Assembly: GCA_038247245.1 (NCBI GenBank)
Contig: JBBRVE010000002.1
Span: 10,173-74,172 of the forward strand
DNA length: 64,000 nucleotides
Source: Bdellovibrionales bacterium
GTDB taxonomy: Bacteria; Pseudomonadota; Alphaproteobacteria; Micavibrionales; UBA2020
Reading direction: 5' to 3'
The notes beneath the pieces were generated by a model. It ran no database searches. It saw only the letters and a program-made list of their open reading frames with translations, and was not told the DNA's origin. Each line of letters opens with the position of its first letter. Positions within the stretch are counted from its first letter, which is position 1. This document shows positions 1 to 64,000 of this stretch, in pieces. Made by a program: the position numbers and the translations under genes.

Positions 1-104
1 CCAAGCAAAGCGGCAACACGCATCTTGACCTGCGCGCCCTGTCGATGCGCAAGGGCGTCGAAATCCCGCCCGAAAAACGCAAAGCGAACGGGCTGACCCC
101 GTGA
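1..104 (+). CDS. 3' end of a hypothetical protein truncated by the window edge; apparent third member of the tandem paralog family that follows
   Basis: The open frame ending at TGA 102-104 translates ...HLDLRALSMRKGVEIPPEKRKANGLTP. It carries the same LDL(R/S) module-end motif as the next two genes. Its stop overlaps the GTG at 101 (GTGA). Confidence 0.4.
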   Translation, partial: KQSGNTHLDLRALSMRKGVEIPPEKRKANGLTP

Positions 105-775
105 ACGGCCTCTCCAGCAAAATGCCCAAGGTGTTCAGCATGGGCAACACAGATGACCTTATCATTACCGCGAACGCCCCCATCGAGGGCGCGGGCGGCG
201 GCTGGCGCCAGATGGCATTCAAGGCAAGCAGCATCGATTTCCTGTTCGAAATCGACAAGGATATATCCGCCATGACGCTCAAAAACGGCGTCACTATTCC
301 CGTCGTCATGGGTTTCGAGCGCCTGAAAAAGATGGTTTATGAGCCCGATATGTCGACCGGCAACGGCATCGACCTGTCGCTTGTCACTGGCAAGGTGGTG
401 GGCGATGTGCAAACGGTGCGGCTGGCTAAAAAATTCAATCCCGTCGCGGCAGACGCCGAAAAATCGGCCAAGGAAGAAAGCAAGCTGGAACTGGTGATGT
501 TCGCGCATGGCAAACCCGTCGACCGCGAATTCCGCCGTATCCGCGTGAAGCAAAAAGACATCAATTATTTCGAGGCGCATGCCGACCGCCGCGAAACAGA
601 AACCTTCGTCCAGCTGAACTCGGGCACCGAAGTCAGCGGCATGAACGCATTTTATGTCGCCATGCCGCTCGATCATTTCGCGCATTACCTGAATGCGGCG
701 CTGCGTGGCGGTGATGCAGTGCTGGATTTGAGCGAGCGCACGAAACCCGCCAACCCGAAAGGGATGACGTTGTAA
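101..775 (+). CDS. hypothetical protein, two-module, paralog of 775..1470
   Basis: 224-aa ORF with a GTG start. The N-terminus (xGLSSKMPKVF..DDLIITA) aligns with the N-terminus of the next gene (xEGLKKFSKKML..DDLVIRA). Both halves end in LDLS/LSLVTG-type motifs. No recognised family. Confidence 0.7.
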   Translation: MNGLSSKMPKVFSMGNTDDLIITANAPIEGAGGGWRQMAFKASSIDFLFEIDKDISAMTLKNGVTIPVVMGFERLKKMVYEPDMSTGNGIDLSLVTGKVVGDVQTVRLAKKFNPVAADAEKSAKEESKLELVMFAHGKPVDREFRRIRVKQKDINYFEAHADRRETETFVQLNSGTEVSGMNAFYVAMPLDHFAHYLNAALRGGDAVLDLSERTKPANPKGMTL

Positions 776-1470
776 TGACCGAAGGCCTTAAAAAATTCTC
801 CAAGAAAATGCTGCCCGAGGCGGATGATCTTGTGATCCGCGCCATGGTGAAGGTGGCGGGCGGCGATACCTATGCGCCGCTGACGTTCATGCGCGAACGC
901 GTCGATTACGTAACCGAGGTGTCGCCGGACGTTGCCGGCATCGCGCTGAAAAACGGCGTCAAGATCGCGGTTGCGATGCCGTATGAAGACCTCGAGAAAA
1001 GCATTTATTTCGCCGATATCGGCAGCGATCCCGTCCTCGACCTGCGTGCCGTGACGGGGGCTGCGGTCCCGCAAACGCTGCCCGCGCTGACCCCGTTTTT
1101 TGCCGAGGCCGCCGCAGCCGAGAAGATGGACGGCGACAAGCTGCCGTTTGAAAACAAGCCGCTGAAAATCGCGGTGTTCGTACGCCAGCACGAAGAACAG
1201 AACTTCCAGATGTATTTCATCATGGATAACCGCATCGACTGGTCAAAGGTCGAAGGGCTGGAGCAGGGCAAGAACGGCAAGGCGACTATCCTTGCGCTGC
1301 TTTACGATAAAGGACCGTTCGGCGAGAACAAGATCATGATCGACATGCCGCGTCCCGCCTTCATGGAGGCCTATAACAAGGCCAAGATGGAAGGGTTGAG
1401 CGAGCTGGACCTGCGCGACTGGACACGCCGCCGCGACCCTGACAAAACGCCCAAGCCGCCGTCACCCTGA
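775..1470 (+). CDS. hypothetical protein, paralog of 101..775
   Basis: 231-aa ORF. Its ATG overlaps the upstream TAA (TAATG). Shared motifs include LKNGV.I.V.M.YE.L.K..Y and VLDLRAVTG / ELDLRDWT. Confidence 0.7.
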   Translation: MTEGLKKFSKKMLPEADDLVIRAMVKVAGGDTYAPLTFMRERVDYVTEVSPDVAGIALKNGVKIAVAMPYEDLEKSIYFADIGSDPVLDLRAVTGAAVPQTLPALTPFFAEAAAAEKMDGDKLPFENKPLKIAVFVRQHEEQNFQMYFIMDNRIDWSKVEGLEQGKNGKATILALLYDKGPFGENKIMIDMPRPAFMEAYNKAKMEGLSELDLRDWTRRRDPDKTPKPPSP

Positions 1471-1481
1471 CCCGGCAGCTG

Positions 1482-1844
1482 TTATGACTTTGCGTATAAC
1501 ACCGGCTGTATCGCGGGCGCACGGGTCTTGATCACCTGCGTCGCTGTGGGCGTGTGCTGCGTTTCGGACGGGGCGGGCGCGCCGTTGTGCGCGGCCATCG
1601 CGAAAGAAAGCGTCAGGCCTGCGGCGATGCCAGCCAACGTGCTGACAGTGAAGGCGACCGGCTTGAATTTTTTGCCCTCTGACAGCGCCCTGACCGCCGC
1701 TATTCCCGCAAACGCGCCAGCCATGGGCAGATTGCCGCCCGCAAGCCAGATCGCCGAGGTCGAGAGTAAAAGTCCGGATGTGACGCTGCCAAGATTGCCG
1801 TCACCCTGATTGTTGTTGGCTGTAAGGTTGTTGTTTGCAGACAT
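1482..1844 (-). CDS. small hypothetical membrane protein
   Basis: Internal ATG at 1844 is preceded by GGGAGA about 8 nt upstream. The 121-aa product has Ala/Gly-rich hydrophobic segments. The longer 182-aa ORF has an implausible N-terminus. Confidence 0.5.
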   Translation of the reverse strand: MSANNNLTANNNQGDGNLGSVTSGLLLSTSAIWLAGGNLPMAGAFAGIAAVRALSEGKKFKPVAFTVSTLAGIAAGLTLSFAMAAHNGAPAPSETQHTPTATQVIKTRAPAIQPVLYAKS

Positions 1845-2203
1845 GCGCTTTCTCCCTGTTTCATCCGGGAGCGATTTGAGTGGCCGTGACAGGGACAAAC
1901 AAAACCAGCCCGAATAGCGTTTCATGGCTGTTTTGTGGATGCGTGAGAAAAGCAGGCGGGAAACAAACCCGTTTGGGTAAAACCGCGAGCCGCAAGAGAC
2001 ATCCGACTTGGCATCTATGATAATCCGCATCTGCAGTTATGTCAATACCAGAGGCCGTTCCAGAAAAGGCCTACAGCATTATTGCCTTGATATCCCTTTG
2101 TTTATTCACAATGTTCAATAACCGTTTATCCTTTTAACAGTAACATAGTATTGCGAAATACGCAATTATTTATTGATAAAGCACTGGTGCCGCGCATAAA
2201 AAA

Positions 2204-2234
2204 ACGCCCGCCGCGGCAATCCGCTGGCGGGCGT
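2204..2234 (-). terminator. rho-independent terminator of the 2255..3079 gene
   Basis: 9-bp GC stem ACGCCCGCC / GGCGGGCGT, followed on the minus strand by a T7 run (A-run 2198-2204 on plus). Confidence 0.85.
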
Positions 2235-2254
2235 ATTCTTTTGAGCAGAAGCGA

Positions 2255-3079
2255 TTAGGGCTTCGGCGCGACGGTGATGCCGGCTTTAGCAGCGGGCAGG
2301 GCGACAGGAGCCGCATCGTCTTGCTCGGCTGCCTTGCTAGCAGCTTTGGCAAAGCGTTGTGCGAGGCCTTCGTAGATGTCTTTCTGGTGTTCGTCAGACA
2401 GGCTGCCCAGGTTGTATTTCACTTCCTGATAGGTCTTGCGCTCTTCGATAGCGCGCAGCGAGTTGTAGTCGATTTCCAGTTTCTCTTTCGCGCCATCGTA
2501 ATCAACGCCGCGGAAACCCTTTACGTAGTCGATCGAACGGCGGGTGCCGGTGATCAGGTTCAGCGCAGCGGGAGCAAGCGAGATGGCAGCGATGACAGCG
2601 CCAACAGCGAGCGAGAAGCCGGCAACGCCGATCATTGCAGCGGGAACCATCACGGGAACGGTCACAGCAGCAGCGATCGCGGTCACGGCGATTTTGCCGC
2701 CGACGGCAGCAACAACGGTGTTACCCAGTGTCGCAGCAAGCGCGGTACCTGCAACGTACCAGGAAGCAAGCGCCGCAGCGCCGCCGCCCAGCCATTGTGC
2801 GGTGTGCAGGTATTTGCCAGCCGACAGGTGGTGCGTGGCGCGTGCAGCGTTACGGCCGATGATGCCAGCGGGCATGCCGAGGAATGCGAGGGGACCGGAG
2901 CGCAGTTTTTTCGAAACGGCCATGTTGTCCAGTTTCTTTGCAGCCCACTGCAGGCCTTCGAGCGGCTTTTCGAAAACGTATTTCGTGTAGGCGTTCCAGA
3001 GCTCTTTCGGCTTGATCGGAATAACGATCTCTTTACGGGCTTCGAGTTCTTTTTCTGTCAACTGACGGGGTTCGGTCAT
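2255..3079 (-). CDS. hypothetical membrane protein (central Ala/Gly/Val-rich transmembrane block, charged termini)
   Basis: ORF 2255..3166. The start is placed at the internal ATG (MTEPRQL) at 3079. Composition is protein-like; the overlapping plus-strand ORFs look like antisense artefacts. Confidence 0.65.
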   Translation of the reverse strand: MTEPRQLTEKELEARKEIVIPIKPKELWNAYTKYVFEKPLEGLQWAAKKLDNMAVSKKLRSGPLAFLGMPAGIIGRNAARATHHLSAGKYLHTAQWLGGGAAALASWYVAGTALAATLGNTVVAAVGGKIAVTAIAAAVTVPVMVPAAMIGVAGFSLAVGAVIAAISLAPAALNLITGTRRSIDYVKGFRGVDYDGAKEKLEIDYNSLRAIEERKTYQEVKYNLGSLSDEHQKDIYEGLAQRFAKAASKAAEQDDAAPVALPAAKAGITVAPKP

Positions 3080-3594
3080 TTCTTGGTACTGCCTTTCAAA
3101 ATGAAGTCTTCTGCGTAATGTTCGAAAATCTATTCCTCTATCCCGCAGGGCCTTTTTACTGCGCAATTTGCGCGTACCGGCTCACGGCGAATCATTTTTC
3201 GAAACCGCCGCGATCCTATTTATGAAATCATGTTATGTCCATCCCCTATCTTTAATACGGGTGTATTAGAAAATATGACAGGATTATGGATTTATCACGT
3301 TGTCATAAATCAGAGGAAGAGAATGGAGGAAGGGGTTGGGAGGACAGGGAATTATAAAAGTGTAACCCCGGTCTTCGCCATGGTGGCGCGGTAGGGGGAT
3401 TTAGATCAAACGTCCCGGAGTAACCTGAAAATCCGAAAGCGAGATGCTTCACCGCTACAGGAAGCAACCCGCAATATCTGTGTCGTAGACAACCGGGCAC
3501 AGTTGCCCGATCTCGCCGAGATCGATGTCGGGTTTCGCCGACGGCCCGGGCGGAAGGTGTTTCTCGGCCTCTGTTTTTTCCTCCGCCGCCTTGA

Positions 3595-4395
3595 TCATCT
3601 GGTCCAGATCGTCCGCGTACCGCGACACCTCGTCATGTGCATCCAGTCCCAGCGGCGGTATGCCGGGGGAAGTGGAATTGAATGCGGTGGCGGGGTCAAA
3701 GGGGGCGCCGTTTTAATAAAGGTCTGGCACCATTTCCGCGCCTCTTTGAGTATCGATATGAGTTTTTGCGCCTGCCCGGCTGTAATCCCGTTCGGGTATT
3801 CACTGCAGAGGGCGTACTGCGCCGCAGCGTCGCCGCCGTTTGCGGCTGACAATATTTCCGGCGTCGCGGCAGTATACCACGTCACTTGCTCCTCCTGCGG
3901 CAAGAGTATCTCGGCGGCGCGATAGCCCTGCGCGGCTGCTTTCGCCGCCCATTCCTGCGACAGCGCTTCGTTCCGCAGGAGGCTTCTATAATAAAAAACC
4001 GCAAGCATGTATTGCGCCTCGCCGTCGCCTTTCTCCGCCCGAGCCTTCAGATTGGCTTCCGCCCTTTCGAACCACAGGCGCGCTTGCTTCATGTCCTTCT
4101 CGATGCCGGAGTACAATGCGCGCCCCTGATGGTAGGCCTCGGCGACAAATACCTGCGCCTGCAGATCGCCCTCTTCAGCCGCCTTCCGGCAGACCTGTAC
4201 AGCAACACCCGCATCGCGGCTTTTAGACGCCGCCGCCCGCGCGGCCTTGCACTCTGCGGCGCTGCCGGAACTACCCTCATAGCAGACCGCCAGCACCAAG
4301 AGCCCCGCCACCAGAATAACCGCGAGTATCGCGGCTTTGCGTTTCTGGAACGTGTCGTTGATCATCTGGATTTTCCGAGACGTGGTCATGGGCAT
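3595..4395 (-). CDS. Sel1-like (SLR/TPR) repeat protein with N-terminal membrane anchor; 3' end possibly frameshifted
   Basis: Contains repeated A.EGD..AQ..L...Y..G and GD.EAQY.LA..Y motifs typical of Sel1 repeats, plus an N-terminal hydrophobic helix. The last ~40 aa (W/R/C/M-rich) look out of frame; see the finding. Confidence 0.75.
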   Translation of the reverse strand: MPMTTSRKIQMINDTFQKRKAAILAVILVAGLLVLAVCYEGSSGSAAECKAARAAASKSRDAGVAVQVCRKAAEEGDLQAQVFVAEAYHQGRALYSGIEKDMKQARLWFERAEANLKARAEKGDGEAQYMLAVFYYRSLLRNEALSQEWAAKAAAQGYRAAEILLPQEEQVTWYTAATPEILSAANGGDAAAQYALCSEYPNGITAGQAQKLISILKEARKWCQTFIKTAPPLTPPPHSIPLPPAYRRWDWMHMTRCRGTRTIWTR

Positions 4396-4402
4396 TCCTT
4401 CT

Positions 4403-4591
4403 TTATTGCGGGTTCAGGGCGCGAGGGCCGCTGGTTTTTTTCTGGCGCTGCAACCATGAAACCGCATACGGGCATAGAGCAACGACGGCCAGATCTGCCA
4501 GTTTTGCAGCTTGGACGACGCACTGCATCAGCATGTCTGCCGCGCAGTTCGACAGGCGCTTTTCTTCGTTGTTGACGAAGCGTGAACTCAT
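4403..4591 (-). CDS. small hypothetical protein (doubtful)
   Basis: 62-aa ORF ending 8 nt before the Sel1 gene start. No recognisable motif. Confidence 0.25.
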   Translation of the reverse strand: MSSRFVNNEEKRLSNCAADMLMQCVVQAAKLADLAVVALCPYAVSWLQRQKKTSGPRALNPQ

Positions 4592-4723
4592 GGTGCGCTG
4601 TTTTTCCGGTCTATACTTATATAAAGCATCAAAATCCCCTCGTTGAAAAGGGACTATTCACCGTTATATACAGTAGCTCAGTTATTTAACTGCAGCCCCC
4701 CCATCCCGCCGGGGTTACAGGGA

Positions 4724-7609
4724 TTAGGCAACTTTGGACGATTTACTGCCCAGCAACGGCTTCAGGAATTGCCCCGTATAGCTGCGTTTTTCGCGGGCGA
4801 CTTTTTCGGGGGTGTCCTGAATCAGGATCTCGCCGCCCTTGTCGCCGCCTTCGGGGCCCACATCGATGATCCAGTCGGCGGTCTTGATGACTTCAAGGTT
4901 ATGCTCGATCACGACGACCGTGTTGCCCTGATCGACAAGGCGGTGCAGGACTTCCAGCAGTTTGCGCACATCCTCGAAATGCAAACCTGTGGTCGGCTCA
5001 TCCAATATATATAATGTGCGGCCGGTGGCGCGCTTCGACAGTTCCTTGGACAGCTTCACGCGCTGCGCCTCGCCTCCCGACAGGGTGGTGGCGCGCTGGC
5101 CGACATGGACATAGCCCAATCCGACCTCCTTCAGCGTTTCCATCTTTTCGCGGATGGAGGGCACGACCTTGAAGAATTCGGCTGCTTCCTCCACCGTCAT
5201 GTCGAGCACGTCGGCGATGGATTTTTCCTTGTACTTCACTTCCAGCGTTTCGCGGTTATAGCGCGTGCCTTTACAGGCGTCGCAGGTCACATGGACATCG
5301 GGAAGGAAGTGCATTTCGATCTTGATAACGCCGTCACCTTCGCAGGCTTCGCAGCGTCCGCCCTTGACGTTAAACGAAAAACGGCCGGGGCCATAGCCGC
5401 GCGCCTTTGCTTCAGGCAGGCCCGCATACCAGTCGCGGATGGGCGTGAATGCGCCGGTGTAGGTCGCGGGGTTTGACCGCGGCGTGCGGCCGATGGGCGA
5501 CTGGTCGATGTCGATCACCTTGTCGATATATTCAAGGCCCCTGATTTCGTCATGCGCGCCCGGATGCACGCGCGCCTTCATCAGGCGCCGCGCGGTTGCG
5601 GCATACAGCGTGTCGATGGTGAGCGACGACTTGCCCGAACCGGAAACGCCGGTCACGCAGGTAAAAGTGCCGACCGGAACCTTCGCATCCACGTTCTTCA
5701 GGTTGTTTTCGCGTGCGCCGATCACTTCGATATATTGCGTCTCGATGCCTTTTTTTGTCTGGACGGTTTTACCCTTGCGGCGCGTTGCCGGCACCTTGAT
5801 CTCTTTCGCGCCGGTCAGATATTGCGCGGTCAGGCTGTTCTTGTTCTTCATCAGCTGGTCGCGCGTGCCCTGCGCGATCACTTCGCCGCCATGGATGCCG
5901 GCGCCGGGGCCCATGTCGATGACCCAATCCGCCATGCGGATCGCGTCTTCGTCATGTTCGACCACGAGGACAGTATTGCCAAGGTCGCGCAGGCGTTTCA
6001 GGGTATCAAGGAGTCGGTTGTTGTCGCGTTGGTGAAGGCCAATAGACGGCTCATCCAGCACATACAATACACCCGTCAGGCCGGAGCCGATCTGGGATGC
6101 AAGGCGAATGCGCTGGCTTTCCCCGCCCGACAGCGTGCCGGAACGGCGCGCGAGTGTCAGGTATTCAAGGCCCACATCCAGCAGGAAGGTCAACCGGTCG
6201 TTGATTTCTTTCAAAATCCGCACGGCGATTTCGCGGTGCTTCTTGTTCAGCTTGGGCATCAGGCTGCTGAACCAGTCATGCGAGGCCTGAATGGACAGCA
6301 GCGAAATTTCGCCCACATGCCTGCCGTCGATCTTGATCGCCAGCGCTTCGGGCTTCAGGCGATACCCTTTGCAGGCATCGCAAACATGCTCCACCTTATA
6401 CTGGTCGAGGTCTTCGCGGATGTGGAAGCTGTCGGTTTCCATGTAGCGGCGGCGCAGGTTGGGCAGCACGCCTTCGAATTTGTTCGATGTCTGGTAATCG
6501 CGCGTGCCATCCCAGTATTTGAACGTGATCTTGTCTTCGCCCGTGCCGTACAGGATCGCGTCCTGCAATTTCTTCGGCAGTTTTTCCCACGGCGTGGTCA
6601 TGCTGCCCTTGAACGCCTTGGCAAGGCTTTCAAGCGTCTGTTCGTACCAGCCGGATGACGAATTCGCCCAAGGCGCAACCGCGCCTTCCTTCAGCGACAG
6701 CGACGGATCTGGCACGACCATTTCGGGGTCGAAGATCATCTTGTTGCCAAGCCCGTCGCAGACGGGGCACGCGCCGAACGGGTTGTTGAACGAAAACAGG
6801 CGGGGTTCAATCTCCGCAATTGTAAATCCCGAAACGGGGCAGGCGAATTTGGAAGAGAAAATCTGTTCTTCCTTGGTGTCGGCATTCTCGACAATCACAA
6901 GGCCTTCATCGGACAGCTTCAGCGCGGTTTCCACGGAATCCGCAAGGCGGTTGCCGAGGTCTTTTTTCACCACCAGACGGTCAATGACGACGTAAATATC
7001 ATGCTTGATCTGCTTGTCGAGCGTGGGCACGGCATCCAGCTCATGGAATTTGCCGTCGATCTTGACGCGCTGGAAACCTTTCTTGCGCAGCTCCTGGAAT
7101 TCCTTGCGGTACTCGCCCTTGCGGCCGCGCGCGATGGGGGCCATCAGGTACAGTTTCGTGCCTTCGCCCATCTGCAAAATCTGGTCAACCATTTCGGAGG
7201 GCGTCTGGCTGGAAATCGGCTTGCCGGTCGCGGGCGAATAGGGGATGCCGACGCGCGCCCACAGCAAACGCATGTAATCATGAATTTCCGTGACCGTGCC
7301 GACGGTGGAGCGCGGGTTTTTCGAGGTCGTTTTTTGCTCGATCGAAATCGCTGGCGACAGACCTTCAATTGAATCCACATCGGGTTTTTGCATCAGCTCC
7401 AGAAACTGGCGGGCATAGGCGGACAGGGATTCAACATATCTGCGCTGCCCCTCGGCATAGATCGTGTCGAAGGCGAGCGACGATTTGCCCGAGCCGGACA
7501 ACCCCGTGATCACAACCAGCTGGTCGCGGGGAATTTCGACGTCGATATTTTTCAGGTTATGTTCGCGCGCGCCTTTGATGCGGATCGATTTATTATATGC
7601 CTCAGCCAT
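4724..7609 (-). CDS. uvrA: excinuclease ABC subunit A
   Basis: 961 aa with two ABC ATPase modules ([29 protein letters not shown] signatures), zinc-finger cysteines ([16 protein letters not shown]) and the canonical N-terminus [14 protein letters not shown]. Confidence 0.98.
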
Positions 7610-7677
7610 GAACCTGTATTCTCACCCTTCGATTATCCATATGATTTAGAGCGCCAACATAGCTCTGCAAGGTCTGG

Positions 7678-7692
7678 GAACATATATAGAAC
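7678..7692. promoter_or_regulatory. alphaproteobacterial-type LexA (SOS) box GAAC-N7-GAAC upstream of uvrA
   Basis: Exact GAACatatataGAAC lies 69 bp upstream of the uvrA start. uvrA is a canonical SOS regulon member, and this direct-repeat motif is the LexA site described for Rhodobacter and Rhizobium. Confidence 0.7.
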
Positions 7693-7731
7693 AATTCCCG
7701 CGCCTTGTCAGCAAATAGATATAAAACGAAC

Positions 7732-7753
7732 GGCCCGGTTGTCACGCCGGGCC
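7732..7753 (-). terminator. hairpin with T-rich tail (minus strand) just upstream of the uvrA promoter region
   Basis: GGCCCGG / CCGGGCC 7-bp stem with an 8-nt loop, followed on the minus strand by GTTCGTTTTAT. Confidence 0.5.
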
Positions 7754-8080
7754 GCACCGATTGAGGGTAATATTTTCTGGTAGAAGGTCCCGCCCGCCGC
7801 GTCCCGGGGGAGGAAACGCGTAAAGGCGGAGGCCGCACGCAAGTGGATCGAGATCACCAGAGCCACCCGAATTCCGCCGGTTGAGAGATCGGTGTAAAGA
7901 GGCCGGTTGGCGCCAGCCGCTTCGGGTGCTTGGGTGTGTGGCGGAACTGCAGGCAGGCCCTGAAGTGATTCCGTCACCACATACGCACAATTTAATCATC
8001 TCAGATTCGCGTAAGCATCCCGTAAATTATGCGGTCCTTTTTTCTAAAATTTTACGCGCATTATTTGTGGTGAAAACAAG

Positions 8081-8120
8081 AAAGCCCCCTTTCCTCGGGC
8101 AACGGGAAAGGGGGCTTTCG
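8081..8120 (-). terminator. rho-independent terminator of the DUF4142-like gene
   Basis: Perfect 15-bp stem GAAAGCCCCCTTTCC / GGAAAGGGGGCTTTC with a 10-nt loop, followed on the minus strand by TTGTTTT. Confidence 0.9.
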
Positions 8121-8138
8121 CTGAAGAAAAACCTCGAA

Positions 8139-8642
8139 TTAATCGACTTTTGCTTCAAGCTTGTAGGCGTGGTCCTTGTGCGCTTCCAGCGTCGGGACAC
8201 TCGATGCGGCAAAGGTTTTCAGTGCGGCATTTTCGCCGTCATCCGCGTAATCCTTGAACAGCTTAACTGCTTTGCGATGCGCCGCTTTCTGCATGTCCAT
8301 GTAATCTTCATCGAAATCTTTCGCGTCCGCCTCGCGCAGGTCTTCCAGCTTCTCGGTGTATTTTTCCTCGAGCGCTGCGGGGGCCAGCGACATGTCGACA
8401 CCGTCGGCAGCCATTGCCTCTTTCAGCTTGGCGGAAGCCATCGTGTGGTCGTCGATCATCTGCTGCGCGAAGGTTTTGATTTCGGGGTTGGTTGCGCGTT
8501 CCAGCGCGATCTTGCTCGATTCAATTTCGAACATGCCGGCCTGCGATGCCTTGCCCACGAAATCTTTCGTGGAGGTCGCAAATGCGGGGGAGGCGGCGAA
8601 CAGCGCGGTCATCGCGACAGCGGCGAGGGTCAGTTTTTTCAT
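8139..8642 (-). CDS. secreted DUF4142-like four-helix protein
   Basis: Start placed at MKKLTLAAVAMTALFAASPAFA (signal peptide) with GGAG upstream. The duplicated pattern (..E...S..A..RA.NPE.K.FA..MI.DH... / ..AALKTFA...PTLE.H) matches my recollection of DUF4142 proteins. Confidence 0.8.
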   Translation of the reverse strand: MKKLTLAAVAMTALFAASPAFATSTKDFVGKASQAGMFEIESSKIALERATNPEIKTFAQQMIDDHTMASAKLKEAMAADGVDMSLAPAALEEKYTEKLEDLREADAKDFDEDYMDMQKAAHRKAVKLFKDYADDGENAALKTFAASSVPTLEAHKDHAYKLEAKVD

Positions 8643-8838
8643 GGGGCAGGCTCCGGTTAGGTTAAATGCGGGTCGTTCTATGCAGGTAAACAACATGCGC
8701 CCGATTCAGGTTCCAAAGTGCCCCACATAATTTTTCAATTAAATATGGCAAACTAATTTGCTTGCAATATCAACGATGTTTTGGCAATATCCAGAAAGAA
8801 TTTGTTATACAGCAATTGAGCATATATACTGGCCTTAC

Positions 8839-9792
8839 ATGAACAAAAAAGTTTTACCGCGCACAAACGACCTCCCCAACGAGCACAAGCTGCAGGCTCA
8901 GTTCGCATTGGCTGCGTTCAGCACCCTCAAGGCACAAAACGTCGCCTATATCAGCGTGCCGATCACCAGCGGCCAGCGCCTTTACGATTACATGCTCGAA
9001 AAGGGCTTCAAGACCGCAGACGAGGCGAAGGCCGACCATGACGCGTTCTTTAAACACGTCGTCGAACCGAACCTCGCGCAGGGCGTGAAGGGCAGCGACG
9101 AATGGGTGCATAAACTGGATGGCGCGGTGATCGCGCCCGCCGAATTCGAAAAACGCCTCCGCATCCAAAAAGCCATCAATTGGGGGCAGGACGCCTTCAT
9201 GGGCATGTGGGTGCCCCTGATCGATGAAAAAGTCACGCATATGGTCATGCTGGACGGCTGGCAGTACTCCAACGGCTCCGGCGAAGAATATCTGCAGGCC
9301 GTATTGATGCAGATGGGGCGCCGCCCGCGCAGCAATATCGAGATTGTCGATGCGCGGGGCCGCGAAATCCCCTTGAGCGAAGGCATCCGCCTTGTCGCCG
9401 AAGCATTTATTGACCTGAGCAGCCGCGGGTTGAAACCCCGCAACATGGCGGAAACAATTGGTATCCTGCTCGAAGCCGAACACCGCTTCGCAATCGAGCA
9501 GAAAACAGGTTCCGTGATCGAGCCAGCCGCAACTTCCCCCGGCTCGATTGCGAAACACACCGAATTCAACGTGCCGGCGTATGATCGCGCCGACATGGAA
9601 AAATGCGCGAAAGAAGTGCGCGATATCCTGGTGCGTGATTATCCCGATATCCTGCCGACGCTGCACAAAACCAGCAGCTACGATTTCTCCCCCATCAACG
9701 CCCTGTTCCGCGAAGTCGCCAAACCGGCGGTCGGCAACATGCACCTGCCACGCCCCCCGCTGAAACGCCCGCCCTTGGCGCTGGTGAAGTAA
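8839..9792 (+). CDS. hypothetical protein
   Basis: ORF 8758..9792 with the start moved to MNKKVLP at 8839. Balanced, protein-like composition, unlike the 321-aa antisense ORF 8854..9819 (R/G/A/H/F-rich). Confidence 0.7.
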   Translation: MNKKVLPRTNDLPNEHKLQAQFALAAFSTLKAQNVAYISVPITSGQRLYDYMLEKGFKTADEAKADHDAFFKHVVEPNLAQGVKGSDEWVHKLDGAVIAPAEFEKRLRIQKAINWGQDAFMGMWVPLIDEKVTHMVMLDGWQYSNGSGEEYLQAVLMQMGRRPRSNIEIVDARGREIPLSEGIRLVAEAFIDLSSRGLKPRNMAETIGILLEAEHRFAIEQKTGSVIEPAATSPGSIAKHTEFNVPAYDRADMEKCAKEVRDILVRDYPDILPTLHKTSSYDFSPINALFREVAKPAVGNMHLPRPPLKRPPLALVK

Positions 9793-9856
9793 GCCTGCTA
9801 CGTTGCGGCTTGCGTTCATAAATCATGAGCGAGAAATCACGATCACGAGGCATGCT

Positions 9857-9982
9857 ATGAAGCCCATCAATAAGCGTTACCTTTGGGTAGCCGTCGCCTT
9901 CGCACTCATCATTGTTGCCTATGTGATTTTCAGTGACGAAGATGAGCAATCTAACTGCTGTAAACCTATATATTCTCCGTGA
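9857..9982 (+). CDS. possible 41-aa single-pass membrane peptide
   Basis: Translated by hand: MKPINKRYLWVAVAFALIIVAYVIFSDEDEQSNCCKPIYSP. It is below the ORF-track cutoff and sits at the start of the low-GC islet. Confidence 0.3.
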   Translation: MKPINKRYLWVAVAFALIIVAYVIFSDEDEQSNCCKPIYSP

Positions 9983-10003
9983 AAATGAAAGGCAACCTTT
10001 CTG

Positions 10004-10687
10004 ATGAAAAAATGGATGGTTTTCGCAATAGTGTCTTGCTTATGTGTTTCGGTTACCTGCTGTGCGAGAGCGGTCAGTTTTTCGGATGAGACAATACGTT
10101 ACAAAATGATTGTTGAGGTGGATACACCCGAGGGGATAAAGACCGCCAGCGCTGTCCGAGAAGCTACGCGACATAGAGAGCCAAGCATTCTGCCGGAACA
10201 GGGCGGGACGACTTACAACATCACCAAAGGCGAGGCCGTCGTTGTTGATCTCAAAAGAAGTGGAATATTTTTTGTTTTACTTGGCGGCGAACGCGAAGCA
10301 AAAGCAGTATTCCAGTCTTTAAGTCGAGACAAAAAACAACCTCATCAATCTATAAAATTATCGCTGCCCGATTATCCAAGATTTATCCGGTTTCAAGACC
10401 TAAATAATCCCTCGACAATTGAATCCATATCGCACCATAACAACAAAAATATGCCGAATGGTTACGGTGGCAATGCTTTGGCTCTACAAAGCGTATTTGG
10501 TTCTGATTTCAGCTTATTGAGCATTTCTATTCATGAAACCGACGAATCTGACAAAAGTGTAGTAGCTACCTATCTCCCTTGGTTTACTGAAAGGGCGCTC
10601 TTGCCGGGTGCGATAGGCGGCACTCCAGAGACCCCATTTAAAGACCCGACAAATACGTGGGTAACAGCAGCCGAAATTAAGAAATAG
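10004..10687 (+). CDS. secreted hypothetical protein
   Basis: 227 aa with an N-terminal signal-like segment MKKWMVFAIVSCLCVSVTCCARA. Lies in visibly AT-richer DNA. Confidence 0.6.
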   Translation: MKKWMVFAIVSCLCVSVTCCARAVSFSDETIRYKMIVEVDTPEGIKTASAVREATRHREPSILPEQGGTTYNITKGEAVVVDLKRSGIFFVLLGGEREAKAVFQSLSRDKKQPHQSIKLSLPDYPRFIRFQDLNNPSTIESISHHNNKNMPNGYGGNALALQSVFGSDFSLLSISIHETDESDKSVVATYLPWFTERALLPGAIGGTPETPFKDPTNTWVTAAEIKK

Positions 10688-10699
10688 GAGTATGTGAAA

Positions 10700-11175
10700 A
10701 TGGCAATAGATCCCAACTCTCCCCTTTTTCAAGCCATTCTTGCAATGGATTCATACAATCGAGGGTATTTTCTGGAGTTAATTTAAATCAATACGATGCA
10801 CAAGGACATCTCACCGGCAAGGGCTATCGAGAAGCAAAGAAGATGCCACGACAGAGGAGCACTCCTGTGCAGAACGTGCACATTTCAGGAGGAACCTTTC
10901 ATCAATCTCCCATCGGGATTGGGACACATGTTAGCCAATCCCTTTCTGGAGCACTCGGAGACTCTTCGGTGTTCAATGAACTACGCCAAACTCTCAAAAA
11001 TGTGCCGGACGAGAATCAGCGCGCGAAGGTTCTTTCCTGCGTCGATGAGATGGAAAAAGCTCAGAGCGCGCCCACTTTCGCGCAGCGATATAAAGAGTTT
11101 ATTAGCCTTACCGCAGATCATCTGACATTGATTACGCCTTTTATCCCAGCGCTAACTCATTTTCTCGGCGCTTAG
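10700..11175 (+). pseudogene. probable frameshifted gene (28-aa ORF with strong RBS plus the out-of-frame 10843..11175 ORF)
   Basis: AGGAG lies 9 nt before the ATG at 10700 (MAIDPNSPLFQAILAMDSYNRGYFLELI*). The frame of ORF 10843..11175 is open back to about 10757 (..VFSGVNLNQYDAQGHLTGKGYREAKK..), so one indel in the TTTT run near 10766 would join them. Confidence 0.35.
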
Positions 11176-11301
11176 CGGGCAGCAAGAAACGGCAAGCAGA
11201 ATTTTATACACAACCTATATACAACTAATTTTGAGAGTATATTATTAAATAGAATCAATGGCTATTTTATAGCCCTCAATCTCGCCGGGGTTACTCCGAT
11301 T

Positions 11302-11592
11302 TTATAATCGAGGCTGTGCTAACGCTTGAGCCCAGATTTTTTCAAATTCTTCCTTGGTGATTTCTTGCGGCTCAAATTGGGGATCTTTCGCGATGTATTC
11401 CAAAGAAGGGTTTGCTTCTAGCCCCAATCCCGCACATAGCAATGAGACTTCAGTTTTACTGCCGTAAGCCATATGCCCGTTGCGAAATACTTCCACTTTG
11501 CGCTGTTCCCAGCGCTGTTCGTTCATTTCACAATACAAGAGCACGGGCTCGTCTAGATGATTATGATGCCAAATGCAGCGCATATAAATCAT
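11302..11592 (-). CDS. small hypothetical protein resembling DUF6881-type immunity-like proteins
   Basis: 96 aa. The pattern C.WHH...DEPV.LY.E.....WE.RKVE.F.NG......EI.KEEFE.IW matches my recollection of a family often encoded next to polymorphic toxins. This is unverified. Confidence 0.55.
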   Translation of the reverse strand: MIYMRCIWHHNHLDEPVLLYCEMNEQRWEQRKVEVFRNGHMAYGSKTEVSLLCAGLGLEANPSLEYIAKDPQFEPQEITKEEFEKIWAQALAQPRL

Positions 11593-11606
11593 GGCTTAAT
11601 CACCAG

Positions 11607-12233
11607 CTAAGCCACCGCCTGCTGCTTCACGCCGACCAGTTCCGAAAAGCGTTCGATATAGAGGCGTTTGGATTCGTTGGCCGATAGGGGTTTTACGCTC
11701 CAGCCTTTTACGGCGGCGGGGGGCGGGCCGAAGAATTCGTTGGCTTCGGCTTCGCTGAAACCGGCCAGCTGTGTTGCCTCCAGCCAGGCGCAGATTTTAT
11801 CGGCGCGCTTGATGAATTTTTTCAGCTGCGGGGTGATGATCGCGGGCATGCCGAAGCGCACATGGATTGCTTCCATCAGCTTGTCTTCAAAGGCGCGGTA
11901 ATTGACGCCCAGCGCGTTCTTGAACGGCGAAATCATGTCGCCGACCACATATTCCGACGCATCATGTAAAAGTGCGGCCAGCAGCCATTGGGGGTCGGAC
12001 GCCGGTTCCAGCGTATTGCAGATCTGCTCCACGATGACGGAATGCTGCGCGACGTTGAACGAATGCTCGCCGGTGGTCTGGCCGTTCCATCTCGCGACTC
12101 TGGAAAGTCCGTGCGCGATGTCCTCGATTTCAATATCCATCGGGGAGGGGTTGATGAGGTCGAGGCGGCGTCCGCTCAACATCCGTTGCCATGCGCGCAT
12201 GTAATTTTTGCCCTTTTTTTTGGTTGCGACCAA
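11607..12233 (-). CDS. HD-domain phosphohydrolase (YfbR-like)
   Basis: Motifs RW.G......FNVAQHS...... and [12 protein letters not shown]. The start may instead be the ATG at 12200. Confidence 0.8.
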
Positions 12234-12404
12234 CCTTGTCAGCCTATAGCCGCCATGATAAACATAAGGCGTTTCAAGGCTTCAAAAACTGCCGCAGATT
12301 CTCTGCTGTCTGGTTATGGGATTAATCCTAATCGACCGCGGCGGATTCGGCTAGAGCCTTTCGGGACATTCAGTTGTTTAGTGCACAGAAAAGGCGAAAA
12401 AATC

Positions 12405-12884
12405 ATGGCAGGCAGCGTTAATAAAGTCATCCTCGTGGGCAACCTCGGCAAAGATCCCGAAATCCGCAGCTTCGCCAATGGCGGCCGCGTCGCCAGCTTC
12501 TCGATTGCCACCTCCGAATCCTGGAAAGACAAGGCCTCGGGCGAGAAGAAAGAGCGCACCGAATGGCACCGCATTTCCGTGCTGAACGACAACCTGGTCG
12601 GCATCGTCGAAAAATACATCAAAAAAGGCGCGAAAGTTTATATCGAAGGCCAGCTGGAAACCCGCAAATGGACCGATAAAGACGGCGCTGAAAAATACAC
12701 GACCGAAGTCGTGCTGCGCCCCTTCCGCGGCGAAATCACCATGCTCGACAGCAAAGGCGGCGGCTCGTCGTTTGAATCGTCGGGCGGCGATTACGGTATG
12801 GAATCGGCAGGTTCCGGCGCGTCGGGCGGCAACTACGCCTCTTCCGGCAAAGCCGACAAGATGGACGACGAGATCCCGTTCTGA
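12405..12884 (+). CDS. ssb: single-stranded DNA-binding protein
   Basis: [21 protein letters not shown]...TEWHRI..., a Gly/Ser-rich linker and the acidic tail DDEIPF. This is the real part of fused ORF 11988..12884. Confidence 0.97.
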
Positions 12885-12901
12885 TTTAAGGGGTCACCGT
12901 T

Positions 12902-13507
12902 TTGGCATTCGCAAGCCTCATCCGCAAATCACTCACGCCGCTGATTTACGCGAATCTCGCGGCGATGGTGATTGCGGGCGGGTGGCTGGCGGCGCAGGGC
13001 TATATCTCGTCCATCTGGCCGGCGATCATCGCGCTGATTTTCTCTCCTCTGATCCTGCCGCTCTATCTTTTTCCTGCCGCGTTTTTTGCAGGCATGATGC
13101 AGGTCGTATCATTGGCCTATCCGCGCGTGTCGAAATTCATGGCACTGGTCAGCACGCTTTACATGATCACCGCTTTTGCGATGTATGCGATGGGCACGAT
13201 TTACCTGATGTACGGCGTGATGGAACGCGAACCGCTGGCGGCATTCTTCTTCGGTGTTGCGGCGGGGGTTGCGCCCTTCGCGATACTGGCGGCAAAAGAC
13301 CGCGACAACCTGTTTTTCACCGGCCTTGTCTGGATGGAAAAGCTTTGTGCGGTGGTGGTCATGCTGCTCGCGCTTTTGAAGGGCATCGCGCCGTGGCACG
13401 GCTTCTGGATTTTCTGGTGCCTGATGGCCGCGATGGTGGGCGCGCAGGCGCTCTACGAAAAAATCTTCATGAAAAAGACCGAAACGGCTGTCACACCGAC
13501 CGTGTGA
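12902..13507 (+). CDS. hypothetical polytopic membrane protein
   Basis: 201 aa and hydrophobic throughout (about 6 predicted helices). The start codon is non-ATG in the ORF track. Confidence 0.6.
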   Translation: MAFASLIRKSLTPLIYANLAAMVIAGGWLAAQGYISSIWPAIIALIFSPLILPLYLFPAAFFAGMMQVVSLAYPRVSKFMALVSTLYMITAFAMYAMGTIYLMYGVMEREPLAAFFFGVAAGVAPFAILAAKDRDNLFFTGLVWMEKLCAVVVMLLALLKGIAPWHGFWIFWCLMAAMVGAQALYEKIFMKKTETAVTPTV

Positions 13508-14905
13508 TTACTTCTTCACCGGCGTCTCGCCATCCTTGAAACGGATGGTGAGGTTCTGTTGTTTGGCGGCATCCGTTGTCGTGCTGACGATATTGCGGTT
13601 TTCGTCGTAAACGACGGCATAGCCGCGTTCCAGCACCCGCTCGAAAGACAGGTTTTCCAGCATTCCCGACAGGTTCTTCAGGTGTCTGGCGCGCTCAGTT
13701 AAAATCTTGTTTTCGGTGTTCGTGAGACGTTCCGCAAAGTTTTTGATATGCCGCTGTGCATCACCGATTTTTTGCACGAGGGCGCGGGGCGAAATCTTGG
13801 CGGCGAGTTCTTTCACGCGCGCGCTGCGTCGTTCCAGCCATGACGCCAAACCACTGTCCAGCCGCTGCCCCAGATGGTCGAGTTTTTGCGACGCATGTTC
13901 CAGCAACCGCTTCGGGTCGCCAAGGCCGCGCCCCAAACCCTGCAACTGCAACGCATGACGCTGCGCGAGGCGTTGCAGAGATACAAACATGCGCTGCTGC
14001 CGTTCCATGACGAAGGATTGCAGCTCCACCCGCACCGGCACGGCCTTTTCGGCGGCGGCGGTCGGGGTGGGGGCGCGCAAATCCGATGCGTAATCGATCA
14101 GCGTTGTATCTGTTTCATGGCCGACGGCGGAAATCAGCGGGATCTTGCTGGCCGCCGCCGCGCGCACGACGATTTCATCGTTGAACGGCATCAGGTCTTC
14201 CAGCGAACCGCCGCCACGCGCCACGATAATCACATCGGGGCGGTCGGGCGATCCTTCGGGAATTGAATTGAAGCCTGCAATCGCCTGCGCCACGGCCTGC
14301 GCCGCGCCTGCACCCTGCACGATGACAGGCCACAACAACACGCGGCGGGGAAAACGCTCGTTCAACCTGTGCATGATATCGCGGATGACGGCGCCGGTGG
14401 GCGATGTCACCACGCCGATCACGTTCGGCAGGAAGGGAATTTTCTTTTTGCGCTCCGCATCGAACAGGCCTTCGGCGGCCAGCTTCTTTTTGCGGTCTTC
14501 CAGCATCTTCAGCAGTGCGCCTTGTCCCGCCAGCTCCATCGTCTCGATGATCAGCTGGTAATTGGAGCGTCCGGGATAGGTCGTCAGGCGGCCGGTGCAG
14601 ACGACATCCATGCCTTCTTCCGGCTTGATGCCCAGTTTCGACAGCGTGCCTTTCCAGCAGATCGCGTCGATCACCGCGCCGTCATCTTTCAAAGCGGAAT
14701 ACAGGTGACCGGATTTCGCGACGGTGACCTTTGAAATTTCGCCGCGCACGCGCACGAAGGAAAACTCCCCCTCGATCACGCGCTTCAGTTTATTGCTAAG
14801 CTCGCTGACTGTAAATTCGGGCGGCGCATTGCTGGCGGGTGCGCCCGGTGCGGGCGGTACCGGCGGCAGGCCGAACGGATCATCGTTGTCGAACAACCCG
14901 GCCAC
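13508..14905 (-). CDS. xseA: exodeoxyribonuclease VII large subunit
   Basis: 465 aa. N-terminal OB-fold (FTVSELS..LK..IE..F..V.V.GEIS), the catalytic region (GVVTSPTGA..RD, ARGGGS.EDL..FN) and a long C-terminal coiled coil. Confidence 0.95.
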   Translation of the reverse strand: MAGLFDNDDPFGLPPVPPAPGAPASNAPPEFTVSELSNKLKRVIEGEFSFVRVRGEISKVTVAKSGHLYSALKDDGAVIDAICWKGTLSKLGIKPEEGMDVVCTGRLTTYPGRSNYQLIIETMELAGQGALLKMLEDRKKKLAAEGLFDAERKKKIPFLPNVIGVVTSPTGAVIRDIMHRLNERFPRRVLLWPVIVQGAGAAQAVAQAIAGFNSIPEGSPDRPDVIIVARGGGSLEDLMPFNDEIVVRAAAASKIPLISAVGHETDTTLIDYASDLRAPTPTAAAEKAVPVRVELQSFVMERQQRMFVSLQRLAQRHALQLQGLGRGLGDPKRLLEHASQKLDHLGQRLDSGLASWLERRSARVKELAAKISPRALVQKIGDAQRHIKNFAERLTNTENKILTERARHLKNLSGMLENLSFERVLERGYAVVYDENRNIVSTTTDAAKQQNLTIRFKDGETPVKK

Positions 14906-14907
14906 GG

Positions 14908-15213
14908 TTACGGGCGCGGGCCTTGCGGGGGGCGGGCCGGGCGGCCGGGCGGGCCCAGCACCACGATATCGGCGGCGCTGTCCACGAACAGGTGGTTCAC
15001 GCCGGAACCCGCGATGCCTTCCACCGTCACGCGCATGCCGACAAACTGGTCAAGCTCGGGGTCGGTGAAGGGGTTGTTGCCGCGGATGCGCAGCTTCATC
15101 GGGTTGCCGTCGCCGGTATCCAGCACCACGGCCTGATGTTCGCTTTTCGAGCCCTTGGCGTAGGTTTCCTTGCGCACCATGCCGGTATAGGTTTTCTTCT
15201 GGCCGAGGCTCAT
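14908..15213 (-). CDS. hypothetical protein upstream of xseA
   Basis: Start at MSLGQKK with AGGAG upstream. The stop lies 2 nt before the xseA start, so probably the same operon. Confidence 0.55.
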   Translation of the reverse strand: MSLGQKKTYTGMVRKETYAKGSKSEHQAVVLDTGDGNPMKLRIRGNNPFTDPELDQFVGMRVTVEGIAGSGVNHLFVDSAADIVVLGPPGRPARPPQGPRP

Positions 15214-15293
15214 GGCGACGCTCCTGGTAAATGTGAATGCCGCGATTATGCGTAACAGGGGAGTATGAGTCAACCGACGCTTTTGCGTCGCCG

Positions 15294-15387
15294 CCGCCTT
15301 GCGCGGGGGTCCAGAAGGCAGTCCTGCCGTCTTGTGACTTAACTCATGTGACGCGCAGACGCGCTTCTGGATGCCCGCGCAAGGCGG
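15294..15387. repeat. imperfect 24-bp inverted repeat (22/24) with structured 46-nt spacer
   Basis: CCGCCTTGCGCGGGGGTCCAGAAG (15294-15317) pairs with the reverse complement of CTTCTGGATGCCCGCGCAAGGCGG (15364-15387). Located between the tadA stop and the next minus-strand gene. Confidence 0.7.
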
Positions 15388-15404
15388 GCATGGCGGAATA
15401 GCGA

Positions 15405-15860
15405 TTAACGCCGGTCTTTAAAAAAGTCTTTTAAAAGCACCGCGCATTCCTGCTCGTGGATGCCGCCATAGACTTCCGGCGCATGGTGGCAGGTGGGCTG
15501 GCCATAGAATTTGCCGCCATGGTCGACCCCGCCGCCCTTCGGGTCATAGGCGCCGAAATAAAGCCTGCGGATGCGGGCGAACGATATCGCGGCGGCGCAC
15601 ATGGCGCAGGGTTCCAGGCTCACATACAGGTCGCATTCGGGCAGGCGCGGGGTATCGTAAATCTTGCCGCCTTCCTGCAGCACGACGATTTCCGCATGTG
15701 CCGTCGGGTCGCGCCATGTTTCGGTCTGGTTGCCCGACCGCGCCACAATCTCGCCGGTCACGCCGTTGACCAGCACCGCCCCCACGGGTATTTCGCCGCG
15801 TGCGGCTGCCGCTTTTGCTTCGGAAATTGCTTCAATCATGTATTTGTTTTGTGCGTCCAT
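15405..15860 (-). CDS. tadA: tRNA adenosine(34) deaminase
   Basis: CDA-fold zinc motifs HAE (TAHAEIVVL) and PCAMCAAAI. Start placed at MDAQNKYMIEAI. Confidence 0.9.
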   Translation of the reverse strand: MDAQNKYMIEAISEAKAAAARGEIPVGAVLVNGVTGEIVARSGNQTETWRDPTAHAEIVVLQEGGKIYDTPRLPECDLYVSLEPCAMCAAAISFARIRRLYFGAYDPKGGGVDHGGKFYGQPTCHHAPEVYGGIHEQECAVLLKDFFKDRR

Positions 15861-15878
15861 ATCGCTAAAGTACCAGAA

Positions 15879-16616
15879 ATGAGCACCGAAGAGCAAAAGC
15901 CTGAACGTATCGCCAAGCGCCTCGCCCGCGCCGGGGTCTGCTCGCGCAGGGACGCGGAGCGGCTCATCCTAGAAGGTCGCGTCAAGCTGAACGGCGAGAT
16001 TCTGGCAAGCCCCGCCCAGAACGTGACAGAAGCCGACCAGATCGAGGTCGATGGCAACCCCGTCGGTGCAAAAGAACCGACGCGGCTGTGGCGTTACCAT
16101 AAACCGCGCGGCCTTGTGACGACGCATAAGGACGAACACGGGCGGCAGACTATTTTCGAAAGCCTGCCCGAAGACATGCCCCGCGTGATTTCCGTGGGGC
16201 GGCTCGACTTGAATTCCGAGGGGCTGATCCTGCTGACCAATAACGGCGCGCTGACGCGCCACCTTGAACTGCCCGCAACCGGCTGGACACGCAAATACCG
16301 TGTGCGCGCCTTCGGCGAAATGACCGATGCAAAAGTCGCGCGGCTGCATAACGGCGTCACCGTCGATGGCGTGCATTACGGCAAGATCGTGGCCACTGTC
16401 GAGCGTGAAACCGGCGACAACGTCTGGATCGAAATGATTTTGACCGAAGGCAAGAACCGCGAAATCCGCCGCGTGCTGGAATTTTTGGGTCTGACCGTCA
16501 ACCGCCTCATCCGCACCTCCTATGGCCCCTTCACGCTTGGCAACATGGACGAGGGCGCGGTCGAGGAAGTGTCGAAAAAAACGATACAGGAAACGCTGGG
16601 CGGAAAATTTTTATAA
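15879..16616 (+). CDS. pseudouridine synthase, RsuA/RluB family (S4 domain plus catalytic domain)
   Basis: S4 motif RIAKRLARAGVCSRRDAERLI and catalytic motif GRLDLNSEGLILLTNNG. This is the real part of fused ORF 15456..16616. Confidence 0.9.
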   Translation: MSTEEQKPERIAKRLARAGVCSRRDAERLILEGRVKLNGEILASPAQNVTEADQIEVDGNPVGAKEPTRLWRYHKPRGLVTTHKDEHGRQTIFESLPEDMPRVISVGRLDLNSEGLILLTNNGALTRHLELPATGWTRKYRVRAFGEMTDAKVARLHNGVTVDGVHYGKIVATVERETGDNVWIEMILTEGKNREIRRVLEFLGLTVNRLIRTSYGPFTLGNMDEGAVEEVSKKTIQETLGGKFL

Positions 16617-16628
16617 ACGAAAGGCGAT

Positions 16629-17402
16629 ATGACGATGCGCAAATTATTCATGGTGCTGGTGGCGGTTCTGGCATTGACCGCGACAGCGGTCTTGGCATTG
16701 AACGTGACAGCCGTGCAGGCGGCAGACGACGTACCGGCGGCAAAACCCGTCGCAGAAGGCCAGTTCAAGACCCTGCCCGATGTTGCCCTGACGAACGATC
16801 CCGCGCAGCGGGCGCAATTCACGGTGAATATGTTCTTTGCCAGCTGCTTCATGAATTTTTTCAAGCCCGAGCAGATCGCGCCCTGGGCGGATAAATACAT
16901 GAACCGCCTTGTCCCCGAAGACGCAGCCTCTTTCCTCACCTCCGTCAGTTCAAAATCGGGGGATGTCTGGTTCGCGCAATTGCCGGGCGGCAAACGCCCT
17001 GAAAGCAACGATACCGTGCCGGGCGGTGAATTTGTGCTGGTGAGCGAACCGGGCCGCTGCCACGTCATCGGCCTCGGCGCGGACGAAGCCGCGTTTCACA
17101 TGGCGATGAAGAAATTCTCGGATGATGCAAAGAAAAACATGCCCGGCCGCGAAATCACCTATGCCTATCGCGCTAAAAACAAGGCGAAGAACGGCGAGCC
17201 CGCGCTGAACAACAACACCAGCACCATCAAAATCCGCCAGCCGAAAAACGGCCTTGTCATCACCATCTTCGGATCAAGCGCGCAGGGAAAACTGCACGAG
17301 GTCACATCGATCATCACGATGTTCTCGAACGCGAAACTGGCCGATACCGGCGTAAAACTGCCCGGCCCGGGTGAACGGCTGAAGGAACCGGCGGGCCAGT
17401 AA
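16629..17402 (+). CDS. secreted hypothetical protein
   Basis: 257 aa with signal peptide MTMRKLFMVLVAVLALTATAVLALNVTAVQA. No family recognised. Confidence 0.65.
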   Translation: MTMRKLFMVLVAVLALTATAVLALNVTAVQAADDVPAAKPVAEGQFKTLPDVALTNDPAQRAQFTVNMFFASCFMNFFKPEQIAPWADKYMNRLVPEDAASFLTSVSSKSGDVWFAQLPGGKRPESNDTVPGGEFVLVSEPGRCHVIGLGADEAAFHMAMKKFSDDAKKNMPGREITYAYRAKNKAKNGEPALNNNTSTIKIRQPKNGLVITIFGSSAQGKLHEVTSIITMFSNAKLADTGVKLPGPGERLKEPAGQ

Positions 17403-17519
17403 TTTTCCGCGACTGCTCATAAATTGCGGCGAATACCGTGAACATTGCGGGGTTGCCGTTGCCGCATGAATGGTTTATTTTCTGGCTAAATCAAAAACGC
17501 CAGCACAAGGAAAAACAAC

Positions 17520-17987
17520 ATGTCTCCCGCCACCACCGTCAATCAGGACGAAGTCCTGAAGGTCCTCAACAAAATTCTCGAGGCCGAACTTGCGGGCGTC
17601 GTGCGCTATATCCACTACTCGCTGATGATTTTCGGCTATAACCGTATTCCGATCGTGTCGTGGCTGCGCAGCCAGGCGACGGAATCGATGGATCATGCGC
17701 AGCAGGCGGGTGAACTCATCACCCATTTCGGTGGCCACCCCTCGCTCGGCATCGGTTCCCTGCTGGAATCACACAAGCATGACATCAGCGACATCCTGAA
17801 GGAATCGCTGGAACATGAAAAGGCGACCCTCGGCCATTATCACGAACTGCTGAAACTGGTCGAAGGCAAATCCGTGCTGCTCGAAGAATACGCACGCGAC
17901 CTGATCCGCCAGGAAGAACTGCACACCGGCGACGTCGACAAAATGCTCCGCCGCCCCGGCGAACTGCGCGAAGTCGCGAAATCCTAA
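17520..17987 (+). CDS. bacterioferritin-family (ferritin-like) protein
   Basis: 155 aa. Di-iron ligand pattern E...Y (ELAGVVRY), ESMDHA, E.E (SLEHEKA) and EE.H (QEELHTGD), as in Bfr. Confidence 0.8.
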   Translation: MSPATTVNQDEVLKVLNKILEAELAGVVRYIHYSLMIFGYNRIPIVSWLRSQATESMDHAQQAGELITHFGGHPSLGIGSLLESHKHDISDILKESLEHEKATLGHYHELLKLVEGKSVLLEEYARDLIRQEELHTGDVDKMLRRPGELREVAKS

Positions 17988-18002
17988 GATTTAAACCTTG
18001 CT

Positions 18003-18071
18003 GTCATCCTGAACGAAGTGAAGGATATCTCTTGTTTGCCAAGGGATATCCTTCACTTCGTTCAGGATGAC
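18003..18071. repeat. perfect 27-bp palindromic element acting as a bidirectional terminator between convergent genes
   Basis: GTCATCCTGAACGAAGTGAAGGATATC (18003-18029) and its exact reverse complement (18045-18071), followed by GTTTTGATT. It resembles REP-like GTCATCCTGA(G/A)CGAAG..AAGGAT palindromes seen in many bacterial genomes. Confidence 0.85.
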
Positions 18072-18093
18072 GTTTTGATTGTTGGCCTGATGT

Positions 18094-19326
18094 TTATTCG
18101 TCCTGCGCGGGCGTCAGGATGTTCACGCCCAGCTTGCGGATGGCGACGTCGTGCAGCCGTCTTGCGATGGCCAGCCACATGGGGCTGATCAGCAGCGACA
18201 GGGCGATCACGGAAATCATCAGGCGGTATCCCTCCGCCGAAATCACGTTCGCGGCCACGCCGCCCGCCACAAGGATAAATGAAAATTCGCCCAGCTGCCC
18301 CATCACCACGCCCGCATGGAACGCGCGCCGCCACGGCTCGCCCAGCAAATGCAGGATGCCGACGTTTACAAATGTTTTAAGGAAGGTGACGATGGCCAGT
18401 ACCAGCAGCACGTTTTTCCAGTTGGAAACGATATAATCAAGGTCGATCAGCAAGCCAATGGACAGGAAAAACACCATCAGCAGGATCGTCTGGATGGGTT
18501 CTGCCGCCTTGTGCATTGTCGCCCGTACATTTGAATTGCCGATGATCAGCCCCGCAAGGAACGCGCCATAGGCGGTGGAAAGGCCGACGAGCCCCGACAG
18601 CGTCGCCCATGTAAAGCAGAACGCCAATGCGGCCAGTGGAATGACTTCATGCCGCGACACAATCCAGCCCGACATGGGCAGGTCGATGCGGTCGCGCTTT
18701 GACAGGAACCAGCTGACGGCGACCAGCAGCCCGATTGCAATGGCCAGTTTCACGATAATGGCGGCGGTCACACCATTCGCGCCGATTGAACCTGCGTCAT
18801 GCCCGCTGCCGAACGCGCCGATGATCAGCAGCATGGGGATAACGGCAAGGTCTTGCGCGATCAGGACGGAAACGGTGGTGCGGCCGACAGGCGTGCGCAG
18901 CTCGTCCGTTTCCTCCAGAATTTTGATGGCGACAGCCGTGGATGACAGGGCCGTTGCAAAGGCGAAGACGACAATGCGCTCCAGAGTCCAGTCGAGGAAA
19001 TGGCCGATGCCGTAAAACACCGCCAGCGCCGCCACAATCTGCAGTGCAGCGACCGACAGCGCCTTCCGGTAAACCGTTTTGAAACTGCGCAAGCTGAGTT
19101 CCATGCCGATCAGGAACAGCAGCATGATCACGCCCAGTTCCGCCAGCACCTGCACAGTTTCTGTATTGGATACGAGCTTTAATCCCGTAGGGCCCAGCGC
19201 CACGCCCGCAAGGATATAGCCGACGATGGCGGGCTGGCGCAGGCGGATCAACGCAAGGCCGCAGAGCAATGCTGCGGTGGTGACAAGCGCGATGGAGGTA
19301 AGTGTGTCGATATGATCAGCGGCCAT
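18094..19326 (-). CDS. cation:proton antiporter (CPA2/Kef-type membrane domain only)
   Basis: 410 aa, polytopic. Motifs GYILAGV.LGP and LGVIMLLFLIGMELS are typical of Na+/H+ exchanger family proteins. Confidence 0.9.
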   Translation of the reverse strand: MAADHIDTLTSIALVTTAALLCGLALIRLRQPAIVGYILAGVALGPTGLKLVSNTETVQVLAELGVIMLLFLIGMELSLRSFKTVYRKALSVAALQIVAALAVFYGIGHFLDWTLERIVVFAFATALSSTAVAIKILEETDELRTPVGRTTVSVLIAQDLAVIPMLLIIGAFGSGHDAGSIGANGVTAAIIVKLAIAIGLLVAVSWFLSKRDRIDLPMSGWIVSRHEVIPLAALAFCFTWATLSGLVGLSTAYGAFLAGLIIGNSNVRATMHKAAEPIQTILLMVFFLSIGLLIDLDYIVSNWKNVLLVLAIVTFLKTFVNVGILHLLGEPWRRAFHAGVVMGQLGEFSFILVAGGVAANVISAEGYRLMISVIALSLLISPMWLAIARRLHDVAIRKLGVNILTPAQDE

Positions 19327-19360
19327 GCCTGATATCCTAACCCCTAAACCTTAACAAAAA

Positions 19361-19398
19361 AAAGCCGCGCCTGACATTAGTTTGTCGGGCGCGGCTTT
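19361..19398 (-). terminator. rho-independent terminator of the lipoprotein gene
   Basis: AAAGCCGCGCC / GGCGCGGCTTT stem, followed on the minus strand by a T8-9 run. Confidence 0.8.
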
Positions 19399-19411
19399 TG
19401 TATGTCGGTAA

Positions 19412-20599
19412 TTATTGCAGGTAGATGTGGATCTCGCTGTTGCGCACATCGGTGCTGTTCGCAGCGTTCAGGCGCACGCGTTCAACCGGCAGGCCCATTT
19501 GCGCGAGCGAGCGCAGGACGGCTTCGCCGTTCTTGCGGGCTTCGGACGATGCCAGCGCGACTTCGGCGGGGTTGCCGCGCGAGGGGGACACAGCCACGAG
19601 GTCGAAACGGGCAGCGGGGTATTTTTCCAGCGCCTGGCTGACCGCGTTATACAAAGGCTCCTGATAACTCACGTTCGGGCGGTCGAAACGGATGATGACC
19701 AGCGGGCGGCCGCGGGCGGGTGCCTGCGGCGCGTTGCGGTACATCTCGTTGTTCGATTCCGTCGCCTTTTTGTAAAGCGTGTTGGAAATGTTCTGGCCGT
19801 ACAGGTCGCCGTTGGTGATGGCGAGCGACAGCGTCTGCAGGTTCGCGCGTTCGGAGCGCAGGTACGATCCGCGGCGGTTGATCTCGTCGCCGACCGAGGT
19901 CAGCAGGCGGTTCAGGTTAACGATTTCCTGATTCACGTTGTCTTCCAGCGTGCGCAGGCGGTCATGGTCGGCCTTCACAGCGCCCGACAGGCCATAGGCC
20001 GCGCGGGTGTTTTCCTGCAGGTAAGCTGCCTTGGATGCTTCGTTTGCAAGGTCGGTCGCCAGCTCGTTCAGCAGGCCGGCGCTTTGCGACAGGCTGTCGA
20101 GGCTGTTTTCAGCGGCGTTCCAGCGTTCCACCAGCACGGGGTTGCCGGGGGTGGTGCCGGACTGCAGTTCGGTATTGATGGCGGCGACCTGTTCATAATA
20201 ACGCGCGGCATCGCTATCGCTTTTCGATTGCAGCGAACGCAGACGGCCCTGGAATTTCGAGGTCGTACCCTGCAGCGATGACAGGTCGCGGTTCAGGTCG
20301 TTCACCTTGCGCGACACCAGCGTCTCGACGCCGGAATGGTAATAGGGGACGGGCGAGAATTTCGTGGCGTTGTCTTCGGTCAGCACCGTGTCGCGCGATC
20401 CGCGGCGGTAAATCACATCGGGTGCGGGCGCATCGGTCTTCTGCAGCGCGGGGCGTGTATCCGTGGTGCGCGAGAAGCTGGGTGCCGCCACCTGATTGTC
20501 GCCATTGTAGGTGGCCATTTTGCCATCTGCCGTGCAGGCGCTTAAGGTTGCGCTCAGCGTGAGCGCGGCGACGAATGTGCGGAGAACGGTTTTCAGCAA
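19412..20599 (-). CDS. lipoprotein with coiled-coil middle region and degenerate OmpA-like C-terminal domain
   Basis: Lipobox LSATLSAC. The C-terminus FD......Y...L..V...L...P..R..L.....S.........S..R...V...L...G....R (..IHIYL) loosely follows the OmpA_C pattern. Confidence 0.6.
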   Translation of the reverse strand: MLKTVLRTFVAALTLSATLSACTADGKMATYNGDNQVAAPSFSRTTDTRPALQKTDAPAPDVIYRRGSRDTVLTEDNATKFSPVPYYHSGVETLVSRKVNDLNRDLSSLQGTTSKFQGRLRSLQSKSDSDAARYYEQVAAINTELQSGTTPGNPVLVERWNAAENSLDSLSQSAGLLNELATDLANEASKAAYLQENTRAAYGLSGAVKADHDRLRTLEDNVNQEIVNLNRLLTSVGDEINRRGSYLRSERANLQTLSLAITNGDLYGQNISNTLYKKATESNNEMYRNAPQAPARGRPLVIIRFDRPNVSYQEPLYNAVSQALEKYPAARFDLVAVSPSRGNPAEVALASSEARKNGEAVLRSLAQMGLPVERVRLNAANSTDVRNSEIHIYLQ

Positions 20600-20879
20600 G
20601 GCGCTACCTCGTATTCAAAAAAAAGCATGAACCTCTGGTGGGGTCATTGTTCTTTTTAAACTATAAATCCAAGGACTTGCAATATTGAATCGACTCTGGC
20701 ACCGGATCATTTGCGAGATTTCTTAAGGGGATGGCACTATTATCATTTTCATAACGATTTCAAAGACAAGCGAAATTCGCTATGCTGCCGCAAGGGTGTG
20801 AATACCCCCGAATAACCGCAGAAGTTGAACGCAATTCGCTTGCCCTTTCATTCCGAATCTTATAGAAACCATAAGTCTT

Positions 20880-20956
20880 GCGCCCATAGCTCAACTGGAT
20901 AGAGCATCTGACTACGAATCAGAAGGTTAGGAGTTCGAATCTCTTTGGGCGCACCA
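20880..20956 (+). tRNA. tRNA-Arg (anticodon ACG)
   Basis: Hand-folded cloverleaf: acceptor GCGCCCA/TGGGCGC, D-arm GCTC..GAGC, anticodon stem TCTGA/TCAGA with loop CTACGAA, T-arm AGGAG-TTCGAAT-CTCTT, and an encoded CCA. Confidence 0.95.
20912..20956 (+). repeat. attL core (3' 45 nt of the intact tRNA-Arg)
   Basis: CTACGAATCAGAAGGTTAGGAGTTCGAATCTCTTTGGGCGCACCA, identical to 41603-41647. Confidence 0.9.
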
Positions 20957-21000
20957 TTATTTCAAGCACTTAGGTGCTTTCTCGGTTATCTAATAAGTTA

Positions 21001-21024
21001 CCAAGTGACCTATAAGTGACCCAA
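21001..21024 (+). repeat. 24-bp repeat CCAAGTGACCTATAAGTGACCCAA (two AAGTGACC 8-mers 11 bp apart), attL-proximal copy
   Basis: Exact second copy at 41462-41485. Candidate integrase/excisionase arm-type binding sites. Confidence 0.6.
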
Positions 21025-21837
21025 AAACCTCCACAAAAGACCGAATCTCCCCCGTATCTCGCGCACGAACTCGCCAGAAAAGACTTATTCGAATATTCGG
21101 ATTTGTATTCCGATGCGGATATTCAGGCGATTTGTGCGCGGCATGAAATTTCGTTTGAAGATCGCGGCAGGGTGTTTGGCGCGGTGCTGGATTTTGCAGC
21201 GAAGAGGTATGCAGCGCTGAAATATCGGGAGTCGATTGATCTAAGTCCCTCCGAAACCGGCAGGCATCTGACCAGCCTGCGCAGGGCAGCGAAAGAACTG
21301 GCTGCGGAGTTAGGGCGGCTGCCGCCCGCATCGCGCGAAGTTTTCGACAAGGCCGAGGGCGAACTGCAACGGGAACTCGAAAACCGGCTGGAAGAAGTTT
21401 CGATGCAGCGCGAGACATCACCGCCAGCGCGCATGGAGCAGGCCGCGACGGGCTCGTTTCATGTTATACGCGACAAAGAACCAACCGATGGCTGGCAGGG
21501 CTGGGAAACGCGCATGGAATATGTGGCGTTCAGGGATATCGAAAATGCGCTGAAGCAACTGCAAATGATTTGCGAAACGGGCATCGGATATTTGCAGCCG
21601 CAAAAGGGCGGCAGGCCGGAAAACAAGGCCATGCAAGTCTGGACGGGAATGCTCAGCGATTTCTGGGCGAAAGACCTAAAGCGCGTCTATAGGGTCGATG
21701 GCTATAAGGGCGAGGTCGTGAGCGATGCGGGTGATTTCCTGACTGATTGCCTTAAGCTCCTCGACCCCGCCGCTATAGACCAGCTCTATAGCCAAATGCG
21801 CCGCTATCGTGAAACCATGCCGCGCAAAAAGGCTTAA
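21016..21837 (+). CDS. hypothetical island protein
   Basis: 273-aa ORF with a GTG start lying inside the 24-bp repeat. Protein-like composition, no recognised domain. Confidence 0.6.
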   Translation: MTQKPPQKTESPPYLAHELARKDLFEYSDLYSDADIQAICARHEISFEDRGRVFGAVLDFAAKRYAALKYRESIDLSPSETGRHLTSLRRAAKELAAELGRLPPASREVFDKAEGELQRELENRLEEVSMQRETSPPARMEQAATGSFHVIRDKEPTDGWQGWETRMEYVAFRDIENALKQLQMICETGIGYLQPQKGGRPENKAMQVWTGMLSDFWAKDLKRVYRVDGYKGEVVSDAGDFLTDCLKLLDPAAIDQLYSQMRRYRETMPRKKA

Positions 21838-22046
21838 GGCATCGCTATAGTCCAGCATTTAAGCCTTTCACCTTAAGCCTAGCCTTAAGCCGCTATAGCA
21901 ATCCCTATAATTCCCTAATCCCAACATTAACTGCCCGACAGAAAGAGGCAGTTAATGTTTCTGGGTTATCACCAGTGCTTTGAAATGACGAAGCTGCTGC
22001 CTTGCGCAATGCTGTCCTCAGGTAAAACCAGAGTCGAGGATGACAA

Positions 22047-22274
22047 ATGAGCGCAACAGAGAAAACATCAGGGCAGGACGACATGAACCGCCTGATCAAC
22101 GAAACGGAAGCGGCGGGGTTTTTGGGATATTCCATCCGCGCCCTGCAAAACTGGCGATACAGGGGAGGTGGGCCGGATTTTGTGAAGGTGTCGCGGCGGT
22201 CGGTGCGTTATCGCCGCAAAGACCTGATCGCCTGGGCGGATCGCAACACAGTTTCCAGCACATCGGAATACTGA
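22047..22274 (+). CDS. AlpA/excisionase-family helix-turn-helix protein
   Basis: 75 aa. The pattern LINETEAAGFLGYSIRALQNWRYRGGGPDFVKVSRRSVRYRRKDLIAWA matches the HTH_17/AlpA pattern (L...E.A..LG.S...L......G..P.....G.R.V.Y...DL..W). Confidence 0.8.
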   Translation: MSATEKTSGQDDMNRLINETEAAGFLGYSIRALQNWRYRGGGPDFVKVSRRSVRYRRKDLIAWADRNTVSSTSEY

Positions 22275-22975
22275 TGCGCCCGCCCCTACATCCTCCTGTG
22301 CAACCCGTCACGCAACCTTATGGCTTCGTGGCCAACCTGCGGGTCCAGCGTGCAGCAGGTTTTGATGCGGATTTACAAAACATGACCTTCCGTGTTTTCG
22401 CACTGATAGTGACCTATGCCGACAAAAACGGCGAATGTTACCCGTCGATTGCCAAAATGGCGAAAAAGCTGGGCGTATCGCGGCAGGCCATACAAAACCA
22501 GATACGCAAGCTGGTGGATAAGGGCTATTTAAAATCCTGTCCCCAGACCAGCCGGACAAACATTTATAAAATCCTGCAACCAGCCGCAGGTTGCCCTGCG
22601 CCGCAACCGCATGCAGTTGACACCGCCGCAACCCCATTCGGTTGCCCAAAGATACCCCTTAAAAAAACAGATAAAGACCACCGATTGCATTCAAGGGTAG
22701 AGACAAAATGGGGCGGTCAGCGCGCGTATTATCAGGAAAAGCGAAGGGAACATGAAACGGGCATATCCAAAACCGATGAAGTGGAGTTGCAAATGTTGCG
22801 GGAACAGGCGCATCACGGTTTAAATGTCGGTCAGCGCATCGAAATGGATATGGATTTACAGGCCAGTGCCACGCGGTTGCATCCAAATCACAAACAGCGC
22901 CACGAATATTTGAAATCCCGTTATGCCGCTTTGCGTGACGCGACAGCCCGCGAAGCGGTCATCCAAGCGGAATGA
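22274..22975 (+). CDS. winged-helix DNA-binding protein (HTH_36-like, replication-initiator-like)
   Basis: Start at MRPPLHPP, overlapping the upstream stop (TGATG). Motif FRVFALIVTYADKNGECYPSIAKMAKKLGVSRQAIQNQIRKLVDKGYL. Confidence 0.75.
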   Translation: MRPPLHPPVQPVTQPYGFVANLRVQRAAGFDADLQNMTFRVFALIVTYADKNGECYPSIAKMAKKLGVSRQAIQNQIRKLVDKGYLKSCPQTSRTNIYKILQPAAGCPAPQPHAVDTAATPFGCPKIPLKKTDKDHRLHSRVETKWGGQRAYYQEKRREHETGISKTDEVELQMLREQAHHGLNVGQRIEMDMDLQASATRLHPNHKQRHEYLKSRYAALRDATAREAVIQAE

Positions 22976-23438
22976 AGCAGTATCAGCCCGCTTCACAAGC
23001 GGTTAATCAAGCACAATTCAAGTGTGATTAACGGCGCTTCAAACTACAGGTGAAGCGCGAATTGGCACGATTTCAAGCCCTCGCCAAGCAGAAGTTTGAT
23101 AAAACTATCGCTTCGTAGCGTGTTTAAGTGGTTGCGAAGCCCATGCAAGCGGGGTTTTCTAAGTAGTCGTCCCCTTTTCAGGGCTTAAACACCAAGTATA
23201 GCAAGCCGATTAGCTTTCTCATGACCTGAAGAGGTGATCACGCGCTGCACTCGCCATCAATGGAAGGCTAGATCTTACATTTTGGTATATCAATGCGGAG
23301 CGCGTTCTCGACTGCGGTTCTATCGTGACGGAGTGCAACGGAAAGATTATCGCGAAAACAAGCATCCTGCCGAAGCCGTAAGCGGCCTTTCGGAACAAGA
23401 AACACTTCAGCATTCACCTGTTCAAGCGGAGACGTTCC

Positions 23439-23750
23439 ATGAAGGAAGGCCTGTCGATAAAGTTCAACGACAAATCGAGGTTCCTGAAGCCTGCACCCAA
23501 GCCCACGATCAAGAATGAGAACGACATCAAGGTCGGCCACCGCATCGAAGCGGAGGGCTCGAAGATCGCCGTCCGGGGCGGCAAGATCGTGAGCCGATGG
23601 GAGTCCCTGCTAAAGAAAGACCCCAGGAGCCGACACGAGACACCCAAGCAGAAACTCAACGATTACCGCCAGGCCGCTGCCGAAGCGGCTGCGCGCAAGC
23701 ACAAGGCGGCTCGCGCCCACCGCAAGCCCAACGGCGCGCCGACACCCTGA
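23439..23750 (+). CDS. small basic hypothetical protein
   Basis: 103 aa, Lys/Arg-rich, with GGAGA 8-9 nt upstream of the ATG and a terminator directly downstream. Confidence 0.5.
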   Translation: MKEGLSIKFNDKSRFLKPAPKPTIKNENDIKVGHRIEAEGSKIAVRGGKIVSRWESLLKKDPRSRHETPKQKLNDYRQAAAEAAARKHKAARAHRKPNGAPTP

Positions 23751-23765
23751 CGAAGGGTGAAGCCT

Positions 23766-23803
23766 AAACACAACGGCCTGCCTTGCTGGAGGCCGTTGTG
23801 TTT
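23766..23803 (+). terminator. rho-independent terminator
   Basis: AAACACAACGGCCT / AGGCCGTTGTGTTT 14-bp stem ending in a T run. Confidence 0.75.
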
Positions 23804-23836
23804 TCCAGTCTTGCAGTGTAGGGGTCACTAACTACA

Positions 23837-24022
23837 TCACTTGCACGGCTTGCTAGTTGCCGATTGAGCATCCTCAGACTTTTGCGCCCTTGTAGCATCG
23901 TCCTCTTCGATTATGTGCCCGCATCGAACGGTAATCGCAGGTGTAAGAACGACATATGCTCCATACGAAAGCATTGCTGCTGCAATTAATCCGACAAGAG
24001 CGATTTTATACCGTGATTTCAT
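23837..24022 (-). CDS. putative immunity protein of orphan toxin 4 (single-pass membrane peptide)
   Basis: 61 aa with one TM helix (IALVGLIAAAMLSYGAYVVL). Starts 11 nt after the toxin stop. Assigned by position only. Confidence 0.5.
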   Translation of the reverse strand: MKSRYKIALVGLIAAAMLSYGAYVVLTPAITVRCGHIIEEDDATRAQKSEDAQSATSKPCK

Positions 24023-24032
24023 TGACTATCCC

Positions 24033-24773
24033 TTAATTGAGGGGTGGGGGCGTAATTGTTACAGGCACGGGTAGTGATATGGACTTCGACGATGCTGTGA
24101 TGGATTGCCATCCCAGTGGTGCCTCAAGAGTGGCTCCGGAAAAACGGCCTACCTTAGTCCTGATGGTTACATCACCGGGCGAGCCGATCATTGTTATGCT
24201 CTTTCCAGGAAACTTTTTGGCCAGCCAATACGCAAGCCTGCCATTAAAGCTGTTAATGCCTCCCTGCGAGCCGCCACACACAAGAGAATGAATTGGCTTA
24301 TCTGGCGTGTAACCAGCGTCAAGCATATCCTGTCCAACTTCTTCAAACGAAAGCAGTGATCCTCCTTCTTCAGCAGTCGATACCGCGTATGGATCATAAA
24401 GGCCGGAACTTTCGTTCTTTTTACCGTGTGCGCCCAAAGTAAAATAATTGGAATTATTGTATGAATGGTTAGCACGCCAACTCGTATAATTATCATAACT
24501 CCATGCCATTGACATTTTGTTAACATCTACAAGCCCGAGATAATCGCTGTATCTGATCGGGTTCTGACCCACGTAATTGAATAAGTTAGAGCCTCCGTTG
24601 AAACCAATCGGATCACTTTGCACATACCTTCCTACCTTTATGGCAACCTGATTATCCCGTCCGCGCGCCTGAATCTCATGTTCCTGCAAAATGTTGCCGA
24701 TGCCGTCGTAGGCACAGGCTGTCAAGTAAGCGGTGGCGAGTTCTTCGGAAATGGCGCAAATGTCGCGGGGCAA
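24033..24773 (-). CDS. orphan Rhs C-terminal toxin cassette 4
   Basis: Carries the Rhs core-end motif VGRYVQSDPIGFNGGSNLFNYVGQNPIRYSDYLGL, then a unique ~170-aa C-terminal domain. TTG start with GAGGA 6 nt upstream. Confidence 0.8.
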   Translation of the reverse strand: MPRDICAISEELATAYLTACAYDGIGNILQEHEIQARGRDNQVAIKVGRYVQSDPIGFNGGSNLFNYVGQNPIRYSDYLGLVDVNKMSMAWSYDNYTSWRANHSYNNSNYFTLGAHGKKNESSGLYDPYAVSTAEEGGSLLSFEEVGQDMLDAGYTPDKPIHSLVCGGSQGGINSFNGRLAYWLAKKFPGKSITMIGSPGDVTIRTKVGRFSGATLEAPLGWQSITASSKSISLPVPVTITPPPLN

Positions 24774-24803
24774 GCGGATTCCTCAAAGCGGGAGTTCAGG
24801 TTG

Positions 24804-25286
24804 TCAACTTACGCCGCCCCTCGTCGAAGAGGCGAGCCTTAATAGTATTTTGTCAGCTGACTGTTTAAATGAATGATACACCTCCAAACCTTCTCTTCTT
24901 ATAGCAACGTCAAGTTTGGCACTAAGTTGCTGGAGTATATTGCTTGCATCTTCAACTTTTCCTTGACGCTCACAATACAAAGCAAAATATATTTCAAGAG
25001 AGCCTTCTCGCTCAAGATTGGTGTATCCAAGCGCTATAACGTTATCATGTAATTCCTTCACCATCGAGAACTGCGCGTTATGATCGCAAAAGAGCATCAT
25101 TTTCCACTCTGCCACTCTGCGTCTGACCTCCAATTTTGATTCTTCCGACGACGCTAACGCTAGACAAGTTTCTTCCGCCTCATTTAGAGTGGGTCCAATT
25201 TCGGCTATAGGCTTTTCGAACGCACGAGCTGCAGTTGTATCCAATATTCTCGCGATTCTTCTGGATTCATTCTCACTATTTGTCAT
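24804..25286 (-). CDS. putative immunity protein of orphan toxin 3
   Basis: 160-aa, helical-looking cytoplasmic protein starting 9 nt after the toxin stop. Low GC. Assigned by position only. Confidence 0.6.
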   Translation of the reverse strand: MTNSENESRRIARILDTTAARAFEKPIAEIGPTLNEAEETCLALASSEESKLEVRRRVAEWKMMLFCDHNAQFSMVKELHDNVIALGYTNLEREGSLEIYFALYCERQGKVEDASNILQQLSAKLDVAIRREGLEVYHSFKQSADKILLRLASSTRGGVS

Positions 25287-25294
25287 TACGCAAC

Positions 25295-25978
25295 CTATTT
25301 TGGTGAGGAAAAATTCCAGTAGTCACATCTGGCTAAACCGCTGCCACTAAGCGTACTAGAGGGCCATTCTCCCTCTCTGACGCATGCCTGCCTGCAAAGG
25401 TCGCAACGTCCGGAATTAGGAGCGCTACCGGGCAGATCATCTAACGATGTGTCCAGACAGCTGACGTAATGCGCCTGACAGCTTTTACCTTCATCCGATT
25501 TTTTAGGGATGGCTGGGGGCGGCGCAGGGGGCGCATCCCCTCCTGTTCGGGGCGATGACTTGTTGCAAGCAGAATTTGGATCTTTATGACATTGTTCAAT
25601 CTGCTTTTGGATGATGTCGGCAACTATGATACCAGTGATTACGAGCACGCACCCTTCCATAACAAGAGCCACTGCATTCCCTGTCGGGTCAATGTTCATC
25701 ACAGGGTTGACGTTGGCGTAGTTGAAGGTGTTGAGGCCGCCATAGATGCCGATAGGGTCGGATGAGATATAGCGGCCAACAGTTGCCTCTGACGCAGCTT
25801 CGCCGTACCGAGGGGCATTTTCTCTAGACGCTGTAAGAGCTTGCGGATAAAAATTTCTGCCGCGCCTGCCACTTCCGTAAAAAATTTTCTCTGACGCGCT
25901 TTTTTCCGCGCGCAGCGACATTCCGGCGAACATGCCGGGCGGCGGTGCGGATGGCTGCGGGTGCTGGCTAAGAAGCAA
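25295..25978 (-). CDS. orphan Rhs C-terminal toxin cassette 3
   Basis: [35 protein letters not shown], followed by a hydrophobic helix (AVALVMEGCVLVITGIIVADII) and a Cys-rich tail. TTG start with AGGAG 8 nt upstream. Confidence 0.75.
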   Translation of the reverse strand: MLLSQHPQPSAPPPGMFAGMSLRAEKSASEKIFYGSGRRGRNFYPQALTASRENAPRYGEAASEATVGRYISSDPIGIYGGLNTFNYANVNPVMNIDPTGNAVALVMEGCVLVITGIIVADIIQKQIEQCHKDPNSACNKSSPRTGGDAPPAPPPAIPKKSDEGKSCQAHYVSCLDTSLDDLPGSAPNSGRCDLCRQACVREGEWPSSTLSGSGLARCDYWNFSSPK

Positions 25979-26055
25979 GATTATTTCTCCTGCCTCAAGT
26001 TTCCCTCACCGGGGCGCGCGGCGCAAGGGGCGTTTTTTGGCATTGGAGGGCCTTT

Positions 26056-27174
26056 TCAGGCGGTTTGGTCGGGTTCTGCCTCGTCGGCATCCAGCACCCG
26101 CGCAAGGGCTTCCTGCGCCTCCGGGGCGGGCGCGCTGCCGGGCTCATGCTGCGCCCGGTGCAGGCGCGCGGGGTGCGTGGCGGTATGGATGGCTTGCAGC
26201 TTGTCGATGGCGACATGTGTGTAAATCGCCGTGGTTTCCAGTTTTTCATGGCCGAGCATGGCTTGAAGGAAGCGTATATCCGCGCCGCCTTCAAGCATGT
26301 GCGTGGCGCAGGCGTGGCGCAGCAGATGGGTCGCCCCCGGCTTGTTTATCCCGGCGCATTCCATGTACTTCCTCATGCGCGCGGCGATGAAGGCGGGCAG
26401 GCACGGCTCCCCGTAATCGGTCACGAACAGCGCTTCATGCTCGTGCGTGAGCAGCTGCGGCCTGCCTTCGAGCAGGTACTTGTCGAGCCATGCCAGCGCC
26501 CTCTCGCCTATCGGCACCACCCGGTCGCGCTTGTTCTTCCCTTCGCGCACGGCGATAAGGCGGCGGTGGAAGTCGGCGTCATAAATGGCAAGGTTCGCGG
26601 CCTCCGTCCGGCGCAGGCCCGTGCTGTACAGCAGTTCCAGCAGCGCCCGGTCGCGCAGGCCCATCGGGTCGCTAGGGTCGGCCTCGGCCAGTATCGCCTC
26701 CACCTCCGGGATGGACAGCACCACGCGCGGAAGCCGCTTGCCGTCGCGCGGAATGTCCAGCTCGGAAGCCGGATTGTAAAGGATATGGTTTTCTCTCGCC
26801 AGCCAACGGAACCAGAGTTTCAGCGGCACAAGGCAGCCCATTTGTGTGCCGGAGGTGAGCGGCTTTCCGTCCGGCTTGCGGTAGTAAAACAGATGCCGCT
26901 GGTAACGCTCCACCACCTGCTTGCTCACATCGGCGGGTTTCATCAACCCGCGCTCGTCGCACCACACGATAAAGCGCCGGATGGCGACGCGGCGCGACTG
27001 CACGGTGTCGGCGCTGTAGCCGTGCACGGCCAGCCATTCCAGATGTTCGTGCATGTAGGGCAGCATCGGGTGGTCTGCAAGCGGGTCGCGGGCCGCTGCT
27101 TGCGGCGGGCGCGGCGGCTTGCGCGCGTTGCGTTTGCGCGTCTTGATGCGCCAGCGCAGGCCCTTGGTTGTCAT
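26056..27174 (-). CDS. tyrosine-type site-specific recombinase (XerC/D-like)
   Basis: 372 aa. Motifs GLRRTEA, HLLRHACATHMLEGGADIRFLQAMLGHEKLETTAIYTHV (R...H..R...Y catalytic set). The start overlaps the upstream stop (ATGA). Confidence 0.92.
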   Translation of the reverse strand: MTTKGLRWRIKTRKRNARKPPRPPQAAARDPLADHPMLPYMHEHLEWLAVHGYSADTVQSRRVAIRRFIVWCDERGLMKPADVSKQVVERYQRHLFYYRKPDGKPLTSGTQMGCLVPLKLWFRWLARENHILYNPASELDIPRDGKRLPRVVLSIPEVEAILAEADPSDPMGLRDRALLELLYSTGLRRTEAANLAIYDADFHRRLIAVREGKNKRDRVVPIGERALAWLDKYLLEGRPQLLTHEHEALFVTDYGEPCLPAFIAARMRKYMECAGINKPGATHLLRHACATHMLEGGADIRFLQAMLGHEKLETTAIYTHVAIDKLQAIHTATHPARLHRAQHEPGSAPAPEAQEALARVLDADEAEPDQTA

Positions 27175-30158
27175 GGATACGACACGGCGGCGGGGCCGTG
27201 GCCGTTCAGGGCGCGCGATTCAGGGGCGGATTCCGCGTTTTGCGCGGGAATGGCTGTGGCTATTGGGTTTTCTGCGTTTTCGACGCCCCGACCGCCCGCC
27301 GACAAGGGGCCGACTGGCCCCCGACCGGGGGCCGACCGCGCGGCATTTAACCCCGACCGGGTTTTGTCGTAGTCGAGTTTTGCCGGGTCGATAAGCCCGG
27401 ACAGATGCGGCGCGGCGTTGTCGTCGCCGTCATGCAGCAGCTCGTAATGGAACAGTCCCGCAGGCCCCCGGTGCAGCAGCAACAGCTCAAGGTCGGCAAG
27501 CCGCGCAAGATGCACTTTTAGCTGCGTGTCGGAGACGCCCGTATGGTCGCGCAGCTCCTTGCGGCTAAAGCGAATGTCCCGAGGCGGTAGCTTCCTTGCG
27601 GCAGCGCGGGCCTGCACCATCTGCCGGATGAGGCGCAGCAGCCGCCTTGTCTGCGGCGGCAGCTCGTCAAGGGAGCGGCCAAGGACTTCATGCGCCAGCG
27701 TGGTTGCGCGCGCAATATCCTCGCGCGTGGCCTCGATGTAGGAGATTGTTTTCTCGCCTTGGGTAAACGTGCGGATGGGCCGCTGGTGCTGGTGCAGCAG
27801 CGCAATCACGTCGATAAGAGTCAGATACTTTTCATGGTCGCGGCGGGTGCGCGTCCGGTCGTCAAGGAAGGTCAGGCGGTCGGCGTATGGGTTCACCACG
27901 AACAGCGGCTGCAGGAGCCGCTGCGCGTTCTGTTGCAGGGCCAAGATCCCGGTTTTCGCGGCCTTGGCCTGCAAGCCGTCGAGCGTTCTTTTAGCCCGCT
28001 GCTTCTCATGGATGGCGCGGGTCTGCTCCCGCCCTTCATCCACCGCCAGCACAAGGCAGCGGTTCATCAGCTCTTCGTCAATGTCGATGGCCGTGGTCGT
28101 CGTTATCAGCGCGGCGGGGCCTTCGACTCTGTATTCCTGCGTCACCAGATTGCCGTTGGCGTCGGCTCCGGTGCTGGCAATCACCAGCTCTCCCTCGGAT
28201 TGCAGCAGCTTCAACGCATAGGCGGCGCGCTGCGCGCCCTGTTCCTCCGCTATCGCCAGCACTTTGTTTTTAAGCGCGTCCTTGCCCATGTAGTACAGGC
28301 TCTGCCCGGTCACGGCGCTGTATTTCACCTTGTGGTCGTCGGGCATGAAGGCCAGCACCGCGTCCATGACGGAAGTTTTCCCGCCCGCGCTGCTCGACTG
28401 GATAACGACGCCAAGCGGGTTTTCCAGCTTGCGCGAAGTCGCGGCAAGATAGGCCGTCAAGACGTTGGTTTCCTCGCCCACCATCCCGCAGCGCACGAAG
28501 TCGGCCAGAATGCGCTCTATCAGGTCAGGCGCGCGCAGCAGCGCAAGCGCGGCCTCGCGCTCGTCCTCCGTCATGTCGGGGGTCGCGGGGTCTTTGGGCG
28601 CAAGCGCCTTGTTAATCTCGTCGTCCTGCACTTCTTCGAGCTTCAGCAGGACGCGGCCCAGCTCCGCTTTCAGCTCATCCTCCTTCGAGCGTAATTCGTG
28701 CGCGGCTGCTTGCGTGAACACCGCGCGGGCGCGGGCGGCGTAGAGGTCAAGCGTATCAACATGGAACAGGTCGCCTTGGCTCACCATCACAATGACTTTC
28801 AGGACGCCCACAGAGAGATTTTTGGGCAGGCCCCGGATGCGCCAGCGGCGCGCGCCGAAGGTCAACAGCACTTCCCGTTCGTTCACCGCGGCGTCGAGGT
28901 CGCAACGCGGCGCAGGCGGCATGGGTGATGCCGGCATGACAGCCGGCGCCGGATTCATAGCAGCTAAAGAAGATGGCACAGCTTCTTTAGTCGCCTCTTG
29001 TGGCGCAGGCTCGACCACGGTCAGTTCAGGCTCCTGCACATCCCGCGCGGGCGCTGTTCCGCTGCCGAGCCATTCGGCCTTGCGGATAAGAGCGCCAAGG
29101 CTTTTATTCGCAGGCTGCACTTTCAGCGCGTACTCGTTGGCGTCAACGCCTTGCGGGAACATGATGCGCCAGCATTCGATTCCAGCCTCCATCAGCTGCG
29201 CCGCAACCTTGGCAGCGCCCCGGTCGCCTGCCTCGTCGCGGTCGAAGGCGATTAACACGCGCTTGATGCCGTGGGTTTTAAAGGCGGTCAGCATTTCAGC
29301 GGTGAAGCCCTCGACGCCATAGGCGGCAGTCACATTGCGGAAGCCCGCGCACCAGAAGGTCGCGGCGTCCAGCAGGGCTTCGCACAGGATAATTTCTTTG
29401 CTGGCCGTCAATGCCTGCACGTTCCATAGGCCCTTGTGCGGCCCCGGCAGATACAGGTGCAGCGGTGTCCCCTTACGCAAGTTGTTCAGCAGCTTCCGGC
29501 CATAGATTTCCTGCACGTCGCCCTGCGGGCCGAGAATAGGAACAACCAACGAGCCGTTAAAGTGTTCATGGCCGCTTTCGCGGTAGATGCCGAGTTTTTC
29601 CAGCCGCGCGCGGATGGCTGCGCCTTCTTTCCGGGTTTTGTCCGGCAGGCGCAGGCCCAAGCTGCGGTCGGCAAGGCCGAGTTTGAAGGTGTCGATCAGC
29701 TCCGCGTTGTCCAAGCCGCGCTCTTTCAGGTAGGCGAGAGCTTCCGGCGATTGTTTCAGGCGGCTGTGATAATAGGCAACAACATCAGCCAGCAGCTTGT
29801 TGTCCTCCGCGTCCACCGTCACAGGCGCGGGCAAGGCCCGCACCGTGCTGCGTTTTACCGGGGCCTCTGTCACTTCGGACAGGCCCTCACGCAGCAGCTC
29901 GACCGCATGACGGAAGCTGACGCCGTTTTTCTTCATCACCCAGTCGACAACGCCGCCGCCAGCGCCGCAGCCGAAGCAGTTAAACAGGTTCTTGTCGCCG
30001 GATACGCGGAAGGATGGTGTCTCTTCCTCGTGGAACGGGCAGAGGCCCACATGGTCTTTGCCCTGCTTGGTCAGTTCCACGCCCGACGATTCGACCAGAC
30101 GCAGCAGCGAAGTTTCATTTTTTAGCCGCTCTATCTCTGCATCCGGGATTCTCGCCAT
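27171..30158 (-). CDS. DNA primase (zf-CHC2 plus Toprim) fused to a P-loop NTPase/helicase-like domain and a C-terminal DNA-binding region
   Basis: 995 aa. Zinc finger CPFHEEETPSFRVSGDKNLFNCFGCGAGG, Toprim ILCEALLDA...AFDRDEAGDRGA, and Walker A-like QSSSAGGKTSV. Confidence 0.85.
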   Translation of the reverse strand: MARIPDAEIERLKNETSLLRLVESSGVELTKQGKDHVGLCPFHEEETPSFRVSGDKNLFNCFGCGAGGGVVDWVMKKNGVSFRHAVELLREGLSEVTEAPVKRSTVRALPAPVTVDAEDNKLLADVVAYYHSRLKQSPEALAYLKERGLDNAELIDTFKLGLADRSLGLRLPDKTRKEGAAIRARLEKLGIYRESGHEHFNGSLVVPILGPQGDVQEIYGRKLLNNLRKGTPLHLYLPGPHKGLWNVQALTASKEIILCEALLDAATFWCAGFRNVTAAYGVEGFTAEMLTAFKTHGIKRVLIAFDRDEAGDRGAAKVAAQLMEAGIECWRIMFPQGVDANEYALKVQPANKSLGALIRKAEWLGSGTAPARDVQEPELTVVEPAPQEATKEAVPSSLAAMNPAPAVMPASPMPPAPRCDLDAAVNEREVLLTFGARRWRIRGLPKNLSVGVLKVIVMVSQGDLFHVDTLDLYAARARAVFTQAAAHELRSKEDELKAELGRVLLKLEEVQDDEINKALAPKDPATPDMTEDEREAALALLRAPDLIERILADFVRCGMVGEETNVLTAYLAATSRKLENPLGVVIQSSSAGGKTSVMDAVLAFMPDDHKVKYSAVTGQSLYYMGKDALKNKVLAIAEEQGAQRAAYALKLLQSEGELVIASTGADANGNLVTQEYRVEGPAALITTTTAIDIDEELMNRCLVLAVDEGREQTRAIHEKQRAKRTLDGLQAKAAKTGILALQQNAQRLLQPLFVVNPYADRLTFLDDRTRTRRDHEKYLTLIDVIALLHQHQRPIRTFTQGEKTISYIEATREDIARATTLAHEVLGRSLDELPPQTRRLLRLIRQMVQARAAARKLPPRDIRFSRKELRDHTGVSDTQLKVHLARLADLELLLLHRGPAGLFHYELLHDGDDNAAPHLSGLIDPAKLDYDKTRSGLNAARSAPGRGPVGPLSAGGRGVENAENPIATAIPAQNAESAPESRALNGHGPAAVSYP

Positions 30159-30307
30159 TTTCGGGGGTTCCTTCTAAAACCTGTCAAGAGGTGGGCCGGG
30201 TCAAGCGGCTAAAAATTAACCTGATTGAGTTTTACGTCATATGCTTGTAAAGTCAACAAGGATGAACATAGTTTCAGGGCGCTTATCCAGAATCGGAGGT
30301 TAGTATC

Positions 30308-30706
30308 ATGGTCGCATTAGAGAACCAGCAATCGGGTGTCGCTATGGGCCAGTCTCTTTCTCAGGACGAGAAGATTTATTTTAAAACGCTCGGCGCGCGC
30401 ATCGCGCAGCGCCGCGAAGAACTCGACCTGACACAGCAACAGGTCGCGGACGCCCTGCACCTGACACAGCAAACCTATGCGGCTTATGAGGTTGGCCGTC
30501 ACAGGCTGCCCGTTTCCCTGCTTCCCGTCCTCTCCGAAGTCTTGTCGATAGAGGTGGAAGTATTGCTTGGGATGGCCGCGAAGAACGCAAAGCGCGGCCC
30601 CGCGCCGAAGTACCAGCAGCAGATTGAGCAGATAAGCCGCCTGCCTAAACCGCAGCAGCGTATGCTGACGGACGTAATCGACGGCCTCCTGCTAAAGTTC
30701 GGCTGA
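30308..30706 (+). CDS. XRE-family transcriptional regulator
   Basis: HTH LGARIAQRREELDLTQQQVADALHLTQQTYAAYEVGRHRLPVSLL. Divergent from the primase operon. The start may be MGQSL at 30344. Confidence 0.85.
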   Translation: MVALENQQSGVAMGQSLSQDEKIYFKTLGARIAQRREELDLTQQQVADALHLTQQTYAAYEVGRHRLPVSLLPVLSEVLSIEVEVLLGMAAKNAKRGPAPKYQQQIEQISRLPKPQQRMLTDVIDGLLLKFG

Positions 30707-30783
30707 CGGAGGCAACATTTTTATTTCGCCCGCCTGCTCTCTACCGGGAGCGGGATGGGGAATCATTAGCAGCTAAGAAAAGA

Positions 30784-32358
30784 CTATCCTGCTTTACGCA
30801 CCGCGCCGGGTGACGCCCGCGCGGCTGCGCCTCTGCCTTCCGCGCCTTCGGGCGGGACAAGCCGCGATAGCAGCTCTTTCGTTTGCAACACGTTACGCCG
30901 CAGCGCCACGGTCGCAAGCGCCGGGTTCAAGGCGATTGCGGCTTGCTGCCGCACGATAACGGCAGGCGGCGGCCCGCGCGCGGCTCGGCCCTCGGGCAGA
31001 TTAAGCGCGCGCAACAGTTCCGCGTTGCTCTGGCGTTGCAGGCGCGTCGTAAAGGCAACCTCGTTGAACGACGCCGACAGCGGAACTTTCATGATGATGG
31101 TGTAAGGCGGCATCCCGTTCAGCAGCAGGCCCATGCGGTAGATATTCCGTTCCAGCTCCCGGTTCACGGCCTGAATGCGCTCTGTCTCCCGCCGCTGGCG
31201 CTCCAGCGTTGACATTTCTTCGGCCACCCTGCGGAAGGCATCCATTTTTTGCTCAAGCTCTTTTTGCCGTTCCTCGGCGGCCTGCTGGCGGCGGGTGCGC
31301 TCCTGCAACCATTCGCTTTCCTGCCGCTGCATGATGCGCGCCCATGCCCGCTCCAGCAACAGGCGGATGCGGGTGATGAACCCTTCCGGCAGCGCCGCGC
31401 TGCCGATAGACGCCTCCAGCAGCGCAATGTCGTTTGACATCGAGGACAGCCGCGCCTCCATCTGCGCCACTTGCTCCAGCAGCGCACGGATGGCCGGGGT
31501 CGGCTTTACCCTGTTGGCCTGTTTCGCTTGCTGCTCGGCCACCACGTCGCGGTATTGCTGAATCTGCACAATCTCCGCGTTGTATTCCGCGCGGGTGCGG
31601 CCTTGGTCGATGGCGGGATAATCCACCTCCCGCCCGTTCTTCTCGCGCTTTGTGACGCTGCCCTGTTTCGGCTTCGTGCCCTTGCGGTGCATCGCCATCG
31701 AGGTCACGCCCACATGGGTCTGCGGCGGCGTCATGATGCCGCGCGCCTTGTGGCTGCGGTGGTCGATGCGGGCGCTGTGTCCGGCTTTCTCAAGCGCCGT
31801 ATTCGCCAGCGCCTCCCATGTCTTGCGAAGCTCGATGATTTCGGCGGGGCCGCTGCGCTTGCCGTCCAGCACCCGCGTTTTCTTGCCAAGCCCGCCGCCG
31901 TCCACCTCGCGCACGGTCATTTGCAAGTGGGCGTGGTAATTCCACGGGTTGCCCTCGGCATGGGGGCGGTGCATAGCAACATCGACCGCCACGCCGTACC
32001 GCTTGAGCAGGTGGAAGGCGAAGGCCTGCACAAGCGCCCGCATCTGCGCCTCGTTCAGCTCGTGCGGCAGGGCAAGCACGACCTCGCGCGCCACCCGCGC
32101 GTCTTTGCGCTTCTCGGCGGCCTCGGCCATGTTCCACAGCAGGGCATGGTCGGCCAGCCAGGGCGGCGCGCCTTCAGGCAGCAGGATGAAGGTTTCCATG
32201 ACGCCGTGCCGGGGCCGGAAGTCATAGGCCCGGCCCGACCGCTCGTCAATCAGCAGCGTACCCGTCCGATAGGCGGCGAAGGCAACCGCGCTCCGGGTCA
32301 CGCCCGGAACCTTCGAGGCGCGGCTGATGGCCTTCACGCTGCAATGAAAGATCGCCAT
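30784..32358 (-). CDS. MobA/MobL-family (MobQ-type) conjugative relaxase
   Basis: N-terminus MAIFHCSVKAISR, motif EVVLALPHEL, HxH motif NYHAHLQM and ALEKAGHSARIDHRS all parallel RSF1010 MobA (MAIYHLTAK, EVEFALPVEL, NPHCHLMI, ALERAGHDARIDHRT). Confidence 0.88.
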   Translation of the reverse strand: MAIFHCSVKAISRASKVPGVTRSAVAFAAYRTGTLLIDERSGRAYDFRPRHGVMETFILLPEGAPPWLADHALLWNMAEAAEKRKDARVAREVVLALPHELNEAQMRALVQAFAFHLLKRYGVAVDVAMHRPHAEGNPWNYHAHLQMTVREVDGGGLGKKTRVLDGKRSGPAEIIELRKTWEALANTALEKAGHSARIDHRSHKARGIMTPPQTHVGVTSMAMHRKGTKPKQGSVTKREKNGREVDYPAIDQGRTRAEYNAEIVQIQQYRDVVAEQQAKQANRVKPTPAIRALLEQVAQMEARLSSMSNDIALLEASIGSAALPEGFITRIRLLLERAWARIMQRQESEWLQERTRRQQAAEERQKELEQKMDAFRRVAEEMSTLERQRRETERIQAVNRELERNIYRMGLLLNGMPPYTIIMKVPLSASFNEVAFTTRLQRQSNAELLRALNLPEGRAARGPPPAVIVRQQAAIALNPALATVALRRNVLQTKELLSRLVPPEGAEGRGAAARASPGAVRKAG

Positions 32359-32703
32359 GAGCGGCTTTCATCCTCCCTTAAAAACGCGCTGTATCGTGCC
32401 GCAGAAAGGCGCGTACTGCGCGGGGGCCGCTAAAAAAAGCGGCCCGCATTCGAAGCGCGCCGACATGATGCGAAGAGCATCAGGTGGGCGGGCTTCGCTC
32501 CCGGCTAGAAGTGCCGGGATGCGCGCTCTCGCGCGCCGCATGGTCAAGCGTCCCAACATCGGCGGGAGCTTGACCGGGTTTCCAAAGGGGCGTACAAGCC
32601 CCTTGTGTTCAGGTGTCGGGGCGAACAGCCCTGACATGCAGCCGCCACAAGGAACGGTGAAGGCTGCCGAGTGCAGAGGCGTTTCGCCTTTGCCGCGCGT
32701 GCG

Positions 32704-32738
32704 TTGCCCCGCTTGAGGGGGCAATGCGTAAGTGCGCC
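32704..32738 (+). promoter_or_regulatory. candidate oriT: inverted repeat plus MobQ nick motif
   Basis: TTGCCCC-gcttgag-GGGGCAA, followed 4 nt later by TAAGTGCGCC, which matches the RSF1010/R1162 nick region TAAGTGCG/CCCT. Lies about 350 bp upstream of the relaxase gene. Confidence 0.65.
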
Positions 32739-33179
32739 TTTAATCAATTCTATGCTTCGTCGCAGGTGGTCATCGGTTAGTCGTCCGGTGGTGAAGTGAG
32801 TTTTTTCGCGCAATACAGCGTCTCCGGCTGTCTGGTGATTTTTACAGCCGTTGCACTTAACCCGGCATTACGGGTTGCGCTGAATCTTGCTCTTACCTCG
32901 AGTCTAAGGCGCGGCAGCTTGACCAATGGTTAAAGTTTTTGGAATCAACACGCTCGGACAGGGGAAGGAATATCGGGGTGTTCCTCGATACGGCGCGACT
33001 CGGGTGGGTCGCGCTTGTGTATTACAAAGCTCATGCGGCGGCGCAATATCCCGCGCCGACTGCATTCAGTTTTTGCGGGTTTTCTTTTTCAGGGGTCGGC
33101 CCCGCGCGGCAGCGCGGGCCGGGGTTGAGGGGCGCTCGCCCGGCCGGGCGGCAGGCCCGGACGCAAGAGCGGGGCTCGC

Positions 33180-33560
33180 TCAGGGGACGTCTTTCCAGTA
33201 AAAAAACGGCCCACCAATGTAGAGCAGAAGAATCACAAAATAGAACAAGAGCACCGTATTAATAACCGTATTCGTTCCGCCCTTGAAAAACTTCAATGAC
33301 ACCGAGTAGTAAAAAGCACATCCTAGAAAGTAAACTAGGGGGTATTTCTCAATCGCCCTGCATTGTGCGCTGAAAAAATGAAACACTGGAGGCCAAATCG
33401 ATCCGAGTTCCATAGCTGTCTCGTAGAGCAGCCGAAAGGCGGATCGACTGAATACGAAGAAGATAATTGCAATGGCAATGAAACCTAAATTGAATCTTTC
33501 AATAAAGTGACCGAATTCAAACCCCTTTAGAAAATTTATTATTCTGCGCTGCATCCGCAT
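33180..33560 (-). CDS. putative immunity protein of orphan toxin 2 (multi-pass membrane protein)
   Basis: 126 aa with about 4 hydrophobic helices. Its start overlaps the toxin 3' end by 22 nt. Low GC. Confidence 0.6.
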   Translation of the reverse strand: MRMQRRIINFLKGFEFGHFIERFNLGFIAIAIIFFVFSRSAFRLLYETAMELGSIWPPVFHFFSAQCRAIEKYPLVYFLGCAFYYSVSLKFFKGGTNTVINTVLLFYFVILLLYIGGPFFYWKDVP

Positions 33561-34132
33561 GAACCCTCCTTGTCTAAAAGCGGGTCCAATTTGCTGTAAA
33601 TATCTGTCATGATGCCGTACTTAGCGCGCAACGCTTGAGTAGCTTCGTGGATAAATAACCTTGCTGCTTCCTCTCTACTCCAGCCAAGAGACCTGACGCT
33701 CATGCCCATAGTTTGGTCCGGTTGGCCCGGAAACCCATACTGCGGAAGAAACCTAGGTTCCCAATTAGTGTGACCAGCCCCCCCATTTGCAGTGAAGAAG
33801 GTATTATCCTCCCAAAATGAATGGGGATAATAGCCAAAGTTAAAGCTCACTACATTCGTAAAAAACATATCCTCTAAGGTTTGATTGTCCTTACGAAGTT
33901 GTTTCCTAAACCAGTCGCCGAGGGCGCTACATTTCAGCCTATTGTAGGCTTCTTCGATAATTTCATCTTTGGTAGCAGGGTCGCCCACGCCGGAGTTCAC
34001 GTCTATGAATTTTAAACCTAGTGGGTCAATCGCATTGACCGGATTCTGCCCAACATAGCCGAAGGTGTTGAGGCCGCCAGCTATTCCGATTGGGTCGCTG
34101 CTGATATAGCGGCCTACATTCAGAAGTTCCAA
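33539..34132 (-). CDS. orphan Rhs C-terminal toxin cassette 2
   Basis: Begins [40 protein letters not shown], then a unique ~150-aa domain. TTG start directly after the upstream stop, with GGAG 4 nt upstream. Confidence 0.8.
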   Translation of the reverse strand: MELLNVGRYISSDPIGIAGGLNTFGYVGQNPVNAIDPLGLKFIDVNSGVGDPATKDEIIEEAYNRLKCSALGDWFRKQLRKDNQTLEDMFFTNVVSFNFGYYPHSFWEDNTFFTANGGAGHTNWEPRFLPQYGFPGQPDQTMGMSVRSLGWSREEAARLFIHEATQALRAKYGIMTDIYSKLDPLLDKEGSCGCSAE

Positions 34133-34133
34133 T

Positions 34134-34574
34134 TTACTCCAACCCCTTAGAGTGCTGGCGGTTCTTTTCTATTGCTTTAAAATGTTTCTCGGAACGCTTT
34201 AGGTCATTAATAAACGCTACAGCTACCGTAGAGATATGAGCTTTGGCATTCTTGGCGCAGCCTTTATCAATCATCTGAAGTAGCACCTCGCTGTCTTGAG
34301 TGAGGAATGGGCGTTTAACTTGCCTGTCAAACACATTGTAGCCGGAAAAATAACCTAAAACCCAAGCGGCATTCTCCTTTTCAACGGCAGAGCCAGTGCG
34401 CCGATGGGTCAACCATTCCGAGCAGAGCCGGTTACTTGCATTTGGATCAATTATCTCGGGGTGTGAATTAAAATATCCATCCTGCTTCGGTGAAGCACTC
34501 ACGCCTTCCCCTTGAAAAAAAGCAACCATCGCCAAGACTGATAAAAGCCCGAGTATGTTCGTCTTAATTTCCAT
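34134..34574 (-). CDS. putative immunity protein of orphan toxin 1 (signal peptide, periplasmic)
   Basis: Start placed at MEIKTNILGLLSVLAMVAFFQGEGVSA. 146 aa. Lies immediately downstream of the toxin ORF (the extended ORF overlaps it). Confidence 0.6.
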   Translation of the reverse strand: MEIKTNILGLLSVLAMVAFFQGEGVSASPKQDGYFNSHPEIIDPNASNRLCSEWLTHRRTGSAVEKENAAWVLGYFSGYNVFDRQVKRPFLTQDSEVLLQMIDKGCAKNAKAHISTVAVAFINDLKRSEKHFKAIEKNRQHSKGLE

Positions 34575-34588
34575 CAAGCGTTTCCTCT

Positions 34589-35275
34589 TTACTGCTTTGG
34601 CGGCGTACAAATCCCGCCAGCCTCCGGGACACATTGATAATCATTTTTAAGAGCTTTAAGAAAATATGGCGTGACGAATGGTGATACCGCTGGATCAACA
34701 ACAAAAGGTAGTGGGCAAACGGGCATTGGGCCGTTAGCAGTGCCTTTCATTTCCAAGCCCAGCATATCGAGCGGTCCGCCCGGGGCAACGAAACTGCAAG
34801 CTGTTCCTTGATCGTACACGCAGTCGTATTGCCCCCACTTCACCACAGGAGATTTGGGATCATCTGGATCAGCAGGAGCGTAAGTTATCCCGCCGAAATT
34901 ATAATCAGGTTGGTAAATTCCTAACTGTGTAAGAGCGGGGTCTTTCTCAGTAACTTCGGGAGCATGTGCAGTGCAAACTAAATACTTATCAGATGGGCAA
35001 AGTCCCATAAAGTCAAAAAACCCAACAGGATTAGCTTTTACGTAGAGGAAAGTGTTGAGGCCGCCAGTGAGTCCGATAGGGTCGGACGATATATAGCGGC
35101 CTATATTTATGGCAACCTTGTTATCGCGCTCGGGTTGCTGATACGTATGGTCGGGACAAAGGTTGCCGCTGTCGTCGTACTCGCCTTGCAGCAACTGGGC
35201 AACCGCGTCGTAGTTATATGCCGTCGCGCTGCCGGGGGCGTGTCGGTCAGAAAAATCGTGAAGATCGCGCGGCAA
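34589..35275 (-). CDS. orphan Rhs C-terminal toxin cassette 1
   Basis: [35 protein letters not shown], followed by a Cys-rich ~160-aa domain. TTG start with AAGGA 6 nt upstream. The 5' leader is homologous to that of cassette 4. Confidence 0.8.
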
Positions 35276-35338
35276 TGTAATTCCTTAAAGCCAGAGGTTT
35301 AAGTTAGTGCAGAAATCAAGTTAATCCGCCCCCTTTGA

Positions 35339-35578
35339 TTATTCTTTGCGTCGCAACTCCCACAAACGCCCTTTCAGAGCGGCAACAGCTTTTTCAAAAT
35401 CTGTAAGTGCAAACTTCCAAGTACCGCCATCCTTGGGACTAAATATTTCAATCTGCATTTCGTCAAAGCCTTCTTCTTGAGTCATGACGCATACTATCTG
35501 ATCGTCAAAATATAGGTCGCCAACAAGGTCCTCGTGGTCGGGATCACTACCTACAGTAATGCGGAAACGCGGGTTCAT
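35339..35578 (-). CDS. putative cognate immunity protein of the full-length Rhs toxin
   Basis: 79-aa acidic protein. Its ATG overlaps the rhs stop (ATGA). Confidence 0.65.
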   Translation of the reverse strand: MNPRFRITVGSDPDHEDLVGDLYFDDQIVCVMTQEEGFDEMQIEIFSPKDGGTWKFALTDFEKAVAALKGRLWELRRKE

Positions 35579-38500
35579 GGTTCTAAGAATCCCATGAAAT
35601 TACCTCCGGCATCATATCGCGCGCCGCCGCCAAGCGAACCGCCATAATAATCTGTTCCGCCAAACCTGTTACTACTTGTCCTCTTCACATTTCCCAATAT
35701 ATCGTTAAGAAGCTCTTGGCCTTTAGAATTCTTGGCGGCGACGTTTCCTGTCGCCTCTGGGAATACTGTTCCTTCACGACGCCCATGCTTTTCTAATGCA
35801 CGACCTGCTTTCGTTAACTGTCCACCTTTATCTATAGCTTGCCCTGCTTTGCGAAGCGCCTCTATATCACCGTGGCAATTCTGTGCGCTCTTGCGGAACG
35901 CGCCCTTAAGAATTCCACCTGCTCCGCTAACAACTCCTGCTCCAGCTGCCGCTTCTATGCCTGTGGTGAGTGGGCCCCATGGATTTATCTGATATTCAAT
36001 ATCCCCGGTCACATCTGGCGCGTTGGCGTAGTCCGCATAGAAAATAATACCAGCGGCGAAGGCAAGGGGGATGAAGAAAAATTCCCCGGTCGGGTCAACC
36101 CAGTTCACCGGGTTCTGCCCGACATAGCCGTAGGTGTTGAGGCCCCCGGCAAGACCGATGGGGTCAGAGGATATATAGCGGCCAAGCGTCGGATCATAGT
36201 CGCGCATGTAGTTGTAGTGGAGGCCGGTTTCGGCATCCGCGAACTGGCCAGGGAAGCGCAAGTTGCTCGCTGCCGCTCCCGACGTTGCATAGGTTTCGCC
36301 GAACGGCTCCTGCTGGCGGTCCCAGACGACGGCTTGCGTCGCGTCGGTCATTTTCTGGGGCGTGTTGAGGTGGTCGGGGTGGACGTAATAGATCGTGCCC
36401 GCCGCCTCGATCTGCGCCAGCGGTATGTTGCCGAGCCAGATGTATTCGCGCAGGTTGGTGCCGCTGCCATCTGATTCAGCTATCAGGCGACCGACTTCGT
36501 CGTAGTGAAAGTGGACGGTCGTCGTGCCGTCGGATTTGCTGACGCGCTGGCCAAGCGCATTGACCTTGTAGGTCGTGGTGGTGCTGCCCACCAATACGGA
36601 TTCAAGTCGGTTGCGCCCACCATAGGTGAAACTCACGTCGGGGTCGGTGGCGCGGTTGTCTGTCGCGGTATTGCCCGATGCCGTATAGGTGAAGCTGCGC
36701 GTGTTCGTGCCGTCGTTGATGCTGGAAAGCTTGTTGCTGCCGCCCGGCAGGGTCGAGGTCTGCGTGACGCCGCTTTTCACGCGCGTCAGGCGGTTGGCGT
36801 TGAAGTCATAGGTGTAATCGACCGTTCCGTAAGCGCCGACTGCCTGGCTGAGCCGGTTCAGCGTATCGAGCGTAAAAGTCTGGTTACGGCCAGATGCAAG
36901 GTTGTCGGTGATCGCCGTAATGTTGCCTGCGTTGTCATAGGCGATATCGAGGTCCTGCACATGCGTCGCTCCGTCCTCCGTCACGATATCCGTCAGCCAG
37001 TAGTTCTGGTCGAATGTCCGCGCCAGTGTGAGGCTGTTGCCGTAGGTTAGTCCTTTCAGCGGCCCGAAAGGCTCATACGTGATGCTTGATGCCAGCGTCG
37101 CGGGCGTGCCCGTGCTGGTCGCCACCGTGATGATCTTGCCGTGACTGTCATAGGTATAAGTCACAGTGCGCCCAGACGGATAGGTGACTTGGGTCACGCG
37201 GTTGGCGACATCATAGGCATAGGCCGTCGTGTAGGTCTGCGCGCCGATAGTGCGGACGCTTTGCGTCACGTTGCCCACATCGTCATAGGTGAGCGCCGTC
37301 GTGCCGCTTTCATCGGTGATGCCCGTCAGCCGCCCGACGCCCTTGTTGCCGCCCGATGTACTGTCATAGGTGAAGGCCATGTTTTCGCCGGAATAAGCCG
37401 GGAAGGTGACGGTCAGGGGACGGTTGAGCGCGTCGAAGGTACGGTTGGTAACGACGCCACGCGCATCGGTCTGGCTGGTGACGTTTTCCGCGAGGTCGTA
37501 GTTATAGACGGTCGTGCCGGTGTCGGGGCTGGTGGCCTGAATCACGCGGCTGAAGCCGTCATAAATGTAAGTGGTGGATAGTGTGCGGAAGTCGCTCTGG
37601 CTCGTCGCGTTGTCGCGGGAGTCGTAGCCGGTCGATGCCACTTTCGTCAGCGGATCGGTAACGGTTATCAGGCGGTCGAGCGCGTCGAACGCCATGTTTG
37701 TGGCATTGCTGCGCGCGTCCGTTGCCCGCGTACGGTTGCTGTTGGCGTCGTAGAGATAAGCGGTCGCCTGCGGCGAAGACGCGCCTATGTTTTTCTTGAG
37801 CCGCGAAATCTCGTCGAATTCGCGTGCCTGTTTCGCCCGCAGGGCTGGGGTCGCGTTTTTAACGTCTTCCTGAATAATGTTTCCGTCGGCATCCAGCGTG
37901 TATTCGATGCGCTCGCCCGCTTCGTTCTCGACCGCCGTCAGGCGTTGCGCATTGTCGTAGGTGTAGGTGAGTGTGGTCGCATCGGGCAGCGTGATCAGCG
38001 TCACCAGACCCGCCAGGTCGTAATCAATCGTCGTGACCTGATTACCCGCCGTCGCATTCACCGTGTAGGTCTTCAGCCGCCCCAGATCGTCATAGGTGAG
38101 ATCGGTCACAAGGCTGTTTGGATCGGTGAAGGACAGCGGCCTGCCCATGTTGTCGTAGGAAGTGATCGACGTGACCTGGCTGAGCGCGTTCGTGACGGTC
38201 GCAAGGTTTTTTTCCGTGCTGGTGTAGGTATAGGTCGTCGTGTCCGTCAGATCGGTGCGCGGGCCATCCGCCGTCAGCACGTTTCCGAGCGCGTCATAGG
38301 TATTGGTCCAGGTGCGGTTATTTCCCGTGGTGGTGTAGGGAACGGTCTGGGTTTGGCTGTCGGTCTGCTTGTAAGTGAGCCTGTTGCCAGCGGCGTCATA
38401 GGTCATGTCCACGGTCAGCCCGGTACGCGTGACCTGCGTCGGCAGACGCAGAGTCGTGTCCCAAGTCGTGCCGATGGTACGCGCCTGCGCGCCGCCGAAG

Positions 38501-39972
38501 GCTTCGGTGCGGCTCGTTTCCAGCCCCGCCGAGGAAATGGTGTGTTTGGTGACGTTGCCCTTCCAGTCAGTGTAATTCGCGGCGAAACCGTTGGCGTTGT
38601 AGGTGAACTGGGAATTTGCGGCGGGGACCGATCCCACGGCAAGGCGGTCGATGCGCGTGACTTTCGGCATGCTCTGGAGCGTTGAAAACGTGTATTTGTC
38701 CTGGCCGCCGAGCGGGCCGGTGACGGTTCTGGTGCCATCGACGTTGTAGGTGATGGTGGTCAGGCCTGCGCCGCCTGCGTGCTGGCTGGAAGTTGCCCGC
38801 CCGGTCGTGCTGTCATATGCCCATGTGGCGTAGCGGTTGCCCAGCTCGTCCGTGATGCCTGTCAGGTAGGTGGGGAAATTCGTGTCTTCGTAAAGATACG
38901 TGATGACCGGATTATCCGTTAGGCTGGGCGTGCTGTCGGGATACGTGACGGTCGATAAAATTTTCGTCAGCGCAGTGGTGCTCGGATAAGCATTGACGTA
39001 GCCGTACGTGTAAACCTCGCCGTTCGGGTCGGTCACCGTGTCCACCAAGCCGTCGCCATTGTAGGTGAGCGTCAGCGAGCGGCCCAGATTATCGGCAACC
39101 GTCGTGAGCTTGCCGGAGCTATAGGTGAGGGTCTGCGTGTATCCGTCAAGAAAGGCAATCGACTGCAATACGCCGGTGCTGTTGTAGGTCTCAACCGTTT
39201 TGTCGCCATCCGTCAGCAGCCAGTTGCTACCGGACTGGACGAGTTTGAGGACCACGTCGGTGTCGGAACTCCACACGCCACCCGACTTGTTAAAAATAGC
39301 CCGCTGTCCGTCGCCGCGCCACGCGCCCCATTTGGTAGAGCCGCTGTTTTCGAGAAAGCGCTCGTAAATGTTCCGCCAGCCTGGCCCCATCACGCCGTTC
39401 GTCAGGCGGATCTGGCTGTTATAGGTCCGCGCGAAAATGAGCGGGTGCGCGCCGGAGCCTTGGATATCGATCTTGGTCTCGAATTTATTGCCTGTGCTGA
39501 CGGTAATCGGATTGCCGCATTGGGGTTTCGAGACCCAGGGCGCATCTCCGCTCACGCCCTCTCCCAATGCAGGATCTGGGCACGCCGCGCCAAATGTCTT
39601 ACGCCCCGCTGAAACCGAGCAGCCGGATGTTGACCACGCATTTTCATCAAGGCCTGACGGGCAGCCCGACCGGATACTGAGGCTGCGGGGCAAAGTCAGG
39701 TAAAAATATTTGCAGATCCACATCGGGTGGCTGTCGCCGAACACGTCCACGCGAGATCCCATCACGAGGTCTCCGTAGGGTGATGCGTAATACGCTTTGA
39801 TGCCATCGCAGACCAATTGCGCCGTCTGGCACGAATAGCCGGGTCCCGCCCCTTGGCATCCGGAAATCAGTTGAGGGCTCGTTTCCCAGTAATACGTCTG
39901 GGCTTGCGAGGGGGACGATATGAATAGAAAGGCGAGCACAACGCCAAGCGTCATTCGGTTGAAATGTTTCAT
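35575..39972 (-). CDS. Rhs/YD-repeat polymorphic toxin with Sec signal peptide and variable C-terminal toxin domain
   Basis: 1465 aa. Signal peptide MKHFNRMTLGVVLAFLFISSPSQA, a Cys-rich ~140-aa region, the shell start GNPITVSTGNKFE, dozens of YD/RHS repeats (Y.YD..G....) and the core end [38 protein letters not shown], followed by a ~190-aa tail. Confidence 0.95.
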   Translation of the reverse strand: MKHFNRMTLGVVLAFLFISSPSQAQTYYWETSPQLISGCQGAGPGYSCQTAQLVCDGIKAYYASPYGDLVMGSRVDVFGDSHPMWICKYFYLTLPRSLSIRSGCPSGLDENAWSTSGCSVSAGRKTFGAACPDPALGEGVSGDAPWVSKPQCGNPITVSTGNKFETKIDIQGSGAHPLIFARTYNSQIRLTNGVMGPGWRNIYERFLENSGSTKWGAWRGDGQRAIFNKSGGVWSSDTDVVLKLVQSGSNWLLTDGDKTVETYNSTGVLQSIAFLDGYTQTLTYSSGKLTTVADNLGRSLTLTYNGDGLVDTVTDPNGEVYTYGYVNAYPSTTALTKILSTVTYPDSTPSLTDNPVITYLYEDTNFPTYLTGITDELGNRYATWAYDSTTGRATSSQHAGGAGLTTITYNVDGTRTVTGPLGGQDKYTFSTLQSMPKVTRIDRLAVGSVPAANSQFTYNANGFAANYTDWKGNVTKHTISSAGLETSRTEAFGGAQARTIGTTWDTTLRLPTQVTRTGLTVDMTYDAAGNRLTYKQTDSQTQTVPYTTTGNNRTWTNTYDALGNVLTADGPRTDLTDTTTYTYTSTEKNLATVTNALSQVTSITSYDNMGRPLSFTDPNSLVTDLTYDDLGRLKTYTVNATAGNQVTTIDYDLAGLVTLITLPDATTLTYTYDNAQRLTAVENEAGERIEYTLDADGNIIQEDVKNATPALRAKQAREFDEISRLKKNIGASSPQATAYLYDANSNRTRATDARSNATNMAFDALDRLITVTDPLTKVASTGYDSRDNATSQSDFRTLSTTYIYDGFSRVIQATSPDTGTTVYNYDLAENVTSQTDARGVVTNRTFDALNRPLTVTFPAYSGENMAFTYDSTSGGNKGVGRLTGITDESGTTALTYDDVGNVTQSVRTIGAQTYTTAYAYDVANRVTQVTYPSGRTVTYTYDSHGKIITVATSTGTPATLASSITYEPFGPLKGLTYGNSLTLARTFDQNYWLTDIVTEDGATHVQDLDIAYDNAGNITAITDNLASGRNQTFTLDTLNRLSQAVGAYGTVDYTYDFNANRLTRVKSGVTQTSTLPGGSNKLSSINDGTNTRSFTYTASGNTATDNRATDPDVSFTYGGRNRLESVLVGSTTTTYKVNALGQRVSKSDGTTTVHFHYDEVGRLIAESDGSGTNLREYIWLGNIPLAQIEAAGTIYYVHPDHLNTPQKMTDATQAVVWDRQQEPFGETYATSGAAASNLRFPGQFADAETGLHYNYMRDYDPTLGRYISSDPIGLAGGLNTYGYVGQNPVNWVDPTGEFFFIPLAFAAGIIFYADYANAPDVTGDIEYQINPWGPLTTGIEAAAGAGVVSGAGGILKGAFRKSAQNCHGDIEALRKAGQAIDKGGQLTKAGRALEKHGRREGTVFPEATGNVAAKNSKGQELLNDILGNVKRTSSNRFGGTDYYGGSLGGGARYDAGGNFMGFLEP

Positions 39973-40148
39973 GGACGCCTACTTTGTGTGGAGATGGGGT
40001 AATAGATAATTTTAAGCGCGAGCTCGTTAAGAAAGTATCAATAATCTCGAGTTGTAATTAAAATTAAACACTTGTTCTTAATTTTAGTGCATATCGGCGA
40101 ATGCAGCGCCTTCCGAGAACCTGAGGTATCTGATGACGGGTTTAACAG

Positions 40149-41459
40149 CTAAACGTAATATTTTATAGCCGTGTCGTCCTTTGTCATTGATTTCTTATCA
40201 AGAGAAATCACATTTGAATTATCTGAAGAAATATATTGCATGATACGTTCTGACCATTTCAAAAGCGCTTGTTCCTTTTCTTCACCATATTCGTATCTGT
40301 TATAAACAGCTGCAACACCGCTGATAATTCCATTCGAGTGATTGAGGATTTTCTCGATCACATGCGGCGCGACGCGCAGGCTTGCCATGTGGCTGGCGGC
40401 GCTGCGGCGGAGGTCGTGAACGCGCCATTCTGGCAACGCATCAAGGTCTTGGCGGGTTTTGAGGCTTTCGCCTTGTTTGATTGCGCTTTCGTGCCTTTCA
40501 TTCCTTATTCTTTGAACACGCTTATCAAGCGCATTCTTTCCTTGGGTAAATCCCGAATAAGGGGTTGTGCCTGTCGTCGTAAAAACGAGGTCGCCCATTT
40601 CAGGCGCTTTTTCTAGCAGGCTTAAAGCGAGCGCGGAAAGCGGCACATCATGCGCACGGTCGGTTTTGGTATTTTCACGCGGCAAGTGCCAAATCTTATT
40701 TTTGAAATCGATGTCTTTCCATTTAAGCGTGGCGACTTCATTGCGCCTTTGCGCAGTAACAAGCGCAAACTGGATGAAGATGCCATAGGGATAGCCTATT
40801 TCTTCGCAGGCCTCCCAGACGTCTTTAATTTCCAAGGCCGTCAAAACGCGGTCGCGTGAATTATCAGGCGTCTGCTTTGTAACGCCGTCGGCAGGCGAAA
40901 AATGGAGTATGTCGCGCTGCACGCACCACCTAAAAAATTTCTTGATATGGGCGAGGGCGCGATTGGCGGCGATGGGTGCGCCGCGATCCGTAATACGGTC
41001 GAGAATTTTAACGATATTAGCTTTCGTTACCTCATGAACCGGCAACGTACCGATTAGAGGTAGAACGTCATTATCAAAGATGCGCCTTTTTTCTTTCCAA
41101 TGCTTGTTGTGCTGCTTTGCGTATTTCTCGATGAACTGGTCAAAGGCCGAAGAAACGATATAGGCGCTTCTGGCTTTACGCTTTTGCTCGGTGGGGTCGA
41201 TATTGTCGGCAATTTTGGCTAGATGCTTGATGGCGAGGTCACGGGCTGTGTCCAGCGCGATCTTGCCGTATTGCCCGACCGTATGGATGCGCTTGCGACC
41301 GCGATGGCGATACCAGACGATAAAGGCTTTCTTGCCGGACGGATAAATGCGGCAGCCAAAACTTGGTATCTGCGTATCCCAACGGATATCCCATGCGCCG
41401 CTTTCACCGCCTGCATAGGTGAAACTGTCGATATCTCGTTTTGTTAGCTTCTGCGCCAT
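40149..41459 (-). CDS. int: P4-type tyrosine integrase with N-terminal arm-binding (DUF4102-like) domain
   Basis: Motifs GCRIYPSGKKAFIVWYRHRGRKR..TVG, TAQRRNEV, HDLRRSAASHMA and the tail LNHS...ISGVAAVYNRYEY. ATG at 41459; the ORF-track TTG is at 41465. Confidence 0.93.
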   Translation of the reverse strand: MAQKLTKRDIDSFTYAGGESGAWDIRWDTQIPSFGCRIYPSGKKAFIVWYRHRGRKRIHTVGQYGKIALDTARDLAIKHLAKIADNIDPTEQKRKARSAYIVSSAFDQFIEKYAKQHNKHWKEKRRIFDNDVLPLIGTLPVHEVTKANIVKILDRITDRGAPIAANRALAHIKKFFRWCVQRDILHFSPADGVTKQTPDNSRDRVLTALEIKDVWEACEEIGYPYGIFIQFALVTAQRRNEVATLKWKDIDFKNKIWHLPRENTKTDRAHDVPLSALALSLLEKAPEMGDLVFTTTGTTPYSGFTQGKNALDKRVQRIRNERHESAIKQGESLKTRQDLDALPEWRVHDLRRSAASHMASLRVAPHVIEKILNHSNGIISGVAAVYNRYEYGEEKEQALLKWSERIMQYISSDNSNVISLDKKSMTKDDTAIKYYV

Positions 41460-41461
41460 TT

Positions 41462-41485
41462 CCAAGTGACCTATAAGTGACCCAA
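41462..41485 (+). repeat. 24-bp repeat CCAAGTGACCTATAAGTGACCCAA, attR-proximal copy
   Basis: Exact copy of 21001-21024. Abuts the integrase start and lies 118 bp from the attR core. Confidence 0.6.
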
Positions 41486-41602
41486 TTGTAGCGAAACTAG
41501 GCGTTTTGTGGAAAACTCTAGCGTAGAATACAACAGAAAAAAGCTATTGGATACAGCACTTTAGCGCAAAACGGCGAAAGCTGGCGTAACAACCCGATAC
41601 GG

Positions 41603-41647
41603 CTACGAATCAGAAGGTTAGGAGTTCGAATCTCTTTGGGCGCACCA
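41603..41647 (+). repeat. attR core: displaced 3' 45 nt of tRNA-Arg (non-functional fragment)
   Basis: Identical to 20912-20956. There is no 5' tRNA half upstream. Confidence 0.9.
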
Positions 41648-41756
41648 CTTTTCCTCCTCCCATGAAATGAAACTGAAATGAAACGGCACCTGCGGGCTTC
41701 TCTTGCGCGGCACTTTTCGTTATGGCAATCATAGGGTTCACAACAGGGGAAACATC

Positions 41757-42647
41757 ATGACGGACGGCATCCAGCCTTGGGGCGCAGCCGAAAAAGAAGC
41801 GTGGTTTCAAAGCCAGTCTATCCAGCGTTCATACCAGACAGATGTCGTGGATCGCCTGAATGCGTTGCCGCCGGAAAATTTCAGCATGGAACAATACGGC
41901 GCGCTATCGCATGACCCCGCGCGCTATCCGCTCTATGTCGTGAAAACAAAACCGTGGAACGATGAAAACCCGACGGTGCTCATCACCGGCGGCGTGCACG
42001 GGTACGAGGATAGCGGCATCACCGGCGCGCTGCGGTTTTTGGAAGAAGTCGCGGCCGAATATGGCGACCGCGTGAATTTCGTCGTCTATCCCTGCATCAG
42101 CCCGCTGGGCTATGAAATCAACCACCGCTGGAACCGCAAAGCCGAAGACCCGAACCGCCATTTCTTCGCGGGTGGCACGGCGGAGGAATCTTTGCAGCTG
42201 ATGGCATCGGTTGAATCGCTGAAGGTGCGTTTTCGCGCCGCAGTGGATTTGCATGAAACGAATTATCGCGATGTCGACATCACGGCGGAACGCCGTGCGC
42301 GCGACGGCCAGAAATTCGAGGCGGGTGATGATTTCATCCCCGAGGGCTTTTATCTGGTCGTGCCGTCGACATCCGACGTTACGCTGGGCCATGATGTGAT
42401 CGATGCGGTGCGCAAGGTCACGCCCATCGCCATTGATGCCGAAATTCTGGGCTATCCCAGCGATAAGGGCATTATCGTGATTGATGATGTGAACACGCTG
42501 CTGCAGGATTTCGCGCGCAAGCATGCCGATGTCGCCATGACGACTGAAATCTATCCCGACAAAGCACCCAAAAAAGAAGCCGAAGACGCGCAGATCGCAA
42601 CGATCAAGACTGTCATCGCCTATGCCTTGAAAAATCCGTCGCCTTAA
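41757..42647 (+). CDS. M14-family zinc carboxypeptidase-like protein
   Basis: Motifs ITGGVHGYE (HxxE zinc site), NPNRHF and VDLHET. Start at MTDGIQPW. Confidence 0.8.
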   Translation: MTDGIQPWGAAEKEAWFQSQSIQRSYQTDVVDRLNALPPENFSMEQYGALSHDPARYPLYVVKTKPWNDENPTVLITGGVHGYEDSGITGALRFLEEVAAEYGDRVNFVVYPCISPLGYEINHRWNRKAEDPNRHFFAGGTAEESLQLMASVESLKVRFRAAVDLHETNYRDVDITAERRARDGQKFEAGDDFIPEGFYLVVPSTSDVTLGHDVIDAVRKVTPIAIDAEILGYPSDKGIIVIDDVNTLLQDFARKHADVAMTTEIYPDKAPKKEAEDAQIATIKTVIAYALKNPSP

Positions 42648-43657
42648 GGGTTCAGTCGGGGGGTTTTCTTTTTCGCAGGCGCGGGGGCTGTGGCCAGCGC
42701 CTTAAACGATTCCTCGCGCTCTGCCGCCGAGTTGAAATAGACGCGCACCGGTTCCGGATACGGGTTATCGGATGTTTTCTGGCGTTCCAGCGACATGCTG
42801 AATTTGAATGCCGCTGATGCATCGGGGCGGTCGTCGTTAAAGAACGACACGGATGTAAAATCTTCCGGCTTCACATACACGGCGCGGCCATTCGTCTGCA
42901 CCTGCGTCAGCGCACCGCTGGCGGCGGCCAGCTTGGTGGCGAAATTCACGCGGTCTGCGGTTTCTTCTTCCTTTGCGCGGCGCTGCGCCTCCCTGCTCAA
43001 TGCCTGCAGGTCGCTGACGGAGGCGTCCTTGTCTTCCAGAAGGTTGTTCAGGATCTCGCTCACGCGGTCGCGCTTGAAGGTATGGTCGTTCGTCTGCACA
43101 TCCAGCGAACCGGACGCGTTGAAATACACGTTCACCTGCGATCCGTCATCGCGGATTTCACGCACCTCTGCGGGGTCGATATACAATGCTAGGGGATTGT
43201 ACCAGCGTGCATGCGCTTCCTGCGGCTTGAATTCCAGCAGCGTTTTGCCGGTGGCGTGCACGGCATCCAGCAGCGATGAAAGCTCCGCCGGCTTGACGTG
43301 ATAGTTTTCTTCCCATCCCGCGCCCTTCACGCCGATGATCGCACCCTGCGTGCCATCCTTGGTCACTTCGGTCACGGTTGCGAAGGTCACGGCCCTGGGC
43401 GATATGAAATGCGGATATTCCTTGTCCTCGTGGCGCATGGGCAGCGAGACCAGCGGGTTGCCCGCGTCAGCGAGTTTTTGGAGCAGTGCGCCCGTGTCGA
43501 TATTGGAGCTTTTCGCGTTGAGGTAAAGCAGCACGCCCTTTTCATTAAAAATCGTCAGTTCGTCCTTTTCCGGTAAAACATGGATGGCGGTGACGGTGGA
43601 AAGGTCGACGAAGCGCGGTTTTTCTTCCGATGCGCTGATATTGACGAGGTTTTTCAT
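42644..43657 (-). CDS. hypothetical protein with internally repeated beta-rich modules
   Basis: 337 aa starting at MKNLVNIS with GGAG upstream. Recurrent (F/Y)(V/I).(P/L)..V..(I/V) segments. No family recognised. Confidence 0.65.
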   Translation of the reverse strand: MKNLVNISASEEKPRFVDLSTVTAIHVLPEKDELTIFNEKGVLLYLNAKSSNIDTGALLQKLADAGNPLVSLPMRHEDKEYPHFISPRAVTFATVTEVTKDGTQGAIIGVKGAGWEENYHVKPAELSSLLDAVHATGKTLLEFKPQEAHARWYNPLALYIDPAEVREIRDDGSQVNVYFNASGSLDVQTNDHTFKRDRVSEILNNLLEDKDASVSDLQALSREAQRRAKEEETADRVNFATKLAAASGALTQVQTNGRAVYVKPEDFTSVSFFNDDRPDASAAFKFSMSLERQKTSDNPYPEPVRVYFNSAAEREESFKALATAPAPAKKKTPRLNP

Positions 43658-43834
43658 GGGGAAGACTCCGGCTGTTGAAATGCATTCAGGCATTCTAATG
43701 CTGCTTTATGCTATGTCAAATGATTATCTTAATAATATAATGTTATCAGTAGTTAGATTTTAAATATTGAATTACGGGCAGACTTATATTATACATAACA
43801 TTATAAAAACCGGAGCCTAAACAAAGGTTAAGGC

Positions 43835-45040
43835 ATGAGCAATGCGCCGCCCATCATCCTCGACGACGCCATCAAGCAGCTGGCTGAAAAGGGCAGCTAT
43901 GCGGATTTCCGTGCGGGCGTTGCGCATCTGATGGACGATATGCGCACGCGCAAGGCGGTGCTGTCGCTGGTGCGTGCGCTGCCCAGAAATTTCAGGAACT
44001 GGCAAAAAACGGAATCCGTGCGCCTTCACGTCGAATTAAACGGCGCGGAAGTGACCGTGCCGAACGTGCTGGCGGCGGAGGTCAAGCGTCTCGACAGCCG
44101 CATCGACACCCATGAATTCAAGGCCGTCAACGGCTTGAAAATCGAATACGAAGACGGCGTGCTGGAAAAAATGCTGGCGGGCATGAAGCCCGACGGGCGC
44201 GGCTACACCGATGTGCATGAAATTTTCATGGAGAAAATCGGCCAGCCCGCGCGCAACCATGTGCTGCGTGAACAATCGCGCATTACTGGCTTGCGCAAGA
44301 AATACGATGACGTGCGCGTGACCGTGCGCGAGGGCACGGACGGCCAGCCCGAATTCCGCGCGTTTTCTGTCACGCAAGACGGCATCGATGCGCAAGCGAG
44401 GCAGGCACAGGATGCGCGCGCGCGAGCCATCGCCGAAATTACCGATATCGCGCGCTATATTTCCGCCGTCACCGCGCCGGATGTGGATGGAAAATTGCGC
44501 TCTGCCATTAAAGTGCAGCTAAGGTATGTGCAGGATCCGCCCGTGCTGGCATGGCAGAAACGCGAAGTATTCGCGATGCTGGGCAAACGCGAAACGCCCG
44601 ATCCCGCATCGCTGAACGTGCCTGCCCGCATCCATGCCGCGCTGGCGCAGGGCAACGCCAACATGCAGACGCAGTTCAATGACGCGGTGAAGCAGGTCCC
44701 CATCACGCCGTCGCCGCAGGTCATGAAGGAATTGACGGATGCCGTGCTGAACACGGAAACGGGCGAAGGCATGCCCGTGCGCAAACTGGTCAGCGAATAT
44801 TTCGTGACGCCCATGGTGCAGTGGATGAAACAGAATTTGGCCGACGTGATCGCGCAGACGAAAGAATTCAGCGATACGGTCGTGGTTGTCGATGCGCTGG
44901 GGGCACCCCGGCGCATCGCGACCGCTCATACCCATTCGGCCTTCGGCGTCTGGGCCAAAACCGGCCTGAAAACGCAAGCGCCCGTGAAGGCGCCGCGCAC
45001 CGCGTCATTCAAAAAATCTGTGGCGCAGAAGTTTATTTAA
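43835..45040 (+). CDS. hypothetical protein
   Basis: 401-aa ORF with protein-like composition, divergent from 42644..43657 across an AT-rich gap. Confidence 0.65.
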   Translation: MSNAPPIILDDAIKQLAEKGSYADFRAGVAHLMDDMRTRKAVLSLVRALPRNFRNWQKTESVRLHVELNGAEVTVPNVLAAEVKRLDSRIDTHEFKAVNGLKIEYEDGVLEKMLAGMKPDGRGYTDVHEIFMEKIGQPARNHVLREQSRITGLRKKYDDVRVTVREGTDGQPEFRAFSVTQDGIDAQARQAQDARARAIAEITDIARYISAVTAPDVDGKLRSAIKVQLRYVQDPPVLAWQKREVFAMLGKRETPDPASLNVPARIHAALAQGNANMQTQFNDAVKQVPITPSPQVMKELTDAVLNTETGEGMPVRKLVSEYFVTPMVQWMKQNLADVIAQTKEFSDTVVVVDALGAPRRIATAHTHSAFGVWAKTGLKTQAPVKAPRTASFKKSVAQKFI

Positions 45041-45809
45041 ATTTCGGTTTGCGTTTTTCGCGGAAGGCGTTCAGCGCCTCTTTCGCGTCTTCCGACCCCA
45101 ATGCCTGTTTGAACACTTTCGCCTCCGCAGCGATGCGGTCGGATACAGATTCAAAATCGCGGCGCAGCAGCGATTTGGTTTGGCGCAGGGCCTCGCGCGG
45201 CTTGGCGGCCAGTTTTTTGGCGGTTTTCAGCGCGGTTTTTTCAAGGTCGTCGGCGGCGACCACAGCGGTCGCAATGCCCATTTCCTTCGCCGCCGCAGGC
45301 GTGAACGGCTCGCCCAGCAGCAGTAATTCGGACGCGCGCTGGAGCCCCGCGACCTTGGGCAGCAGCAGGCTGGCAGCGGCTTCGGGCACCAGACCCAGAT
45401 CGACGAAGGGCATCGCCATCACGGCGCTGTCCACCACATACACGAAATCGCAATGCAGCAGCATGGTGACGCCGATGCCGATTGCCGTGCCGTTGACGGC
45501 GGCGACGACGGGCAGCTTCGCCTCCGATATCGCTTTCAAAAAATTCAGCACGGGGCTGTTTTTTCCATCGGGCGGGTTGGTCAGGAAATCTTCAAGATCA
45601 TTGCCGGCGGTGAATGAATTTTTCACGCCCGTGATGATGATGGCGCGCACCGCGGGATTTTTCTCCGCATCGTTCAGCGCATCGGCCATGGCCTGATACA
45701 TCTCGCCGGTCAGCGCGTTTTTCTTGTCGGGGCGGTTCATGCGGATGGTCAAAATACCATCATCGACCGTCGTCGTGACGTGATCGGACATGCGGAATCT
45801 CCCCTGCAA
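45033..45809 (-). CDS. enoyl-CoA hydratase/isomerase family protein
   Basis: 258 aa. ILTIRMNRPDKKNALT, ITG....F.AGNDL and AAVNG.A.G.G..MLL.CD are classic crotonase-fold motifs. Confidence 0.92.
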   Translation of the reverse strand: MQGRFRMSDHVTTTVDDGILTIRMNRPDKKNALTGEMYQAMADALNDAEKNPAVRAIIITGVKNSFTAGNDLEDFLTNPPDGKNSPVLNFLKAISEAKLPVVAAVNGTAIGIGVTMLLHCDFVYVVDSAVMAMPFVDLGLVPEAAASLLLPKVAGLQRASELLLLGEPFTPAAAKEMGIATAVVAADDLEKTALKTAKKLAAKPREALRQTKSLLRRDFESVSDRIAAEAKVFKQALGSEDAKEALNAFREKRKPKFK

Positions 45810-45863
45810 AACAAATAATTGTATAGAAAAGTTGTAGCAGGTCGGGGAAAGCGCGGCAATACC

Positions 45864-46868
45864 TCAGGCCCTGGCGAAAAGGTCGAGGTTTGCCGCGATT
45901 TTAAAGGATTTCAGGCGCGTGGCGTGGTCATGGATATGCCCCGTCAGCATCAATTCGTCAGGTTTCAGGTCGGTGATCACCTCGCGCAAGCCATTTTCCA
46001 CCTGCGCGCCCGTGCCGACAAATGAATAGGCGAGGGCATGGTTGACCATCGCCTTTTCGGCGGGCGACCAAAAGGATTCGATGTTGTCTATCGGCGGCGG
46101 CAATTGCCCGGGACGTCCGCGCCGCAGATTGACGAAGGCCTGCTGGTGCGATGTGAAATGGTATTTCGCGGCTTCTTCCGTCTCCGCCGCAAGCACGTTG
46201 ACGGTCAGCATGAAATACGGTTTTTCCAATTGCGCCGACGGGCGGAACTGCGTGCGATAGATATGCAGCGCGGCATGTAATGCATCCGGCGCGAAATGGG
46301 ATGCAAATGCGTAGGGTAAACCAAGGGCCGCTGCCAGCTGCGCGCCAAAGGTGCTGGAGCCCAGCATCCAGATCGGCACATGCAAGCCTGCACCCGGCAC
46401 AGCGCGGAGTTTCTGCCCCGGCGCGATATCGTCGAACAAAATCTGCAATTCCTGCACATCCTGCGGGAAACGCTCGGCTGCCGCCATCACATCGCGGCGC
46501 AGGGCCTGTGACGTCATCTGGTCGGTGCCGGGCGCGCGGCCCAGGCCAAGGTCGATACGCCCGGGGTAGAGTGATTCCAGCGTGCCGAACTGTTCGGCGA
46601 TCACCAGCGGCGAATGGTTTGGCAGCATGATGCCGCCCGATCCCACGCGGATTTTTTTCGTGCCGCCCGCGATATGTGCGATCACAACGGCGGTTGCGGC
46701 TGATGCGATGCCCGGCATGTTGTGATGCTCGGCCAGCCAGAAACGGGTGTAACCGGTTTCCTCCGCCAGTTGCGCCAGTTCAAGGCTGTTGCGGAACGAA
46801 TCCGCCGGCGTTGCGCCATCGGGAACGGGGCAGAGGTCGAGGATGGAAACGGGGATTTTCGCGGTCAT
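45864..46868 (-). CDS. LLM-class flavin-dependent oxidoreductase (luciferase-like)
   Basis: Start at [12 protein letters not shown]. Motifs [42 protein letters not shown]. Confidence 0.9.
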
Positions 46869-46988
46869 GGGCGGGGCACCGGTTTTTTCGTGGTTCCGGG
46901 CCTGATATAGCGTCCGGCATTCGTTTTTCAAGATGACCGCCAGCGGCCTTCATGTATATAATCCCCCCGTCATAAAGGGTATGCAACC

Positions 46989-47567
46989 ATGAAAATAGCG
47001 ATTGTGGGCCGCGGCGTCTTCGGCACATTTCTGGCGGATGAACTGGCTGCACATGCGGAAATTTCCGATGATGCGGATATTGTGCTGATCGCGGTGCCGG
47101 TCTCGGCTGTCGGCGATGTCGCGCAAAAACATGCGGGCAAGCATCTGGTCAATTTATGCTCCGTACAGGCGAAGCCGAATGATGCCTGTCTGGCGCACAG
47201 CGCACGCGTTTCCGGCATTCACCCGATGTTCGGCCCGCAAAGCCCCGTCACCAACCGTTCCTGCGTCGTGACGCTGGAATGTGCGGAAACGGCGGCTGTC
47301 GTAGACCTGTTCAAAAAAATCGGCTGCGAGATTGTGACGCATGACACTAATGGCAAGCAGATCACCGGCAAGATGCATGACGAAATGATGCGCAAGACGC
47401 ATCTGCCCGTGCTGATGTTCGGTGAACTGGCGGCGTTGATTGCGGAACAGGCGAAGGATGTGCCCGATAACTGCCTGCCCACCTCGTTCAAACGCCTGAA
47501 GGCGCTCGCCGAGCAGATGAAGGATATGTCGCCCGGCACTGTCGAAAGTATCCGCAGTAACCTTTGA
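46989..47567 (+). CDS. prephenate/arogenate dehydrogenase-like NAD(P)-binding protein (short)
   Basis: Rossmann N-terminus MKIAIVGRGVFG and the HPMFGP motif characteristic of TyrA-family enzymes. Only 192 aa. Confidence 0.6.
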   Translation: MKIAIVGRGVFGTFLADELAAHAEISDDADIVLIAVPVSAVGDVAQKHAGKHLVNLCSVQAKPNDACLAHSARVSGIHPMFGPQSPVTNRSCVVTLECAETAAVVDLFKKIGCEIVTHDTNGKQITGKMHDEMMRKTHLPVLMFGELAALIAEQAKDVPDNCLPTSFKRLKALAEQMKDMSPGTVESIRSNL

Positions 47568-47579
47568 TTTTCAAAAACC

Positions 47580-47942
47580 TTAAGGGGCGGGGCGGCGCGT
47601 GAAGCGTGCGGTTGCCGGCGCTGTCACCTTTTTGCGGAGCTGCATGGCGGCTAAAAAAACTTCCTGCAGCGTGACGGGCTCCGCATTCTCCGGGCGGATG
47701 ACGAGCGGGCTATAGGGCAGGGTGATGAAGGTCTCGTTTTTGCGCTCTACGCTTCCCAACACCACATAAAGACGCGCCGCGCTGTCGTCGCCGCGCTGAT
47801 CCATCTTTGAACTCACGATCTCCCATACGCCGCATTTATTGCGGTTCCAGCTGTTGTCTTCCGTGCCGGGTTCGGCAAGCACATCGACGATCACGCGCTG
47901 ACCACTGCGGATAAAGTCTGGAATGTCGTCCGGTGCTGCCAC
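47580..47942 (-). CDS. hypothetical protein
   Basis: 120-aa ORF with no recognised motif and an AT-rich promoter-like region upstream. Confidence 0.5.
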   Translation of the reverse strand: MAAPDDIPDFIRSGQRVIVDVLAEPGTEDNSWNRNKCGVWEIVSSKMDQRGDDSAARLYVVLGSVERKNETFITLPYSPLVIRPENAEPVTLQEVFLAAMQLRKKVTAPATARFTRRPAP

Positions 47943-48024
47943 GCATCAACCTTTGTTTGAGGTATTATAATAAGAATTATATGATATATATAGTTTATTT
48001 TACGATATATGTCAATAAAATTCG

Positions 48025-49233
48025 TTACCCGGGCAGCAGTTTGAAGGCGCGGGGCGCCAGCCAGACGACAAAGGGCGTCACGAACATCGATAGGGCCGTG
48101 ACCAGCATGAAAAACTGCGCATCGCCCTTCGGGATGATCCCGTAACCCAGCGCCAGCGTTAAAATGACAAAGGCGAATTCGCCGCATTGGCCCAGCATCA
48201 CGGCGGTTTCACCCGCAACGCGTTTATGCACGCCAAAGCCGCGCGTGACCGCAAACAATATCCCCGCCTTCGCAAAACCGATGCCGATGACGGAGGCGAG
48301 CAGCCAGCCGATATGCTTCGCCACTTCGTTCAAATCGACGCCCAGGCCGACCGACAGGAAAAATACACCCATCAGCAAGCCTTTCACGGGTGCGATAATT
48401 TCCTCCACATCCTTGCGGTATTCCGTTTCAGCCAGCAATAGCCCCGCCAGAAACGCACCCAGCGCGCCCGACAAACCCGCATATTCGGTCAGCATCGCGG
48501 CACCGATCACGATGAACAGCACGAAAGACATCAGCCATTCGCGCCGCCGGTGGGGCTTGATGATCCGCAGCACGGGCGGCAGGAGGCGCATGCCGATCAC
48601 GTAAATCAATGCAATCGCGCATATGCCGATACCCAGCGCCTTTAAAACCGGCAGCAGCAGCGTGCCTTCCTCATTTTTGGCAAAGGCCGATACCATCGCC
48701 AGCACAGGCACGACCATCAAATCCTGCATCAACAGGATTGAAAAGCATAATTTGCCGGCGGCGGTGCCTTCGCTCTTTTTTTCCTCCAGCAATTGCATCA
48801 CGACGGCGGTAGATGAAAAAGACAGGCAGGCGGCCATCAGGATGGAAACCTCCAGCCCGTTGCCGAAACTGTAGGCAAAGGCAAAGATCACGCCCGCCGT
48901 CGCCAGAACCTGCGCGCCGCCAATGCCGGCCACGTCGCGCCGGCGGTTCCACAATTCGTTGAGAGAAAGTTTCAGGCCAATCATGAACATCAGGAACACG
49001 ATGCCCAGCTCGCCGAATCTCTGCAGCGCGTCTTCGGTCATCGTTATTTTTCCGGCGGCATCCGCAGCCCCGCCTGCAACCTCACGGTCGATCCATGCAA
49101 AGGGGCCATGGGGCGCGATCAGCACGCCGCAGAGCAAATATCCCAATACGGGCGATATCTTCAGCCTGTGCAAAACCGGTACGGTCAGCCCCGCGATGCC
49201 GAGGACGATCAGAAGCTGTGAAAAATTATGCAT
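48025..49233 (-). CDS. cation:proton antiporter (CPA2 membrane domain), distant paralog of 18094..19326
   Basis: 402 aa, polytopic. Motifs GYLLCGVLI.P and LGIVFLMFMIGLKLS. Confidence 0.9.
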   Translation of the reverse strand: MHNFSQLLIVLGIAGLTVPVLHRLKISPVLGYLLCGVLIAPHGPFAWIDREVAGGAADAAGKITMTEDALQRFGELGIVFLMFMIGLKLSLNELWNRRRDVAGIGGAQVLATAGVIFAFAYSFGNGLEVSILMAACLSFSSTAVVMQLLEEKKSEGTAAGKLCFSILLMQDLMVVPVLAMVSAFAKNEEGTLLLPVLKALGIGICAIALIYVIGMRLLPPVLRIIKPHRRREWLMSFVLFIVIGAAMLTEYAGLSGALGAFLAGLLLAETEYRKDVEEIIAPVKGLLMGVFFLSVGLGVDLNEVAKHIGWLLASVIGIGFAKAGILFAVTRGFGVHKRVAGETAVMLGQCGEFAFVILTLALGYGIIPKGDAQFFMLVTALSMFVTPFVVWLAPRAFKLLPG

Positions 49234-49297
49234 GTGGCGCCCTGTCTTTTAACGCAAGCAAACCCTAGCACAGCTGTTATGGTTCCGCAAAAACACG

Positions 49298-51010
49298 TTA
49301 GAGCCGCAACCCCAGATGGTCGCGGATAAAGGCGGTGGCGGCCTGCGCCTCCGCCTCGCCCGCGAAGCTTTCGCCGAGGGTGATATCGCCGCCGTTTTTC
49401 AGCTTGCCGAAAACGCGGAAAAACTGCACTTGCCTCCCGCCATTGTGCCTGCTGCTGGTGCTGGCATGTGCCAGTGACTGGATATCGTCAAGCGCCGCAT
49501 AGGTTTTTTTGACAGGTATGCCGAAAATGCAGCGGAGGGTTTCAATGCCGCCGCCCATGCTGTCGCGCCGCACGGTCAATGAATTGGCGGCGGCATACAG
49601 GCAGCCGGTGAAAACCAGCAAGCCAATCCCGCCGAAAATCGCGCCACCCAGCCATCCGTCGTGTTTGGTATAAATGAAAACACCGGCGATAAAAAACACG
49701 GCACCGAACAGCATGCCCAGCGTACAGCCGAACAGGCCGCGCCCCATCGGGTAAAACAGCGCATCGCCGCGCATGATGATGCGCGCGCGCATGTTGCGAT
49801 CGGCCATCTGTCTGGTGATGTCCGCCGATGCCTGCGCCGCGCGGTCCCCGATGCGCGATTTCGTGGTGGCAGGATAGGCGGGAATTTCGTAATCGCGGTT
49901 GATATCGACGCCCGGCAGGTCGGCCTGAAGGCTCAACCGCCACAAGTCATATGAATCGCCGCTTTGCGCGGCATCCGATGGCGGCAGGTTCGCCGGCACC
50001 TCGAAACGGAATTGCAGCCGCGTGCCGTGGATGCCCTGTTCGGCATAGGCGACCACGCTTTGCTGCCATGCGAACCGCTCCGAGCGTGAACAGTTTTTGC
50101 CGCTGCCGCTCTCATAGCTATGGACGGATGACAGGGTGATGTTAAAGACGTTGTTTGAATCAAACGGCACCGGTAATTCAATCGTGCCGCCCGCCTGCCC
50201 GCCGATGGCGGCGGGGAAGGGATCGAGCGCCACGGGTGATACCCCGAATTTTTTCCATTCCAGCGTTTGTTTGATCGCCCAGTACAGCGTGGCGATGCCG
50301 ATGACGGGGAATATCACCGCCAGCAACGCACCGTAATTGTGCTTCACCAGAACCTCGTCACGCAGCATAAACACGACGGGAGCGGAGACGAGATTCCAGC
50401 CGATGCTGAAGAACCACGCGAAATATAAAACGGTTTTGGAGCCCGATGTAATTTCATTGGTCTGCCAGCGAGGGTTTTCCAGCCACGGCGCATCTCCATA
50501 TGCCGCGCGGACGGCGGGGTCAACCGGGCGTTTTCTGTAGACCGCGGCGCATATCAGGGCGATGCCCGCGCCGCCGAACAGCACGGCGAACAGCGCCTTG
50601 AACCCTACCATGCCCCAGCGCAGGTCGCGGTAAATCACGGCGCTGTAGGGGGCTTCGGGATCGACATATACTTCGATGCTGCGGCCTTCATTGGCGGCGG
50701 CGGACAGCGCCGCGCCTTGGTCTTCATGCGCGTGGCCGATGTTGTCGGACATGGTGTCGATGGCGACGCGGCTGGCGGTGTATTCCTGACCCTGATAGCT
50801 GTACTTGTATTCGGCGCGGGCGCGGTAGGTGGTGGTGCCTTCGTCGTCGGTGTTTTCATCGACGCCGCCCGATAATACCTGCGCCTGCACGGGTGCCCAG
50901 TTCTGCATCGCCTGCGATTCCATGAATGTTTTTGTAATGGAATATGTCGCCCAGATGCCGACGCCCAGAAAAGGCAGGGCGAACAGAAACATGAAAATAC
51001 GGCTGCCCAC
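49298..51010 (-). CDS. DUF3592-like membrane protein
   Basis: 570 aa. An N-terminal TM helix followed by W..V.A.V......D.......TYRA.AEYKYSYQGQEY, as recalled for DUF3592, plus several further TM segments. Confidence 0.7.
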   Translation of the reverse strand: MGSRIFMFLFALPFLGVGIWATYSITKTFMESQAMQNWAPVQAQVLSGGVDENTDDEGTTTYRARAEYKYSYQGQEYTASRVAIDTMSDNIGHAHEDQGAALSAAANEGRSIEVYVDPEAPYSAVIYRDLRWGMVGFKALFAVLFGGAGIALICAAVYRKRPVDPAVRAAYGDAPWLENPRWQTNEITSGSKTVLYFAWFFSIGWNLVSAPVVFMLRDEVLVKHNYGALLAVIFPVIGIATLYWAIKQTLEWKKFGVSPVALDPFPAAIGGQAGGTIELPVPFDSNNVFNITLSSVHSYESGSGKNCSRSERFAWQQSVVAYAEQGIHGTRLQFRFEVPANLPPSDAAQSGDSYDLWRLSLQADLPGVDINRDYEIPAYPATTKSRIGDRAAQASADITRQMADRNMRARIIMRGDALFYPMGRGLFGCTLGMLFGAVFFIAGVFIYTKHDGWLGGAIFGGIGLLVFTGCLYAAANSLTVRRDSMGGGIETLRCIFGIPVKKTYAALDDIQSLAHASTSSRHNGGRQVQFFRVFGKLKNGGDITLGESFAGEAEAQAATAFIRDHLGLRL

Positions 51011-51031
51011 GGGAAACCTCGCGTTTCGGGA

Positions 51032-51865
51032 TTATGCGCAGGGGGGATGGGATAGGTTGGTTGACGGCGCCTTGTTCATAGGCTGCCAGTTAACGGTTGT
51101 TTGCGCAAGGCGGTCGAGGATGATGGCGGCCGCATTATCGCTGAACGGCATCGCCACATGGCCGCTTCGGATGCGGATATTTTCCGATTGCATGCCGCCG
51201 GTGTTCAGCGCCTCTTTCCAGCCCGCAATCCAGTCGTCGGTGGAAAACAGCGATGTGGTGGGCACGGGCGGCGCGATGCGCGGGTCGGTGTTTTGTGTGC
51301 CGTAAAATCCCTGCACATGCGCCACACGTTCATCGACCGCGCCGCCGGATTCGCGCTGGCCGAAGGGTGCGCCCAGCGTGATGACATGCGCGACCAGTTC
51401 GGGATGGCGGCGCGCCAGTTCGCGGGCGTAAACACCGCCCAGGCTATAACCGACGATGGATACCTTTTGGTTGCCGTTGGCGGCATAGATGTTTTTCAGG
51501 TGTTCTTCGAGCTGTTTCGCCTTTGTCTCGCTGGGGCCCATATTCATGCCTGATTCCCAGCCATACACGGCATAGCCATGATCGCGGATGGTATGTTGCA
51601 GTTCCGACATATGCAGGTCATTGCCGAAAAACCCGGGGATGACGAGCACGGGGTGGCCGTCACCGCGCGGCACGCCCGCGATATCGCGGGTGACGGGCGC
51701 TTGTGCCTCGGCGGCTTGTACGGTTGCGGTGACAGCCGCCGGTTCGCGTTGCAGCGCGTTGACGCCGCTTTGCAGCGCAAAGCCTCCGCCCAGCAGCGCC
51801 GCGCTGGTCAGCGCGTAGGCGGCGAAAGTCTTGGCAAGTTTTTTACGTGCGGTGTTGTTGCTCAT
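51032..51865 (-). CDS. secreted alpha/beta-hydrolase (lipase/esterase-like)
   Basis: Nucleophile elbow GYSLGG, a signal-like N-terminus and the motif PVLVIPGFFGND. The start is uncertain (51865 or 51913). Confidence 0.8.
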   Translation of the reverse strand: MSNNTARKKLAKTFAAYALTSAALLGGGFALQSGVNALQREPAAVTATVQAAEAQAPVTRDIAGVPRGDGHPVLVIPGFFGNDLHMSELQHTIRDHGYAVYGWESGMNMGPSETKAKQLEEHLKNIYAANGNQKVSIVGYSLGGVYARELARRHPELVAHVITLGAPFGQRESGGAVDERVAHVQGFYGTQNTDPRIAPPVPTTSLFSTDDWIAGWKEALNTGGMQSENIRIRSGHVAMPFSDNAAAIILDRLAQTTVNWQPMNKAPSTNLSHPPCA

Positions 51866-51940
51866 CTTGAGGCTCTGCCCTGAAATACAGCCAAAAACTA
51901 CGCCTGTGGACAAAAACCGTCAACCGAATTGCGGAAATTA

Positions 51941-52894
51941 CTATAGTACCGCAATCTTTCTAAGTTGATGATTTTTCGGCATTTTATCAATTTTCGCAGC
52001 GAGTTTCATTCGCAAGTGGGCATGCTGCGCGCCGCTCAGGTCGACTTTTTTACCATCAAGGCGAATGCCCCCCTTGCGGAAGGCGCCCGCCAGCACGCGC
52101 GCGCCCAGATAAAACGTATCCGAGTCGGTCTTCGCCTTCAGCGTGATCGCCACCAGTCTCTCCATCGCCTGCTGCGGCTTGAGTTTTTTAAGCGGCGCGA
52201 AATCGTGCGAAATTTTTGCAAGGCGTTTCGCCGATGGCGTGCATTTCTCCGCATATTCCGCCGCGATCTTTTTCGTCTGCGCGGGCGTGAGGCTGGAGAA
52301 ATCCGCCGTTTCCGCGTCGCAAATAATTTTATCCAGCGTGAAGGTGGTCAGGTGCGAATTCTTGCCCAGCAGCATGGCAACCGCCGCGCGTTTCCATCCG
52401 GCATATTCAAGGTTCGCGCGCGCATCGGCATCGAAACGCTGGTAATGGCGCAGCGCCGCGAAACCGTCGGCGGCGTTTTCGCTTTCCGTGCCGTTAAGCT
52501 TGGGCAGCAGCGAATGGCCGGTTTCGTGGTCGAAGGTCGCAACGTCGTCCGCCGCGCCGGGTTTTTCGCCGAACACCGCATGGCGATCGGGGTGGAACAC
52601 CAGCACGCCGAGGTTCTTCTTGTGTTCGCGGTTGACGGCAAGGTGAAAGGATGTTTTCAGCCGCTTGGCATCGCGGACCATTTTCTCGACTTCGGTGATG
52701 TCATCGTCATCGACGCCCTGTTGCACCAGATCGTCGGAATAGGCATCGGGCGCAACCTCGCCCGCATGGATGAACAGCATATTGCCGCGCAGTTCCGGGT
52801 GGTCTTTTTGCGCGCGTTTGGCGACCGCGTTGAAATCGAAACGCACAGAGGTGTCCCCCGTAGCTGGGGACTGTTTTTTCGGCTTTGCTGTCAT
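51941..52894 (-). CDS. hypothetical protein with an HExxH motif
   Basis: 317 aa containing FDHETGHSL. No other recognisable domain. Confidence 0.55.
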   Translation of the reverse strand: MTAKPKKQSPATGDTSVRFDFNAVAKRAQKDHPELRGNMLFIHAGEVAPDAYSDDLVQQGVDDDDITEVEKMVRDAKRLKTSFHLAVNREHKKNLGVLVFHPDRHAVFGEKPGAADDVATFDHETGHSLLPKLNGTESENAADGFAALRHYQRFDADARANLEYAGWKRAAVAMLLGKNSHLTTFTLDKIICDAETADFSSLTPAQTKKIAAEYAEKCTPSAKRLAKISHDFAPLKKLKPQQAMERLVAITLKAKTDSDTFYLGARVLAGAFRKGGIRLDGKKVDLSGAQHAHLRMKLAAKIDKMPKNHQLRKIAVL

Positions 52895-52929
52895 ATAGGA
52901 TTATCTTAAGGTAAGGGGGTGGCAGGTCA

Positions 52930-53547
52930 ATGGCCATAATTTTCCTCTTCTGGCGGTGCAGCATGACGACAAATGAAGATTTCAAGACCACAGCCCTGCA
53001 GATCAAGCGGGCGGAAAAGCTGCGCGGTTACCTGAACAGCCGCAACGCCCCGCCCTCGGGCGAGGCCGATTTCCTGACCGGCATGTCCAGCGACGCGACG
53101 CTGGTGGTCATCATCATGTGCGACGACATGTTCCGAAAATCCGGGCTGACGGGCACGCTGCCGTGGGAACAGTATGCCGTGTTGTGCGGCGTGGGCGCGT
53201 GCCTGACCGACGCGATCACGCAGTTCACCAACCTGCCGCGCGAAGCCTATTCCTTTATGCTGTCCGACAGCATCAATTTCCTGCTGGCCGGTGCCGACCG
53301 CGAACAATGGAGCAAGCGCGAGGAAATTTACGGATTTGCCGTCACGCAGTATAAACACATGATGGCAAAACCCGCGCTGGCCACGCTGGCCGACGCGCTG
53401 GGCGGCGCGTTTTATGTGTTCATCGATACGGGCGATGAATCGCAGTTGGGCATCATGCAGGAAAATTTCGACAAGCTGATGACCGCACCCGACGTGCCGG
53501 ACGAGCTGCGCAAACTGCAGGAAGAGCAAAAGGGCAAAAAGCCGTAA
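52930..53547 (+). CDS. hypothetical protein
   Basis: 205-aa ORF. The start may be the ATG at 52963 (MTTNEDFK). Confidence 0.55.
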   Translation: MAIIFLFWRCSMTTNEDFKTTALQIKRAEKLRGYLNSRNAPPSGEADFLTGMSSDATLVVIIMCDDMFRKSGLTGTLPWEQYAVLCGVGACLTDAITQFTNLPREAYSFMLSDSINFLLAGADREQWSKREEIYGFAVTQYKHMMAKPALATLADALGGAFYVFIDTGDESQLGIMQENFDKLMTAPDVPDELRKLQEEQKGKKP

Positions 53548-53550
53548 GGC

Positions 53551-54147
53551 TTATAAATCGAAGCTTCTACCGCGGTTTTTGCGCGGTGCTGGCGTCTCGG
53601 CGGCCAGCTTTGCTTCCAGTTTTGAAAACAATTCATCCTTGGCCGTAAAGAAACGCGCCACCAGCGGCGATCCGTCGATATTGGCAAATGATACTTCGTC
53701 CTGTCCGAACGACGCCTTCACATGCGCCAGCACATCGGCGGTTTTGCCGCCCAGGTCTTCACCCTTGGCAACCGATACCAGCATGTTTTCGATCAGCACG
53801 ATGCCGGAGGCCGCGCGGGCATAGGCGATCACGGGCGGCAGCGCTTCGTTGGGGCGCGCGCCGATCAGCGGCTCGATGGCGTTCTCGACCTCGACGCCGT
53901 AATTCATGATCAGGTTCGGCATGTCCATGTAGAGCAGTTGCGGCTCGATCACCAGCGCGGCGCAGATCATCGCGGCTTCTTTCTGCGCGTTTGTGCCTTC
54001 GCCATGTTGTTCGATCAGGCGGTACGCCTGTTGCTGGAACGCGGTGATATGCGCGGGTTGCGGGCCCAGCATGTCTTGCACCATGCCATCTTCGCGCGAA
54101 CTGTCGAATTGCAGCAGGCGGGGGTATTTGCGGTAGAGGTCGTTCAT
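53551..54147 (-). CDS. hypothetical protein
   Basis: 198-aa ORF with protein-like composition. Confidence 0.6.
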   Translation of the reverse strand: MNDLYRKYPRLLQFDSSREDGMVQDMLGPQPAHITAFQQQAYRLIEQHGEGTNAQKEAAMICAALVIEPQLLYMDMPNLIMNYGVEVENAIEPLIGARPNEALPPVIAYARAASGIVLIENMLVSVAKGEDLGGKTADVLAHVKASFGQDEVSFANIDGSPLVARFFTAKDELFSKLEAKLAAETPAPRKNRGRSFDL

Positions 54148-54339
54148 GGCGTCACCTTTTCCGCCGCGGCGGCGGAGTTGTAAAAACGTATATTATGGGC
54201 TGCCGTAACCTTCGCAAATTAGTGCTAGAGCCACAAGCCGGAATTTCGTTAAATTATTATGTGAATGTGGCGGTTAAGCCCTATATTGGCGCGGCGGTGC
54301 TGCTATTGTAAGGACAGTCGAACCGCCGGAGCGTATTCC

Positions 54340-55596
54340 ATGAAAAAGCCCCTCCACCATCATCTCTATTTCTGGGTGCTGTGCGCGATATTTATCGGCG
54401 GCGCGGGCGGCTATTTCCGGCCGGATGTGGCGGTGGAATCGAAACCGCTGGCGGACGGATTTATTTCTCTCATCAAAATGCTGATCGGGCCGATTGTATT
54501 CTGTACCATCGTGCTGGGCATCACGGCGGCGGGCGACATGAAAAAAGTCGGGCGCGTGGGCGTGAAGACGCTGTTCTATTTCGAAGTGATCTCGACAATC
54601 GCGCTGCTGATCGGCCTTGTGGTTGCCAATACGCTGAAACCGGGCGCAGGATTTAACGCGGATCCCGCGCAGCTGGATGCCTCGGCGGTCGCCAGCTACG
54701 CACAGGCCGCGCATGACCAGACCACGACGGGATTCTTGCTGCATATCATCCCGAAAACCTTCACCGACGCCTTTACCGGCACGGGCGATCTGCTGCAGGT
54801 GCTGCTGGTGGCTATCCTGTTCGGCTATGCGCTCAACCGCATGGGCACAAAGGGCACGGCGGTCCATGAATTCATCGAACAGGCATCCCACATCTTTTTC
54901 GCCATGATGAACGTCATTATGCGCCTTGCCCCCATCGGCGCGGGTGCGGCGATGGCCTTCACGATTGGCAAATACGGCGTTGAATCGCTGAAACCGCTGC
55001 TGGCGCTGATGGGGGCGTTTTACCTGACCTGTATTATTTTTATCGGCGCGGTGCTGGGTATTGTGGCGCGCATCGCGGGGTTCTCCCTCTGGCGTTTCCT
55101 GCGTTACATCAAGGAAGAAATTCTGATCGTGCTGGGCACATCGTCATCCGAAAGCGTGCTGGCGCCGCTGATGGCAAAACTGGAAAAACTCGGTTGCGGG
55201 CGCGGCACGGTGGGCTTGGTCATTCCGGCGGGATATTCCTTTAACCTCGATGGCACGAATATTTACCTGACCCTGGCCGCGCTGTTCGTGGCGCAGGCGC
55301 TGAACATCGACCTTACATGGGGGCAACAGGCCGCAATTCTGGGCGTGGCGCTGCTGACATCAAAGGGCGCATCGGGTGTGACGGGGGCGGGATTCATTAC
55401 GCTGGCCGCGACGCTGGCGGTGGTGCCGCACGTGCCGGTTGCGGGGCTCGCCCTCATCCTCGGCATCGACCGTTTTATGTCGGAAGCGCGCGCCATCACC
55501 AACCTGATCGGCAACGGCGTTGCCGCCATTGTCATTTCGAAATGGGAGAAAGACCTTGATGTGAAGGCCTTTAACCGCGAACTGGCGAAATCATGA
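54340..55596 (+). CDS. dctA: C4-dicarboxylate/cation symporter (DAACS family)
   Basis: Start at [14 protein letters not shown]. Motifs [21 protein letters not shown] and FITLAATLA are typical of DctA. Confidence 0.92.
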
Positions 55597-55712
55597 AAAT
55601 AAACGAACAATTTGATGCAATTACCGTCTAAATAAACCTTTTTTCCGCGCAGGGGAGGCGCGGGATATGCCGTATCAGTCTATATCCCCGCGCCTTGAAA
55701 GGGTCTTTTGCC

Positions 55713-56660
55713 ATGTCATTCCGTTTTATTGCCTTTGTTTTTGCAGCACTTGTTCTTTTCTTTCCCGCAACATCCCATGCCGACCCCATCGGCACGGTCG
55801 TTGAAATCGAAGGCACGGCGACGATTTCAAGACTGGGCGGCACGCCCTTCGGCCTGAAGCTGGAAGATAAAATTGAACTGGGCGATGTGGTGGCAACCGG
55901 CGAAAAATCGCGCCTGTTCATTTTGCTGGCTGACAACACCGAATGGACCCTGTCGGAAAATTCGCGCTTCAAGGTCGATGAATATGTTTTTGATTCACAA
56001 GACAGCACCTATAACCGGGCCCGTTATTCCGTGCTGCAGGGCGGCTTCCGTTATGTCAGCGGGCTGGTTGCGAAAAAAGAATATCCCGATGTCGGCATCG
56101 AAAGCCCCGCCGGCACCATCGGCATCCGTGGCACCGATATTACAGTCGCCCCCGATACAGATGGCAGCTATGACGTTTATGTCGATGACGGCCAGATCGA
56201 TGTGGCAAGCGGCGGCGGAACCGCGGTGTTGAAAAAAGGACAGGGCACCATGATCGCGCGGCGGGGCGCGAAGCCCGTGGGTGCCGGCGAATGGAAACAG
56301 GGCCGTCTTGCGCGGTTGCGCGACGCGCTGAAGCTCCGCCATGAAGGCGATGTACGCGCCCGCATCCAGAAAATGCAGCCGCGCCAGATGGAAATGCGCA
56401 AAAATCTGCGCGAAAAACTGATGCAGAAACGCAGCCCCGGCAACAAGGAAAAACTGCAGGAGGAACGCCAGCAGAAACAGGAACTGCGCCGCGAAAAAGC
56501 CGATAAGCGCAAGGCCACGATGGAACAGCGTCGCGAAAAAGCCGATGAACGCCGCGACACATGGAACGGGAAAGTAAATGGCGACGCGGATGATGCGACA
56601 CCCGCGGAAAAAGCACGCCTCCGCCTGCAACTGCTGCAACAGCGCCGCCAGCAACGTTAA
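55713..56660 (+). CDS. FecR-domain protein with signal peptide and highly charged K/R/E/Q-rich C-terminus
   Basis: Signal peptide MSFRFIAFVFAALVLFFPATSHA. The motif G.V.....G.A.I.R.......L...D.I..GD.V.TG..SR....L.D resembles a FecR domain. Confidence 0.7.
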   Translation: MSFRFIAFVFAALVLFFPATSHADPIGTVVEIEGTATISRLGGTPFGLKLEDKIELGDVVATGEKSRLFILLADNTEWTLSENSRFKVDEYVFDSQDSTYNRARYSVLQGGFRYVSGLVAKKEYPDVGIESPAGTIGIRGTDITVAPDTDGSYDVYVDDGQIDVASGGGTAVLKKGQGTMIARRGAKPVGAGEWKQGRLARLRDALKLRHEGDVRARIQKMQPRQMEMRKNLREKLMQKRSPGNKEKLQEERQQKQELRREKADKRKATMEQRREKADERRDTWNGKVNGDADDATPAEKARLRLQLLQQRRQQR

Positions 56661-56673
56661 AAAAGACGAAGCG

Positions 56674-57564
56674 TCAGGAAATCGCGGCGATCAGTTTCAG
56701 GATGCTGGAGAAATCCAGCTTGCCGCTGCCCTGCGCGCTGTGGCGACGGTACATGTCGCGTGCAACCGCGCCCAGCTGGGTATTCGCGCCGGATGCGGCT
56801 GCGGCCTCCGCTGCCAATCCTAAATCCTTCAGCATCAGATCGGTGCCGAACCCGCCCGCGTAATCGCGCGCGGCGGGCACATTTTCCATCACGCCCGGCC
56901 ACGGGTTATACACTTCGGTCGACCAGTTGCGGCCCGAACTTTTCGCGATGATGCCGGACAGGATTTTGGGATCAAGGCCGTTGGCAACGCCCAGCGCCAG
57001 CGCTTCGGCCGTCCCGATCATGTGGATCGCCAGCAGCATGTTGTTGCATATCTTCGCCATCTGGCCTGCGCCATTATCGCCCGCATGAAAAATATTCTTG
57101 CCCATTTTTTCGAACAACGGGTGCGCGCGATCCAGCGCGGCCCGGTCGCCGCCGACGATAAAGGTGAGCGTGGCCGCAGCCGCACCTGCCGTGCCGCCCG
57201 ATACGGGGGCGTCCAGCATCGCGAAACCGTGCGACGCAGCGGCCTCGGCTATTTCCTTCGCGGCATCGGCGTTGATCGTGCTGCAATCGATCAGCAGCGC
57301 GCCCTTTTTCGCATGTGCGATGATGCCATCCGGGGCAAGGTACGCCTTGCGGCTGTGGTCGGTGGCGGGCAGCATGGTGATGACGATATCGGCATGGCTG
57401 ACGCAAGTCGCGATGGCGGCGCAGGCGGATGCGCCCGCCTTCACAAGGTCATCCACAACGGCGGGCACAAGGTCGAACACGGTCAGCGCGTAACCCGCCT
57501 TCAACAGGTTCTGCGCCATCGGCGCGCCCATATTGCCCAGTCCGATAAAAGCGATGTTTTGCAT
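56674..57564 (-). CDS. mmsB: 3-hydroxyisobutyrate dehydrogenase
   Basis: 296 aa. IAFIGLGNMGAPMAQNLLKAGY, DAPVSGG and KICNN are typical of the HIBADH family. Confidence 0.9.
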   Translation of the reverse strand: MQNIAFIGLGNMGAPMAQNLLKAGYALTVFDLVPAVVDDLVKAGASACAAIATCVSHADIVITMLPATDHSRKAYLAPDGIIAHAKKGALLIDCSTINADAAKEIAEAAASHGFAMLDAPVSGGTAGAAAATLTFIVGGDRAALDRAHPLFEKMGKNIFHAGDNGAGQMAKICNNMLLAIHMIGTAEALALGVANGLDPKILSGIIAKSSGRNWSTEVYNPWPGVMENVPAARDYAGGFGTDLMLKDLGLAAEAAAASGANTQLGAVARDMYRRHSAQGSGKLDFSSILKLIAAIS

Positions 57565-57675
57565 ATGCTAATCCCTGATTTGATAAGGGAGGATAGGCCG
57601 TGGCAGGGGTTGACGCAAGCCACCCGCGGACTATGTTATATAGGCCTCTTTTCAACCAGACCGGAGCCGCCAGAC

Positions 57676-58293
57676 ATGATCAAGACTCTCGCTTTCGCAA
57701 CCGTTGCCGTCCTTGGCCTGGCGCTTGCTGATCCCGCTTATGCGGCGACCGCTACCGTCGGCAAAAAAGCGCCCGATTTCACGCTGCCCGCCGCCGATGG
57801 CGCAGATGTGGCGCTGTCGTCCTTTGCCGGAAAAATCACCGTGCTGGAATGGCACAACAAGGGCTGTCCCTTCGTGAAAAAACATTACGGTTCGGGCAAT
57901 ATGCAGGCGCTGCAAAAAGAATTCACCGCCAAAGATGTCGTATGGCTGACGATCAATTCGTCGGCACCCGGCAAGCAGGGCCATGAAACCGCCGCCGAAG
58001 CGCTGGAAACCGCGAAATCCGACGGAGCAGCGCCCACCCATATCCTGCTCGATGAAAAGGGCGAAGTGGGCAAGCTGTACGGTGCGACCACCACGCCCAC
58101 CATGGCCGTGATCGACAAGGAAGGCAAACTTGTGTACCAAGGCGCGATTGACGACAAATCATCGCCCGACCCCGAAGACATCAAGGACGCGAAAAATTAT
58201 GTGCGCGCCGCGATCGAGGCCGTGATGGCGGGCAAGCCTGTTGAAGTCTCCACCACCAAATCCTATGGCTGCGGCGTGAAATACGCGGACTGA
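57676..58293 (+). CDS. secreted thioredoxin-fold redoxin (AhpC/TSA-like)
   Basis: Signal peptide, GKKAPDFTLP, a single-Cys motif WHNKGCPFV, and TPTMAVIDKEGKLVYQGAIDD. This is the real part of fused ORF 57022..58293. Confidence 0.85.
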   Translation: MIKTLAFATVAVLGLALADPAYAATATVGKKAPDFTLPAADGADVALSSFAGKITVLEWHNKGCPFVKKHYGSGNMQALQKEFTAKDVVWLTINSSAPGKQGHETAAEALETAKSDGAAPTHILLDEKGEVGKLYGATTTPTMAVIDKEGKLVYQGAIDDKSSPDPEDIKDAKNYVRAAIEAVMAGKPVEVSTTKSYGCGVKYAD

Positions 58294-58308
58294 TATTTCC
58301 CGGCTTTG

Positions 58309-58812
58309 TTATTGGGAATCCGCCGGTCCGTTGGGCCGGCGGAATTTCATGAGCAGGCGCGCGACGAACAATCCGGTCGCCGCCGCCATGGAGGTCAGCA
58401 GCGTCGACAGCGTTTCCGGCGTCATGCCGCGCCGGTTGCTCATGGCGGCATCCATCACGAAATAATCGACCAGGAACACGAATGCGCCCACGATCAGCCC
58501 CATCACGGCCAGATCCTTGCGCAAACCCATCAGCGTGTCACGGCGGCGCTCGGGGGCCAGCCAGTAATCCTTGTTCGGGATGTTCAGGTATTTGACCGGC
58601 AGGCGCGATACCAGATAACCGCCGCCCGCGAAAATGCAGCTCATGAACACGACGAAGCCGATATGGAACATCGCGAAATCCTGCCGCGACATGCTGCGCG
58701 TCGGCGTGCCGTTGATGTCGAACTGCGTGGATATGATCTCTGGCAGCATCGTATAGTTATGCGCCAGCTGCAGCAGTACCAACACATAAAAAATCAGGTA
58801 AGCGGGCAGCAT
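58309..58812 (-). CDS. hypothetical membrane protein (DUF1648-like)
   Basis: 167 aa with 4 hydrophobic helices. The N-terminal helix followed by LPE.I.T.F...G.P is recalled from DUF1648/SdpI-type proteins. Confidence 0.55.
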   Translation of the reverse strand: MLPAYLIFYVLVLLQLAHNYTMLPEIISTQFDINGTPTRSMSRQDFAMFHIGFVVFMSCIFAGGGYLVSRLPVKYLNIPNKDYWLAPERRRDTLMGLRKDLAVMGLIVGAFVFLVDYFVMDAAMSNRRGMTPETLSTLLTSMAAATGLFVARLLMKFRRPNGPADSQ

Positions 58813-58854
58813 GTTCGCGTATCCTTGTTGCAGACGTGTTTATTCCGGTTAATT

Positions 58855-59643
58855 TTATTCCAGATTAACGATGGCCTGTCCCGCGCCGCGCGGGATTTCC
58901 TTGACGAAGCCGGATGAGTCGGCGCTCATGTTATACCGCTTCAGCAAGACTTCGCCGATGCCGACCATGCGGTTGGAATGCTTCAAATCCATTTCCACCC
59001 ATGCGACAAGGTTATCGACGGGCAGCCATTCTATGGCCTTCGGGTGTTCGGATCTGGGGTTGTAGATGGAAATGATCGTGTGGAACACATATTCCTCATG
59101 CGCGACCAGCACGAATTCCACCTGACCCGGCTTGAATTTATGCAGGCGGCGGTAATCGGCCAGAATTTTATGCGTCTCCGGCTTGTTCGGCATGAAGACC
59201 TTATAGCGGCAGCCCCGCGCCAGCGATGCCTCGACCGCCTGAAAAATTTCGGTGCCCGGCTGGATGGAATAGGTCAACTCCGGCGCGAACGCCCAGACCT
59301 CGTCCGATCCCGTCTCCAGCATCGACACGTATTTCTGGTTCACCAGCCAGTTGAGGTTGTTGGAGAGGATCATGTTGTTCAGCACTTCCAGACGCTGGTC
59401 GAAATAATCCTGGTTGTGCAGTTTGTTGATCGATGCGGTCACGATCATGTTGAGCGTGATGACGGTGATGAAAACGCCCGCCGCCACCGCCAGCGCCACG
59501 CCCGACATCTGGTCTTTGATCGCATCGAGGCTCATCGCCATGATGATGATCGCAACACCCGTCGCCGCCACGAAGATGGGGCTGTGGAATACGCGGTAGG
59601 TGATGTTCTCGTGAGATTTTTTCTTGTTCGCTGAATCCGCCAT
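58855..59643 (-). CDS. hypothetical membrane-anchored protein (2 TM helices plus a ~190-aa soluble domain)
   Basis: Start placed at MADSANKKK (ATG 59643). The longer ORF N-terminus is implausible. Confidence 0.6.
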   Translation of the reverse strand: MADSANKKKSHENITYRVFHSPIFVAATGVAIIIMAMSLDAIKDQMSGVALAVAAGVFITVITLNMIVTASINKLHNQDYFDQRLEVLNNMILSNNLNWLVNQKYVSMLETGSDEVWAFAPELTYSIQPGTEIFQAVEASLARGCRYKVFMPNKPETHKILADYRRLHKFKPGQVEFVLVAHEEYVFHTIISIYNPRSEHPKAIEWLPVDNLVAWVEMDLKHSNRMVGIGEVLLKRYNMSADSSGFVKEIPRGAGQAIVNLE

Positions 59644-59955
59644 GCAAAAATTCCCCCATATTCTGTTTAACAGGGAAAGGTTAAGGAAGGCTGATATACC
59701 GTTGACATAAAAGTTGATTCGGTTTGAAACGCCGGATTTGGGGCGTTCAAACGTAACGCTGGTGTTATGCGGGGGAAGCTTTTGAAAAAAGTTTTTTCCG
59801 CGCAAGCGGTTCAACAGGCGCGGCAAAGCGTTGTCACAAACGCGTTGTTACGAAAAATTACATTGAATCCTGAGGTCAAAGTTGAGAGAATCCAGTTAGG
59901 CTCTATAGCCGCGCGCCGCGGTATAGAACCTCCCGGAAAATCAGAACTTAGCCGC

Positions 59956-61662
59956 TTAGAACTTGCCAGTGATCGTCGCGAACAGGCGGGGGTTGTCGTC
60001 GCCTTCCGTCTGCACATCGGCGGTCATCGGCACGGCAACTTCGAGCGTACCCGCAAAGCGGTCGTCGAGGTTAACGCGCGCGCCACCGCCAGCCGACACG
60101 ATGGAACGGCGGCGGTCGCGGGGAACAGCGTTGTCGGGGTCATGCACTTCGCCGCCATCGACGAAGGTGTAAAGCTGCAGCAGGTTGACGGGCAGCGCGA
60201 CCGGATTGTTGGCGCGCAGCTCGAGCCGCGCGGCATAGCCGTCTTCGCCCGTGATTTCCGAGTTGTCGTAGGCGCTGCCGTAATTGACGCCGCCCACGCC
60301 GAATTCCTCCGATGCCAGAAGCGTCTGCGAAGAAAGCTGGCCGGTTGCGGACAGGAAGGCCTCGAAAATATTCGTGATGCGCTGTACGCGGCTGACTTCC
60401 GCGTTCATCTTGAAGAACTGCGGATCGCCAAGCGCGCGGGTCAGGCGTGCATCGCCCTTGTCGCTCGCGTTCAGGAAGCTGATGCCCTTGCTGGCTTCGC
60501 CAGACAGGGTGTTGACGCCAAGCCAGCTGTCGGTGAACTGGAACGTCCCGCCGGCGCGCAGGACGCGCAGACGGTCTTCGGCGCCGCCGCCCGGGATGTT
60601 GTCGGTACGCTCGGAATTCAGATAGTTGAATTTCAGCGTGCCATACAGGTTCATGTTGCGCGAACGGATGAAGGGGTGCGTGAGGTCGAGATTGACGGCC
60701 TTCGCCTTGCCGTTCACATCGAACGGCGTCAGCGTGAAGCCGGGATCGGTGTCGGTGATGCTGATGCTGGTCGACAGTTTCGTGCCTTCATGGTTCAGCG
60801 GCTGCTGCCAGGTAAACGCGCCAAAGGCCAGTTCACGCTCCGACCACATGCCGTCGGGAGTCAGCACGCCCTGAAAATTCAGGCCTTCATAGAGGCCAAG
60901 GGCGTTGTTGAAACGCACGCCCGCGTTCAGCTGCAACGGGCCGAGGAAGCGCGTACCGCGGTTATCGACCTGAAAGAACGCATCGAAGGGTTTCTGGTCA
61001 ACAACCAGCGTAATGTCGGTCGCGCCGGGTGTTTTCGACGGCGACAACACCGCGCGCGCATTCATGCCGGCAAGGTCGTTGATAAGAAGAACGTAACGCT
61101 CGAGTGCTTTGGAATTCAGAGGTTTCTGCGCGCGCAATTTCGCGGCATAACCCTCCAGCCAGCCGGGATTGGCGCGGGATGATCCCTGAATGGTGACGTT
61201 TTCGACAAAGCCTTCGACCACGCGCAGCTTCACATGGCCGCCATCGATGGTTTGCGGGGGCACGACAACCTGCGTCAGGATGTAGCCGTCGTTGCGGTAT
61301 TTGGCGGTCAGGCGGTCGGCGATGCCAAACACATCGGCGAGCGTGATGGTCGTGCCGATCATGCTGTCATAGACGCTGTGGATCTGCACATCGTCGTAAA
61401 CGGTCTGGCCTTCGATAGCGACGGATTTCAGGACCAGTTTTACTTTTTCCGCGCCTGCGGGGGCGGTGATGGCGCCACCGGTCTGGATCTTGGTGCCGAC
61501 TTCGGGCAGCGTTTGTGTTTGCATCGGGGCGATCTGGCCGCCGGCGCGCGAACCTTCCGCCGATGACGGCACGGCCTGTGCGTAGGCTTGCGATGCGAAC
61601 AGCGTCGCGGCTGTCATCATGGAAAAAAGAAGCTTCGGAAACTTGATCATGTCTGTGCCCAA
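59956..61662 (-). CDS. ShlB/FhaC/HecB-family outer-membrane transporter (TpsB, POTRA plus beta-barrel)
   Basis: 568 aa. Signal peptide, POTRA region (V.IEG.TVY....I...Y...IG..IT.AD.....RLT..YRNDGYIL..V..P.Q.I..G.V.L.V.EG) and a C-terminal barrel ending ATITGKF. Confidence 0.92.
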   Translation of the reverse strand: MGTDMIKFPKLLFSMMTAATLFASQAYAQAVPSSAEGSRAGGQIAPMQTQTLPEVGTKIQTGGAITAPAGAEKVKLVLKSVAIEGQTVYDDVQIHSVYDSMIGTTITLADVFGIADRLTAKYRNDGYILTQVVVPPQTIDGGHVKLRVVEGFVENVTIQGSSRANPGWLEGYAAKLRAQKPLNSKALERYVLLINDLAGMNARAVLSPSKTPGATDITLVVDQKPFDAFFQVDNRGTRFLGPLQLNAGVRFNNALGLYEGLNFQGVLTPDGMWSERELAFGAFTWQQPLNHEGTKLSTSISITDTDPGFTLTPFDVNGKAKAVNLDLTHPFIRSRNMNLYGTLKFNYLNSERTDNIPGGGAEDRLRVLRAGGTFQFTDSWLGVNTLSGEASKGISFLNASDKGDARLTRALGDPQFFKMNAEVSRVQRITNIFEAFLSATGQLSSQTLLASEEFGVGGVNYGSAYDNSEITGEDGYAARLELRANNPVALPVNLLQLYTFVDGGEVHDPDNAVPRDRRRSIVSAGGGARVNLDDRFAGTLEVAVPMTADVQTEGDDNPRLFATITGKF

Positions 61663-61784
61663 TTTTTTAGATGGCGGCGATAAATATGCCGCGGCAGGCT
61701 GAATGCCCGTTCTGGTGTCATTATAAAGAAAAGAACATTTAATTCAAAAAGTTAATCGGGTTTCCGGAAGCAACCATAAGAAAA

Positions 61785-61817
61785 CCCCCCGTTGCGTGAT
61801 TATTCTGCAACGGGGGG
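61785..61817 (-). terminator. rho-independent terminator after the beta-helix gene
   Basis: CCCCCCGTTGC / GCAACGGGGGG 11-bp stem, followed on the minus strand by TTTTCTT. Confidence 0.8.
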
Positions 61818-61849
61818 TTATGGATAGGATTGGTTAACGTCGATGCCGC

Positions 61850-64000
61850 TTACTGCTGGCAGCTGGCGTTATCGGCCAGAATGCTGGTCGCATCGTCGTT
61901 CAGGTTGATGTTGACGTTCGTGCCCGCGCCAACCGCGCCCCAGCATGCGGAGCTGTTACCGCCCGCTGCAGGTTCGATGCTGGCCAGTGCCGCCGCGTCG
62001 GGTGCGCCCTGATCGTCGCCACCGGCTGCCGGCGCGATATCCGCCAGGTCCTGGATGGAGAAGAAGTGGCTGGTCGGGCCCGTCGGGATCGTCGGCAATG
62101 CCAGAACCGTGATGCCTGCCTTGCCGGGGCGATAGCCGTTGCCCTTCACTTTTTGCAGGATCTGGTTGTCGTCGAAGTCAAAGAAACCCGCGAAGATCTG
62201 GCCGAGGCTGTTGTTGTCGTCGTAATCATTCAACATCGCCTCGATCGCCAGATACTGCGCGCGCGTCATGTGGCCGCCCGATACGCCGTCATAGGTTGCC
62301 TGTGTGCCGTCGATGATCGTGGGCGAACCCGGATCAAAGAACGCGCCGTTTTGCAGGTCGACGTAGTAGTTGGTCTGCTGCTCGAACACTTGCGCGCCCA
62401 AGCTGTCATCCACCAGTTGCAGGAAGGCATTGGTGTAACCGGGGCCTTCCTGTTGCGGGCCTTCGGCGATCGATGCGACCGGGTAATCGTAGTAGGGATA
62501 GTACGCGGTCGACGGCTCGAAGCGCAGCGCAACGGAACCACCCGTGAAGGTGTTGCCCTTGCCTGTCAGGTCGATCAGGCCGGAACCGATCCACGCGCCG
62601 ATATCATTCTGCGTGAAGCGGTTGTCCGAAATCTGGATCGTGCCGTTGTTGAACGCGCGGGCATCGAGGCCGACATTGTTGTTCACGATGTCGTTGTCGT
62701 TGACCAGCACGTTGCCGACGCCGCTGAAATCGCCATACAGGCCGTTGGTGACCTGCGGTTTGACCTCGCCTTCGCCGTAGAAGCGTTCGTTGTCGCCAAG
62801 GCGGATGCCGGTCGTCGGGCCGTAATTGCCTTCGTAGTAGCGGTTCTGGTTTTCGTTGTCGCCTTCTTCGCCGGCGGTTGCTGCGTAATTGCCGGTGACG
62901 GTGTTGCCCTGGATGATGATGCGGCCGTCGCGGGCTTCATCATTCGCGGCCAGGCGGAGGTAATTAGTGCCGGGCTCCTCGTTGCCGGATTCTTCGTCGG
63001 TCGGCAGTTCGGGTTCGGGGACAACGCCGTTGCTATACGCAACCTGGATGCCATCGTCGCCATAGTTGGAAACCATGTTGCCCAGGATGTGGATGCTGTC
63101 GGCGAAGTAAGCCTGGATGCCGTCGTTTGCCACGAACTTGACGCAGTTGTCGATGACGTCGACAGCATCCGAATACAGGACGCGGACGCCGTTGAAGAAG
63201 TTTTCGACATGGTTGCCGGCAATCAATGCGCCGTCGCTCGAGATCACTTCGATGCCGTTGTTGTTGCCGCCATTCACCTTGTTGCCGGTGATGGAAAGGT
63301 CGCTGACGGTGTCGGCGGTGATGCCGTTGCTGTTGACGTCGCTGACGTCGTTGTTGTTGATCGCAATATTGTCGCCGCCGTAAACCACGATGCCGTCGTT
63401 ATAGGTGACGCCGTTCACGGTGTTGTAGGCGATGGTCACGTCGCGGCTGCCGTTCACGGCGACGCCGTTCAGGAAGCTGTCGGTGACCGCGTTGCCGATG
63501 ATCGCGGTTGCGTCGGCGTTTTCGGCGTAGATGCCGTTTTCGCCGCTGCCGTTGACCGCGTTCAGGGCGATCAGCGTTGCAAAGCTGTCGGTCACTTCGA
63601 TGCCGTTGCCGTTCGACGCGTTGACCACGTTTGCCGCGATGACCGTGCCGAATGCGTTATTAACGTCGATGCCGTCATCGTTCGAGGTCGAAACCGTGTT
63701 CAGCGCGATGATCGTGCCAGCCGCGTTTTTCACATGGATGCCGTCGTTGCCGGAGGCGCTGATGTTATTCAGCGCGACCAGGGTGCCAGCCGCATTGCCA
63801 AGTTCAATGCCGTTGTCGCCGGCGCGTTCAACCTTGTTCAGCGCGATGTTGGTCAGGAAGGCGTTGTCGACGTCGATGCCGTCGTCTTGTGCGTCCGACA
63901 CATGGTTCAGGGAAATGTCGGTTGCGCCTGCGTTCTTCACGCGGATGCCGTCATTGCCCGCGCCGTCAACACGGTTCAGGTGAATGCCGGTCGCAACGGC
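61850..64000 (-). CDS. large parallel beta-helix (PbH1) repeat protein, N-terminus outside the window
   Basis: The frame stays open to position 64000 (..AVATGIHLNRVDGAGNDGIRV precedes the ORF-track start). It holds 22-23-aa repeats N.(V/I)..(S/A).(D/N)(D/N)GI.V..A..T.I..N, and the C-terminal region contains two (I/L)(A/E)PAAGG motifs. Confidence 0.85.
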   Translation of the reverse strand, partial: AVATGIHLNRVDGAGNDGIRVKNAGATDISLNHVSDAQDDGIDVDNAFLTNIALNKVERAGDNGIELGNAAGTLVALNNISASGNDGIHVKNAAGTIIALNTVSTSNDDGIDVNNAFGTVIAANVVNASNGNGIEVTDSFATLIALNAVNGSGENGIYAENADATAIIGNAVTDSFLNGVAVNGSRDVTIAYNTVNGVTYNDGIVVYGGDNIAINNNDVSDVNSNGITADTVSDLSITGNKVNGGNNNGIEVISSDGALIAGNHVENFFNGVRVLYSDAVDVIDNCVKFVANDGIQAYFADSIHILGNMVSNYGDDGIQVAYSNGVVPEPELPTDEESGNEEPGTNYLRLAANDEARDGRIIIQGNTVTGNYAATAGEEGDNENQNRYYEGNYGPTTGIRLGDNERFYGEGEVKPQVTNGLYGDFSGVGNVLVNDNDIVNNNVGLDARAFNNGTIQISDNRFTQNDIGAWIGSGLIDLTGKGNTFTGGSVALRFEPSTAYYPYYDYPVASIAEGPQQEGPGYTNAFLQLVDDSLGAQVFEQQTNYYVDLQNGAFFDPGSPTIIDGTQATYDGVSGGHMTRAQYLAIEAMLNDYDDNNSLGQIFAGFFDFDDNQILQKVKGNGYRPGKAGITVLALPTIPTGPTSHFFSIQDLADIAPAAGGDDQGAPDAAALASIEPAAGGNSSACWGAVGAGTNVNINLNDDATSILADNASCQQ

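Follow-up and report, generated by a model that had tools for sequence, protein, structure and literature searches.

An Rhs polymorphic toxin with a predicted Sec signal peptide and a cysteine-rich N-domain on a mobilizable island inserted in tRNA-Arg

The export of RHS-repeat toxins by the general secretory route is an established category. In the classification of Zhang et al. (2012), one of the standard trafficking classes is 'T2SS/Sec-dependent: signal peptide ... repeats: RHS' (PMC3482391). In Xanthomonas perforans, the Rhs bacteriocin Bcn-A is active in culture supernatants, and mutation of xpsD, which encodes the T2SS secretin, abolishes this activity (PMC7259588); such a mutant phenotype does not directly demonstrate passage of the protein through the secretin. 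A 2025 preprint has connected gspG with 180 Rhs toxins of Xanthomonas and 56 of Ralstonia, and predicts these families to be secreted by the T2SS (10.1101/2025.05.08.652813). Rhs toxins with Sec signals are common in environmental genomes, and there has been almost no experimental study of them.

The rhs locus considered here lies in a 64-kb window, which is the whole stretch of DNA that was analysed. It is quite probable that its product is a Sec-exported, T6SS-independent Rhs polymorphic toxin carried on an integrative mobilizable island of ~20.7 kb that occupies a tRNA-Arg gene in the genome of a diderm, probably alphaproteobacterial host, and that it follows the steps from export to import proposed below.

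Architecture of the Rhs protein

The full-length rhs gene (35575..39972, minus strand), delimited from the listing of open reading frames, Pfam matches and homologues, encodes 1465 aa. It starts at an ATG that is the farthest-upstream start possible after a stop, and there is no longer N-terminus. The Pfam matches comprise DUF6531, 11 RHS_repeat stretches (PF05593, E=4.5e-44) and the RHS core, and 1391 homologues were found at E<=1e-10. One relative, P0001, is 94% identical to the protein.

The first 24 residues (39901..39972, minus strand) are predicted to be a cleavable Sec-type signal peptide with SPase I cleavage at SQA|QT, the N-terminus reading MKHFNRMTLGVVLAFLFISSPSQA|QTYYWE. On direct reading, the n-region is MKHFNR with charges at K2 and R6, the hydrophobic core consists of 12 residues (MTLGVVLAFLFI), and the c-region is SSPSQA with S at -3 and A at -1; a twin-arginine motif, a lipobox (the first cysteine is residue 39) and the prePAAR motif AARxxDxxxH are all absent. 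A crude rule-based predictor also called the N-terminus signal-peptide-like, but placed the cleavage at ISS|PSQA. The sequence-only reading had taken this segment for a typical cleavable Sec signal, and the three-part Sec/SPase I layout, with which the rule-based check agrees, bears out that prediction. The layout is kept in the relatives P0001-P0004 and P0008 despite their differing sequence.

The signal peptide is followed by a Cys-rich N-domain (39517..39900, minus strand) of 128 aa, residues 25-152. It contains eight cysteines, at positions 39, 48, 55, 87, 104, 118, 131 and 152, and not the ten or more in about 140 aa that had been counted earlier. The clustering is extreme, because the remainder of the protein holds just one cysteine, C1366. 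The cysteines are conserved in the alignments with relatives, and eight clustered cysteines suit an oxidising compartment. The HMM search that had been proposed for this domain gave no Pfam or NCBIfam match at E<=1, either for residues 1-152 or for residues 25-160, and revealed no PAAR, DUF4150 or other adaptor. A local HMM recovered the N-domain in 7 close relatives and in about 12 of greater divergence, in which it always stands immediately before DUF6531. An exhaustive phmmer search with residues 25-160 against 1.8 billion representatives returned only one spurious repetitive ORF, so the family appears to be small or divergent, and a scan of the genome collection with residues 1-238 returned only a distant cyanobacterial DUF6531 match. 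The AF2 model of the N-terminal region is confident for the core of the N-domain only (pLDDT 72-92; mean pLDDT 59.7), and Foldseek comparison of this moderate-confidence model with the PDB gave no structural match (best E=0.32). The N-domain family is thus far unannotated. Its position, cysteines and variability suggest that it most likely serves as a target-binding (or secretion-recognition) module.

The DUF6531 domain (39292..39516, minus strand; residues 153-227; Pfam E=2e-15) is the conserved start of the Rhs core. It opens with GNPITVSTGNKFE, which had been read as the shell-opening motif and is indeed found at residue 153, as the first residues of the Pfam domain. The core start aligns with residues 283-335 of 7PQ5 and residues 14-69 of 8QJB, both of them solved structures of T6SS Rhs proteins. 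The YD-repeat shell (36277..39291, minus strand; residues ~228-1232) accommodates the 11 RHS_repeat stretches, and TEN_YD-shell is matched in relatives. It is closed by the RHS-associated core end with a bipartite aspartyl autoprotease motif (36085..36276, minus strand; residues 1233-1296), which reads DPIG(1270)-x19-DPTG(1293). This core end matches solved Rhs and TcC proteins with E down to 1.8e-18, the best match being the same region of 7Q97.

A linker of about 75 aa (35857..36084, minus strand; residues 1297-1372) separates the toxin from the cleavage site. A hydropathy scan delineated within it a hydrophobic segment (FFFIPLAFAAGIIFYADYA) and a segment rich in Gly and Ala. No homologues of the linker were found, and the matches in the tip searches begin only at residue ~1367. 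A role of the linker as a membrane-entry helper is speculative.

The features expected of an Rhs/YD-repeat polymorphic toxin are all present, namely the shell repeats, the DPxG...DPxG core end, and a tip accompanied by an immunity gene and orphan tips. The ORF at 35575..39972 is a genuine Rhs cocoon toxin with an ordinary export signal in place of a T6SS adaptor.

Toxin tip, immunity gene and mobile island

The C-terminal toxin domain (35578..35856, minus strand; residues ~1373-1465, ~95 aa) was recognised by tblastn and profile search and contains the conserved motif L-T-x-A-G-R-A-L-x-K-H-G ... G-F-L-E-P. With the tip as query, tblastn matched the C-terminus of a Leptospira HINT protein (59.6% identity, 4e-17), as well as the C-termini of a Protochlamydia Rhs protein, of a Caballeronia protein and of an orphan CdiA-CT array of Duffyella. 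The sole PDB match of the tip profile (A3) was 6D7Y_A, with E=1.5e-6 over residues 6-95 of 96. This structure is the CdiA-CT of Pseudomonas aeruginosa PABL017, a tRNase of the BECR fold whose catalytic histidine is H3372 (PMC9086364). In the profile alignment, where identity is low, the invariant K-H of the tip family (H1396) is aligned with S-K-H of 6D7Y. The tip is homologous to the PABL017 tRNase, and tRNase activity is predicted. The single-sequence AF2 model of the tip has a pLDDT of 39.

The start of a 79-aa gene (35339..35578, minus strand) overlaps the rhs stop. Its product has no signal peptide and is homologous to the products of small genes located directly downstream of related toxins in Caballeronia, Duffyella and Protochlamydia; on the basis of the ORF and this homology, the gene is assigned as a putative cytosolic immunity gene co-conserved with the toxin. 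The tip, the immunity proteins and the orphan tips match no Pfam or NCBIfam family. The connection of a tip family that has no Pfam model to CdiA-CT PABL017, its co-conservation with the immunity gene, and the placement of the locus on a tRNA-Arg island with four orphan tips are new here.

The locus is part of an integrative mobilizable island inserted in tRNA-Arg. The integration site on the attL side is a tRNA-Arg(ACG) gene (20880..20956, plus strand; ARAGORN; Rfam 70.5 bits), and on the attR side a 50-nt direct repeat of the 3' half of tRNA-Arg (41603..41652, plus strand; repeat D3) has 96% identity to 20912-20961. The two bound the island of ~20.7 kb, whose integrase is a tyrosine recombinase (40149..41465, minus strand) with Pfam matches to Phage_integrase, Phage_int_M and Arm-DNA-bind_3. 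A promoter scan gave match counts no higher than the shuffled expectation. A single 10/12 promoter match is located at 40187-40160, upstream of rhs.

Four orphan rhs-CT modules, recognised by TIGR03696 (Rhs_assc_core), are found on the island. Module 1 (34589..35275, minus strand; E=1.1e-8; repeat family D1) joins an Rhs core end to a different tip, and its candidate immunity gene (34134..34634, minus strand) is an ORF for which no family was found. An internal signal-peptide-like stretch in the product of the latter (MEIKTNILGLLSVLAMVAFFQGEGVSA) suggests a periplasmic immunity protein. Module 2 (33539..34132, minus strand; E=1.1e-10; repeat D1) is accompanied by a candidate immunity ORF whose translation is a hydrophobic multi-pass protein (33180..33560, minus strand). 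Module 3 (25295..25978, minus strand; E=8e-10; repeat D1) has a candidate immunity ORF at 24804-25286, and downstream of module 4 (24033..24773, minus strand; E=1.4e-8; repeat D2) there is an ORF for a 61-aa membrane protein (about 23837-24022). The four putative toxin/immunity cassettes would be available for tip exchange.

Secretion route and alternatives

All ORFs of substantial length in the 64-kb window were scanned with Pfam, and none matched a T6SS family (Hcp, VgrG, PAAR, Tss, DUF1795 (Eag), DUF4123 or DUF2169), in keeping with the earlier statement that neither the window nor the island contains a T6SS gene. Five related loci likewise have no T6SS genes in their context, which is often a mobile element. 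The protein has no PAAR, prePAAR or VgrG-binding N-domain, and no linkage to vgrG, hcp or a chaperone gene was seen in the window or at the five loci. Among the closest relatives, taken as the best 120 of the 1391 homologues, 85 have a signal-peptide-like start, the remainder being mostly N-terminally truncated, and none has PAAR in the precomputed Pfam lists; LRR, NHL, PPC and similar domains occur as extra N-domains. Rhs proteins with a signal peptide, a Cys-rich region and DUF6531 also occur in cultured organisms, encoded on a Methylobacter plasmid and on a Ralstonia solanacearum megaplasmid. From these comparisons, the protein looks Sec-exported and T6SS-independent. The sequence-only reading had reached the same conclusion on delivery, and this part stands, given the signal peptide, the clustered cysteines, the lack of an adaptor and the lack of a nearby T6SS. 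It had also implied that a Gram-negative Rhs protein with no link to T6SS is unusual and that its outer-membrane step is an unknown one. This part does not hold, since 85 of the 120 relatives are alike in their signal-peptide starts and the Sec/T2SS class, Bcn-A and the gspG-linked families have been published (PMC3482391, PMC7259588, 10.1101/2025.05.08.652813).

The proposed sequence of events would begin with export through SecYEG and cleavage after Ala24. The disulfides of the N-domain would then form in the periplasm, and self-cleavage would leave the tip enclosed in the shell. The outer membrane would most likely be crossed by a T2SS encoded elsewhere, as for Xanthomonas Bcn-A. Outside the cell, the variable Cys-rich N-domain, which occupies the place of the PAAR/VgrG-binding module of T6SS Rhs proteins, would act extracellularly, most likely in target binding (or in secretion recognition). 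Finally, the tRNase tip would enter the cytoplasm of a competitor by some import route, while the immunity protein would shield kin.

The outer-membrane step is inferred by analogy, a T2SS encoded elsewhere being the likeliest route; the folded Rhs cocoon is a very large substrate for such a system. The locus shares the predicted cleavable Sec signal with the Sec/T2SS class, and a linked gspG-like pseudopilin gene was not found: searches of the window for T2SS components, the T2SSG family, prepilin motifs and homologues of the GspG-like protein L006 found none. In one relative, P0008, a GspG-family gene is located directly upstream of the rhs gene. An outer-membrane transporter with ShlB/POTRA domains (59956-61662) is encoded in the window, which indicates a diderm host, and the cluster mates of the bacterioferritin are named Alphaproteobacteria. 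The transporter was rejected as the exporter, because it has its own beta-helix partner and is 18 kb away from the island, and because no TPS domain is present in the Rhs protein.

It is unlikely, but worth weighing first, that after Sec export the protein stays on the surface or in the envelope and acts by contact only, as do WapA of Gram-positive bacteria and the teneurin-like proteins of bacteria. Its anchor would then be the Cys-rich N-domain. Lineage-specific N-domains that follow signal peptides have been proposed as anchors (PMC3482391), teneurin-like YD proteins are predicted to be displayed on the surface after Sec export (PMC13018210), and T2SS gene linkage is absent within the window. 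However, the protein has no lipobox and no cell-wall-binding, S-layer or beta-barrel domain, the display of a 150-kDa shell by a diderm would still require translocation across the outer membrane, and the sole tested Gram-negative precedents are active in cell-free supernatant.

Less probable still is that the periplasmic Rhs protein leaves the cell independently of a dedicated secretin, either in outer-membrane vesicles or through lysis of the type 10-like (holin/endolysin) kind that serves the Tc toxins. The Tc ABC toxins have the same Rhs shell and need a type 10 secretion system (PMC13018210), and no secretion gene is linked to the rhs locus; but the island carries no holin, endolysin or spanin family, the protein has a Sec signal and the Tc components have none, and the direct evidence on the nearest functional analogue, Bcn-A, favours T2SS. 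The survey for TcA/TcB-like partners that had been suggested was made for the 64-kb window, and no Pfam family corresponding to the SpvB, TcdB or TcaC N-terminal regions or to a TcA partner was found there or in the protein itself.

That the protein is T6SS cargo, with the N-terminal hydrophobic stretch as a membrane or prePAAR-like helix and a T6SS with matching adaptor elsewhere in the genome, is very improbable. Most of the Gram-negative Rhs toxins that have been studied by experiment are T6SS effectors (PMC8636562), and the T6SS survey covered the 64-kb window; but neither protein nor window has a PAAR or VgrG-binding domain, a prePAAR motif or an Eag, DUF4123 or DUF2169 gene, the N-terminus has the canonical n/h/c form with S-x-A at -3/-1 followed by eight conserved cysteines, and PAAR and T6SS genes are absent from all 120 nearest relatives and all five related loci, respectively.

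Under the preferred reading of Sec export followed by T2SS, the tip would have to cross two target membranes in order to act in the cytoplasm, and nothing in the Rhs sequence identifies an import pathway for this. A more far-reaching conjecture, which is tentative and rather doubtful, is that the 8-Cys N-domain is the founding member of a fast-evolving and hitherto undescribed family of extracellular targeting modules and that the soluble Rhs cocoon of ~150 kDa is a diffusible, colicin-like bacteriocin. The protein would then bind a receptor on the competitor and carry its enclosed tRNase through both membranes of the target cell without any contact-dependent machine. Entry into the membrane would be the role of the linker (residues 1297-1372), which is hydrophobic and rich in Gly and Ala.

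Comparison with known systems

Current understanding is not overturned by this locus, because the architecture, the independence from T6SS and the link to T2SS have already been published. The locus is a compact example of the type, in which a mobile island brings together a single complete toxin with four spare tips, a tRNase-like tip with its immunity gene, and an unannotated Cys-rich N-domain, and may serve as a test case.

The T6SS Rhs effectors (Pseudomonas protegens RhsA, 7Q97; Photorhabdus Rhs1/Tre23, 7PQ5; Tse5; Tse15) share with it the DUF6531 start, the YD shell, the DPxG...DPxG autoprotease and the encapsulated toxin. They differ in the region before the core, which consists of roughly 280-340 PAAR/VgrG-binding residues in the effectors and of 152 residues, the signal peptide and the Cys-rich domain, in the present protein. 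Bacillus subtilis WapA and the bacterial teneurin-like proteins are likewise Sec-exported YD-shell toxins with immunity genes, but they are attached through cell-wall-binding, S-layer or lipoprotein modules, none of which the present protein has; the host here also has an outer membrane. CdiA-CT PABL017 (6D7Y) is matched by profile over the full chain, and the same tip family occurs in orphan CdiA-CT arrays; identity between the two tips is low, and the delivery module is CdiA there and Rhs here.

The class of Zhang et al. (2012) shows the same signal peptide, lineage-specific N-domain, RHS repeats, variable tip, downstream immunity gene and orphan cassettes (PMC3482391), although it was defined by comparative genomics only, and the 8-Cys N-domain described here has no named family. 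The Ralstonia megaplasmid Rhs is likewise built of a signal peptide, a Cys-rich region and DUF6531, with an N-domain that is not demonstrably homologous. No gspG-like gene and no accessory ORFs of the Bcn-A type are found at the present locus, in contrast to Bcn-A and the gspG-linked families, and the likeness to Bcn-A is drawn from its published description. With this qualification, Bcn-A, XRhs F VIII of Xanthomonas and RRhs F II of Ralstonia are Gram-negative Rhs toxins of ~1400 aa that work without T6SS, as the present protein appears to do.

Domain order of the Rhs protein

The rhs gene (35575..39972, minus strand) encodes 1465 residues, and its start is the first possible one after a stop; a hidden upstream extension is therefore impossible. 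Read directly, the N-terminus, MKHFNRMTLGVVLAFLFISSPSQA|QTYYWE, has a positively charged n-region, a hydrophobic core of 12 residues and S-Q-A at -3/-1, and lacks a twin-arginine motif, a lipobox and a prePAAR motif. This layout bears out the Sec-type signal proposed in the sequence-only reading. The Cys-rich N-domain that follows (residues 25-152) contains 8 cysteines (at 39, 48, 55, 87, 104, 118, 131 and 152), not the at least 10 of that reading, and the remaining 1313 residues contain only one. The motif GNPITVSTGNKFE, taken there to open the Rhs shell, opens Pfam DUF6531 at residue 153 (153-227, E=2e-15); beyond this domain, Pfam assigns 11 stretches to RHS_repeat and also recognises the RHS core. 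The DUF6531 motif aligns with the start of the Rhs core in Photorhabdus Rhs1 7PQ5 (residues 283-335) and with residues 14-69 of 8QJB, a core construct of a T6SS Rhs protein. Therefore, the preceding 152 residues sit where T6SS effectors have their PAAR or VgrG-binding modules. The end of the core matches RhsA, Tse5, Tse15, Tre23 and TcC proteins, at best with E=1.8e-18, and carries the bipartite motif DPIG(1270)-x19-DPTG(1293). Past this motif, a 75-residue linker with one hydrophobic and one Gly/Ala-rich stretch leads to the toxin tip.

Probable T6SS independence and relatives of Rhs

With Pfam and NCBIfam, no family is found in residues 25-160 even at E<=1, PAAR and DUF4150 included. An AF2 model of the N-domain, built from an alignment of 19 sequences, has a confident core (pLDDT 72-92) in which one helix lies against a small antiparallel sheet; its comparison with the PDB gave no match below E=0.3. 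In agreement with the sequence-only reading, a Pfam scan of all substantial ORFs of the window detects none of the families Hcp, VgrG, PAAR and Tss and none of the T6SS chaperones. The scan does recover UvrA, SSB and XseA, island genes and transporters, one of them TpsB-type. The T6SS independence of Rhs is thus supported by both the protein and its surroundings.

The full-length search yielded 1391 homologues, of which the nearest are metagenomic (P0001, P0002 and P0003, with 94%, 83% and 62% identity). When the best 120 of the 1391 were scored with a simple rule set, 85 had a signal-peptide-like N-terminus and 27 appeared truncated at the N-terminus; several of the other 8 have hydrophobic stretches deeper in the sequence, so that their starts may be mis-called. 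PAAR is absent from the precomputed Pfam domains of all these 120 relatives; where they have additional domains at the N-terminus, these are extracellular modules such as LRR, NHL and PPC. The N-domain with its 8 conserved cysteines is common to seven relatives (P0001-P0005, P0007 and P0008), and a local HMM detects it weakly in about 12 more, always immediately before DUF6531. The window Rhs therefore belongs to a clade of Sec-type Rhs proteins. In the gene neighbourhoods of five relatives T6SS genes are absent, and integrase, recombinase or relaxase genes lie near the rhs of P0001, P0003 and P0008.

P0003 (loci L002/L003) shares its signal peptide and N-domain with the window Rhs but ends in a Tlde1-like tip (L,D-transpeptidase exchange), a periplasm-acting toxin type otherwise known from T6SS effectors. 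Toxins for the periplasm and for the cytoplasm are thus borne by the same Sec-type chassis.

A signal peptide, a Cys-rich region and DUF6531 also occur in cultured bacteria, on a Methylobacter plasmid and in a Ralstonia solanacearum megaplasmid Rhs; homology of their N-domains to that of the window is not demonstrable. The gene of Methylobacter sp. YRD-M1 (plasmid NZ_CP091425.1; locus L008, ~11690-13523) crosses the record start, is absent from the annotation table and encodes a signal peptide and two tandem Cys-rich modules before DUF6531; just upstream lies a second, N-terminally truncated DUF6531 gene (9554-11539).

P0001 was deposited on a 7.9-kb contig as a 'Chloroflexota bacterium' MAG. 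Unlike this label, the flanking genes of the window cluster with Alphaproteobacteria MAG proteins, a clash that suggests mobile-element mis-binning or recent horizontal transfer.

Mobile island, toxin tip and immunity gene

The rhs gene sits on a ~20.7-kb island (20880-41652) in tRNA-Arg(ACG) (20880-20956), with 50-nt att repeats at 20912-20961 and 41603-41652, of which the second repeats the 3' half of the tRNA gene. Beside them, a 27-nt repeat, TT(A/T)CCAAGTGACCTATAAGTGACCCAA (20998-21024 and 41459-41485), holds tandem AAGTGACC and is probably an arm-type binding site of the integrase. The integrase gene lies directly upstream of rhs; together with a MobA/MobL relaxase, a 995-aa primase, a second tyrosine recombinase and HTH proteins, it marks the island as an integrative mobilizable element. 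Downstream of rhs there are also two orphan rhs tips, both paired with a small ORF, and two further tips lie at 24-26 kb; all four retain the Rhs-associated core end.

The toxin tip, comprising the last ~95 residues (35578-35856; L-T-x-AGRAL-x-KHG ... GFLEP), is 59.6% identical to the C-terminus of a Leptospira HINT-domain toxin (E=4e-17), and also matches the C-termini of a Protochlamydia Rhs protein and a Caballeronia ORF and one tip in a Duffyella orphan CdiA-CT array. It has no Pfam or NCBIfam model. Searched against the PDB, a six-sequence tip profile matched only 6D7Y_A, along the entire chain (E=1.5e-6). This is P. aeruginosa PABL017 CdiA-CT, a tRNase with the BECR fold (PMC9086364), to which the tip/immunity family is, by this profile comparison, related. 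A 79-aa ORF overlapping the rhs stop (35339-35578) is the candidate immunity gene; in Caballeronia, Duffyella and Protochlamydia the tips are likewise followed by small genes, which are homologous to it. The toxin/immunity homology is thus established at the sequence level. The 79-aa ORF lacks a signal peptide, which fits a cytoplasmic target.

This family of tip and ~75-aa immunity protein (loci L009-L013) occurs in toxins of the Rhs, HINT and CdiA types and ranges over Alpha-, Beta- and Gammaproteobacteria, Chlamydiota and Leptospira.

Elsewhere in the window, outside the island, a likely two-partner (type Vb) secretion pair is encoded. Its transporter (59956-61662, minus strand) belongs to the ShlB/FhaC family and has a POTRA domain; the gene directly upstream (61850-63940, a complete 696-aa ORF) codes for a large protein with a right-handed beta-helix. 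At 10004-11600 the GC content falls to 0.45-0.50, against ~0.57-0.60 around it. In this possible small foreign insert beside ssb, one ORF (10004-10687) encodes 227 residues that begin like a signal peptide, and another (11302-11592, minus strand) encodes a DUF6881 protein (E=2e-28).

Proposed delivery and known Sec-type Rhs toxins

With the domain order, the local absence of T6SS features and the mobile-island setting established, the following course may be proposed. Rhs would be exported by Sec and cleaved at Ala24, disulfides would form in the N-domain, and the protein would cleave itself with its tip encapsulated. Given this overall model, the outer membrane might be crossed through a T2SS encoded elsewhere, to which we assign slightly less than an even chance; the window itself contains no T2SS or gspG-like gene. 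The N-domain may then serve in extracellular targeting, and the tRNase tip would be imported into competitors. Of modest interest are the way in which Sec-type Rhs toxins as a group are delivered, the unannotated Cys-rich N-domain family and the unannotated PABL017-like toxin/immunity family.

The sequence-only reading took a Sec signal on an Rhs protein as an anomaly. Zhang et al., however, described in 2012 a T2SS/Sec-dependent trafficking class of polymorphic toxins that combines a signal peptide with RHS repeats, and noted that lineage-specific domains follow the signal peptide (PMC3482391). Culture supernatant of Xanthomonas perforans contains active Bcn-A, an Rhs bacteriocin of 1398 aa, and mutation of the secretin gene xpsD abolishes the activity (PMC7259588). 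A 2025 preprint links gspG to two Rhs families, one of 180 toxins that is the largest in Xanthomonas and one of 56 toxins in Ralstonia, and predicts T2SS export for both (10.1101/2025.05.08.652813). This linkage is echoed at the P0008 locus, where a 133-aa GspG-family (PF08334) gene (L006, 9430-9831) immediately precedes the rhs gene with the signal peptide. The GspG-family product has a non-canonical N-terminus without the G|FTLIE prepilin site, and the locus is part of a mobile element that also carries integrase, TrwC relaxase and coupling-protein genes. The premise of an anomaly is therefore unsupported by these precedents, and the rhs locus is genuine, well-formed and of an already known kind.
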